Translations under genes and position numbers: made by a program | NCBI RefSeq assembly: GCF_963676685.1 | Contig: NC_092345.1 | Span: 60,884,001-60,948,000 of the forward strand | Length of the DNA stretch: 64,000 nucleotides | From: Mytilus edulis | Taxonomy: Eukaryota | Reading direction: 5' to 3' | Notes under the pieces: generated by a model | The model's input: the letters and a program-made list of their open reading frames with translations, nothing else | Told to the model about the DNA's origin: nothing | The model's database searches: none | Shown: piece by piece, positions 1-64,000 of the stretch | Numbering within the stretch: position 1 is the first letter of the stretch | Layout: each line of letters opens with the position of its first letter

Positions 1-147
1 TTTGAGACCTTTATAGATTGCTGTTCAGTGTGAGCTAAAACTCTGTGTTGAAGATCGTACTTTGACCAATAAGGTTTTACTTTTACAAATATGACTTGGA
101 TGGAGAGTTGTCTCATTGGCACTCGTTACCCATCTTCTTATTTTATC
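1..147 (+). repeat. Dispersed repeat family A (partial copy)
   Basis: Shares the block gtgttgaagNNcgtacNttgacc...ggatggagagttgtctcattggcactc with copies at ~2674-2830, 9630-9818, 32262-32482 (+) and 48748-48950, 54595-54850 (-). Class not determined. Confidence 0.8.
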
Positions 148-1970
148 TGTATATATGACAGACGGAACATCAAATAAGGATTATTTTACCTTCTGAAATA
201 TAAAGCTTTATACAAATAGTTTACACCGGATAGTAATCCCTACATATCTCTCATTATGCAACTTTAATCCTAGGAGAGACAATAAATTGTATACGACCAC
301 AGAGGTTCAACCCTGCACCGTTGCAAAAATGGACACAATATTCATGCTTGATACAGGTTTGAATTTGGATTGTAATCAAATATTTGACACATAATAGGTT
401 TTGGACACAGAAAAACTGTAGTTGAACTTAGAATTAGTAATATGATGCTTTTGTCTAATACACTATGCTGTTGCTAATTGCCACCTCCCAAAAAATAAAA
501 ATATCACCCCCTTTATTTTCATTTTATGCAATACACTATGCTGATGCATATTTACCCCAACCCGAAAAAAATAAAGTGTACCCCCTCCCCAATTTTGTTT
601 TTTCATCCCCCCTTTTATCCAACATTCTTTCCTTCAAGTTATGGTCATAGTTTTAATTCAAATTTCTATAAAAATGCATAGGATGAATCAAATTTTATTA
701 GGGTCAAACAAGACTTTCCAAAATGAATAATTTTATAGGCCAGTAACAACAAGAAATTATAAAACAGTTGTATAAAAGTAAGCTACAAATAAAAAAATGT
801 TAAACTGCTAAATATAATATCATTTATTTGCATAAAAAAATCACAGAGTAAACATGTATTGTTATTCACAGAAAAAAAAATTAATATCAATGCTTAATGC
901 CCTCTGTAACCCCTTTTACATCAACTTGTACAAAATTATCCTAAATTAGACTTGTTTAAAGCACAACAGGTTATAATAACAATTTTTCTTAATTCTTAAC
1001 CATGGCTAGCTGACCCCATATTTCAGAGAAATTGATTTCAATTTGATATTCAGCTAGTTTCTTTTATTTTGCAATAACTTTTACAAATATTTAGAAAAAA
1101 ATACCTGCCCACCCATGGCCAACGATCACAATAAAAGAATATTGTTGGATAAAATCTTAGATTTTTGTTATTCACCTAGCCAGTATACTATAAATATATA
1201 TTGTTTCTAAGATATTAAAACAAACATGCAACATACAAAAGTACAAAATACATATTCAAGTTAATTTGTATAATAATGATAACAAACAGTAAATTAACAA
1301 CTCTATTGAAGATATGGATATGAAGACAAGCATAACATACAAAAGGTAAATATGTTATAGAAACTTTTGAACTCATGCAGGATTTTCATAGAGGCTAGCT
1401 CCACAATGTTCATGCTTGTTGTTTAAAAAGTACTGATACATGTTCTTAATATTTCAAAAACAGGGTATCCACAAGGTACGTTTGAATACTGCTAGGATAT
1501 GAATGGTCTAGTAAAATTGGAAGACCAAAAGGCTTTCCAAAAAGACAAGTTTACTGTTACTTTACATATAGCTAAAACTACATATTTAAAAAAAAAAGGT
1601 TTATAAATAATTTTGATTTGAGCTGAAGGACAGGCAATCTATAAAACTTCTGTTCAAAAGATGTATATTCACTCCATAGAAAACAATATAAATGTGTAAC
1701 AACTTAAAATGATAAATATAAACTAACAGACAAATCCATCACTTGAGATAATTACATGTTTTAAACTAGGATGCAATGTGGTATACACAAAAAAATGAAA
1801 ATCTGTAAATCTTTATTATTTAAAATTATACATGTATAGATTCTCAAAATTCAACAACAAAAGAGAGATAACTCTAGCTCTCCTTTAGAAAAAAAGTTTT
1901 AAACTGGAAAAATTACACAGAAAGTAATGTAAAAAAACTTTGATAGAGTTGAGTGAATCATTGGAAAACA

Positions 1971-3655
1971 AATAGACACGTTACGAAAAGGTACATTCTC
2001 CACGCTGAGGTTGACAAATTAGACTTTAAATTTGGGGACAGTGTCAAAACATTGATTATAGATTTAAACAGGTAAAATCTAAATCCTGTACGTCTTGGTT
2101 AATTCAAATTACATTTATCTAGAACATCATTATACATGTATGTAACATCTTATACGACAATTGCTTTTGTGATATCATTGCTGGCTAAAATCTGGCATAA
2201 GACATAAAAGGTGTACCATGTAGGAGTGGGTGGTCTAGAAAAAGGGGGGCTGAGGGTTATACAACTTCATTCAATTCTAGATTGATAATCATATATTATA
2301 CATAGTAAGCACATTAAATTTTAGGATTTTTTTTTGGCTAAGTTACTCATTCTGCCTTTTCTCAACTCAAAACTCCCGTCCTGCCTTTTCAAATTTAATC
2401 CTAGTCCCCTCCCTCTCCCTGAAAAAAACCACCTGGTTCCTCCATAGGGTAGTGATAGGTACCTATCCAACAGATTTAATTTAAAAAAAAACATATTTGT
2501 TTTAGAGAAACTCCTAGCAGGAAAGACCCATCGATCATCAGTGTCACTTTTTTCATATTCTCATTTTCTTATGAAACGGTTGGCGAATTTCCACAAATGT
2601 TTCAGGAATTAATGAAATACAAAATATCTGCATAAGGTGGTTCTAAGATGTAAATGCAAACAATGGTTTAACACTAGTAATTTGGGGCCCTTGATAGCTC
2701 GTTGTTCGGTGTGAGCCAAGGCTCCGTGTTGAAGGCCGTACATTGACCTATAATGGTTTACTTTTTTAAATTGTTATTTGGATGGAGAGTTGTCTCATTG
2801 GCACTCACACCACATCTTCCTATATCTATTAAGTCATTATGCAATGCTTTTGAAACTCTGCAGGGTTGTTCAACCGATGAGTAGCGAGTCATATTTTACA
2901 CAAACCTCTTCTCGTTCTGAACATACATGAAATATTTGCCACTGAAAGTTAATTAACTAACAATCAATCAATCACAAACTATTATACAGAAAATACAAAA
3001 TGAGCTGTCACTTTTGAAATTGAGACAAAGTTGGAAGGAAATAAAGAAAGAAAATACATGACTTCGAAGCTACATGTATATGACCGGGCGAAAATTTTCT
3101 AAAACTATATAGTGCAACATGCCTCAAGTTGAAATTGTGTTTTAGTTGTTTTAAAACAGACCCCGTTAGATAAAAATTTAGGTGGAAAACAACTGGATCA
3201 AAATACATAGACTGTTTTTTTTTAAAAACTATATAAAAATGATCGTTACATATATATTCACGAATTGGTATACAACAGATTATAATACTTAAGATTATTT
3301 GCAAGATATATTAAGGGCTCGCCAAAGAATTCACACATGTATGTACCCCGTGTCTCCGTTGCCCCGGACATCTACTGCATTAACATGAACGTCCCCCTAT
3401 TTTTTGCAGTATTATTATACTTTCTTAAAAATATAATGGAAATTAGTAATATCTATTTCTTATATTTCTTATCGTATAAATGTTATTGAATATTCGTTCC
3501 ATACGGAATTGCCTGCGAAAGGATCAATGCAGTTTTTAAATAAAATCCAATGTATACACAGGTAATCTCTTTGGTGTTGTGACACAGTCCCCACATTTAA
3601 AGTGTAATTTGTCAACCTCAGCGTCACGAGTATACCTTTTCGTAACATGTCTATT
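1971..3655. repeat. Inverted repeat pair, 81-bp arms (1971-2051 and 3575-3655)
   Basis: The reverse complement of 3575-3655 aligns ungapped to 1971-2051 with about 10 mismatches by manual count. Confidence 0.85.
2674..2830 (+). repeat. Dispersed repeat family A copy
   Basis: ttggggcccttgatagctcgttgttcggtgtgagccaaggctccgtgttgaaggccg...caccacatcttcctatatctat recurs elsewhere in the window. Confidence 0.85.
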
Positions 3656-4030
3656 AGGTTAAAGGAGATTTGAAATTGCTATGATCATCCATCTGTCGTA
3701 CAAAAATATTTTCTCTATGGATACATAGCACAGAACATGGTAACCAACAAGAATTGATTTTAACTGGTTATAGGCAAATACAGTTCACAGTTTATAATGT
3801 TCAAATATCTACAATGAACAGGAATCATATTTTTATTCTGTAAATAATTAATGACAGAGAAATAAAATTTTAATCAATTCAAACGTTTTTAGTGTTTTCT
3901 ATTATGATACCCTGCCACAAGATCAATCAGGAAATTTAAGAAATCTGAGTTTTATAAAAAATTTGAATTTTGTTTTTCATCATGAAAAATAAAAAAAAAC
4001 ATGTTATGTAATTTGTCTTAAATCTAAATA

Positions 4031-5104
4031 TTAACCCATTAATCTCAGTGCAGCTAATGCCACCAGTGTACAAGACACAATAGTACCTACAGTATTCTTT
4101 ATTATATCATTTCTATATTGTTCATATGTAGTTTTTAAATTAGCAACATCTGTATCAATTTTGTTACGTACAATTTGCAATTGTTTTTCATTTTCTGCAT
4201 GTGCCTCCATAGACCTACTCCTCTCTAAATTAATATCTAGTTTGACGTGACCTTTCAGCTTTGATATTTCATCAGTTACATAAGTTTTCATTTGAAGGAT
4301 TTCAGCAGTTTGCATTTGATTTTCATTTCGCAACATAGTAAATTCACTTTTTTCTAATATAACCATGTCTTTTTTCACTGCACCAATCTGTGCCATAAGT
4401 TGTTGAACCATGATTTCCTGTTGAGGTTTTGTAACCATGTTCTTAGTATGATGTTCAATTGATGTATTGAGAACCTCAATAAATGCCTCCACCATGCAAA
4501 CGGATTGTTCTCTTGAAAACCCCTTGCTGTGAAACTTGTTTGCTAAACTTAAGGTGTCAAAATAGAAGAGTTTTACTTCTTTAGTTGCTGCCGGATTTAT
4601 AGATCTCCATTCATCTGATTGAAGGGAAGAACTAGAAATTGTTGCTTTATCCGGTATAGCTTGAACCTTTGTTGGACCAGCTGATGTGGAAAATTGTAAA
4701 GTGGTACTGGCAGCCGTCTGTGGTTCAGATATTGAGGTAGTGTTGGCTATTGTCTGTGGTTCTGATATGGCAGTATTGCTGCCAAGTGTTTGTGTTTCAG
4801 ATATGGCAGTTGTCTGAGGTTCGGATATGGGGGTAGCCTTTGCATCTACATGATCATACTTTGAGGAATTAAATCTTTTTGAAAGTAATCTTGTATCATC
4901 CAATTTTGTTTCTATTATATTGTCTAGTTTAAAGAATATGAATGACTTGTTTTGGCTTGTACGTCCAACATAATGTCTGATATGATGCAATTCTGAAATA
5001 TGCTGACTTTTAAAGTCGACTACGTTTTGCGAATTTGATAATCTTTCTCCGATAAAATGTTTTAACTTTTGAGAAGAAAGTCTTCCTAACACTCTTTGTG
5101 TCAT
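4031..5104 (-). CDS. MCUR1: Mitochondrial calcium uniporter regulator 1 / CCDC90-like protein (DUF1640), uninterrupted CDS, 357 aa
   Basis: The C-terminal half has the family pattern YFDT...F...GFS.EQ....V; QQ.MAQI..VKKDMVILEKSEF..LR.EN; KLDINLERSR; KIDT.VA.LKT; and a terminal TM helix. The basic N-terminus suggests a mitochondrial presequence. MCUR1 vs CCDC90B cannot be distinguished. Confidence 0.9.
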   Translation of the reverse strand: MTQRVLGRLSSQKLKHFIGERLSNSQNVVDFKSQHISELHHIRHYVGRTSQNKSFIFFKLDNIIETKLDDTRLLSKRFNSSKYDHVDAKATPISEPQTTAISETQTLGSNTAISEPQTIANTTSISEPQTAASTTLQFSTSAGPTKVQAIPDKATISSSSLQSDEWRSINPAATKEVKLFYFDTLSLANKFHSKGFSREQSVCMVEAFIEVLNTSIEHHTKNMVTKPQQEIMVQQLMAQIGAVKKDMVILEKSEFTMLRNENQMQTAEILQMKTYVTDEISKLKGHVKLDINLERSRSMEAHAENEKQLQIVRNKIDTDVANLKTTYEQYRNDIIKNTVGTIVSCTLVALAALRLMG

Positions 5105-5593
5105 GACTTAAACAAGCTTACATGTTAGTCGCCTCAATATACAGTTCCCAACTATGGATCTTGTGACATTCAAAAGTTATGGAAAATATTTCAACAGAAT
5201 CATATCTGGTTCTTAATCAACCTATTGAACGAAATTGATACACAAAACATCAACAAGGAACCAGTTTGATTAAAAATAATAGTTGTGTCACGTCTCCGTT
5301 TGGGATATAGAAGATTTCCGGAATTATGCAATCTCACAGTATTTGAGGTAATTAAAAAGAATTCCACCTGTGTGATTAACGCTATAAACAACCCAAGAAC
5401 ACGGCAGTAAATTCCATATTTGTCTATTTTAACCTAAGGCAATTAAAAAGAATTCCGCCTGCGTGTTTATAATAAGACTTGTGCAAAAGGTTGATTATTA
5501 CCTGGTAAAATATATACAAGAAAAAGGATACCAGCTCAGTCTCCCTAGCCTGGGATCCCGACTCACTGCTCGACAGTAGTCAGATTAGATTTG

Positions 5594-5965
5594 ACCTCAA
5601 GGCACAGTGCTTGGTCCAATTTTATTTTTAATCTTTATTAATGATTTGGCAGAATATATTGAACATAATACATTAAGATTGTTTGCAGATGATAGCATTA
5701 TTTATAGGGAAATTAAAAAACCAGATGACACACTTAAACTACAGTCTGACTTAGAAGCGGCCGGCAAGTGGGAGCAGGACTGGCTCATACATTTTCACCC
5801 TGATAAGTGCAACATTCTCAGTGTAACTAAAAAACGGAAACCTTTAGACTTCACTTATAAATTACACAATCACTCTCTAGAAAAAGTCGACTCTACAAAA
5901 TATTTAGGCCTAACTCTTCAATCAAATTTAAAATTGGACAAACATATCGATAACATGACATCAAA
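5594..5965 (+). mobile_element. CR1-group LINE, 5'-truncated, RT fragment (left part)
   Basis: Encodes PQGTVLGPILFLIFINDL...RLFADD...LQSDL...FHPDKC...KYLGLTL and stops abruptly at a TIR at 5966. Confidence 0.92.
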
Positions 5966-6480
5966 TAGTACGGTGACCAGACCCAATATTTTTTAGATTT
6001 AATCGTCAAACATACTATATGGCTATATTATATATCATTGGATTCGGAAAATTGAGTACTATTGAAATATCGATGTCGTCAAAAAAAAATGTGGTAACAG
6101 TTTTGCATAAAATGAGGTCAAAGATCAAATTCTGTTTTTATTTTTTCTTCTTCTATACTTTCAAAATTTGAAGAAATATACAACAATTTAGGTTAAATTC
6201 TAGATAAATACATTTTCTTATATCAATTTTCAATGAATCATCTCGAAAATGTTCAAAAAAAAAATTGAAAAAGAAATCGATTCTCAATAAATGATGAATA
6301 TTATTTTTACCTGCATCCTTCTGTCATGAAGGCATATTTTGCATAAGACCATTCATGAAATTCATTAAAACTGAAAAGCACTCAATTATTCGAAAATAGT
6401 TACAATTCAACATTCCAATCAAAGAGATCCACACAACAGAATTATATCTTCTGGTTAATTGTCAAGGAACATGATTTGAA

Positions 6481-8819
6481 ATTTCTACATAATTCTGACC
6501 CTTTACAGGACCAAAGCCCCGGACATGCAAGGTTTTGTAGTGAACAAACACATGACTCTTTCACATGCAGATTTTCCTTCAATGAAGACACAAGATCCTG
6601 CAAGAATTCTGCTGAAATATGCTTTTTAAAATAAACGGGGTGTAATGAATCATTTTACTCTCGCCAACCGTATTCTTAAGGTGACCGGATAGGGGTTTAG
6701 CAATGTGTAATGCGTTTCAAATTTTTAGTTTGAAACGAAGTACGTAAAACATACTGTTTCAGTGCCGTCTCGCAGGAAGGTAACCTGACTAAACTTACAT
6801 CTTACTTGTGGTAAACTTGAATAATTATTATGATGGAGTGGTTTTAAAGAGATAGTTCTGATCATAAACCTTTGAATTATCTTTCATGCCAAAACAAGAG
6901 CTTCATCATTGTCAATATTACCGAAACTCTAAACACAACTGAAATAGTCGTGCGTGTCCTTCGAAGTCTTGTAGACAGTTTGTATACCTACTCCAAACAG
7001 AGACGAAGTTGCGTCGCATCCGGTAAGTACATGTGCAGCAGGCAATAGTTTACAAATTGTTGGGGAATTACAGACACATAGTTATTGAATGGGTGAAAAT
7101 CTCCGCCCATCATTTACACTGCTAATGTTCCACATCTGCAACCACAACTCGCTTGTATGTGTCCTATTTTTATAGTAGCGAACACACAAAACAATTACAA
7201 TTGCATAAGAGGTCTGTATGATTGTTCTTCCACTCTTTCACATTTCCCTTAACTCCGTGTCAAATTTTAAGGCATGGGGTATAGGCCTTCTCTTGAGTGC
7301 TGAACAAGTTACGACAGCCATGAACAGTGTTGGTATAAATAACTAAGTTTCAAACGTTCTGACTATGTAAAGCTCACATCAGGTGGAATCTTATCGGATT
7401 TGTCAAGGTTTTCCAGTCAGGAATACTTCTCCGCTCTATAATCTGATACACCTTGATGGAAGCTGTAGTCTCTGTGCGGCGTTCCCTTTCGGCAGACTTT
7501 ATAGAGTTGTATGGCAAGCCGTTCTCGTCAAAACTATGTTTAAACCCTTTTTTCGAAAAAAATACACACTGAGAATTAAAAACCTAAAATAACACACTGA
7601 GAAATCGAAATTACACACTGAGATTTAAAAAAATAAAAAACACACACTGAGAATTCAAAATTACACACTGAGATTTAAAAAAGACACACTGAGATGAAAT
7701 AAATTGAAAAACACACACTGAGAATTGTTAATTACACACTGAGATTTCAAAAATACTCACTGAGATTAATATGCGAATTACTAATGAATATTCATGAGAT
7801 GAATAATTCAACAGATTTATATCTCGATCTCAAGAACTCTTGTCATTATAATGAAATGCGATTCCTTCAACCAACATTCGTAATAAATTTCAAGACTTAA
7901 CATCGCTCATGTTCATAAGTTTGTTGCCTATAATTCAGATCATTACTACCAGTAATTAAACATGTGTCCCTTTTCAAAGTCTTCCAAAGTTTGTTTCCCT
8001 GATTTCGCTAGTTAATCTTTTATATTTTTGTTACGTTTATATGCTATAATAGACACTTGAGTAAAAATTTCACTGCATTCTTTTGCAGATTGCTCCAAAG
8101 TTTTCTTATAATTTTAATAAAGTTTTTAACCATTTGGTCATATTTTGTAATAAGAGTAAGTGGGTATTTTTCTTGTTCTTGTATTTCTAAAGTTTTTTTT
8201 ATTAATAATTTGGAACCAAATCGAAGGACTAACGAGTTTTGTCCCCTTGTTGTTTTAAGCTTGTAATAGATTCAGATTAAGTATGCTAATTAGATATGTG
8301 CGCGTAAAAAGTGCGCACAAATCTCAATGTGTAATTTTAAATTCTCAGTGTGTAATTTTAAATTCTCAGTGTGTAATTTCAAATTCTCAGTGTGTGTTTT
8401 CAGTTTATTTATTCTCAGTGTGTCTTTTTGAAATCTCAGTGTGTAATTTTTTAATTTTCAGTGTGTAATTTTCAATTCTCATTGTGCGTTTTTCATTTTT
8501 GTAATCTCAGTGCGTCTTTGTGAAATCTCAGTGTGTAACAATAATTCTCAGTGTGTAATTTTCAATTCTCAGTGTGTAATTCTCAATTCTCAATGTGCGT
8601 TTTGAAGTTTTTAAATCTCAGTGTGCTTTGTTGTAATTCTCAGTGTGTAAATTTTTCGAAAAATGGTTTAAACATAGTTTTGACGAGAACGGCTTGCCAT
8701 AGAGTTGTTCGTGTCGTAGCGGTCAAAAACATGTGCTATATGTGCGCCATAGAAATTCATTGGGACATATTTTTTTAATAGTAAGCTGCAAGGTCGCCGC
8801 ATGTTTTACACTCATCTGC
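6481..8819 (-). pseudogene. Decayed Academ XPG-like nuclease plus Cys-rich C-terminal coding region
   Basis: Manual translation gives an H3TH-like HVLTGCDATSSLFGVG motif (~6985-7045), a P.EYGW motif and a Cys cluster. It contains stops and frameshifts and is interrupted by the 7510-8701 element. Confidence 0.8.
7510..8701. mobile_element. Non-autonomous foldback DNA transposon, IS3EU-like termini, with inverted ~20-bp satellite arrays
   Basis: Ends tatggcaagccgttctcgtcaaaactatgtttaaacc / ggtttaaacatagttttgacgagaacggcttgccata; 6-bp TSD gagttg (7504-7509, 8702-8707). Left arm has acacactgaga repeats (~7563-7765); right arm has tctcagtgtgt repeats (~8320-8650). Confidence 0.88.
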
Positions 8820-9629
8820 GGCTTAGCTTAGCGAAAGGTAGTGCGACGTAATCAGTCAAACAAACTTTATTAGATTAACTCTCTAAGGAACGATCGATTC
8901 CATTGGTCAATTCAAACCTTCGACTTCACGAAAATAGAACACACATACTATAACGTTGAATGGACTGATTAATATTCACTTATCTGGTCAAGGTCGTTTA
9001 AAGCTTCCATCGACATATTCTCATACATGATTCCAATCACAATTCTAGCTTTTATAAATGTGCATGTAAAATTCATTGGTTTTATAGTTTTCTGCAATTG
9101 GTAGTAAAGTTTAAACTTTAAAATCTTAACAGTTTTTACATCTAAATATTAATATTAAAATAATTTAAATGTCTCCTCTAGATCAAGGGACGACATCAAA
9201 AGTTCAATGTAGGATAAAAAAAAATCAATTCACATATTGTTTTCATTTACTCCCCCCTCCCCCCCCCCCCACCCCAAGTTGCTTATCCTGCATTTTCTTT
9301 TACTTAATGGACTCGATGAATTAACGTTGTACTTGAAAAATGAAACCGTACTTTACTACAAACACTTCATATTCTTTTCCAAGTTTTATGTATTCGACAT
9401 AGGATAGCGATTTTTTTTCTGATTCCGTTTACTTGAAGAAAAAAAATCCCGAAATTGTAAGTAAATTCATAACATGTAACCAACCTTGCTTTGTTAAGAA
9501 AAAAACGGAGATGGTCAATCATGGCACAGGGGATGATTAAATGTAGTTTATAAACTCCAACGATATACTTAGGTTTTGCTATTCTCGGTTGAAAAACGAA
9601 CGTAAATTATATATTGTAAGTATTTAAAG

Positions 9630-9818
9630 ACCGTTGGGTTTCCCGTTTAGATGGTTTTACACTCATGAGTAATTTTGGGGACCTTTATAGCTTGTTGTTC
9701 AGTGGCTCCGTGTTGAAGGCCGTACGTAAATTGACCTATGATGGTTTACTTTTATAAATTGTTATTTGGATGGGGAGTTGTCTCATTGGCACTCACACCA
9801 CATCTTCCTATATCTATG
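9630..9818 (+). repeat. Dispersed repeat family A copy
   Basis: Similar to 2674-2830. Confidence 0.8.
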
Positions 9819-10112
9819 TAAATAGAAACAAACAGTTTTTAAAAAAGTGTTTATTCATTAAATCATTTAAATGTATCGATAAAAAGGTGAGTGTCTTCTT
9901 GTACATGTGCATTTAGTCATCCTTAATTTCTTGATATTTTGTTTATCAGTAATACCATACACGTTTCGTTTTTTATTTCATTTTAAATACGAATACATGC
10001 TACATATACTTTAGCGGATAGTCCAACAATGTTATGCAGCTCTATTCTTACAGTATAAAATTGAAAGATAAATATTCATCCATTTAAAATCGAAAACAGT
10101 ATATTTTTATTT

Positions 10113-10265
10113 AAAAAAGATGTGGTATGATTGCCAATGAGACAACTCTCCACAAGAAACCAACATGACACAGAAATTAACAACTATAGGTCACCGTACG
10201 GTTTTCAATAATGAGCAAAGTCCATACCGCATAGTCACCTATAACAGGCCCCGAATTCAAACAAG
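10113..10265 (-). repeat. Dispersed repeat family B (related to A)
   Basis: aagatgtggtatgattgccaatgagacaac...; other copies at ~19425-19528, 25532-25905 and 56690-56880. Confidence 0.8.
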
Positions 10266-12774
10266 AGAATTGTTCCTTATAAACTACGATTTCTCACAAG
10301 TATTAATTTATCATTTAGTTCCACACATGCATAAGAAATAATCTTCGCCGATGTCACATTTCAATTTATTACAACAACCTGCCTTCACTGAATTCATTCA
10401 GGTGCACCAATGATACGATTAAAGTTATTTTGTTTCTATCTTTTGGGGACAATTTACTCCGTTTATGGTACGCTTATAGCTACATTTTTGTACTGTGGGT
10501 ATGTTTTATAGCATGAAAATAATAAAAGAGGAATGTCAGTGCAACCCTGATTAATTATTGTAATGGATCAGTGTTATGAGATACTTATTATAAGTAACTA
10601 CGACATTTTTAGGATTATAACCTATCGTCAGTATGAAAGAAATTAAAAGTGGTTCATATATTCATCCGTATAAAAGCGGCACATGTATTTTATTTTATCC
10701 TTATATTTCTCATCATGCCGGGTACAAGATAATTGAGTTGCTGCATGCAAAGAACTTAGAATATTACTTAAAACAAAATATCAGTATAATATTTCGACCC
10801 CACTATTTGAAGTTAACAAAACATTTAGAACGAAATTTATAACAGTGTGGTCGACAGTAAAACGTTTATTAGTAATTGTACTGAAAAGTTTACCTTTAAC
10901 TTGTTTGTCGTGGGCGATGATTTTATGCTCACTCAGTCTATCGGAGGCCTTCAAGTGGGGATTTTAATAATCATTTCTTACAAATTTTGATACATAAAAT
11001 GAAACTTTCTTTTCACAAATCATTTAAGGAATTTATTTTAAATAATAAATTATTGTTATACCATCACTTACAACAGTTTCACTTTTAAGAATATTAAAGT
11101 CCAGAGCTGATATCAATAAATAATAATAAAAAAAAAGTTTATTCATGGTAAAAAAAAACCAAAAAAACTTTTAAGTTAATAGGGACCCGCGTTATATCAG
11201 AAAATATCTTATTGATTAAGAGAACAAAAACTTCTACGTTGTGATCATTTAAGAGTGGCCTTGTATTTATTCAATGCTAACCATGTGGGCTTTGTTTTTT
11301 TTATATATATATACCATAAATCGATTCGTTCATTCAGATTTTTGTCAGTTTGCCTTGGCTCTTCAAGTCCAACACACAACTTCTCACGAAATTGGTATTT
11401 TTCTTACAAAAATTACATCCATGTGATGTATTTTTTTCATGGAGAATGAATGTTGCACCTTATTTTATTTGTTATCGTGTTTTTTTGTGTGTATCATTGA
11501 CGTATAAGACAACCTGAATCTTCTTTATTCAAATTTAAAACATACGAGATGGCAATTATGACACAAAATAACTAAATTAAACTTACAGCAGAAGAAAGAT
11601 AATGAACATTTATATTGGAAAAAGTAACGGTGTGTAAATCATAACAATTATTTTATTTCAATGAAAATCAAACTGTTGAATTTTTTTCCGCTACGAGCAA
11701 ATTTTTAATTTTGGTCGCATTTTGAAAATCAATAAATCTTGTATTCTTGTTGGAAGCTGCACTGTGTAGTTTATACCCGTTTTTTTTTTCAATGCATGGG
11801 TAGGCATTATATTCGTGATTATTTTTGCCCGAGCGATATCGAAAAACTATTATAAAAAGTGTCCTAGTTCAGTGAAAATGTACGTCATACTTATTTCCTA
11901 AACAAATAAATAAACAAACATTAATTAACATACAACACTACCAAAGGCCAGACACTCCTTACTTGTATGATTTTGTAAAAAAATGCATCTTTTTAAAACA
12001 GTCGAAAACAAAAGTGTCTGTCCAATGGAAAAGTCGAAGCCCAAAAAAGATGAACAGTGCATTATAGAAACATAGAAGCTGGTTGCAAAAGTTGACGACA
12101 AGATCTATTTTATAACTTGAGTATGGCCTAATACTATTAACCTGAAATAAATATATTTATAGCAATTCCCTTGATACGAAAGATCTACATGTTGCCTTGG
12201 GCTTTTTTTTTTTTTTCTTTTTTTTTTTTTGCTCTTTGGTTGGGTTTTTGTCTCAATGACAATTCAATTTTCATTCTTATCATAGATATAACTGCATGTT
12301 AAAATAAGAATATGAAGTTTGATAGACAATCAGACACATTCTTTCCAGGGACCAACAGGCGTTATCAAGCTATAGGTCCCCGTATGGCCTTCGACCATTA
12401 GCAAAATACACACTTTATAGAATGAAAGCTCCAAGAGGTCTTGGGATGAAAAAAAAAACAACATAAAAGATGAGCGAGAAAAAAATAGGGATACCGCATG
12501 GAAATTGGAAAATGGTTCGCAACATTAATTTAGTCAACTCACTTAGTTGAAATTAAAGACCTGGCGAATTTTAGCCTTTTGCAATGGATGTGATGTATGT
12601 TTAAAAAAAAATCATGGTTTGTTTGGACATTTTTATAAATCAAGTCTTGTTTTTAAATTATTTGCAAGTAAGTTTTAAGTCATGAACAAATAATCACTCA
12701 CAGAAAGACGTCAAATCCATCAACAAAAGAAAAAAATTAATAGACGACCGACAACGCACAGAATATCATGTATG

Positions 12775-12886
12775 TGTTCCGGACCATATGAGTATTTGGA
12801 CCATACGCATATATCATGACCATAAGGGTATACTAATATGGTCCAACCATACACGTATGGTCCAAATACTCATAAGGTCCGGAACA
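12775..12886. mobile_element. 112-bp palindromic MITE (TGT...ACA ends)
   Basis: tgttccggaccatatgagtatttggaccatacg / cgtatggtccaaatactcataaggtccggaaca; flanks tatg/tatt look like a degenerate 4-bp TSD. Confidence 0.7.
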
Positions 12887-13887
12887 TATTTTATTTGCGA
12901 TCACAAATGCACGAAGACGTCCATTTCTATGTAAATTGGGTCGATTTTTTTATATAGATAAGATGAATGCGTTTCTGTTGCCAAGTGTTTTTCACAAGTA
13001 TAGTAGCAGTATAGCAGAACGGTTTAAGTTTCCTATATACACCAAATGATACATTTTGCCAATACAATAACGTAAATGCATGCAAATTTCACAAGGTTTA
13101 ATCCAAATAGCTTTCTTACTATCCAATAACTTTCAAGTACGAAAAAGACATGGCAGAAGTATATTTTGTCTTTATGTTTCGTATTTGCACAACTTTTGAA
13201 AGTGGATTATGCATTCGTTCTAAAATAAAATTAGACCAGATAAAAGTTAAAAGATTACATAACTCGACAATCGCAATTGTTAAATCCGAAAAAGATAATC
13301 AATCAATACATGCATTCAGTAAGTCATTCTTTTTTTCTGAAAGAACATGGCTTTGCGATATCTTATTATGAAAATTGATTGTCGAAACATAACAAAAACA
13401 CAAGTAAAGGACGTTTAATTAATCAATATAAATCAAAACACAAATTCCTGATTAGTATTTCGAATTATTTTATATAGGCGTTGAGAACCTTTGGTGACCC
13501 CACGGTTTAAATGTTTATATTAAGGACGTCGTGAGCAATGGGCGTTATGGACGATCGTTCACCTAATCTGTCCCAGTCAATGGTATATTAAAGTGCGCCA
13601 ATCAATGTCCATAGCCACACTGTTATGAATTCGATACTATTTATTTCTTTTGACCAAAGGTTTGTAAACTATAAAAATCATTGTTTTTACGTTCGTAGTA
13701 ACATAGTAAATTCCATTGTCGGTCACCTGTGTCAATTCACGTGCACACTGACTACATTATTGTTGTATTTAAATCTTTCGGCCAATGAAATGAGACGTAA
13801 CAAATTGTTTGTTTGTGATACGCAAGAATGTTATCAATGATCTATCAAACGCTAAAGTCGACTGCATTTCAGTATACCTTTCTTAGC

Positions 13888-14800
13888 ATTAATAAATTGA
13901 ACCAATGCCATACCATCTCTTATGTAAGTTGTGAGTGATGGTATAAAGGAAGGTAGGGAAAGTGCATCAGAGATATTGGACTATAAAAACTCCTTGTGAT
14001 CACGAATGATAAAATGTTTAGACATTTTCAAGCCTTCCTCGACAACTGTGAGCAAAGAACCTCAAATATGTCTTGAAGCATGCATTTAAGAAGAGATATT
14101 GATAAGACATTGAGGGTGGGATTCCACACCAAAGGGATCAGTCATGGATCATTTAGATGATTCACAATGGCAATAATATGTTCTTCATCTCTGTTCATTG
14201 CTGTTGGCTTTGTTTCTTACTGTGAATTTGCATAATTTTCAGCATTTCCATCCCTTTTCAGTATTACACGACTAATGCATTCTATGAAATGTCTATTATG
14301 GGCCCATCGAACAAGCGCAGACTTTCGAATTGTAATGCCTACAGTGCCACCCAATCCCCTCGAGGCTTTTATAACGGTCTTTTCTGTTGCCATGTCATAG
14401 TACTTCAGTTTAAAATGTCCAGGAATCTGTCTAAAAAGCAAAGTAGCCATCTATAAAAGGTGATCAAATGTTCACAGAAAATTGAAGCATATCGAGTATG
14501 TAAAATGGCATCCACTTTCGTGGAGTACGTTTGGTTACAAAAATATAATTTTACATTTGAGATGACGATCTCAAGGAAGAGACCAATTTCCCTCTCGTTC
14601 TGCTCTAACATTTGACAGCTAAATGTCTACTGCTTCAGGGAACATATCCCAGTATGTAAATATAAGTAATACATCACATCCAAATAGCGTATATGTATCT
14701 ATAAGAGGCTGTATATGAGCTTCAAATAGCTCCGTCATATGAGCGTTATGAATTTTGTCTGGCTTGAATTGCTGAAATAGTGCTTTTGAGACAAATGAAT
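13888..14800 (-). pseudogene. Decayed Academ transposase region
   Basis: ORF fragments 14217-14450 and 14405-14611 carry H.RYAS and D.A.E....GG..G.T....AL.RW-type motifs; they continue into the XPG-start motif at ~13890-13925. Confidence 0.7.
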
Positions 14801-15290
14801 TTGATATTATTGATTAATAAAGGTACAAATGTATGAAATAACATATAAATGTTAATTATTTTACATTTTGCGTTAAAAAAATCATGAAATTAAATTGGAA
14901 CGTACGCTATTAAATGCAAAGTATTCGTAGTGTTAAACTTTTACAAAAACTCTTTAATAAAGAAATTAATTTTGCTAAACTTTCTTTGAAATCGTTACAA
15001 TAATATGTATAAGGTGTAACAACGATGTAAATAATAACAGAAATCATATCACGGATGTTATTTTACAATGTTGACCTCAAAACTTTTCTTAGTCGATTTT
15101 TCGTTCAAGTTAATTAACGTACTTCAAAGCCCATTTTACGAAAATTGCACCGTACGATTTTTTGACGACAAGTCAAAATGTTAAGTTTAACCTTTGAACT
15201 ACCAATACTGTGATTTATAGCCGTATAGTCCAAATGACAATTAAACTCCTTAAATAAGCGACTTTTCCTTACTCGGTCACCGTACTAAAA

Positions 15291-16022
15291 AGCAAACCAG
15301 TCCCTTGGATTTATTCGTAGAAACCTAAAAATAGCATCACCGAAAGTTAAAGCTCACGCATATAAAGCTCTTGTCCGACCAAAATTAGAGTACTGCTCAA
15401 CAATTTGGGACCCACATCAAAAACAGCAAATTTCACAAATCGAAAAAGTTCAAAGAAGAGCAGCACGCTTCTCATGCAACCACTTCCATAACACCAGCTC
15501 AGTTACTGAAATGATGACAGACCTAAATTGGTACCCACTCGAAATTAGGCGTTTACGATACAGACTTGTTTTCTTTTACAAAATTATACATGAAATTGTT
15601 GCAGTCCCTACACATAACCTTTTGATCCCACTAGACAATAGAACCAGACATAGCAATCCACACTCATTTAGGCAAATACAAACATCCAAAGACAGTTATA
15701 AATAATCATTTTATCCACGAACTGTTATAAATTGGAATCATCTGCCACAACAAATAGTATCATGCAGTACAGTACAGGGATTCAAGAGTATGATCTCAGA
15801 ATCTGCTCTCATCCCGATATTCTATCCCTAACTATTCTGTTATCAAATGTATATAGTTTTATCACAATTCATTTTTTCAAATGTAAATACGTTATGTTGA
15901 TTTTTTGATTTTGTTATTTTTGATTTTTGTTGCTAAAGTGTAAATTATAAATTATTTTATAGTCGACGCCCGGCGAATAATCTTTAATAATTGAAGGATC
16001 GCTAGAAACCTAAAGAAGAAAA
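15291..16022 (+). mobile_element. CR1-group LINE, right part (RT C-terminus plus 3' UTR)
   Basis: Encodes KANQSLGFIRRNLKIASPKVKAHAYKALVRPKLEYCSTIWDPH...IEKVQRRAAR...SFYPRTVINWNHLP, in frame with the left part once the Academ element is removed. One premature stop at 15703-15705. Confidence 0.9.
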
Positions 16023-18511
16023 AGGGTGAAAGCTCTCGACCTGGAACCCAAACACACGGACATAGTTATTGATAAAATCTGGGAACAATATATCGAGCTT
16101 CCCGGAGAATATTAAATCTGGATAAAATCTGGGACTATTATACTGTTTTAGTTGTTGTCACGTTGTCCCCACGGTAAACAAGAAAATTAAAGAGAAAACT
16201 CAAACTAAAACTTGCTGATATTTATTTCAACACAGAGTGACACAAATCTAAGAGAAACATTAATAATATTTCATCCATTTAATTACTAAGTCTTTGCTGA
16301 GACCAGAGATATATATAATATACCTGTATTATATGACCCTAGTCGTAGACTTTGCTACTATACTGTCACCGTCTCTTTTTTTTACTTTGTTTATTACAAT
16401 ACTGATTGTTTAATATATTCTTTTGTAATTCTAAATTCAATAAAATGAATGATTAAATGTAGTCAAAAGCTGCGCGCAAACGTATAATAGTTTAATCTCC
16501 AAATGCGCGCAGGCAAATACTAGTATATATATATTCCTTTGATAAACCAAAACTGCCTCTAATACCGATAAATCTTTATAATATTTTAAGAACCTTCGCA
16601 TGCAGAATAAATACTGAGAGCTAGACAATATAATACACGACTGTCATTAGGTATACTAGTATTGAGAAAAAAATAGGAAAAGAAAAAGTGACTATAGCAA
16701 GTCGGCAATTCAGTATTGATCACAGACACCGAAAACTGCTAGTCTTCAACACAGCGAAAAAAATCCCGCTTCCAGAGGTGGGCTTATGCTGGTCTCTAAA
16801 CAAAAATATGTACTAGCTCAATGAAAATAAATATGGCAAATATGTTCTTATCGTGAATATGCAATTAATTTCATCATCATCAAAATCTGTTGATCACTAC
16901 TGCATGGGAACAGTATATCTAACAATATATATGTTCCTGATCACTACTTCTTCTACTGCATGCGCTTGGAATATAAATTCTTTTAAATGAATTTAGTAAT
17001 TTAAGTTTCTATACCAACTCGAAATCCGGTTGCTTCTTTTATTCTACGTGTTAATGGTCATACCAATATTTCGTTATAGTTAGTACTTTAGTAGTTTTAC
17101 AATTTTGCCGTCTATCAGAGTACAGAGCGATGCATATGCACTGCTTCTACGATGATTAGTGCAAAAAGAACAAGCCCCTTCACAAAGGTTGATACAATGT
17201 TCAAATAAAGCGTAAGATACCAGATCATTTGAAGTCAGCCCCCAATTGATGTTCCAAAGTTATGCCAAGTGTTGTACTGGTCAAACTATTATCACACCCT
17301 GTTAGATTTCGTCCAATAACTCGTCAGGCAAAATTTATTTCCATATCTAATACCTTTTATTTTCCTGTGGCAGTCCAAATTCTTCCTCATCCCTGTCGTC
17401 CCACATCCAGTACCTACACATATGTTGTCAATAATTTGACTTTCCGGGATCCCGTAATGAAAATGCATGGAATAATTGCCACTGCATGGATGTACAGGGA
17501 AACAATATCAATCAATTGTTCAATCAAAGCTTTTTTGACAAGAATCACATCAGAAATCCATTACCAGACTAGCTCATAGTCAAAATGACAAAAGGAACGG
17601 AAGCACCTTTCCTATTGTAATTTTTCCAGTCGTTACAGCGATGTTATGTCGACTCCATCTTGTGTGTTCCTCCAATCCAGAAAGATTTATGAACATACTA
17701 TTTAGACGTCTTCAGTATTCTACAGTTCACAAGGTATATTTTTCTATCCAGAATTTTTTACGGGGTGCATATTTACTTTGATATACTACGACTCTTGTCA
17801 AAAACAATGCAGGTGGACTTATGATTTTACTTATACTTATACCATCCATTCAATATTCATTGGTAACAATACGTTCTATGTTTTGATAACAACTTAACAA
17901 TTTTCGTAATTTTAACGAAACCCAATATGATCCAATATCGAAACTGACTTTTAAAATATCTGCATAAATTTAAGTGGTTGATCTCTACTGTATCTATACC
18001 CGTTTTACAACCAAGCTTTGGGATATCAGCTTTTCTGTAAAGCATAAGCAGGAAACCATAACCAGTGAACCATTTACGTGCGGGATACAAACTAAAACCG
18101 AGAGAAACACATCAACTATAAAAGGAAAACAACGAAACAACAGAAACACTTTTAAGTGCAACAAAAAACCAAACGACAATTTAAAAGAGGGACGAAAGAT
18201 ACCAGAGGGACATTCAAACTCTCAAATCGAAAATAAACTGACAACGCCATGTAACACACACAAAAAAGAACAATAAGATAACAACTGCCATTTTCCTGAC
18301 TTGGTACAGGACATTTTTTGAAAAAAATGGTGCGTTAAACCTGGTTTTGTGGCTACTAGCTAAGCCAAACCTCGCGCTTTTATGGCAGTGTTAAATAATA
18401 TAACACTGAAAGGACAACATTACATGACAGGACTACAGTACACATAAAGGTTAAAACATTCAGGACAGAGAAATACACAAATAAACAAAGGAATAATACA
18501 TTTCGACATGC

Positions 18512-18790
18512 TAATAGTTATCAAAGGTGCCAGGCTTATAATGTAATAAGCCAGACGCGCTTTTCATCTACGCAAATTAGCATTGAAACTCAGATCAAAC
18601 CGGTATAAAGTACAAGAGCATCGATGTCCCAAAATTCCAAAAAGTTATGCCAAATACGGCTAAGGTTATCTATGCCTGGAATAATTCATACTTTTGCAAA
18701 CAGTAAATTTATATAAAAAAAATAAGCATATAATTTATAAAAAAAATAATCATATAATTGATATTTATGTCAACACCGAAGTGCTGACTA
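18512..18790 (-). repeat. Decayed retrozyme-type monomer (hammerhead core degenerate)
   Basis: aatagttatcaaagg..ccaggcttataa...agacgcgc...caacaccgaagtgctgac aligns with the 40580-40975 unit. Confidence 0.65.
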
Positions 18791-19020
18791 ACCACAGAAT
18801 AAAAACGAACACTTCAAACAACCTAGGCAGAACATCAAAACAGCACAACAGAAAACTTCCCTTGATTATGTTCACTGCAGATAGAGTAAAAACAGAAAAG
18901 TACACATGTTTTCACTGAATATAATAGAGTTTTGTTTGAATGCCCTTGAAATAAATAGTTATATGAAAATGTAATTCGCAATATTATACGAACTAACATA
19001 CGTGTCTATACCCTTCAAAT

Positions 19021-19110
19021 ATCAGTGAGCCAGAGCTGCTTATCACCTGAGGACTAGGAACAGTTTATCAGTGAGCCAGAGCTGCTTACCACCTGAGACT
19101 AGGAACAGTT
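19021..19110. repeat. Tandem duplication of ~46 bp
   Basis: atcagtgagccagagctgctta.cacctgag(g)actaggaacagttt occurs twice. Confidence 0.9.
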
Positions 19111-20668
19111 TAGTATCACTTTATCAATTTGAATTTTAGAGAAAAAACTAATTTTTCAAAATACGGAATTTTGCAATCTAATTAGTTTAACGAAATCAGA
19201 GATTAATATTTTAATTAGATTTGGGAATTTTGTTGTACGCTGACATCTAGATTTTTAAGCATCCTATATATATGTCTCAAAATGCATTTAAGAAAAGCTG
19301 TATTTTTTTCATATTTTTGTTCGGCAAACTTGAGATGAAAACTACGATGAAATAGAAATTTTGTCGTGGAAAAGTCCGTTTATAATACTAGTTTTAAATT
19401 GAAGTAATATTCTGGAAAACTATTTGTTGAAGGCCGTATGATGATCTATAATTGTTAATTTCTGTGTCATTAGGTCTCTTGTGGTTAGTTGTCCCATTTG
19501 CAATCATACCACATCTTCTTATTTTTATAACTATTCTCATTATGTTTATTCAGTTATTAAAAAAGATTCCACTGTTACTGAATTGTGTTGAAATATTGAT
19601 CATTGGATTTAGCTATTATCACATGTGATCTGCTCTCGAAATTGACAATTTTCCATTACATATTACGTTATATTTAAACAACTGGGAATTTTAAAGGTAT
19701 TTATAAATGGCGCAATGCCAAAATAGGTTTATTTATGTCATTTGAATTTAAAAGTATAAGATGGATTATATTTCTTAAATTTTAATACGTTATAAGGTAT
19801 GTAAAATATATTCAATATTCCTTATACATGTTTGAATTTGGGAGGGATAAGTAATGATCTTGGGAGAGCTTGATAATAAAAACTGTAAGTGTCACATATT
19901 GATAAACAATAACCTTTTACTAAGAAAATTAGATTAATTCTGGATCTTCAGAGCTAAGGGTTAGGGGTTCCTATTCCCCGTCAGTCAGCCGTCTGAAATA
20001 ATACAGTGATAGAGAATATGTGACGATTTTCAATGAGAATCCCGCATACCAATTATTTGGACAGGAGTGTCTGGACTACTTCATTGATTTCTAGTTTGTT
20101 CACATGGAATTTGGGATTAACCCCTGTTATTAAGGATGTAAGTAACCAAATTGCAATCAAATTACATTAATTTGTTGTATATGTGCCATACATATTTGTA
20201 ATGTCATGTCTGATACAGCATGCACTCTGACACTCTATAAAATTTGAAAGTTTATTAATAGCATTTATAAAACAAAATATGTGTAACACAGAATTTATCT
20301 TTGGAATTTAAGAATGGATTAAACAGACATTTAACCAAATATCAATGGTAGGACGTTTTATGTGTCGATGGTTTTGGGTATAGACTAGTAGCTTTCTGTT
20401 CCACATCAAGTCACATCAAAAAGATAATTGCGTATCATCGACAGGTTGAATCAATATACCATACATAGATTGGTGTTGAACTTAAAATAAGCACAATAGA
20501 TTCTTTTTAAATTTAACAAAGGAGTCTTGAACATAGTAAGAACTTTAATAAATAAAGTATCCACACAAATATTGATTGCATTTAACATTTATTGACTTGT
20601 TTAATGTTATTTCTTTTCCTTTGTAGATTTCTTAATATCAATACGCCAACGCTAGTTCAACTAAACGA

Positions 20669-21640
20669 ATGTTCAGCAACGTTTCACTTCCTGCTCAAGA
20701 AAATGAGGACATAATTGAGAAAACGATAAAAAGAAACAAAACTAATACAAGTACTGATAATGATTATAGTATACAGTGCTCTCCTAAGAAGAAACACACT
20801 GAAACAGAAAACAAAAAAACAGAAAAAAGTGAAATTGAGAAAACAGAAAAGAGTGGATTTGAAAGACTAAAATTTGACAATCAAACAACATTTGATATAA
20901 AATGTTCCGAAAGTAAGCCCTGGATTAGTAGCATTGATGAGCTTCCAAATGGAAATGTTGTTTTGACGGACTTTTGTAACTGTAAGCTGTATGTTTATAA
21001 TCAGAGTTTAGAAATATATAAAGCTATTGATGTAAGTGGAAAACCTTGTGCAATAGCAGTGATAAATAGTGACAAAATTGCTGTTACATTACAAGAAAAG
21101 AAATCTGTGGCACTTGTAAACATTCTGACTAGAAAAACGTTCCGATATTTGAATGTCGAAGACAGTTGCCATGGAATTACGTATACCGATGACAACCTCG
21201 TTTTGAACTGTCTAGAAAAAGGGTTAACGTTTATCAGTTTGGACGGTGCTGTGCAAAATACAATTTCTGATGTTACAGGCGAAGCTTATTTGTGTTCATC
21301 TGACAATGGTAATATTTACTGTGCTGTATATTGGTCACATAAAGTCTTGTGCTTCAATAGACAAGGCGACGAGATATATTCCTTTTCTAATCTGACAATG
21401 AAATGTATTAGAGGTATATCGGTTGATCATCAAGGACAAGTTTTTACAAGTGAGTTTGGAAAAAATAAAATTCATGTTATCAATTCCGAGGGAACAAAAT
21501 CACACGTGATTCTCTCGAAGAAGCATGGAATAAACAAGCCGCTGTGTGTACATTTCAACCGAAATGACATGTGTTTGTACGTTTCAAATAATGACGGAGA
21601 ATCAGTTTCAATGTACAAATTAGATTCTTCCTCGGAATAA
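20669..21640 (+). CDS. NHL-repeat / six-bladed beta-propeller protein (TRIM-NHL-like C-terminal domain), 323 aa
   Basis: Blade motifs LPNGNVVLTDF.N..L.VY, P.AIAV, CHGIT, GNIY....SHKV, RGISVD..GQVF, P.CVHFN..LYVSN. Splice acceptor tttcctttgtag at 20626, in-frame stop at 20633-20635 upstream of the ATG, and AATAAA signals just after the stop. Confidence 0.85.
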   Translation: MFSNVSLPAQENEDIIEKTIKRNKTNTSTDNDYSIQCSPKKKHTETENKKTEKSEIEKTEKSGFERLKFDNQTTFDIKCSESKPWISSIDELPNGNVVLTDFCNCKLYVYNQSLEIYKAIDVSGKPCAIAVINSDKIAVTLQEKKSVALVNILTRKTFRYLNVEDSCHGITYTDDNLVLNCLEKGLTFISLDGAVQNTISDVTGEAYLCSSDNGNIYCAVYWSHKVLCFNRQGDEIYSFSNLTMKCIRGISVDHQGQVFTSEFGKNKIHVINSEGTKSHVILSKKHGINKPLCVHFNRNDMCLYVSNNDGESVSMYKLDSSSE

Positions 21641-22396
21641 ATAATAAATGATGTTATGTTTAATACTTTGAATTATTTTTATTTGCCCTGTATATCACCA
21701 TTTGTATAACTTGTCCGAGCCTTTTGTCACGTAAAAGAAAGCCGAGTAATAATGTTTAAATAATAAAATGTATAAATGTAGAACAAGATCACACAAGAAG
21801 TATAATCTCGTCTGGGTCAGTTGGTCAAGGAAGACAATATAAACTTCGAGATTATTTAGCAATTAAGTGTGTACGTGACCAAACGATTGGTTGAACTTAA
21901 AAACATAAATTATAAGCTTAATAGGGGTTCAGTATTTTTGTTTTATTAATCGAGAAATTTTTCCACCTTTATAGTCGAACAATAATAACACACTAAATCA
22001 GATTAAAAGGCAAACTACGTGTACCTACAAATAAATATGTATATATGTATTTATACAATAAATACATACATACATATTTAATGGAGTCTCCTTATGTATT
22101 GAAGCATTTTGACTTCTTCCAAAGCCAGTATCTCATCTTGGGTAATGGACCACTTTTTTCTTAGTATTTGTTTGTGGTTTTTATATTGCAAATATTCTAT
22201 AATCTTTAACCTATTAAATATGTTCTTGCTTTTTCCATACGATATTACAGTAACTCTCGTTACCCACTATTATTATTTTCACGAAAGATGGAAAATATGA
22301 ATATTGTAATCTGCTAACTTTTTATGTCCAATATTTCCACTAAATCATACAAATTAACACATGTATCAACTCAAGGCAATCACTAATCGACTGCAT

Positions 22397-23692
22397 AAAC
22401 TAGAGGCTCTTAAAAGCCTGTGTCGCTCACATTGGTCTATGTGCATATTAAACAGAAGACACAGATGGATTAATGACAAAATTGTGTTTTGGTGATGGTG
22501 ATGTGTTTGTAGATTTTACTTTACTGAACATTCTTACTACTTACAATTATCTCTATCTTTAATGAACTTGGCCAATTAGTTACAGAGGAAAATATTTTGT
22601 TAAAAATTTATAAAAAATTACAAAATTTAAGAAAATTGTAAAAAAAGGATTGAAAGGGCATTAACTCATTAAGGGATCAACTGACCATTTTGGTCATGCA
22701 GACATATTTGTAGATCTTACTTTGCTGAACATTATTGCTGTTTACAGTTTATCTCTATCTATAATAATATTCAATATAATAACCAAAAACAGCCGAATTT
22801 CATTAAAATTACCAATTCAGGGGCAGCAACCTAACAACCGGTTGTCCGATTCATCTGAAAATTTTAGGGCAGATAAATCTTCACTTAATTAACAATTTAA
22901 CTCCCATGTCTGATTTGCTCTTAATGCTTTGGTTTCAGAGTTATAAGCCAAAATCTACATTTTACCCCTATGTTCTATTTTAGCCATGTCAGCCATCTTG
23001 GTTGGTTGGCTGAGTCACCGCATACATTTTTTAAACAAGATACCTCAATGATGATTGTGGCCAAGTATGGTTAAATTTAGCCCAGTAGTTTCAGATAAGA
23101 TTTTTGAAGATTACAAACATTTTACGAAAAATTGGTAAAAATGACTATAAAGGGCAATAACTCCTTAAGGGGTCAACTGACCATTTTGGTCATGTTGACT
23201 TATTTGTAGATTTTACCTTGCTGAACATTATTGCTGTTTGCAGTTTATCTCTATCTATAACAATATTCAAGATAATAATAAAAAACGGCAAAATTTCTAA
23301 TTCAGGGGCAGCAACCAAACAACCGGTTGTCCGATTCGTCTCAAAATTTCAGGGTAGATAGATCTTGACTTAATAAACAAGTGGACCCCATGTCAGATTT
23401 GCCCTAAATGCTTAGGTTTCAGAGTTATAAGCCAACATCTACATTTTACCCCTATGTTCTATTTTTATCCATGGCGGCCATCCTGGTTGGTTGACCGGGT
23501 CACCAAACACAGTTTTTAAACTAGATACCCCAATAATGATTGTGACCAAGTTTGGTAAAATTTGGTCCAGTAGTTTCTGAGGAGAAGATTTTTGTAAAAG
23601 TTAACGACGACGGACGATGGACGACGATGACGGACGACGGACGCCAAGTGATGAGAAAAGCTCACTTGGCCTTTTAGGCCAGGTGAGCTAAA
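22397..23692 (+). mobile_element. Helentron/DINE-like non-autonomous element with internal ~496-bp tandem duplication
   Basis: 5' gtcgctcac, a 3' (gacg)n microsatellite, and a terminal hairpin agctcac-ttggcc-tttt-aggcc-ag-gtgagct in an A-run. The internal block aaagggca.taactc.ttaaggg.tcaactgacc occurs at ~22653 and ~23149. Confidence 0.75.
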
Positions 23693-24209
23693 AAATGAAA
23701 ACAACACTTATAAAATAAATAATTTCATGCGTCCTAAGCTCTATTCTGGAATAACCATCATCCTTGTTCTGACTATGTATGAAATATTTGCTGCTGGGCA
23801 TTACGCAAACAAGCCCTGCCTTTGTAGAGAAAACTTATTTATTTCCGTTGTTGAAATTGTAAAAAAAAAATCCCAATGTTCAGGAAAATGTATGACGGAC
23901 ACAAAATTGGATTTCTTTGGACTATTCAATCAACGAGATATAGATATACATTTAGTTCGAGCGTCAAATAATACAGGTTTTATTTTGTATACTTTCACAG
24001 CCTGCTATGGAATTAAAATGAAAGCAAGAATTAATTGAAAAAGATTAAATGCAGCATGTCTAAAATTCTTTATTTAATTTATGATGGTTTTTCAAACAAC
24101 CCAATTTCGTTTTCTTTGGTTTATTTCAAAACTACATACTTGACACGCTTATGTCGTCTTTAACAGTTTTTGATAACATTTAATGTAAATATGATAAATT
24201 TAAATGTAA

Positions 24210-24375
24210 CAGTGGCGGATGCAGCCATTTAAAAAAAAGGGGGGGGGGTTCCCAACACAAAGTAAAGGGAGGGGGGTTCCAACTATATGCTCCCATTCAA
24301 ATGCATTGATCGGCCAAAAAAAAAAGGGGTGGTCCAACCCCCGGACCCCCCCTACCCCCCCTGGATCCGTCACTG
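24210..24375. mobile_element. 166-bp MITE, CAG...CTG ends, 5-bp TSD
   Basis: cagtggcggatgcag / ctggatccgtcactg, flanked by tgtaa at 24205-24209 and 24376-24380. Confidence 0.8.
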
Positions 24376-25154
24376 TGTAAGTATGTTTTATGAAAATGAA
24401 GATTAAAACGTTTGCCTTATTTCGTGTTTATATTAAATAATAAAGACCTCAACTCTACTTTAGTGTATAACAGTAACGGACGTGAAACACATCAGTTTAA
24501 CTCCAGTGAATGTGTATTTGTCCGTCTGACAGACTTTATATCTAACTGGCCTTATTTTCATTATTTATTGATCAACATTGTGCGTACAATAAAATCCTTG
24601 AAAGTGATTGAATGTCTGTCTTACAATGGGCATCTGATCTCGACTCTGACGTCTTTCTTTTCTGTGATGTTGATCTTTCTGTATAGTCAATACGAATATC
24701 AGGTGAGCTGTATTTGGTCAGGTAATATCACTGTTATAAACATTTCAGTCTGACAGTAGTCATCTCACCTTGACCCCATGTTATTGGTCACATGTGTACA
24801 TTCAGTTTAGTGACTATGCCATATAGATTATTAACTGAATTGTTCATAGTGTTTTTCAAGAGCTTAATTTGTAGTTCATACTCAGACGTTGTAAAACGTC
24901 ACCAGTGTATGAGTAGAAAGTAGATGAACGAGGGGTATTTCAAAGAACGTCTCGTCCTTTTTCTAAAAAAGTGGATACCAAGACCTTATTCCTAAATATT
25001 CCGTATCAACTTCACAAATAATACGCAATGGTCTTGAAATATAGATTCTGGGTACTGAGGTTGTTTATCATCTTAATAACGTGTTATACTATTCTTTTAT
25101 TTGTCTCTATTAATATAATTTTTACTGTGAAGTCTTTTTTATTATTATTAATAT

Positions 25155-26235
25155 CCATTTGACGTGGCTTGGTACTTGTACATCCCTTCATTGTGTTATT
25201 GTTCTCGAATTCTTGTCTTTCATTTTGCTGTGCTTTGTCTATATTCCTTTTGGTGTTTCATTGATACATATGACGTGGCTCTGTACTTATACATCCCGTT
25301 ATTGTGATATTGTAAAACATTTTTGTATTCTTGTTATTCATTTTTGCTAATGTGCTTGTGCTTTGTCAATATGCCTTTTTTTATGTTTCCTTGATACATA
25401 TACGACGTTGTTCTGTACTTATACATCTTGTCATTGTGTTGTTGTACTACGGTAAATTTGTGTAATCTAGTCTCTTATTTTAGCTGATTTGCTTGTCTAT
25501 ATGTCATTTTATGCTTCTTTATTACATATTTATAAAAAAAGAAGATGTGGTATGATTGCCAATGCGACAACCGTCCACAAGAGACCAAAATGACACAGAA
25601 ATTAACAACTAAATGTCACCGCACGGCCTTCAACAATGAGCAAAGCCCCATACCGCATAGTCAGCTATAAAAGGCCATGAAATGACAATGTAAAACAATT
25701 CAAACGAGAAAACTAACGGCCTTATCTATATAAAAAATGAATGAAAAACAAATATGTAACACATAAACAAACGACAACCACTGAACTACAGGCTCCTGAC
25801 TTGGAACAGGCACATACATACATAATGTGGCGGGGTTAAACATGAAAGTGGGATCCCAACCCTCCCCTAACCTGGGACAGTGATATAACAGTACAACATA
25901 AGAACGAATTGTTTGTTTTTATAGTGATTACGAATAAAACACAATGTTGACTACTGTACCCCTATTTTGGACATTTTTACCTATTATGTCTGTTTGTTTT
26001 GTTCAATATAATGAAATTTGATGCGACTGTCATTCTAGTGAGAGGTTTATCTAGTTATAAAACCAGGTTTAATACACCATTTTCTACATTAGAAAATGCA
26101 TGTACCAAGTCAGGAATATGACAGTTCTCATCAATTCGTTTGATTTGTTTGATCTTTTGATTTTGCATTCGATTAGAGAATTTCCTTTTTGAATTTTCCT
26201 CGGAGTTCAGTATTTTTAAGATTTGACTTTTTTCT
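25155..26235 (+). repeat. Composite repeat: three ~110-130-bp tandem units, an inserted family B copy (25532-25905), and a family C 3' part
   Basis: gacgtNg...gtactt.tacatc occurs three times. The family C block aaaccaggtt.aat.caccattttctacat...ccaagtcaggaatatgacag...cggagttcagtatttt also occurs at ~39355-39574, 42437-42662 (+) and ~18280-18380, 33921-34056, 49310-49525 (-). Confidence 0.75.
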
Positions 26236-27638
26236 GTACCTTCCTTTTTTGTTTAGTATGTTTACCCTCATTTGGTTAATTAGTCTGACATACAACATTA
26301 TAAGCCTACTATCTGTGATGAGTTTTACGACCACCGGTCATGCATAAACACAGTGATATCATTAGCTTAATAGTCGACGGATTAAATTTTAAGTTTTAAA
26401 TGCCTTTCAACATTTTTTTTTTGTTTTTCTGTTTTATTTTAATCACCAACGATGAATCTCATGACATGTTTTTCACTTATACCGTTGATTCAAAGCGTTT
26501 AATTTTGCATGTCAGTTGTTATGGATTTCCACTTTTTGAATTTGATTTTGTGTTCGATATTTTTGTTATACTTTTTTTCTATTCCAGTGCAAAAGAAAAG
26601 TTGTATGCACACATAACGCGCACCTGACATACTTTATAATAACCCTTGTATCTTTCATTTGTATTTTTTTCTATCAATGCACATGTGTACTTTGGAGGAA
26701 TAACAATTTTGTTCAGATTGAGTGCGTATGACTGTGTTCTTTGACGCACACTCAACGTTTGTGGTCACAATTTAAGCGTAGATGCAAAGTTTTTGAAGAA
26801 ACTTTCTGCTTTGAATTGACAAAGTAAAACTGCAAAAAATGATGGGTAAACATATATACTCTAACCTTAGCAAATATTGATTAACATGGAGCTTTTAACG
26901 CGATTGCTTTGTTCTTTTGATGTTTCTCCTAGCTAATGTATATACATGGTGAATGTTTGATATTTTGATTGGTACTGATTCAAAATATCTCCTAATAATT
27001 TGCATTTGAAGATCATATAACACTCTGGATAGACAATTAAGCATCACCACCGATGGGATTGCGACATGGTTTAGACAAATAAACATGTGACGGGTTTTAC
27101 CAAGTTATATTTACATTCAGCTCTCAGGGCTTCCATGTTATCTTGTCGGGTGGAAGAACGAATGCCACGAATTTAACAAATGATAGAACCACCCACAAAA
27201 ATGATTATATAAATCAATATATGTAATTACTGGATTTTCTGAATCGCCTACCTTGTAATTATTAAATAATTCCTTCTTCCACTGTTATATCGTTCTATTT
27301 TACCTGTACTAAGATTGTATCTGCAACTTCATTAAATGTGCAGATATTAAAGATAAACGGTATTAGGTGCAGTGTCCATGGTAATTGATATTTTAAATTC
27401 GACGATTATTAACAACTATTTTAAGTATATATGCAATACCTTACATACCAGATTGGTTACACGAAGTTTACAGTTCATTTATTTATTTACAAACACTTCC
27501 TTTTACTTCAGGTGTAGAGTGTAAAATGGGGCAATTTTTTTAATTTGCTACAACTTATTTACCTTTGAAATATTTCCTGCTTGTTTAATGAACAAAGCTT
27601 AAACAGAAGACTTCCTGAATGGGTATTTAATATGTAAA

Positions 27639-27693
27639 ATGTCCATTTCAACACTCATTTTTCACATTTGGATTTTGATATTCATAAATTTAG
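27639..27693 (+). CDS. Mucin-like membrane protein, coding exon 1 (signal peptide MSISTLIFHIWILIFINL)
   Basis: ATG in an aaaATG context, a hydrophobic 18-aa peptide, and a consensus donor ag|gtgagt in phase 1 that matches the acceptor at 36049. Upstream acceptor ttttacttcag at ~27511 and a possible 5' UTR donor ag|gtgagc at ~24702. Confidence 0.65.
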
Positions 27694-28368
27694 GTGAGTG
27701 ACGTACCGCATTTAGTTAATTATATCACAATCACGTTCATCTTCCGATTATATGATCTTTATATAATACATTCATTTAGCGTTCTACTAGAATTAACGAA
27801 CGGGAATATATGAAATTTGAAATATTGAATCAATGAACACTTTTTTTTGCTGGATTTAAGTCAATTTATTAAAGATAGCTGAGTGGTTTTCTATAGGAAT
27901 ACGCTAAAACAAGTAAACTATACAGGAAGTTCTTTGAATTTGCTATCCTTCATCGTTATATTGGAGTTAAATGTCATACAATAGTCTTAAATAAGCTGTA
28001 GAATGAGACGATGTTGCGTAATGTTCAGATTTAATTTGTACAACATTTTACTGAAAAAAATCTAGACAAATTAATTTATTCTCTTGCTTCAAATTATAAA
28101 GTATTTGGTGCAACACTACTGTTACTTTTATCAATAGATTTGTTAAGCCAAACATAAAGATTGCAAGAACTTCTTAAACTTTATTTGCGTTTTAAATAGT
28201 AATGCTTTAAACACTGGGTTTACCTTTTATATAATTCCTGCTAGTAGTATAAAATTATACAATTTGTTGATTTTCATTCTGTGGCGAAAGCCTTTGGATA
28301 AGATATAGCGATTTTGACTAATTTATGATATATTTATCCCTTTTGGAGTCGTTTTGTTAAAAAAAAAT

Positions 28369-29099
28369 GGAAGAGACCCGTTTGCGTCAAAAATGCGTCC
28401 TTTTGCGCCACCCCTTTTCTCTAATAAGCATGCGAGTGCGCCAATTAGAAGAAAAATGACTTCACTCCTCCTTTTATCGGACTTAGACCGGCAGTTTACA
28501 CGGCAAATGTTTCCTTTTCTGAAACATACTTTCTTTCTTCTTACTGCTGCAGCATGGATACTTCCCAATTTTATGTATGTAGTAGCTCGTAACTTCACTT
28601 CATTGTTTAAAAAAAGAGACAAAAATTGAAGGATGAAATGCATAAACAGTTCATGATAATTCCCGTGGAATGCTTCTGCTCCATTACTGGTACGTCTTGC
28701 GGTAGATAGAGTTTCAGCCCATACGGATGGTGGGAACAAAGCACTGTGTCATCAACAAATGTGGCTTAAACATAATCAGCAATTTAAAGCTTCTATTTTC
28801 TTCTCTTTTGGCATATCTGTATTAAATATTTAGCAAATCAATAAGTTCTCTCTCTGTACATGAACTGTCTAATGCATTTCAAGTCATTTCTCTCCAGATC
28901 CTCATCTTCATGGTGAAATATCTCCGAACATATGATACTTGTTAAGACAAAAATAAGAATAAATATTAATCATTAATATTTATGATAGATATGTGTACAG
29001 GTAAATTGGAGCAAATGAGTTCGATTATTATTTTGATAACAAAATTTTGCGCAAATGATTCCCATGAAAAACAGTAATTGGCGCAAAAGGACTGCTGCC
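28369..29099 (-). mobile_element. Internally deleted Mutator-like element (MULE), copy 1
   Basis: Imperfect TIRs with tttgcgcca subrepeats; 9-bp TSD aaaaaaaat/ataaaaaat; transposase relic FPPSVW...RRTSNGAEAFH...TYIK. Confidence 0.82.
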
Positions 29100-29482
29100 A
29101 TAAAAAATGAAATCATTTTGTTAAGTGTAATCTAAGACGTCACTGTAATCTTCACGTATTGAATCAAGCAAATTAACGGTTACAGGGAATACTAATGCTT
29201 TATTTTCCAAAAGCAATAAAGCTTATAGGCATATAGCAAAATATACATAAAATGTAAGTACACACATACATGCATACACAGTAATAGATAGGGAAACATA
29301 TCGATAAAATTGAATAATAATAATAGTGGTGGAGCACGATACACAACATTTATGCATTTCGAAATGTTTTGGCAACACCATTCCCTTGATTATTAAGTTC
29401 TTTTAACGACAACTGAACAAGTTTTAAAAGCTGGATTTCACCAGTAGTATTGTTTTGTATATCTTTAACTTATATTTCATAT

Positions 29483-31904
29483 TTTATATACTCGTTTTAC
29501 CTATGAGTAGTTGTGTAAAACGGACAGTCGAAGTTCTGTTTTTAAATGTGTTTTATGTTTTTCCGTCATGTATATGCATGTAATATTTGCCACTGAACTA
29601 CACCAACAACTGATCAACCATGTAAGAATCCCATTCAAATAAACCAATAAATAACTTTATATCCGAAAATGACGCGAGTTCCCAACATGATAATCTCTGT
29701 ATCTAATTATAGTTCAATAGTCGAAGTGAAATCATGTGCAATTTAATATATTAAATGTTGTATCCTACTGTGATGCTGGTTTCAATGTCGCTTTAACCAT
29801 AAGTCTCATGTTATGCTGTTTGCTATACACGTGTAATAGCACAATATGATTTGTGAGGATTTTGACACTGCAGACTCTTTATTATCATTTTATCCCCATT
29901 ATCAATCAATCAGTTAGTATGAGAATCTTCGCAGGACATCAAACTGTGAAATTTTTGTGTGTCGATATGCTCATTAGCTTCACTGTTTTAAACTTTGACA
30001 TCTGATAAAAATCTGAGGTCAAATGTGTTAAAGGTTCCTGTTTGGTGAATGTTATCTTAGTGTAGTGTCAGTAAACTGTAGATTCAATAGTAACTTTATC
30101 ATGGAACCATTGCTACTAAACGAAAAGGTTTTAATGTAATATATATTTATTATGAAAATTACACCAGATAAAATGAAGACGTATTTCCTGTACTAAACAT
30201 ATAAAACATATCAAATTGTTTGGCCTTGGGAAATCACTCAACTATCTGACGAAAAATTTTGCTCCAGGACTTTGTCAGGAAGCGATTCTTTCGTGGAAAG
30301 AAGACCAGCTGACAAGCCACTACGCTCAACTTGAACAACACAACTGACAAAAGAATGATAAAGCGAAGCTTCATCTGACGGCCCATGCGTGGCAGTGGAC
30401 CAGCCCCCGCGTGACGGTGGGCTACAATGTTTTAAGGTGTTGAGTTGAGGTTGGAGATGTTAAATGAAAAATGCTTGGAAAATGAATGAAAAATATGAAT
30501 GATAAGTGAAATATTTGAAAAGGTTCACTTGTTGAGTTCTTTCCCTTGTCGTTGAAATATTGAAGGTGAATCATGCGGTGGGGTAGGATGGAGGTTGTTT
30601 TGAGAATAAGTTATAAAAGCTGTTGCCACAAGGAGCAATTACTAAGACTGTGATCAACTTGTTTTTCACGTGACACATATAATGTAAAACTGCAAGCACG
30701 CAACTTTATCTAACCTATATTTATTATGACCTCTTAACCGATATTTAATGTCGAGTAACGGGTTATGCAGAAACGGGTTAAGAAAAGTCATCGGCACCAT
30801 TAAACAGCTGGTAATAAACAACTCGTCTATAAACCATGATTATACAATTATATAATCTACCATTTATATACTCGTTTTACCTATGAGTAGTTGTGTAAAA
30901 CGGACAGTCGAAGTTCTGTTTTTAAATGTGTTTTATGTTTTTCCGTCATGTATATGCATGTAATATTTGCCACTGAACTACACCAACAACTGATCAACCA
31001 TGTAAGAATCCCATTCAAATAAACCAATAAATAACTTTATATCCGAAAATGACGCGAGTTCCCAACATGATAATCTCTGTATCTAATTATAGTTCAATAG
31101 TCGAAGTGAAATCATGTGCAATTTAATATATTAAATGTTGTATCCTACTGTGATGCTGGTTTCAATGTCGCTTTAACCATAAGTCTCATGTTATGCTGTT
31201 TGCTATACACGTGTAATAGCACAATATGATTTGTGAGGATTTTGACACTGCAGACTCTTTATTATCATTTTATCCCCATTATCAATCAATCAGTTAGTAT
31301 GAGAATCTTCGCAGGACATCAAACTGTGAAATTTTTGTGTGTCGATATGCTCATTAGCTTCACTGTTTTAAACTTTGACATCTGATAAAAATCTGAGGTC
31401 AAATGTGTTAAAGGTTCCTGTTTGGTGAATGTTATCTTAGTGTAGTGTCAGTAAACTGTAGATTCAATAGTAACTTTATCATGGAACCATTGCTACTAAA
31501 CGAAAAGGTTTTAATGTAATATATATTTATTATGAAAATTACACCAGATAAAATGAAGACGTATTTCCTGTACTAAACATATAAAACATATCAAATTGTT
31601 TGGCCTTGGGAAATCACTCAACTATCTGACGAAAAATTTTGCTCCAGGACTTTGTCAGGAAGCGATTCTTTCGTGGAAAGAAGACCAGCTGACAAGCCAC
31701 TACGCTCAACTTGAACAACACAACTGACAAAAGAATGATAAAGCGAAGCTTCATCTGACGGCCCATGCGTGGCAGTGGACCAGCCCCCGCGTGACGGTGG
31801 GCTACAATGTTTTAAGGTGTTGAGTTGAGGTTGGAGATGTTAAATGAAAAATGCTTGGAAAATGAATGAAAAATATGAATGATAAGTGAAATATTTGAAA
31901 AGGT
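29483..31904. repeat. Direct duplication of 1042 bp (29483-30524 and 30863-31904), apparently identical, with a 338-bp spacer
   Basis: Line-by-line identity at an offset of 1380 bp. Confidence 0.95.
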
Positions 31905-32589
31905 GCCAAGAAACTCTGACGAAGTAATGATTAGAAATCAGATGAGTCTGAGTGACCCCCAAGTATTTAGAATAAGGAATCCCCCAGGACCACCTTCAAT
32001 AAGTCAACGAATAACACAATAATAAGCTAAATATAAGAAACAAAATATACATATTAAGCAAGCATGCAGTTCTACTGCCAATAAATCGAAGTTGACTATA
32101 CTATACCATTCTTACATATTGAAATAAAACAAAATCAATTCATCTATCGTTACACAATGTACACTATCTTTCATTTCTGTCTAAATTATAAAAGCGACCA
32201 GTTTCAACCTCCAACATGCACTTGTGCAAATAATGTCACTACTTGTTGATGTGGTTCATAAATGTTTCTCGTTTGTTATATAGATTAGACCGTTGGTTTT
32301 CTCGTATAAATGGAAAACAATAATATAGTCATTTTTGGGGGCCCTTGATATCTTGCTTTTCGGTGTGAGCCAAGGCTCCGAGTTGAAGACCGTACTTTGA
32401 CCTATAATGGTTTACTTACAAAATGTGAATTGGATGGAGAGATGTCTCATTGGCACTCGTACCACATATTCTTATGTCTATATATTATATTTATACAAAT
32501 TAATGGTTTAAATACATACTTGACGGCTCTTCTAAATAAAACTAAAAACCATGTATATATATTTGTAAATTTTTTGATGATTCTTTAAA

Positions 32590-32960
32590 AACAATGTTGC
32601 TTCATTTACCATGCACCATTGGTTTACCAATGTTTGACATTAAGGAAATGCTTTGATAGTTTCCAGTTTTGATTCGTATTTCCTTTCTTGAAAACAGGAA
32701 CAATAACTCGTTTGATGCAAAGTTCTCGAAAATTTCCTGTATTAAATAAAGGCAACAGTAATATACCGCTGTTCGAAATGAATAAATCGATAGAGAAAAA
32801 AAACAAATCTGGGTTACAAACTGAAACTGAGGGAAACATTATTAAATAGAGTACACAATACTGGAACCAAATGTTTCCTGTTAGCAAATACTCAGTAATT
32901 ATAGTGTCAGAGCGGGTTGATTTGCATTGCTTTAAATGGTGCACGCATCTGTCAAAAAAG
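32590..32960 (-). mobile_element. Decayed non-LTR RT N-terminal fragment
   Basis: VIVPVFKKG followed, after a frameshift, by NYQSISLMSNIGK; interrupted by a short repeat at ~32742-32850. Confidence 0.6.
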
Positions 32961-34439
32961 TTCCTTAAAAACCTTTTCAGCACAAGTCATTTTAGCTTAT
33001 GGTTTTTTTAAATGATCTTCAAATTGTTGGAGTTCTACAGTATTTATCATAGGAGTTGTTTTTTTCTTGAATTTACGGAATGTGTCATCCTTGTCCTAAA
33101 TGTTTGTAAGTTGTCATCTTTATCCTAAATTTTAATTAGAAATATTGCTATGAAAAATCATACATACAAGTATAACCTGCATGTTACGTTGGAAATACTA
33201 AAGAAAAATAAAGGCCGATCAGTTTCATTTATAATATTATAAAGTATGATACCTTTAGAGTAAAAATGTCGCTCGACTACTCGTATATTATATCAATCAA
33301 CAAAACGACCGGAAACCAATTGTCTTAATTTAGACGTGATAACAGGCATTTTTCGAGACACAATTAGGGGGAGGGGTGCTATAGAAAGCTTCCTCTCTCA
33401 CTTGTGACAGTTATTTATAGATGTATATACAAGACTAAAGAGCCAATACATAGTAAAGTTTTAAGATTTAAGTTATCTGTCCTTGTCTAATGATGGTATA
33501 AATCAAACCGAAATTCATTTTTTTTGCCTTTTTATATTTTAATTGAACATTTTCTAAAGATTGAACTTCAACCAATCAATTCTTGTGTTTACCAAAATTA
33601 AGATGTCAATAAACTAAACATAACATTTAAATATCATCAGGAACGGTCGATATACGTGGATAAAAGCCCGTCCGGATTGACATACGTGTTTTACACCACA
33701 TACCGGCATATTTAATGCTATGGGATTAATTAAAAAGTAAAATAACAAAAATATCCGACTCCGAGGGATATAAATATAGAGTTACTTGTTTATGAGGAGT
33801 AACGGATTTAAAATGACGATCTCATAATCTCTCATGTTTGATAATATGGTTGAGTATACTAATAGAAAGAATACGGCAAAGTTCTGCTGTTGACAGCAAA
33901 TTTGACACTTTTGATCGACTAAAAAGTAAAATAACCATAAAGAAAAACGAACTACGAGGAAAATTCAAAACGGAAAGTCCGAAATCAAATGGCAAAATCA
34001 AAACCTCAAACACATGAAACGAATGGATAACAACTGGTATATTCCTGACTTGGTACGTAATTGACGAATAATATTGATGAAAATATTTGCGACATAAGCG
34101 TACCTTTTTTTATGCAGCGTTAAGATTGCAAAATCATTAAAGGTGTTTTATTCACAAAAATAATTTGTATTGAGATTATATCTACGTATACTCAGTAATA
34201 TATTGTTCTTTCGTTGTAATCAAACGAAATGCATCGGTAGTACCATTACGTTATAAAGCAAACAAGTTTAATAACTATCATGCAAACATTTTTGCCTAAA
34301 TAAACATATTTGTAAAAGTCATAATCACATACTCTTGAGAATTATTTGCATTATGCAGTTCTTTATTATTATAGATTCGAGCGTAGTTTCGAATCGAAAA
34401 GGGATAAAATATGCAATTTGTAAAACACCTCTTATTCAA

Positions 34440-34775
34440 CCAACAAATGCTCTGAAACTGATGTCAGCAAGATGTCTAATTGTTTTGTTTAGAGGATCTG
34501 TTTTAAACAAATGACTGGCTTGCCTATGGGAACCAATACTGCTCCTCTTCTTGCTGTTTAGTTCCTCAATTCATACAATGCAAAGTTCATAAAGGAACTT
34601 TTCAGGAAGAACGAAAAAAAAAATATCAGTATCCTTTAAATTGATGTTGCGCTATATATATAGATAATGTCCATCCAGTAAATAATTTTAAAGTTTGAGG
34701 ACTATTGTGAACGCATTCTTCGTACTTGGAATGAAGGATAGCACATATACAACTAAGTGTGCTTCATATCTTGAG
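34440..34775 (+). mobile_element. Penelope-like element RT relic
   Basis: Relics of G.PMGTN.APLLA.FL.SY (34516-34576), RYID and ASYL motifs, with frameshifts. Confidence 0.75.
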
Positions 34776-34964
34776 AATTATAGAATCCAAAGAAATATAA
34801 AAATATTATGTAAAACTATTGTGTCAATAATCTAGACCATGCATGCATTGCCGATATAAAGACCTAAATGTTTTGAACAAATAAAACAGTTAGAGACATT
34901 TACCGTATCATTGATATTCGTGTATCGACCAATTTGTTATAAAAATTAAATAATAAAGGAATAT

Positions 34965-35655
34965 ATTTTTACGTCGAACGCGTGTTTCGTCTCCATCAGA
35001 CTCGTCAGTGACACTCGAATGCATCATTAATAAGGCCATATTAAACATCAGTATTTTAGAGCATTGGAAACCAAATATTCCGATTGATTGCGACAAATAT
35101 GACTCAGTCTATCTATGACTGTAAAGAAAATTCCAGTATTTAGAATAATGAAAAATTTTGTCAATAGAACGTTTACAAAAATCAACCGTTCCATTGATGT
35201 TTCATTTCAACATCGAATTCCTGACTAATTGGCTCTTACTATCATCCGAAACGACAGTCTACAGGCAATGCATTAACCCAGTGGATGTAAAACTCATGAT
35301 AAACTGGGCTCATGACAACCGCGCGTTTCGTCTACATATAAGGATCAACAGCGGAAACGAATCAGTCGACGTTATAGAGTATTGAATATAAATAATCATC
35401 ACACAATGGTTCCAAATACAACAAAGGCAATCTCTGCCTGTTTGTATAAAAAAACCTCAGTGATTAGAAAAAGTCAAAATGTTGAGATAATTTACAGAAC
35501 TTGACTATACCATTGGTATCGAATGTTAACACTATCCTGCCATATTGGCCATTGATACGTCCAATAGCAATGACACAGTGGTTGCCATCATTAAACGATC
35601 ACTTTTATCATTTGTTACTTGGGACGCGTGTTTCATCGACATTGCAGTCAGCTTC
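34965..35655 (-). mobile_element. Decayed tandem retrozyme array (three hammerhead positions)
   Basis: GAAA boxes (tttc on +) at 34985, 35326 and 35631, spaced 341 and 305 bp; spacers resemble the 40580-40975 unit. Confidence 0.65.
34971..35016 (-). ncRNA. Minimal type I hammerhead ribozyme motif
   Basis: Minus strand reads GAGTGTCA-CTGACGA-GTCT-GATGG-AGAC-GAAA-C-ACGC-GTT-CGACGT: intact core boxes and helix II, minimal helix III, GUU cleavage triplet, imperfect helix I. Activity not shown. Confidence 0.7.
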
Positions 35656-36048
35656 TATGGGCAAATTTCCATATTATAAGAAGAGAATTATTTTAACATA
35701 AAGCAAAAATGTCATTACGGTAACGTTTAGTGTGATTACATGTTTCAATAATAAGGATTTTTATAGTTCTCACTGAGTGAGGCAATAGACATAATAATAC
35801 AAGAACAAGTCTGCTGTTACATGGTTGCAATTGGTACAGACGGGAATAATCTCAAATTGTCTACATTATTGCATTTTTCACTTGATAATATCATTTGGTA
35901 TTGGTATGTTTATGACAAAAAAATGTAAAAAGATATATTGCGAAATGATTTTGTATTGTTTCTAAAAAGTTTTAGATAAAGCATTATACAATACGGGAGA
36001 CAAACGATAATCAAATATATTTGTTTATACGCTTTATTCTTTCAACAG

Positions 36049-36693
36049 ATGAAGCTTCAATTACTGCTCCTGACGAGTCCCTTACGTCTGTTACAGTACC
36101 AATGACATTTTCGCAAACAGCAAAGGATACGATCAAAACTACCTCCTTAGTATATCAGCCTGATACATCTTCATTGTCATCATCATCATCATCGACGTCG
36201 TCGTTTTGGTCGTCGTCGTCCTCCATATCCCCATCATCAGCAGCATCATCGACGTCGTCGTTTTCATCGTCGTCCGCACCATCATCATCATCGACGCCGT
36301 CATTTTCGACGTCGTCCTCCTCCATATCCTTATCAGCAGCAGCATCATCGACGTCGTCATTTTCATCGTCATCCTCACTATCATCACCAGAATCATCATC
36401 GACATCTTCCTCACCATCATCATCAGCAGAAGCATCATTATCATTAGTAGCAGCAAGAACAACTACAGAATCATCTCTATCATCATCACCATCATCATCA
36501 ACAACATCATCATCATCATCATCATCGTCGTCTTTAACACCAACAAAAACAATAGCAGCATCAACTTCCGGGCAGACATTTAATATATCTACTACAGAAC
36601 TTTGGTCTTCAGACATTTCTTCACACTCTCGGATAGAATCATCGACCAATGAAACATACAGATCTAAGGGTGACACAAATGCAGATTCTATAG
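36049..36693 (+). CDS. Mucin-like membrane protein, Ser/Thr-rich ectodomain exon
   Basis: Acceptor ttctttcaacag and donor ag|gtaaag; 645 bp, phase 1-1; poly-Ser/Thr tract. Confidence 0.85.
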
Positions 36694-37479
36694 GTAAAGA
36701 AACACACTTTTCTTCAGGTTGATATGTATTTAAATTGTACCTTTTCGCAGAGATGAGACTTATGCGGTATTGTTGTCTACTCTTTGTTCATTACTAGTAT
36801 GCGTTTATTAACATATTTCACCAAGTGTACCAGGCTTATAATTAAGTATATCAGACGCGTTTTAAGTCTACGTAACACTCATCTGTGGTGCTTGAACCAA
36901 TAAGTGCTATTTACCATCATGATAAAACTATTATGGTAAAATACATGTACTATCATCTACAAATTGTCGGATGAAAAGAAGTTGAAATCTCATAATTTAT
37001 CTAATAACTTAATTATTCTTTTGTAAGTTTGATAGTAAGTGATCCTGTACGACCATGTATGAAAGTTTAGGACATCCCCTGTTATGAAATTGATGATAAC
37101 TAGTGAACAAAATTTATTCGAAAATTCAAAAAATATCCATATTTAGCGATTACAAAGAGAAAGAACATGAAATAGTTTATTGAGAAGTCATACTTAGAAT
37201 AGGGTTGTCAGTAGAATTTATGAGATGGCAATTTAAAGATTGAATGAGAAATCACCGAATTTATATTTACCATAAGCAACAATTGGCACTAGTGAATCAG
37301 GATCTGCTTACCTTACTGGAGTTCCTGAAGTATTCTTCAAGCTTTTGGTAGGGTTCTTGTAACCTTAGTTTAAAGTTTAAGATGTGGTGTTTTGCTTTCC
37401 TTTCTGTCGTCTTTCGTTTTTTTCATGGCTTTGTCCGTCAACTTATGGGTTTTGAATGTCTATTGGTACTAACCGCCCC

Positions 37480-37722
37480 TTTTTTATGCCCCACCTACGA
37501 TAGTAGAGGGGCATAATGGTTTCTGGACTGTTTTTGGTCAAGGTAGTTTTTGATGAAAAAGAAGTCCAATCAACTTGAAACTTAGTATACATGTCCCCTA
37601 TGATATGGTCATTCTAATTTTAATGCAAAATTAGAGTTTTTACCCCAATTTCACTATCCACTATACATAGAAAATGATAGTGCAAGTGGGGCATCCGTGT
37701 ACTATGGACACATTCTTGTTTT
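37480..37722 (-). mobile_element. Short Helentron/DINE-like element
   Basis: Terminal hairpin atgcccc-acctacgatagtaga-ggggcat and distal ggggcat...cttgtttt, both ends in T-runs. Confidence 0.6.
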
Positions 37723-37805
37723 AAATGTTAGTAAAAAATAGCATTACTGTAAAAAAAGATTAATTTAAAAATAAAATTAATTAAAATATAACTAATCAAT
37801 TGTAG

Positions 37806-37884
37806 GGAGTATAATTGGCGGATCACTTGGTGGCGTTGTGTTTGTAGCAATAACCGTTGTCGTTTTAGTTTGCTGTATTAAACG
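37806..37884 (+). CDS. Mucin-like membrane protein, transmembrane exon (GSIIGGSLGGVVFVAITVVVLVCCIKR)
   Basis: tgtag acceptor, cg|gtatgt donor, phase 1-2; hydrophobic helix with GxxxG, juxtamembrane CC and a basic stop-transfer. Confidence 0.88.
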
Positions 37885-38240
37885 GTATGTATTTGTAGAG
37901 TAATAGTGTTTATCTGTTATATAAGTTTTGTCTCACTTTCTCATCATGATTTGGAATTCAAGATTCAAATTCAACAAATAGTTCAAAATTTGAAACGTAT
38001 TATTTAAAAAAAGAATAGTTTAAAACAATGATTTGTATATCCCTTTTTCCTCATGACTGTGATAATTTATGCAGCTGTTTAAAAAGAATATAGTATTAGA
38101 TAGGCAAATTTCATTCCCAAGAATTTCACGTGAATTTAGATTAAAAAGAGTTTCACGCGATATTCTTGTGAATCTCGTGCACCAAATTATTTTGGATCGT
38201 AAATTAAAACGTCTTAAGTTTATTTTCATTATCATTGCAG

Positions 38241-38865
38241 CTGCAGATCAACACCTTACAAACAGGAAATTTTCAATGACGTTCCTGTTTCTTTTTCAAG
38301 TGGTAACAGTACTGGAGGTAGTTCTGTCAATATTGATATGCAGCCAATCGACGACAGACTAAATCTACCTGTCGAAATAAACCAACCACGTGATAGTTTA
38401 TTTACAGATTTAAGTTTTGGTGCTTTATTGCGGAGATCTAGTAACCGTTCAATGAAATCCATAAAATCGAACAAATCAAACCGCCAAAAAAATATAAAAA
38501 GAGACAGGGTAGATGATCGACCACAATATTTGAATAGACCATCTCAGCTTATGGCTTTCATGTGGCAGACAATACGCCGGCGAAGATCAAGAAGCTTTAC
38601 AAATACCAATTCTCAAGACAATTTCAAAAGAAAAGTGTCTAAATCAAAAAGTTTGAATGACCTTACTGATGAATTAAATAGTAAATCACATCTAGAAGTA
38701 CATAAAACGTGTACAGACCCTAGTATGTCCAAATACAATAGTCAATCTACGGAGACCATTTCCACAAATGATGCAATTTCTATAAAAGATGATAGTGATA
38801 TACAAACTGAGTCCAGTATAAACAGTCATCCTACTTTTGAAGTAATAGTCACTTCTTATGATTAA
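38241..38865 (+). CDS. Mucin-like membrane protein, cytoplasmic last exon (full model 467 aa)
   Basis: Acceptor tcattgcag in phase 2, in frame with ORF 38338-38865; Arg/Ser-rich tail. Confidence 0.85.
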
Positions 38866-39139
38866 TTTTGTTAAAACTTGCATTGCAACAATTTGTTTTC
38901 TACTTTCTATAATAAGAGTATTATGAGGAATCGTTTTTTAAACTTTTTTTCCAATACTGGTACCTTGAATTTATAAAAATTCAAAGTTATGTACCAGTTA
39001 TACGAAAATGCTACACAACTAAGATTTATTTTATTTATATGAGACGGGCTGCATTTAGTTGTTTCTTAGAAAGAATAAACCGAGGCTAGCCTTTTCTCTT
39101 AACTGTACGTTTAGATATATAAAGATGATGAAATCTTTC

Positions 39140-39720
39140 TGAGTAAGGGGACTATTTTGAACGCAACTATTTAGATAAAGGTTACCACAGACACAGTTAA
39201 TTCATATCTTGATATGCATAAAAAAAAAGACAATCAGGGTAGTTGAGAACAAAAATTTACAGCACATGAGGGGATTTCAGCTATCCAATTGTTAACTTTC
39301 CTTTTCTATGTAGCGAAATTCAAGTAGTGCCTTCATATTAAGAATATATATCATAAATTTGATACGACTGTCATACAAGTGAGAGGTTTAGCTAGCTATA
39401 AAACCAGGTTCAATCCACCATTTTCTACATAAGAGAATGCCTGTACCAAGTCAGGAATATGACAGTTGTTATCCATTCGTTTGATGTGTTTGGACTTTTG
39501 ATTTTGCCTTTTGATTTTGGATTTTCCTTTTTGAATTTTCCCCGGAGTTCAGTATTTTTGTGTTTTTACTTTTCACAGGTAATACGATATTTTAGATCTT
39601 GATAAAGAGTTGATTTTTTATAAGGAATATATTGAACCACGGGTTCTAAGTGGTAAAGTTTTACAGTTAGCGATTAAATACCTGTTTCACAGTTAATAAC
39701 GGATATATTCTAATGGTCGT
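39140..39720 (+). mobile_element. Penelope-like RT C-terminal relic interrupted by a family C repeat (39355-39574)
   Basis: Relics of SYLD, LRTK.Y, DF.YPIVNFPFLCS.I and SQ.IRY motifs. Confidence 0.7.
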
Positions 39721-40579
39721 AACCTAAATCCCATCCTCTTGATCAGTCTTTATTATTTTATGTAGTGCTTTAGTTGAAGACTTTTCGTCGTCATCCGTGT
39801 TTTCGTTTGTTATTGATTTGTCAGTTTTTCTTAAATCTTAGAATTTTAATTGTATACCAATTAAGCATGAAATTCCTTCGGAGTAAGAGTATATCTCGTG
39901 TATAACATATTTTTATGCATACGATACAATCAGATTGATTACCTGAAAATTAACTCCTCTTTGTAACAATTATTTATTTAGATTCAATCGAAGTACGAAT
40001 AAATGAAGGAATCATGTATTCAATGTGTGTTTTTAATTAAAGTATTTAAACATGATGGTTATAACAACTTATATAACTACTATTGCATAGCCAATCATCT
40101 ATTTCTAAAGCTAATAACAATTGTCATTGCATATAATCAGCAATGGTCAAACGAATGTGAATATAAAATGTCGGGCCTTAGAATAGGTAGTTGAAAGTTT
40201 ATAAAAAGTTATTTCAAAGAGTCCGAGACGGACAGACAATTAGAAAATAATTTGCTAATTCTCTCAACCTGATTATTTTTTTTTCATACCAAACAATCTT
40301 AAGGGGGTACGCAAACACCATTTAAAATGCTGTTTTCACAATACCGATGACACAAAACGTTGAGCAACTTAGTTTAAAATATGGCTCTGCTTACTGCATG
40401 CACATAATCATATAAACATATTTATGGAAATTGGAATCAAACAATTTAAAAAATAACTCAATTTGGTATAATATAACAAGATAATTGTATACAGCATCCA
40501 CATATTTTGGTATCAATTTCATCATACAAAGGCCCCGGCATAACAAAAAGTGAAATAATTCAAAAGAGAACCCCAACTG

Positions 40580-40978
40580 GTTTCGTCTACACAAGACTCA
40601 TCAGTGTCGCTTAGATAAAAATAGTTAGAAAGCCAAACAAATACAAAGTTGAAGAGCATTGATGACTCAAAATTAAAAACAAATTGTCCCATATACGGTT
40701 AAGGTAATTTATGATTGGGATGGGAAAATCCTTAGTATTTCGAAAAATTCATACTTAAGCAAACAGTAAATTTATAAAAAATGACAGTATGATTGATATT
40801 CATATCAACACCAAAGTGCTTACAACGGTGCTGGTGATACCCTCGGGGGCGAAATGTCCACCAGTAGTGGCATCGACCCAATGGTGTAAATAGTTATCAA
40901 AGGTACCAGACTTATAAATTTAATACGCAAGACGCGCGTTTCGTATACATAAGACTCAATAGTGAGGCTCAGATCAAA
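40580..40978 (-). mobile_element. Retrozyme-type unit: 358-bp monomer bounded by two hammerhead motifs
   Basis: Minus strand: CTGATGA-GTCT-TGTGT-AGAC-GAAAC at 40580-40604 (core intact, truncated before the cleavage site) and CTATTGA-GTCT-TATGT-ATAC-GAAA-CGCGC-GTC at 40931-40962 (core mutated, palindromic helix III and GUC intact). Confidence 0.8.
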
Positions 40979-42736
40979 ATACTTGATAGTCAAACTATTC
41001 AACCATCCCCTTACCGGGAAAAGTGGTGATACACTTGAGTGTCAAAAAAAATGATTGTATGAGGACATTTTAAATAACTGTGATAAGAGTAAGAGGGTGA
41101 TAAAGGGTTATTTTCGTGCAACGTGTTTTGCCATTTTTATTTCACGTGCAGCCGTGAAAAAGGTTCGTTATTCACAGTGTTTCGTGAAATCGGTAAAAAG
41201 ATCAACGTGCAAGAAATTTTTAATTGTTCGTTCATCGTGAAATGGCAATTTTATTCCGCGTTCTTCCGTGCAGATACTCCCCCTTTACGCCCCTCGAGTA
41301 ACTTTCAGAAGAAAGAGTTTTGTATGAAGATCTTCGATGTATGGCATGCAGCCAAGTAACATTAGTATATAACGATAACATAACTGTGTTCAAATGATAC
41401 CATTGTTTTTTTGTCAGGACATCCTTTATCTTATCTAATCCTGCACACATGTGATTTGGAAAATTGACAACTAAATAGACTAGAATATTATACAATTGTC
41501 GTAGATACATTTAAACAAACTATTTAATGAAATATTGAGGAAAATATCTGTTTTTGTTTTAAAATTATGCTTAGATACAAATAACAACAATCAAACTAAT
41601 GTGAAAAGTTTAACATTCAGCATGACTTATCAGCAACTTACAACTTACAGGGAACATATCATTTAATTTCAAACAAAAGTAAAACATCTGAATAAATATA
41701 ATTCACAATTCATATTGATAAAAACTTGCTTCATCATATTTAGGATATTGGTAACTTTGTATCAAGATTCTTTTGAAAATAAAAGGTATTGTTTAGTATA
41801 GATAAAATTCACACCATTATTTGAACATGTTGAAGTCTTTGTTTTTGTTAGATGTTTTTCAGCATTGTATCCATCTGATGAGTTGAACACTTTTCAACTG
41901 ATTTTTTTATAATTAGTTCTTATGTTATACTCTGGCACCACAGTTCAAGGTTAGATCGAGGGTTTGGCACCAACTGAGAAATCAAGCAAAACTAAAGCTA
42001 TCTTGCACTCATCAAGATCTAACCATGTTTGAATGAAAAGAATATATTTAAAAATAAATGTTTTTAATGTATTATGGAACAATAGTAGGCGTGGCAATAG
42101 CCCTATGTCGAATAAACTGATGATTTTCGTGTCGCATGACTATTTTTGTAGATTTTATTTTCCGGTCAGTTCTCTTGATTATAGTTACTAAACAAAAATG
42201 AAGAGCACGTGGTAATTTTGTTGTTTAAGGTAATAAATCTGATAAGGAATTGATTGATTATTTAACTCACGCGGATTCATTTTGTATATATCTGATCTTG
42301 CTGATAATGATTCTTGTTTTCATTTTCTCTTTATTAATAAGAAATTTCACGACCGTCTCTAAATTTTCATTCAAAGTCAATCAACAATATGAGAGATCTT
42401 GGTTGGCTGTTTATAATTTCTCTCTAGTATGGTTTAATATAATGGAATTTGATGCGACTGTCATACAAGTGAGAGGTTTAGCGCTAGAAACCAGGTCCAA
42501 TCCACCATTTTCTACATTCGAAAATGCCTATACCAAGTCAGGAATGTGACAGTTGTTGTCCATTCGTTTGATGTGTTTTATCATTTGATTTTGCCATTTG
42601 ATTAGGGACTTTTCATTTTAAATTTTCCTCGGAAATCGGTATTTTTGTGATTTTACTTTTTTACAAGATAAATATGAATAAGAATATGCGTCTTTTGAAC
42701 ACTATCAGTATGGCATTCTAATGTTGAATGAACAAT

Positions 42737-44610
42737 AGCGAAACTGTGTCAAAACCCTAATGTATCGCACATCTTAGAACGTTTTCTTCATATTAAACAT
42801 ATATGTAATAATTTGTGTAACTCAATTTTCATGATCACGGAATATAAATTAATTACAACAAATATCAGCACTGTATTGCATTTATCAATAAAAATTATTG
42901 GGCTTTTCCTCGTCGGACCGACCAATACTTTTCCGAATAAAAGTATGCTAACAAACAAATTATAAAACGGAGTGCCTGGTTTTCTGTCCATCTGTCGCGT
43001 CTTGAAATCATAAGTTGAGCCTCGAGGGACAATATTTTTGCTATTTCTCTCATAGCAAGTGTATATTATACAATTAGATAACATCGGTATCAGTTTTAAT
43101 CACATTTAAGGTTTAAACACATGTCTCATAGTCTGATTGAAGAAGTTGCTTACACACGGGGTTATGTGAGTGGCTTCTTTTATTACTTTTTGTTGAAATT
43201 TGTAATGTTCCTGTAAGTTTTTGCCAGAACATTTTGTCGGAGTATTTGAGATATGTATAAGTTTGCAGGAAACATCTTAGATCATAGTCTAACAAATTAA
43301 AGTCAATGTCTTCAATGAGCAAAACTAGTAAATGGCGTCGGTGTTTCAATGTTTGGTGAAAAGCCTTCTGAAATTCCAATTGGCACCATTCACTTTCGAT
43401 GAAATTTGATGACAGAACTAATAGTGTAAATCTGCTATTCTCAACGCTATTGATGATATTTTCGGCTATGCAGGCCCCAGGTATGAAATCTTTGTGGTGC
43501 AGGCAAAGACTAGCATCCGGTAACAAAGATTGCAGTCTCTTAAATAACACATCGTATACCCATCGTTCATCTGACGAGCTGTATGAAATAAAAGCGTCGT
43601 AATGTTTGGGAATATCAGGACAATGACACTGAATGGAAGTTTTTACTCTATACAGTTGTGCAATTCTAGATTTAGCGAAACTGTGTCAAAACCCTAATGT
43701 ATCGCACATCTTAGAACGTTTTCTTCATATTAAACATATATGTAATAATTTGTGTAACTCAATTTTCATGATCACGGAATATAAATTAATTACAACAAAT
43801 ATCAGCACTGTATTGCATTTATCAATAAAAATTATTGGGCTTTTCCTCGTCGGACCGACCAATACTTTTCCGAATAAAAGTATGCTAACAAACAAATTAT
43901 AAAACGGAGTGCCTGGTTTTCTGTCCATCTGTCGCGTCTTGAAATCATAAGTTGAGCCTCGAGGGACAATATTTTTGCTATTTCTCTCATAGCAAGTGTA
44001 TATTATACAATTAGATAACATCGGTATCAGTTTTAATCACATTTAAGGTTTAAACACATGTCTCATAGTCTGATTGAAGAAGTTGCTTACACACGGGGTT
44101 ATGTGAGTGGCTTCTTTTATTACTTTTTGTTGAAATTTGTAATGTTCCTGTAAGTTTTTGCCAGAACATTTTGTCGGAGTATTTGAGATATGTATAAGTT
44201 TGCAGGAAACATCTTAGATCATAGTCTAACAAATTAAAGTCAATGTCTTCAATGAGCAAAACTAGTAAATGGCGTCGGTGTTTCAATGTTTGGTGAAAAG
44301 CCTTCTGAAATTCCAATTGGCACCATTCACTTTCGATGAAATTTGATGACAGAACTAATAGTGTAAATCTGCTATTCTCAACGCTATTGATGATATTTTC
44401 GGCTATGCAGGCCCCAGGTATGAAATCTTTGTGGTGCAGGCAAAGACTAGCATCCGGTAACAAAGATTGCAGTCTCTTAAATAACACATCGTATACCCAT
44501 CGTTCATCTGACGAGCTGTATGAAATAAAAGCGTCGTAATGTTTGGGAATATCAGGACAATGACACTGAATGGAAGTTTTTACTCTATACAGTTGTGCAA
44601 TTCTAGATTT
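42737..44610. repeat. Head-to-tail tandem duplication of 937 bp (42737-43673, 43674-44610), apparently identical
   Basis: Three ORF pairs recur at an offset of 937; junction ttctagattt|agcgaaac with 1-bp microhomology. Confidence 0.95.
43113..43673 (-). pseudogene. Duplicated TLR cytoplasmic/TIR segment with no start codon, ectodomain or TM
   Basis: Identical to the TLR C-terminus from KSRIAQ onward; in-frame TGA just upstream and no ATG before the TIR. Confidence 0.8.
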
Positions 44611-45876
44611 GTATTTAAAAAGTAGACACGCAACAAGAATGGCAAGAAAAACAAGCAAAAATGCGAGAATAGAATAATTAATCCTTTCGAAGATTCCCTC
44701 CCTGGCACCTACTAAACTTTCAGTTTTCTTACACATTCTTTCGTATGAATATTCAGATATGTTTTTCAAGTTTCTTTTGCTTTCTTGATCTATACACTGC
44801 ATTGTTTTAAGATATGTATATTGCCTCCAGTTCTTGTCATTAATCTCAGCAATGAATTCATAAAATAATTTTTGGTTACACGTACAAATAAGTGGGTTTT
44901 CTCTTATATTAACTGTATTTCTTTTTAACGCTTTTAACTTCTTCATATCTTGATTAGATATTTCAGCTATTACATTTTTTGACAAGTTAACGTTTAGATG
45001 ACTATTGAACATAATTGGTATGTAAATAAAGCTTATGTCCTCAATTTTGTTCATGGACAGATCAATCTGCTCCAATCTATCCACAGTTTCGTACATAGAG
45101 TATGTGAACAAACTACTTGGAGTCCGTGCTAAATTATTATTAGTCAAGTTAATTACATTCAAGGAGTTAAATATGCCGTTTTGTAATAAGTCGTTAATTC
45201 TTATTTCGGCGGTATATCTGTCCAGAGATGACATTTCAATATACTTGAGATTATTATGAGCACATCTTTCATGCCGTTTCAGTTCATTTCTATAATACTC
45301 CTCTAGATCCATTGATTTGTTTGCGATAGAGTACCGTTCTGACGGTTCAATAAAATTAAAAGAACTATTTTGAAAAATGAAAGTTAGTAAAGTGTTGGAT
45401 ATTTGACATTTCTCGTATGTCAATAACTTTCTGAAATTTTTCCGTATGTGTTTCACATGAACCAAGTGGCTGTACTCTATTTTGCAGTTGGTAAATTTCA
45501 AATTTTGCACTACCGATTCGATCGACAAAACTTCTGGTGAAAAATCATAATCATAATAATCGGTAATATAACAGTTCCTTACGGTTAATGATGTAAATCC
45601 CGGTAATTTTATTGGTTGCCTTATACTTATATTTCCACCACCATGACATTCTATTTCCAATGTAAATTGCTCGTCTTCTAAGTAAGACTTCTTTGTACCG
45701 TTCATAAGTTCACGAAAAATGTCCAGGCACCATTGTTCTCCATTGGTCACATCACAGATTACATTTGTAGGAGAAATATCAAGAAAGATCTTGCAGGATT
45801 TACCGATAAATCTTTGTCCATTTCCATACTGAAAATCAACCAGAAATAATATGCTATAAATCAGGAAAAACGGCAT
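44050..45876 (-). CDS. Toll-like receptor, single exon, short ectodomain, 608 aa
   Basis: Signal peptide; LRRs (LNVINLTNNNL, LEQIDLSMNKI, LNVNLSKNVI); LRR-CT (NPLICTC...C...C); TM (ILAFLLVFLAILVACLLF); TIR box1 YDAFISYS, BB-loop HKDFIPG, S..F..SEWC..EF, and box3 FWQKL. Confidence 0.95.
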   Translation of the reverse strand: MPFFLIYSILFLVDFQYGNGQRFIGKSCKIFLDISPTNVICDVTNGEQWCLDIFRELMNGTKKSYLEDEQFTLEIECHGGGNISIRQPIKLPGFTSLTVRNCYITDYYDYDFSPEVLSIESVVQNLKFTNCKIEYSHLVHVKHIRKNFRKLLTYEKCQISNTLLTFIFQNSSFNFIEPSERYSIANKSMDLEEYYRNELKRHERCAHNNLKYIEMSSLDRYTAEIRINDLLQNGIFNSLNVINLTNNNLARTPSSLFTYSMYETVDRLEQIDLSMNKIEDISFIYIPIMFNSHLNVNLSKNVIAEISNQDMKKLKALKRNTVNIRENPLICTCNQKLFYEFIAEINDKNWRQYTYLKTMQCIDQESKRNLKNISEYSYERMCKKTESLVGAREGIFERINYSILAFLLVFLAILVACLLFKYKSRIAQLYRVKTSIQCHCPDIPKHYDAFISYSSSDERWVYDVLFKRLQSLLPDASLCLHHKDFIPGACIAENIINSVENSRFTLLVLSSNFIESEWCQLEFQKAFHQTLKHRRHLLVLLIEDIDFNLLDYDLRCFLQTYTYLKYSDKMFWQKLTGTLQISTKSNKRSHSHNPVCKQLLQSDYETCV

Positions 45877-46346
45877 TGTTTACTTTGATCTTCAATGCAA
45901 TATAAACAACATTAAAAACTATACTATTGTGTTCTTCAGTTTTTTAAAGTCGCTTTGTATTGGATCATTTTCTATTAAACATTGATCGCTGTTAAGTAGT
46001 CATAAGGGAAACGGAAGTTTGTCCAATTGAAAAGTTACAAATGTCGACTACTATACCACTCTATATAGTTGTTTTCATTAAAAAGGAAATGAATGAAACA
46101 ATAGATGAGTTGGTTAATTTCCTGTCAATATACACTATAAATTGTCACATATTTACTAGTATAGTAAGGTAATAACAAACAAAAATATCGAAAGAAAAGA
46201 ATTATAGCTGTTAAATTTCATTTCCAATGCATATTCTCTGCAATAAGAAAAAAAACCCTACAAATCAACAGATTATTACTGAACGACCTTGTAACTTTAA
46301 AAAAAAAGGGGGGGGTTATGTTTTTATTACAAACACAAATATCCTG

Positions 46347-47112
46347 GGAGAGATCCGTTTGCGCCAAAAATGCGTCCTTTTGCGCCACAACTTTTTTTCT
46401 CCAATGCTACGTTTGCGCCACCTGTTTTAAAATTACATGGTATCATTTGCGCCAAAAATAAAAAATACGATTGTGCCAATTAGAAGAAAAACGACTTCCC
46501 TCCTTCTTTATTCGGACTTGGAACCAGCAGTTTACACGTCAAATGTTTCCTTTTCTGACACACACTTTCTTCTTACTGCTGGTGCATGGGTATCCCCTAG
46601 TAAATGTATGTAGTAACTTGTAACTTCACTTTATTGTCCAAAAAGACAAACATTGAAGGATGAAATGTATAAAACAGTTCATACTAATTCCTGTGGAATG
46701 CTTCTGCTCCATTACTGGTACGTCTTGCGGTTACGGTAGATAGAGTTTCAGCCAATACGGATGGTGGGAACAAAGTACTGTGTCATCAACATATGTGGCT
46801 AAAACATAATCTGCAAAAAGCTTCTATTTTCTTCTCTTTTGGCATATCTTGTATTAAATATTCAGCAAAGCAATAAGTCTCTGTACATGGACTCTTTTCT
46901 CTCCAGATGCTCATCTTCATAGTGAAATATCTCCGAACATAGGATACTTTTTAAGCCAAAAATAAGAACAAATATTAATCATTAAGATATATGTACAGGT
47001 AAATTGGCGCAAATGAGTTCCGATTATTGGCGCAATTGATACATTTGGAAAACAAAATTTGGCGCAAATGATACCCCTGAAAAACAGTAATTGGCGCAAA
47101 AGGACTGCTGCC
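46347..47112 (-). mobile_element. Internally deleted MULE, copy 2
   Basis: Perfect 9-bp TSD aatatcctg (46338-46346, 47113-47121); colinear with 28369-29099. Confidence 0.88.
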
Positions 47113-50100
47113 AATATCCTGATGTCCTAATTGGTGCTTTGCTTTTGCGCCAATTGGCATTTCATTTGCGCCAAAAAAAAATCTTTCATTTGCACCACAA
47201 ACTATATTTCATTTGCGCCAATAGCAGTCTATGGAAGAAGCGATTCTTTAAAAACTTTTTCTTATATCAACGAGCGATATTGTCTTATATCAACGAGTTG
47301 CATTGTGGGAAATTTAAGAATAATGTTAGCATTTGTACGAAGAAAAGCAGAGTTCTCGGCATAAAGTAATGACTTTTTTTCTTAAAACGCGGTGACATTT
47401 AACACGACATACGTCTGGCGTATAATTTCCATGAATTATTTTATGTAATAACAAACGAGACAATTGAATTGTTGAATAAATGAAACATAAATGCACTATT
47501 TATCATTTGTATATATACACATTCTATAAATATCATGTAGCATATTCAGTGGAATGCATTTGAGATGAATTCAATTGTTTGCTAAGCCAAAATCACCTTT
47601 AAGTCAAAAATACTGCTATATTTTATTATATCAATGCGATATTTGTCTTATATCGTAGCGTTGATTTTTTAATATCAAAAATTTATGAATGTGATACTTT
47701 TCTAATATAACTGCTTTAGTTTTCTAATATAAAATGAATACGATGACACGTCACAATGCATGTCAAGAAAACTTAAAACATAATACAAAAACTTAGATCA
47801 TGACCGGTTTAATGGTTTAAATAAAGGCAACAGTAAAACTGTTACAAAATTAACGCTTACATGAACTTATCATTTCGAAAATGTTGCTTGACCCTATTGA
47901 TAGTTGAAAGTGTGAACAACCTGTTCAGTCTATTGTATTCAATCACATGGTTTAACCGACTAATTCTATTTGAAGTGATGATGCAATGGCGGAATTTAAA
48001 TGCGGTTGCAAATAGTCTACCGACCTATTAGATTCTAATATACTGGTCACAATGCTATATCCTATCCACCTTGATAATATCGAAATAGACAAAAAATATC
48101 ATTACTTAAAAGAAACATTCATTCAAACAATCCAATCCAATACAGCTCCAAATTACAATGAATATTCAAATGGTAAAACAAATAATCCAAACAAATTAAA
48201 ATGTACAAATGCTGATGTCCAGAGCTTTGAAGATACCAACTGAGGTAGCCTCAGACTATAAATTGGACCACTTCAGATACAACGAAAATCAAAAATCTTG
48301 TCAAACAGAAAATGTATTTATTATTAACATAGAAAACATATTGAGAAGGAAAACAGTTCTTTTTGGATATCAAAGACTTTTCCCGTTGGAATATCGATAT
48401 CTTTATGAACATAATCAGCTCGCCGCGTGGACGCTCTTTTCCATCTCGATGACCATGACGGCATTCCGATGTATTGTTGCCAGAGATTTGACTTTCGTTT
48501 TTGACAAGTAATCGATCGTATAAATACGTGAACATTTATTGGTGCAAAATAAAAATCCGTATCGCTTGTTATAAATTCAATTCTTCAATGAGTAATAAAA
48601 AAAAATTGTTAAGAACACAAATAAATAAGATGTAAATGTATTTTGACGTTAGAAATGTGTATATATCTTCTCTATATTTATAAATTTAGATCGTTTAGTT
48701 GGAGGACTGGAAAGCAGTTATTTATAAGGGGACATTTTAAAGATTTATAGATATAAGAAGATGGTGCATGAGTTCGAATGAGACAACTTTCCATCAAAGT
48801 AATTATTTGTTTAAAGTAAACCATTATAGATCAAAATAGGGCCTTAAACACGGAGCCTTGGCTCACAACGAACACCATGCTATATAGGAACAAAAACATT
48901 ACTAGTGTTAAACCATTCAAACAGGAAAACCAACGGTCTAATTTGTATAAAAAAGGAGATTCAAAAGTACAGGTCAGATTTTGTCGAATCAATCTGAACG
49001 AGGACAGTATGATTCATCTTTGTCACAAGTTAGTTTCATTGTTATTAATAAAGAAAGTCTTACATGTGTGCGTTGCGATCATATCGGATATGTATTATTT
49101 CGATGCGTTCATTATAAAATTTGCTAAATGTTATATATGTGAACAATCATTTTGATACTTAGCTATTTGATTACGACATTGTTTATTAAACCCTTATTTA
49201 ATAAGCTTTGCTTCCAAAACCAATTGAGAAATATGTAAGATGTTACTAAAAACAATTTGAATTTAAGCAATGGTCTTAAAACTACTTATTTACATACAAA
49301 ACTACTAAGAAGTAAAATCACAAAAATACTGAACTCCGAGGAAAATTCAAAACAGAAAGTCCCTTATCAAATGGTAAAATCAGATGATAAAACACACCAA
49401 ACGAATGAATAACAACTGTCATATTTCTGACTCGGTATTGGCATTTTCAAATTTTGATAATGGTGGATTGAACCTGGTTTTATCGCACTTAACTTCTCAC
49501 GTGTATGACAGTTTCATCAAATTCTGTCATATTTACAAAGATGCGTGATTGAAGCAGTCATAATAGGTGAAATTGTCAAAATATTGGAACAGCAGTCTAA
49601 TATTTTAAATACTAATAAGTACTAATATTGATATAACAAAAACACCGCTATGATATTTTAAAAGTATCGCATTGATATAAGAAATAATAGCCTTTGTTTA
49701 TTTATGAAACTATATAAGAAAAACACAGCACTTCAAATTTTACACGGACATAAACTTTAGCTTCTAACTAACTTCTAAATGTATATTTAGACTCAATTGT
49801 TGTTTATATTTGAACAATACGTTTTAAAGTTAGTATTTTCTTAATTTTTCGTTGCCAAAAACAACAGCATCCGCATGGAATGTCTGCATATTTAAAATTG
49901 ATATTAGACAATACCGCTATGTGATGTAAGAAATGTTTTTATCGATACTCTTCTTCCATAGACTGAATAATAAAACTTTTCATTTACGCCAATATTACAG
50001 GTGAATACGCATGATACAGATTAATACAGGTATTAATAAAAAAAAATTAAAAAAGGTTAAAAAAAACATTTTTGATAAAGTTCTTTTTAGTCAAAACATA

Positions 50101-51740
50101 TTTCTCAGAAATAAGTCATCATAATACCATAAGTAAACCTTTTCAGTCAGTTTTTGAGATTATACTTTCTGCTGGTTTACCCAATGGTTGCGATTGTTCA
50201 AAGTTTTGATAATTATTTTGTGTTCCATCAGTTGTTATTCTGCCTTTACAAGTTATTCTACCTCTGCAAGTTTTTTTGGGACACCTAAATGACTTTTAAC
50301 AATTTTTCAGAACATCTGAATTGACAATGTCCATATTGATACATGTACATCTAAAATGTGAACACTATATAGATCTAAACCTAAGTGACTTTCAGTTTTG
50401 TATTTAGAAATGAGTATGATTGAACTGAATCAATTATCCAGGGGTAATACTCTGAGACTACTATTATTGTATTCTCAGTAATACTGTCTAAACAAATATT
50501 TATAATCACGATAGTGTGATGATTATTTCTTTTTCTGTTATATTTAAACTGTATTACCTGTAAACTGGCTCAAATGAACCCCTAATCCCAAATTTGATGA
50601 ATAAAAAATATTGTGGTCTAGCAGATGACAAAAACAAAATTCAATCTGAATCCAGATTTTCCTCATACCTTATAGTGTTAAAGTTTTGAAAATAATAATC
50701 AGTAAAAAAAAAATAAGTTGAAGTTAAATGGTTGTTCCCTCAGCATACGACACGGCAGTAAAGCGCTATTTCGTATTTATAAGATATTGTATATTATGAA
50801 ATACATATCAATAAAGATAGGCGAGGTGTACGTGTCTGTGAGGTAGTAACTTAAAGCAACAAAGGATGTTAGAGGATAAAAAGGCAGCAGAAGTATACCG
50901 GCGTTCAAATACAGTATACACCAATAGACACGTGTCTATACTTATGAATAAATTCAATTGATATCAAATAAATGTAATGCGGACATATTGTTAATTACAA
51001 TGAAAACTCATAGAAACGTCTATCAAAACATCGTTTTCCTCGTTTACATTCATAGATGAAGTGGACAGTCATGGGTCTGTTATTCATTCATTTTGCTGTC
51101 ATACTGTTTTTTCCTATTGTTTTGTCATAAAAAATCATGTCGTTGCTTTCTTGTTGAACTTATTTCACATTTTGTCATGTTGACGCCTTTTATAACTTTC
51201 TATACAATATGGGGTTGTTGTTGAGAAAGGTCGTACAGCATTATAGTGGTTCACATTCATTTCCGTTGATTTCTGGTTAATAGTTGCCTCATTGGAAATC
51301 TCTTTTTTTTAAAACCTTATGCACCAGATGTCCATTGGCAAACTCATGGACACATTCCTTATATCATTGTTTGGAACCTTCTGTCAAACTTGGGGCAACA
51401 GACCTATCAATTGATTCAATTGTTTTTCATGTTTCATATATAGGTTGAATAGAGAGCACGGATGGTTATTTTTTGCCAAGGGTCAATTGTTTTTTATTTG
51501 ATATATTTTCATTAAAGAGTATTCTTCATAATTTTATTAGATCTTTGGATATTGTTTTTATGGATACAAATATTGATTTTTGTATTATTGAATTAAAACG
51601 CAACAACATTTTATTGTTATAAAATTGAGAATGCAAATGGGGAATGTGTCCAAGAGACAACAACCCAACCGAAGATCAGAAAACAACACCCCAAGGCCAC
51701 CGATGGGTCTTCAACACAGCGAGATAATATACATGTACAT

Positions 51741-53171
51741 CAGTGGCGGATCCAGAGGGGGGCGTAGAGGGCGTACGCCCCCCCCCCCTTTTGCTCGGAC
51801 TTTTTTTTTTTTTTTTTTTGTAAAATGATTAATCAGACTAGATTTCGTGAACTTTGCCATTTCCCGTGTACTACGATTTAATATTTATGCGACAATTCTT
51901 GACTTATAAAGATATTTTTCGCTGGAATTTACTGATTATCAAAGTCATGTGATTCGCTATGGTGGATTTGACCTGCAGTGCGTCGAAGAAAACGTCTCTC
52001 AGTCATTTTGAAATTCAAACTAAGTTACAGTACTAGTAACACATTGCGTAGGCTGAGGATAACAATCATGACACCTTCGAAGCAACACAGGATTTAACAA
52101 GAACGTACTGACTTCTATTTCACTATTCCACCAAACAGAAAGTAATGCTCTAGACTATTACACTCTCATGAAAAAAACGTTCAACAGCAATATTATCTAA
52201 CTACGGAAACATGTTTAACCCCAAACGCCCCAGCCTATTTTAAAATAATATAGCTGAATAATGATCCCCAGTCAGTATAAGCTCTATATAGATTTAAAGT
52301 CGTAAGTACGATCCATTTGAATTGAGGAGACAGTCTTAGATATTTGAGAGAAAAAAAATTACTAAACAAAAAATCTGGACGCAAAACAAAAATCTTGTCC
52401 ACTTTTTTGCTATTAGAAACGAAAATTCCCAACAGAATTATTTAGCATTAAATGAACATGATGAATAAAAGCGGGCATATTTTTTTGTGGCAGGGGTTTT
52501 CATGTCTGACCGAATGTCTGTTTCGCCGAACTGATATATATGGAATACTTTTTTAAAGACCAGACTGCAACCTGCCTGCTGGGTGTGACTTTTATGTCTC
52601 CATTTGTCGGCCGTCATTCATAAATTCGTTGTCATTTCAGACTCATTCTTAGCCTTTGATTGATTTGGAACCCTTTACTTCCCATAATGTTGTTGGTGAA
52701 ACATATCAACCAAACATTTGGATAAAAATTGCTTGTATGCTTTTTTTAACTCGTGTCGGTCGTATTTCAAATTCAATCGAATAGCCCAGCGTATATCGTG
52801 TTTACAACAAGAAATCTGTGAGGTTATTCTAACTTAACTTACAACATACAGTCGTGCGAGAATTTTCCATGTCTATGTTTTACTGACAAATCCAACATTA
52901 AATGTATCAGTACATAGCTTTGGATCCATGATATCATTTTATGATCGACACTTAATAGGGAGAATACAGTATCGAAAATGTCCAACCCTTACACCTTAAC
53001 AGCAACTACAAAATATGCATGCCCCACGCCAGGACCCGTTTAAAGAGTGTAAATTTCACTTATTTTATGTTTTTAGTCCTAAAAAGGGCCAAAAAAAATA
53101 TGTTCGCCTCGCTCCACTCGGCAAAAATAAAAACTACGCCCCCTCTTTCAAAAATCCTGGATCCGCCCCTG
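51741..53171. mobile_element. 1431-bp non-autonomous DNA transposon, CAG...CTG ends, 5-bp TSD
   Basis: cagtggcggatccag / ctggatccgcccctg, flanked by tacat at 51736-51740 and 53172-53176; no recognisable ORF. Confidence 0.8.
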
Positions 53172-54062
53172 TACATTCAAGGTCATAAATATTTCGATAC
53201 CTATACTTTGGTATTACACAAGGTCATTTTTCTTCGACTGCTAATAACGTATAACAGAAAAACTATCGGATTTTGAATGTGCGCTGATTGATGGTTTAGT
53301 CTTAAATATATCATCTGGAATACTTAGTACATGTGCTCTACTTTTTATTAGTTGTTATTGCCTTAATTTTAGCTATAGCCTTCAGGAACTGCAAGAACTC
53401 TCAGATCTGTATTTTATGATTTTGATAAGTTTTTCTTTCTTTTTGTGCTTTTTATCAATCTGATGATTTAAGCCTTTTTCAACACTGATTCTAATGTTTG
53501 TTCTTACCGTGTACTGTTTCACTACAGTCCCAGGTTAAAGGAGAGTTAGGGACCAGCAAACATGTTTAACCCAGCAACATTCTGTATATTCCTGTCCCAA
53601 GTTAAGAACAAAGGCAACAGTATTATACCTCTGTTCTAGCCTGTTATTTATTGATTGTCATATGCTTTTTACAGTTTGATTTATGCAATTTTAATGACAT
53701 TTTCAGCTTAAATATACCATATACGTTGAGGGTATTTTTGATCATTTTCCAGTCAAAACAGAGAAAGACCTCGGTTATTTAGTAAATCATTCTTTTAACT
53801 GAATCAAGAATGGATTATATATTATAATAAAACATTATTTGAATATAACTAGATATTTACGAACATAAGTTTCGGATCAAAGTACATCCTTTTATAACAA
53901 ATAGATTAGTGACAATGTTAATTTATGGTAATACATATTATACTAATTTTATTTGTATATATATATCAAGGATGTAAGATAATCAGGAAAAAGGAAATTA
54001 TTTAAGTTTATTTCTTAGTATAATTTGATGAAACAGCAAATAAAGAAGTATATTAAAATAAT

Positions 54063-54268
54063 ATGAAAATTCTTGTACCAATTGTTTTAGGAATAGCTGC
54101 TTCAGTTTTGATTACTATAGCAGCATGTATTCCAGGCTGGATGGTAAAAGAATACAAAAACTCGGGATACCATGTTTATATAGGATTGTTTTATGGATTA
54201 ACCTGTGCAGATTCTTGTAAAGTCAACCAGTTCAGTGAAATATACCATTACAAAAAGGGAATTGACCT
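54063..54268 (+). CDS. Claudin/PMP22-superfamily-like tetraspan, exon 1
   Basis: TM1 followed by P.W...GLF...C...C (a variant of the W-GLW-C-C signature); donor ct|gtaagt in phase 2. Confidence 0.82.
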
Positions 54269-54946
54269 GTAAGTGATAAAAGCTTGTCTATGAAATAGAT
54301 ATTTTCAAAATTTTTGAAACTTTTGAAACAATGTCATTTTACTAGTTAGAGAAACTGTATGCAAAAATCGCTGTTTACAGACTCTTTATATATTTTCTGT
54401 TGCACACGTACTATACAATTTGTTTAAACTTATAAAAAATCATCTTGCATACACGTTGTAATCAAAGTCATTAACTGTAACGGATCTTTGATTCTGTATA
54501 TTTTGAGTTATTGTTTAGATGCTGGTAGATTTCTCTTTTGATGTACAAGTTTAAATCATGACTTTGTTGCATGCATGCTTTAACATTATATTAAATAAGA
54601 AGATGTTGTATGGGTGACAATGAGACAATTCTCCATCAAATCCACAATGTATAAAAAGTTAACGATTATAGGTCATAGTACGGCCTTCAACACAGAGCCT
54701 TGGCTCACACCGAATAGTAAGCTGTAAAGGGCCCATACATGACTAGTGTAAAACCAACGGTCTTTGCAATATATATATATAAAAAAAGAAAACAAGAAAC
54801 GAGAAACAAGAAACATATATAAACCACACCAACAAACGACAGACACTGAACAATTGGGTGTTTGTTTAATTGTTAGACAAAAAGCATGCTTTTCTAACTG
54901 AGTTTTATTTTATTTTATTCCTGTTTTTCTAAATTGATAATTTCAG

Positions 54947-55089
54947 TTTTTGGATGTTGGAGTTTCATGTAGAAGTGTTGCTAAGTATAATTATATCAGT
55001 TATAAGCGTGATCGTACTGATTCTAGATGCAAGACACAATTGGCCACATAAGCGTCTTGTTACTGCTATAATCATGTTTGTGATCGCGG
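54947..55089 (+). CDS. Claudin-like tetraspan, exon 2
   Basis: Acceptor tttcag; encodes FWMLEFHVEVLLSIIISVISVIVLILDARHNWPHKRLVTAIIMFVIA; donor g|gtacgt; phase 2-1. Confidence 0.82.
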
Positions 55090-57842
55090 GTACGTATCAA
55101 ATTTCTTAGTGAATACATAATATATAAACATATGTTACTAAATACAAATGGGTAACTAATATGTTTTGACCACACAAGTATCTTCGGGTGACATGCACTA
55201 TATTAATTGCAGGTAGTATGAGTATAAAGCCGGGAACTAATCTTACCCTTTCGAACTTGCAAGTTAATATTGTTCAAACTCATGATTTTTACCTGCGTCA
55301 CCAAAAACGAAAGCAGGTCTAGTGTCCGTTCCTCTCCGTCCGTCCGTTCGTCCGTCCAAAATACATTTTATAAAACAATTTCGTCAACATTTAGTTTCTG
55401 TTAAAGGGGGTGCTTATATATTTGGTCTGGAGCTTGATAATGTTTAGTTGTAGCGTGTAAACACATTTGACACCGACCATACCGCCATTTCCTGCTTGCT
55501 GATTGTTTGAAATTTCACAACACTCACAGTACGTCAATGACAATTTTTATTAAACTTTTCGTGGCTTCTTTTTTATGGAATTAATTTTTATTGTGTCATC
55601 ATCTTGATAATTTTGAGTAGTAGTGAGTAAGCAATATGTATATCTGTCGTGCCGCGAATTCATGTTTTACTATTGTCAAGGTTACAACACTCATTATATA
55701 TAGAACATTTTTAATACATGCTTATTTGGACGGGAACTATTTTATATTTGTTCTGTAGCCTTTTCATTGCTTCTATGGATAGAAAGATTTCAAGTTTGGT
55801 TTAGATGTTGAAAATGATGAGTTGAAACGTACAAGCAATTTATACATCAGCGGTGCATCAACTTCCCTTCCTATTTGCCAATAATATAAATAGTCATGCT
55901 ACACCAATCAATTACATGCAGTGGAGTATACCAACAAGGAATCAAGATGATATACGATACCATTAGGTCAGCTGTAACTATGATGGCCTTCGGAAAGAGG
56001 CAGAACTAAACAATGATCAGAAATAAACAAGGATTTTTTTAGATTTTAGCGCGTCAAATTAGTGACGAAGCTTAGATTTGAGGTGAAACCAAATGACACA
56101 TATTTGAGTTCCGTGACGTCAAATCAAATGTCTTCCTCATTGAAGGGAAACCGATTTCAATATACAAAGGATCACATATATGTGAAGGTAATGAGGTCAC
56201 GGGACTGTATATGGATTTATCGCTTACACATATAGACATCAAGTGCACAAACATGTCTTTTTAATTTTTACAGAAATGCTTTAATTCAAAGAACAAAATC
56301 AGATCCTAATTGATTTCATTCAACTCTGAAATATTTGTTGTTTTTTTTTTATTCAATGCTGGTTGTACTGTTTTAATCTTGGTTTTCGAGACTAAATAAA
56401 AAGATGATCTTAAGATCATTGCGGTATCAAAATTGAAGTTAAATATTCAGTTATGAACTATTGATAATGATTAAAAATCACATTACAGTATGCACATAAC
56501 ACTGCAAATATTTCTGAAATTATTTGTGAAACTTTATGAAAATTGAACACGTGAGCTCAAAATATTTTGTTTTTGAAAATATGATTAATAGAATGTATAT
56601 AAATTATAAATACAAATGTCATATACTGTATATAAAGATCAATGTCAGCTTTAAAGCGTCAAAATAGGGATATTGTTTTATCTATATAAAATAAGGAGAT
56701 GTGGTATGATTGTCAATGAGACAACTATCCACAAAAGGTCAAAAGATATGGATGTAAGCAATTGTAGGAAGCCTTCCGACCTTCTACAATGAGAAAAACC
56801 CATACCGTATAGTCCACTATATAAGACACGACAAGACAAATATCAAATTGAATTCAATTTAGAAACTTAACGGCCTAATTTTGAACAAAATAGTTTACGA
56901 TTAAACGGCTTATTTCTGTCATATTTGCTTTTTGTAAATTATTTTGTTCAAAAAGGTAAAACATCCTCCCCCTAATAGAACGGTTAGAATTTTTACCTGA
57001 TGTTTAATAGGTGTTGAAACAAAGCACAGTGAGAATGCAACAGCTTTTTATCATCAAGCCTCAGTTTCTACATACTTTCTGATACATATGTGGTTGATAT
57101 ATTAACAAAAAGATTTAAAACATTTAAAGGTAAATAGATTTCAGCAAATTTTTGTTCAGTTTGTTCTTATGATGGCTATGTAAGAAGTCGAAAATATGTA
57201 AATAAGATTTTATAAATTCTGTGTGTTTTCCTGGATTTGCCTTTATCAGAAAGGCCCAAACCAAATTATTTGAAAGCCTTTCATGTTTAACACATAGTAA
57301 TAGTTAAAGTAAGGTAGGAAAATTATTTTCTTATCTGAACTTTTAAAAAAAATAATAAAATTAACTTTTAATCATATTCACTAATTCAGCTGGAGTACCC
57401 TTGACTGTTGTCTAAAGCGTTTTTGTAATCGTAAATGCCTTCAGACAGTCTGAAATGAATGAATTTGGAAAACAAATAGGCATATGGTACTTTTGGTTAT
57501 ATGGTCAAAACGCGCGGAAAATATAAATGTGTTAAAAAATCAAAAACATTCGGAAAAAATCATGAAACCGTACAATGTAAACTGTAGTATAGTTTAATTA
57601 TACAAAATCATCTACAGTAACACTTGCAAGAAATTTCCATGGGTTATATGAATTATATATTAAATCTCATAACATATTTCAAGGATGTTGTGAATGTTTT
57701 AAAATACGCGAGCATGTTGTGTATTTTTTTAATTTTATTTTTTTTATAAATTTTGTAAAAGATAATATCTTTATTTTTTAGTGCTCTGAAACAGTTTAGT
57801 TATTTACATCACAGATATTTGTACTATAATTTTTATTTACAG

Positions 57843-58153
57843 GTGTATTAGTATTGATTGGCTGTGGCAGAATTCTGTATGCAACAATATCATCAAACTA
57901 TCGCATGAAGACAATGAAACAAAAATCTGATTTCTCATTTTCCTTTTCCTTTTCATTAGTTCCCGCCATTTTAGGGGGAATATTACTAATGATGGCTGCC
58001 TTTACCGTATGCATCATCAGAAAGAGAAACAACAACGAAGATGAAAAAGAAAAAGTTGTCTTTAACGACATTTGGGAGACAAAAGTTGATTATGTACCAC
58101 GAAAATCACAGGGCAGTTTGTCATATGATACAAAATCCAGCCAGGCAGTGTAA
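57843..58153 (+). CDS. Claudin-like tetraspan, exon 3 (full model 219 aa)
   Basis: Acceptor ttttatttacag in phase 1; end of TM3, ECL2, TM4 (LVPAILGGILLMMAAFTVCII), basic stop-transfer and cytoplasmic tail. Confidence 0.82.
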
Positions 58154-58656
58154 TAATTAGCTGTAAAATTTACTTTCATTGTCTCATTAAACACGTTGGT
58201 GATTTAAAATGTGCACCATATTTTTGTAGTTATTTTGAATGGAAAGAAAAAATATTTTCTAATCCTTCCTAAATTCCATCTTTAACGAGTAAATCATAGA
58301 AAAAACTGACACATAACAAAATGATGTTGTATATGAGCTGATAGACAAAAAACTTTCAGCCAATCAGAAGACGGGTTACATTAAATATTGAATAATAAAG
58401 ACAAGCACAATACACAGTTTTAATTCGGCCATTTTTACGTTGCATTTGCCGTAGGTATGTAAAAAAAATTGTATTACAATTCTTGCAATAAAGTCATTTA
58501 CTACCCAAAAGAACTTTCTGAACTTCAGACTTTTTTGAGTTTATATGTGCTTCGTGTCTTGAAAGTACATTTTGACAGTATGAACGGTAATTCGTCCATT
58601 TTAAACAAGTATTTTATCGGACACTACATCTTATGCTTAGAATTTGAATAGTCTAC

Positions 58657-59066
58657 TTACTACGGTAAAATAAGTATATATATTATATGTATGTGGTGAT
58701 GCAACTATGTACGTGTAAATAGTTTACTATGGTAAAATAAGTATATATATTACATGTATGTGGTGATGCAACTATGTACGTGTAAATAGTTTACTATGGT
58801 AAAATAAGTATATATATTACATGTATGTGGTGATGCAACTAGGTACGTGTAAATAGTTTACTATGGTAAAATAGGTATATATATTACATGTATGTGGTGA
58901 TGCAACTATGTACGTGTAAATAGTTTACTATGGTAAAATAAGTATATATATTACATGTATGTGGTGATGCAACTATGAACGTGTAAATAGTTTACTATGG
59001 TAAAATAGGTATATATATTACATGTATGTGGTGATGCAACTATGTACGTGTAAATAGTTTACTATG
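58657..59066. repeat. 67-bp minisatellite, 6 full copies
   Basis: Unit ttactatggtaaaataagtatatatattacatgtatgtggtgatgcaactatgtacgtgtaaatagt, starting at 58657, 58724, etc. Confidence 0.95.
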
Positions 59067-59201
59067 TTGAAATAGATATATTATGTATTGAACCTGTAGA
59101 TTTTGAATAGTTTAACCATGTTAATATAAGTATAGTATGTCAAGACCATAATGTTTTGAACCTGTAGATTTTGAATATTTTATTTTAAACAAGTATGATA
59201 C

Positions 59202-60196
59202 TATGGCAAGCCGTTGTGGAATTTATTCCCTATTTATTAATATTAATAAATCATTTATTAATATTAAATATTATTTTTTAATATTAATAAATCGAATATT
59301 TAATAATAATAAATATTTCTTAATATAAAAAAATAGTCATTTTTTAATATTAATAAATAGGTTTTATTTTCTAATATTAAAAAATCATTTTTTAATATTA
59401 ATAAATGATTTTTTAATATTAAATATTCATTTATTAATACTAAAAAATCAGCGTATTATTTAATATTAAAAATTCGATTTATTAATATTAAAAAATCAGC
59501 GTATTATTTAATATTAAAAATTCGATTTATTAATATTAAAAAATGATTTTGAATAGTTTAACCATGTTAATATAAGTATAGTATGTCAAGACCATAATGT
59601 TTTGAACCTGTAGATTTTGAATATTTTATTTTAAACAAGTATGATACTATGGCAAACCGTTGTGGAATTTATTCCCTATTTATCAATATTAATAAATCAT
59701 TTATTAATATTAAATATTATTTTTTAATATTAATAAATCGAATATTTAATATTAATAAATGTTTTTTAATATAAAAAAATAGTCATTTTTTAATATTTAT
59801 AAATAGGTTTTATTTTCTAATATTAAAAAATCATTTTTTTAATATTAATAAATCGAATATTTAATTTTAATAAATGTTTTTTAATATAAAAAAATAGTCA
59901 TTTTTTAATATTTATAAATAGGTTTTTTTTCTAATATTAGAAAATCATTTTTTAATATTAATAAGTGATTTTTTAATATTAAATATTCATTTATTAATAT
60001 TAAAAAATCAGCGTATTATTTAATATTAAAAAATCAGCGTATTATTTAATATTAAAAATTTGATTTATTAATATTAAAAAATGAATTTTTAATATTAAAA
60101 ATTGAATTTTTAATATTAAAAAATCATTAATTAATATTAATAAATGATTTTTTAATATTAATAAATAGGGAATAAATTCCACAACGGCTTGCCATA
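59202..60196. mobile_element. Foldback element with IS3EU-like termini and ttaatattaa arrays; left end and flank tandemly duplicated
   Basis: tatggcaagccgttgtggaatttattccctatttat at 59202 (again at 59648) and its inverse ending at 60196; flanks tgatac/tggttc match at 4 of 6. Confidence 0.82.
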
Positions 60197-60949
60197 TGGT
60201 TCTGATTTATATAAGCACAAACAATTTGTTGTGGGAAAACCACATCCGGAACACTCGAGACCAAAGGTTCGGAAAGCAAAAACATATATAATAGTTATAT
60301 AATAGTTGTGAACATACAATATATATCTTTATTCTCATAAAGCCAATGCATTACATCAGTACAGAGATAACAACAATATAAAAGGGTCTAAAATAACGTC
60401 AAAAACAGTCTTGGTCAACTTTTACCTTTGGGAATTGCACATTTCTTATTTAGTTATATTACATAGTTTAGTATAAACTGTTAACTGTATATCATACCGT
60501 TTGCCGAAACATTTTAGTAACATAATCCACTCTTGTATTTAGAAGTGGTACAGAGCTATTTAGGGTTTTAAAGAGTGTCTTGAAATGGCAATAATCGCCT
60601 TGTGTAGTGTGGCTTTCGTGTTTGCCGGGATTAACAAACTAATTGTAACTGTATTGTTTGTCGTCTTTGATACCGATTTTAGTCAGATAATAAATTCTTC
60701 AAAACTTGACTGATTTTTTTTCTTTTCTCTGGGTACTTTTTTGATTCCACTGAATGTTTTAGTTGTATGAGATTTGTTATTATTTTGTGATGCCAAACCA
60801 TGGTCCCAAGTTATGATAGGGTTGAACGCTCACATACATGTTTAGCCCGGCAAAACTCCTCTACTTCCACTTCTACCCCTACAATATCGAATTCCTAATA
60901 CAAATTGAAGATCTTTTCTTAGAGGGTACCTAACAACAAAGACATAGAT

Positions 60950-61740
60950 AAAATATACAAAAATAAATAGTACAAATTTTCAATAAGTATAATATAATTG
61001 TGTTTTGGAATTTGAGATAAAATCAATGAGCTATTTGTAATGTGATCGTATCATTGTTTTGAAGGATGGAATTTGGAAACTGTTGGAATTTGTGGAATTA
61101 GTTTTTCATGTTATATATTGTGTACCATTTCTATTCGCGAATATTTTCTACTGTCAGGGTGGTTGTTTCATGCAAGTGGATTAGACAACCTCCTTTGAAC
61201 TTTTTCATTTCTGTCTAAGTCTTGTTGTAAGTAAGGCTCCAAAACTGAGCAAGCATACTTAGTGATGGTCTTACTATGAAGTTGTATGACTTCACCTTAA
61301 TGAATGGTGAGCTAATGTTCATTCTGCTCCTTAGAAACTTAAGAGTTCTAATAGCTGTCTTTCATATATTATTTTTATGTACATCCCATTTAAGGTTAGA
61401 GCTGATGGCTGTCTTCAGATATTTTGCTGTTGTGGTGATCACTAAAGAGTGATTGTGCAATGTGCAGATAAATGACATTTATTTAATATTTCTGCTAATT
61501 ATCAACCAACAATGGGTTAGGGAAATCGAAATATATTTTTCAGTTGTAATGTACCCTAAAGATTGATTATGCAATTTTTGAAATTTATATTTCTGGTGAC
61601 TGAAGATTTTATTGCCGAATAAAATTATGTGCCATCTGCAAATAAACGCACGGTAAGACCGGTTGGAATGCATTTTATGTAGTACATTCAAAGACTTGGT
61701 CCAAGAAATGACCCCTTGGAAACCCTTGACCCGTCATGAT
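60950..61740 (-). mobile_element. Old CR1-group LINE RT relic
   Basis: Manual translation: SKGSFLGPSL, VRLFADG, AKYLKTAISSNLKWDVH, MNISSPFIKVKSYNFIVRPSL; homologous to the LINE at 5594/15291. Confidence 0.75.
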
Positions 61741-62820
61741 GAAGTTTGTTTATGATAAGAAAATGGGGAACTTTATCAAATGCTCTTGAATAATCCATGA
61801 CCGATATGTCGGTTTGTTTACCATTTTATCTTAATGTGCCTTCCAAAGTCAGGAGCCAGAATTTCTGCGGCTGAACTTGTGTGCTTTCGGTCATATTTGT
61901 TTTTTGTTCATTATTTTGTTTTAAATCAGGCCGTTGGTTTACATCTTTTGTGGATAGTTGTATTAATGGCATTCATAGCTCATCTGCTTTTAAAAAAAAA
62001 TTTGTTCATAGATTAAACTTTTGGTTCAATGTGTTCTCTGGTGTAGATGTCAAAGATATCAGAATTTTCTCTTAAACTTATTTACAGCTTTTCAAGGCTC
62101 TGGTCAGTTTAAAGCCTGGAATATTATAGAACAATGTCGATGACGATATGCAAATCTTTATTTTTTTTATTTTCCTGTGTTGTTGGGTTGCTGTTGTGTC
62201 AGTGTTTATTCCACATTCCTTTTATTCGTTTGTGCTTGATGTTTTATTTCAATCTAGTAGATGCATTCTGTTGCTTCCTGTTACTGTAAAGAAGAAACTA
62301 ATTTGTAAACAGGTCGCAGTGTACCCAACCAACCAAGAGATATCGATATAAAGTTGGTGTATACTAAAATTGCGTTAGACCTCTGATCGATTTGGACAAC
62401 TTGGTATTGACTCTTGTTGACGTTTGACTGGTTGAGAACATGATTAAGATAGGTATGTTTGCATGTTAGATGCAACTTGTATCTTTCTTGTATGTCGTTT
62501 TGCTAAAATTACTATTTATAGTAGGTTTTCATTTCGTTAGAGTACAAGTATTTTGTATGGTGGACTATTTCGTCTGAATGTTTCAGTCTTGACAAATTTT
62601 TAACGCATTATATCTTTTGTTATAAATTTACATCCTTATCACAATTGAAACAATGTATATACTTGGAAGTAATATCGACAAAAACAATCAAATGAATGTC
62701 GACAAGGAAATTTTGTTCAACAAGATCTCTGGTTCTCTTGGTTTTAACATCATAAACTTTCACAATTGTTTATTAGATAATTATAGACTAACAAAAAACA
62801 AATAACCTAATGTTTAATTA

Positions 62821-63685
62821 TTACAATGCTGTTCTTAATGATCCGGATGCTGCTCTCGGTAGTGCCACAAACGAGGGTGCACGTGAAGCTGGCTCACGAC
62901 GTTTCAACTTATCAACGGCATTGTTTCCAATCATTTCTAGTTCTGTAATGTCTTGGTCAGTTTCACTTTCACTTTTACTGCCTGGTGCACTTAGATCGTC
63001 ACTGAACACTTCATCGGGAAAGTTAAAAGTTTCCATTGGCTTTTTTGTTTCATTTCCTGCTTGAACACTGTCTAATAAGTTATTATCTTGCTTTGTTGTT
63101 TTTATAAATGTTCTATCTTGGGAGTCACTCGGTAATTGATTATGTGCAAATGTTCGCAGAGGTAAAACATCATATTCTGGGTTTTTGTACAGGTTTGTTC
63201 TTGATAACCCCTGTATTTCGTCTATTGAATTCTGTCTTCTTGTTTTTACTGGTAAGCTTTCTCTTAGAGGAAGAACATCGTAGTGGGAAGCTGATGTGTC
63301 ATGCGCAACATTTTGAATCTTATGACCTTTCCCGGGAAGTGGTGGAGTGTTAGCTGTATCATAATTTTGTTCATTTTCTACTATGGTTGTGAAATAACTT
63401 CTGTCTTTACCTATTGGGCTAAAATTTGATTCCATTTCTACTGTTGTTTGATTTTTATCTGAATTTTGTTCTGCAATTTGATTTTCTTCTCTCAATTCTA
63501 TTTCTTCAAAACAATTTCCATGGTTTTCAAGTTTTGTTTTGAAAGCAGACGGCAGTTTTGAATCACGAGATTGAAATTGGTATGCCAACGCGTTCATATT
63601 TTCTTTCATAAAAGCAGGATTGGAAGAATTTTTGGGACGTTTTTGAACACCATCTATGTTCTCTGCTTTTTTCCTTCTTTTATTC
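62821..63685 (-). CDS. Last exon (disordered cytoplasmic tail) of a probable single-pass receptor; gene extends beyond the window
   Basis: Acceptor (t)n-ag at 63686-63687; the frame opens with a basic NKRRKK and continues into ORF 62821-63609; two YDVLPLR repeats; C-terminal -RTAL. Confidence 0.78.
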
Positions 63686-64000
63686 CTAAAAAAATGTAAT
63701 TATTATATACTTATATAATCACTTTGGTTGAATTAATAATGTTTTTACTAAACAAAAAACTGGATAAATATTGCAGGTTGTTCGCTTGTAGCTTACAGAT
63801 ATCGTTGTAATATTTTTACGGGCAATATAAAAGGCACATATAATAATACCAATGATACAACATCATCAAAACGCGCGACTTGACGTTATCAGAACAATAT
63901 TGTCTTTTTTTTTTTATTTAGTTGACATCAATACTGTTAGATTTTTTATTTTTTTGAACGAAATTATATAATTATTCACCAAGTATGCTTGTTACATTGT

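Follow-up and report, generated by a model that had tools for sequence, protein, structure and literature searches.

The window, a 64,000-bp stretch of Mytilus edulis DNA, contains a genuine nested stack, in which a LINE is interrupted by an Academ-type DNA transposon that in turn holds a MITE and a further insert (insert 2), each insert having its TSD and the empty-site joints matching. Sequential nesting in place is probably the best account of this stack, and it is most likely that the Academ copy jumped empty and that its cargo was added later. The anatomy, the inherited decay of the Academ element and the empty sites of the MITE, insert 2 and an additional insert within it (insert 3) can be read directly from the data. 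A preliminary description had proposed the nesting and rebuilt three junctions by deletion from reading frames; those between Academ and LINE and between MITE and Academ held, whereas the borders given for the 5-kb insert did not agree with the reads or with contig L006.

Host LINE and Academ element

The host LINE is a 5'-truncated copy lying on the plus strand in two pieces. The 5' piece (5594..5965) encodes the C-terminal half of the RT domain (PF00078, E=2.9e-12) and is 78% identical to residues 875-999 of P0006, and the 3' piece (15291..16022) contains the ORF end, 3' UTR and GAA-rich tail and is 74% identical to residues 998-1177. P0006, the nearest LINE relative, encodes PHD-like, endonuclease and RT domains in one ORF, and the RT domain of the window copy, collinear with such endonuclease-RT ORFs, marks an APE-type LINE. 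From the C-terminal motifs and GAA tail we presume RTE-X. The P0006-like single ORF resembles those of APE-type non-LTR retrotransposons of bivalves (RTE-X or CR1 group), a tentative placement; both clades are described as bivalve-rich in PMC10294476. The LINE had been called nearly intact. It does have a single stop (15703-15705), private to this copy as 159 of 163 X24 reads have another letter at 15705, but what remains is the final ~300 codons of an ORF of ~1,180 aa. Its start is approximate, no LINE TSD was found, and it lies ~490 bp upstream of a CCDC90-like gene.

The Academ-type element (5966..15287, minus strand; 9,322 bp, or ~3.06 kb without cargo) was recognized by its TIRs, its TSD and homology to proteins of 1,500-1,640 aa. 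Its TIRs, described earlier as perfect, are so over the first 13 bp (5966..5978, plus; 15275..15287, minus), whereas the next ~140 bp show gapped, imperfect similarity between the arms, extending on the left to ~6114. The TIR begins with TAG and has two exact matches in the window, and three at ≤2 mismatches against 0.31 expected. The 3-bp TSD, AAA, lies at 5963..5965 on the left and 15288-15290 on the right. Removal of 5966-15287 with one AAA restores the LINE frame, as had been stated. The frame survives a 0-bp as well as a 3-bp removal, and the TSD length was therefore fixed at 3 bp by the collinearity of P0006 across both LINE halves, with residues 875-997 aligning to 5595-5963 and residues 998-1177 from 15289.

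Three coding remnants of the Academ element lie on the minus strand. The first (6448..7509; 98.7% identical to L006) covers a nuclease-like region and a Cys-rich C-terminus, as seen in frameshift-aware alignment to P0139 and P0148. The second (8708..8808), between the MITE and insert 2, has a private 1-bp deletion near 8738, where 17 of 30 reads have the extra base. The third (13875..14740) is the C-terminal part of the transposase. The N-terminal ~800 codons are gone, and ~17 stops and 5-6 frameshifts relative to two guide proteins bear out the earlier view of a heavily decayed, and hence not autonomous, element.

TAG...CTA ends are a criterion for AcademX-type elements, and the AcademX nuclease domain that follows the large transposase is XPG/FEN1-like. 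The element is a probable non-autonomous deletion derivative of the Academ superfamily, AcademX lineage. It resembles AcademX in its 3-bp TSD and its TAG-start TIRs, and its 1,500-1,640-aa relatives have a weak Exonuclease 1 match (a profile of 17 relatives matched Exonuclease 1 chains only, at E=0.018-0.1). It differs in that the N-terminal half of the gene is missing, with further deletions and the stops noted above. According to PMC10045372, AcademX makes a 3-4 bp TSD and encodes a nuclease. Academ is described as bivalve-rich (PMC10294476) and as having no Pfam domain (PMC5751038); here DUF6589 was found in one of three Academ relatives. AcademH, with a 9-10-bp TSD and a helicase, does not fit the 3-bp TSD and the lack of a helicase match among the relatives.

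Inserts within the Academ copy

The MITE (7510..8701; 1,192 bp) has TATGG ends, a 37-bp perfect TIR (46/50), inverted 21-bp subterminal arrays and a 6-bp TSD (7504-7509 and 8702-8707). As claimed before, removing it with one hexamer restores the Academ frame, and the empty site in L006 has a single hexamer copy. The TIRs, the TSD and the absence of coding capacity, with no Pfam match in the 2 of 6 frames scanned, are those of a MITE. Crypton-related TATGG elements combine such termini with direct repeats of 5-6 bp and a tyrosine recombinase partner. TATGG termini are described for CryptonS, which lack TIRs (PMC3212892); no tyrosine recombinase partner was seen for the MITE.

Insert 2 (8809..13874) is a 5,066-bp non-coding element with an imperfect TIR (18/32, a score that 0.11% of random pairs reach), a TA TSD (8807-8808 and 13875-13876) and no Pfam match in any of six frames. 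Its empty joint (8806 to 13875) is present in all four runs and in L006, although with just 10 reads where nearby depth is ~30. The borders proposed originally, 8820-13887, show no TSD and no TIR (7/32, reached by 83% of random pairs); the true ends lie 11-13 bp to the left. Frame restoration cannot fix these borders; of 40 deletions of equal length that were tried, 24 leave the frame intact. Sister copies read ...FINAKKGKTCGD at the site, and the rebuilt peptide ADECKT is therefore a chimera of insert 2's own end. A repeated TTAGC was rejected as the TSD, since its right-hand copy is Academ sequence in the reads and L006. The insert-2 pieces listed differ from the window by 2-8% (3/156, 8/172 and 15/187), exceeding the host Academ, which is unexpected if inner layers are simply younger and calls for subfamily structure. 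Within insert 2 lie a very high-copy short interspersed repeat (9624..9817, minus strand; left end approximate), with more copies in the window and with depth and loose ends at 9817, and a related copy in the opposite orientation (10113..10250, plus; right end approximate).

A 2.8-kb element inside insert 2, overlooked previously, forms insert 3 (10828..13637; 2,810 bp, non-coding). It has a TIR (18/23) with a score that 5 in a million random pairs attain, a TA TSD (10826-10827 and 13638-13639), a 118-bp palindromic element (12772..12889) and an empty joint (10825 to 13638) in all four runs, with 33 reads in X24. Reading the motif TAG...CTA at 10826-13639 as another Academ was rejected because one TA is retained at the empty joint, which makes this a TA duplication. 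Insert 3 differs from five listed contig pieces by 3 substitutions in 975 bases and appears to be the youngest layer. Compared with EnSpm/CMC or Tc1/mariner elements, inserts 2 and 3 have TA TSDs and imperfect TIRs, with no coding remnant.

When the window was compared with itself by BLAST, the nested region had no further LINE-family, Academ, MITE or insert copy, and the short high-copy repeat was all that recurred. There were no Rfam matches in 4000-18000 and no Pfam matches for the Academ remnant or the inserts. The read and contig comparison covered the stack apart from the Academ's left end and the body of the MITE, and the read tables hold the best 40 of 576 differences and the best 15 of 497 joints.

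Decay shared by the Academ family

Contig L006 is a sister Academ free of both MITE and insert 2, 98.6% identical to the window element (16 of 1,168 columns differ), although, as one short contig, it may be a collapsed consensus. All 11 of 11 stop triplets are common to the two. P0137, which comes from another source, shares 95% identity and terminates at the same stop, and the high-depth contig X2 record 21 spans the frameshift near 14146 with 3 differences and no gap over 14027-14192. Raw-read depth is 77-112x over the Academ body against 0.17x in the right flank; a dip at 14871-15129, absent in three contig runs, was discounted as an effect of the library. The decay was passed down within a multi-copy, non-autonomous family. 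As a cargo-free sister carries the same stops, we infer that the element was dead before it moved and was mobilized in trans, as first suggested. End-pattern scans gave no loci in viral contigs, and the right-end scan gave none in genome contigs; two of two genome-contig loci and three of four metagenome loci were dropped as chance 20-28-bp matches.

Order of the insertions

The 5'-truncated LINE would have inserted at the locus first. A ~3-kb non-autonomous Academ with AcademX-type ends would then have been pasted into it by transposase supplied in trans, with a 3-bp TSD, from a multi-copy family whose master's transposase gene was already deleted and stop-ridden. The MITE and insert 2 would later have landed in the resident Academ copy, and insert 3 in insert 2. 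Divergence from relatives is 1.35% for the LINE, 1.2% for the Academ and 0.3% for insert 3. We infer this order, and that the cargo arrived at the present locus rather than an earlier one.

The preliminary description held instead that the Academ moved with its cargo as a unit, citing a decayed element within a nearly intact LINE. A LINE as diverged as the Academ had been named beforehand as counting against this, and the two are about equally close to their family relatives (3/223 against 14/1166, Fisher p=0.75; the LINE value, 1.3% from a high-depth family contig, comes from one 223-bp piece with a 95% interval of 0.3-3.9%). The apparent oddity arose because lesions of the family master were compared with lesions gained in place. 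That a dead Academ acquired the MITE and insert 2 elsewhere and then jumped here as a 6.5-9.3-kb unit is improbable, as is, to the same degree, the version in which a long-dead Academ (~10-40% neutral decay) was recently re-amplified and one copy gained 6.3 kb before jumping whole into the LINE. Intact Academ ends, a family that clearly moves in trans, overlapping LINE and Academ ages, the seemingly greater divergence of the insert-2 pieces and the precedent of MarCry-1_FO (PMC3212892) would all suit a loaded jump. Against it, every readable sister is cargo-free: sisters without insert 2 occur in four of four runs, L006 lacks both inserts, and no cargo in another Academ copy was found among the listed reads, contigs and loci. 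The deletion near 13970 that tags the loaded copy is absent from L006 and did not show up in any of the four runs; adjoining it, at 13968, the L006-type letter is found in 26 of 26 reads and throughout the contig depth of three of three contig runs. All cargo would have to post-date the 1.2% split from L006, and the jump adds one event that no observation requires.

Copying of the Academ family by segmental duplication or in a tandem array, rather than by transposition of a dead master, is slightly less probable still. Sister copies are known by their bodies and not their flanks, and two end-pattern scans found nothing, but depth is that of a single copy in the right flank and far greater over the body, and a clean TSD inside the LINE frame is the mark of a transposase acting on an already decayed element. 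That collapsed repeats produced part of the stack as an assembly artefact is, in our view, very improbable. The fraction of sampled words present in any indexed run is at most 0.52 and no listed piece spans the full stretch; yet four inserts end in TIRs with matching TSDs exactly at the empty-site joints, which mis-joins do not create, and contigs of repeats drop the private variants of single copies. Sequential nesting in place remains our preferred account.

Implications

The composite transposon MarCry-1_FO is a TIR element carrying another element, the arrangement that the preliminary description proposed here. Its four cargo-bearing copies are >97% identical in the account of PMC3212892, whereas a second loaded copy was not found in the data listed here. 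The Medicago elements MtPH-A6-4-IIa and MtPH-M-2-IIa are described as deletion derivatives later hit by nested insertions (PMC2213677); they belong to another superfamily and host, and in the present case the family multiplied while carrying a coding remnant in heavy decay.

If the loaded jump were true, dead Academs would be vehicles for other elements in bivalves, and if loaded copies with other flanks exist they would be multi-kilobase cargo carriers and give rise to structural variation in these animals. The stack defines the ends and empty sites of four repeat families, and ORF decay dates the family master rather than the insertion. Dozens of nearly identical copies have arisen from a master with ~11 stops per 390 codons, and this expansion implies that a functional Academ transposase was acting in trans in the recent past.

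The LINE host layer

The outermost layer of the stack is a LINE copy (5594..5965 and 15291..16022) split by an Academ-type element on the minus strand (5966..15287). The C-terminal half of a reverse transcriptase domain was matched at 5595-5963 (PF00078, E=2.9e-12), and residues 875-997 of a related 1,177-aa endonuclease-RT ORF (P0006) align to the same interval, with residues 998-1177 following from 15289 on. The LINE frame survives excision of 5966-15287 both with and without one AAA; collinearity with P0006 shows that the 3-bp removal is correct, which upholds the frame originally rebuilt by deleting 5966-15287 plus one AAA. The copy is 5'-truncated, with roughly a quarter of the ORF remaining, and hence the term 'nearly intact' in the preliminary description is true of some 300 codons and not of the whole ORF. 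Its lone stop is private to the window copy, 159 of 163 reads having another letter at 15705. Single-copy flank contigs (records 8, 16 and 24) appear to stop 25-31 bases inside the LINE tail, and from the record coordinates we read the LINE as occupying this site in three of three contig runs. An older decayed LINE fragment, kin to the host LINE, lies at 61189-61825 (-) and has 29-39% protein identity to P0006-P0008.

Evidence from other copies came from four of 24 listed public runs, aligned over 8655-16400 at a threshold of 90% likeness (at which false joints are possible), together with metagenome contig L006. The window is eukaryotic and AT-rich, its named protein relatives come from pearl oyster and lancelets, a run among the 24 listed bears a gill metagenome label, and its short repeats look mussel-like; a bivalve source is therefore presumed.

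The Academ element and its decay

Each end of the Academ element is a perfect TIR of 13 bp, beyond which gapped similarity extends for about 140 bp, and its minus strand matches 1,500-1,640-aa proteins from about residue 830 through their Cys-rich end. Frameshift-aware alignment gave 17 stops and 5 frameshifts with the relative P0139 as guide and 16 stops and 6 frameshifts with P0148, in addition to internal deletions; some of the lesions counted fall where the alignment is poor. The sole matches to a profile built from 17 relatives were weak ones to Exonuclease 1 structures (E=0.018); this match and the 3-bp TSD fit AcademX as described in PMC10045372, making the element a candidate AcademX member. 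A section of PMC10294476 presents bivalves as rich in Academ, RTE-X and CR1-Zenon, and the families of the stack are possibly already in its curated library.

L006 (1,306 bp), one of four loci from a scan in which the other three were chance, carries a sister Academ matching 6542-7510, 8699-8809 and 13875-13973 without the MITE and insert 2. The two copies differ at 16 of 1,168 columns (14 substitutions and two 1-bp indels). All 11 stop triplets on the homolog-guided path of L006 are common to the window, as are two frameshifts; four Academ lesions are window-only: a stop, a pair of 1-bp deletions and, near 13970, the loss of 138 bp or more. A rough simulation yielded 0.7 stops at 1.2% divergence, with approximately 10-40% required for 9-11 stops. 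Together the shared lesions and the simulation show that the decay belongs to the master of the Academ family. Further signs of shared decay are a deep contig (record 21) that runs ungapped across the frameshift near 14146, and the relative P0137, whose end coincides with the stop of the window Academ but may be a contig end.

The inner layers

For the MITE (7510-8701) the first description holds. The borders proposed for the 5-kb insert (8820-13887) have neither TIR nor TSD and must be revised; 24 of 40 same-length deletions keep the Academ frame, yielding 11 different peptides. An empty-site joint, 8806->13875, was found in all four runs (10 reads from 9 starts in the raw reads of X24; 3, 4 and 1 contigs in the others) and is identical in L006. 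It places insert 2 at 8809-13874, flanked by a duplicated TA and bounded by imperfect TIRs (18/32, a score matched by 0.11% of random pairs). A joint at 10825->13638, also in four of four runs (33 reads in X24), reveals insert 3, a previously missed 2,810-bp TA element with a TIR of 18/23. Both joints have sides of 27-68 letters and fall exactly on TIR-TSD borders. The four nesting levels thus stand as LINE, Academ, insert 2 and insert 3, with a possible fifth in the palindrome at 12772-12889. Pfam searches in six frames found no match in insert 2 or insert 3. Contigs in two of the four runs skip a short repeat at 9624-9815, with a side of only 23-24 letters, a hint that part of the insert-2 copies lack it; the remainder may have it as cargo at family level.

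Copy number and divergence

The X24 library is Hi-C and uneven, so its depths (Academ body 77-112x, LINE 75-145x, right flank 0.17x) indicate many copies and give no number; in X2 record 21 exceeds the flank contig roughly 50-fold, again not a copy number. Divergence from family relatives was 14/1166 for Academ, 3/223 for the LINE (p=0.75 versus Academ; the LINE piece being the deepest and closest among those listed) and 3/975, or 0.3%, for insert 3 (p=0.03). Among the pieces listed, three other LINE pieces are 5-8% off and most Academ 5' pieces 7-10%, showing that older relatives exist for both. Insert 2 pieces are 2-8% divergent, which we cannot explain beyond subfamily structure.

Neighbouring features

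An unbroken 357-codon ORF at 4031-5104 (-) encodes a CCDC90-like domain (PF07798, E=4e-45) and holds a 36-bp tandem repeat (4716-4810). The 5' end of the stack lies about 490 bp from the first ATG of this ORF, which puts the entire 10.4-kb nest in the ORF's upstream region. A 334-codon ORF at 20636-21637 (+) gave weak beta-propeller matches that fall below the Pfam cut-offs. The minus-strand ORF at 36158-36787, acidic, Asp-rich and of low complexity, runs across 99-bp and 3-bp tandem repeats and had no Pfam match. Two neighbouring ORFs at 43116-43685 and 44053-45879 (-) both encode a TIR domain (E about 1e-15) and are likely Toll-like receptor genes. A second TATGG-ended MITE, of a different family (59202-60196, TIR 45/45), has a 67-bp tandem array a short way to its left (58657-59081, 6.4 copies, 96% matches) and no 6-bp TSD at its outer flanks. 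A third end-like copy occurs at 59648, preceded by a repeat of the left flank, suggesting internal rearrangement.

Assembly of the stack

It had been proposed that a dead, cargo-laden Academ was mobilised in trans as one unit. Movement of a dead element in trans gains support from the stops common to the cargo-free L006; movement as a loaded vehicle is unsupported. The deletion near 13970, some 100 bp away from the junction with the cargo, tags the loaded copy, and at 13968 the L006 letter was seen in 26 of 26 reads and in all contig depth in three of three contig runs. Among the joints and pieces listed for the four runs, cargo was found in no other Academ copy, contigs being prone to lose rare variants. 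These observations argue against amplification of the loaded unit; a single cut-and-paste move of a loaded Academ into this site would be an unlikely alternative. Published accounts describe both situations, with plant PIF/Harbinger deletion derivatives taking nested insertions (PMC2213677) and MarCry-1_FO moving together with its cargo (PMC3212892).

We consider stepwise assembly the probable course. The LINE would have arrived at the site first, and a short, already dead Academ derivative would then have been pasted into it by transposase acting in trans, which for non-autonomous TIR elements needs only the element ends. The MITE and insert 2 would have landed after the Academ, with insert 3 as the final arrival. 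The oddity of a near-intact LINE around a decayed Academ dissolves on comparison of the two layers (1.35% for the LINE versus 1.2% for Academ), because the two would be of about equal age but differ in parentage, the master of the LINE having been active and that of the Academ decayed.
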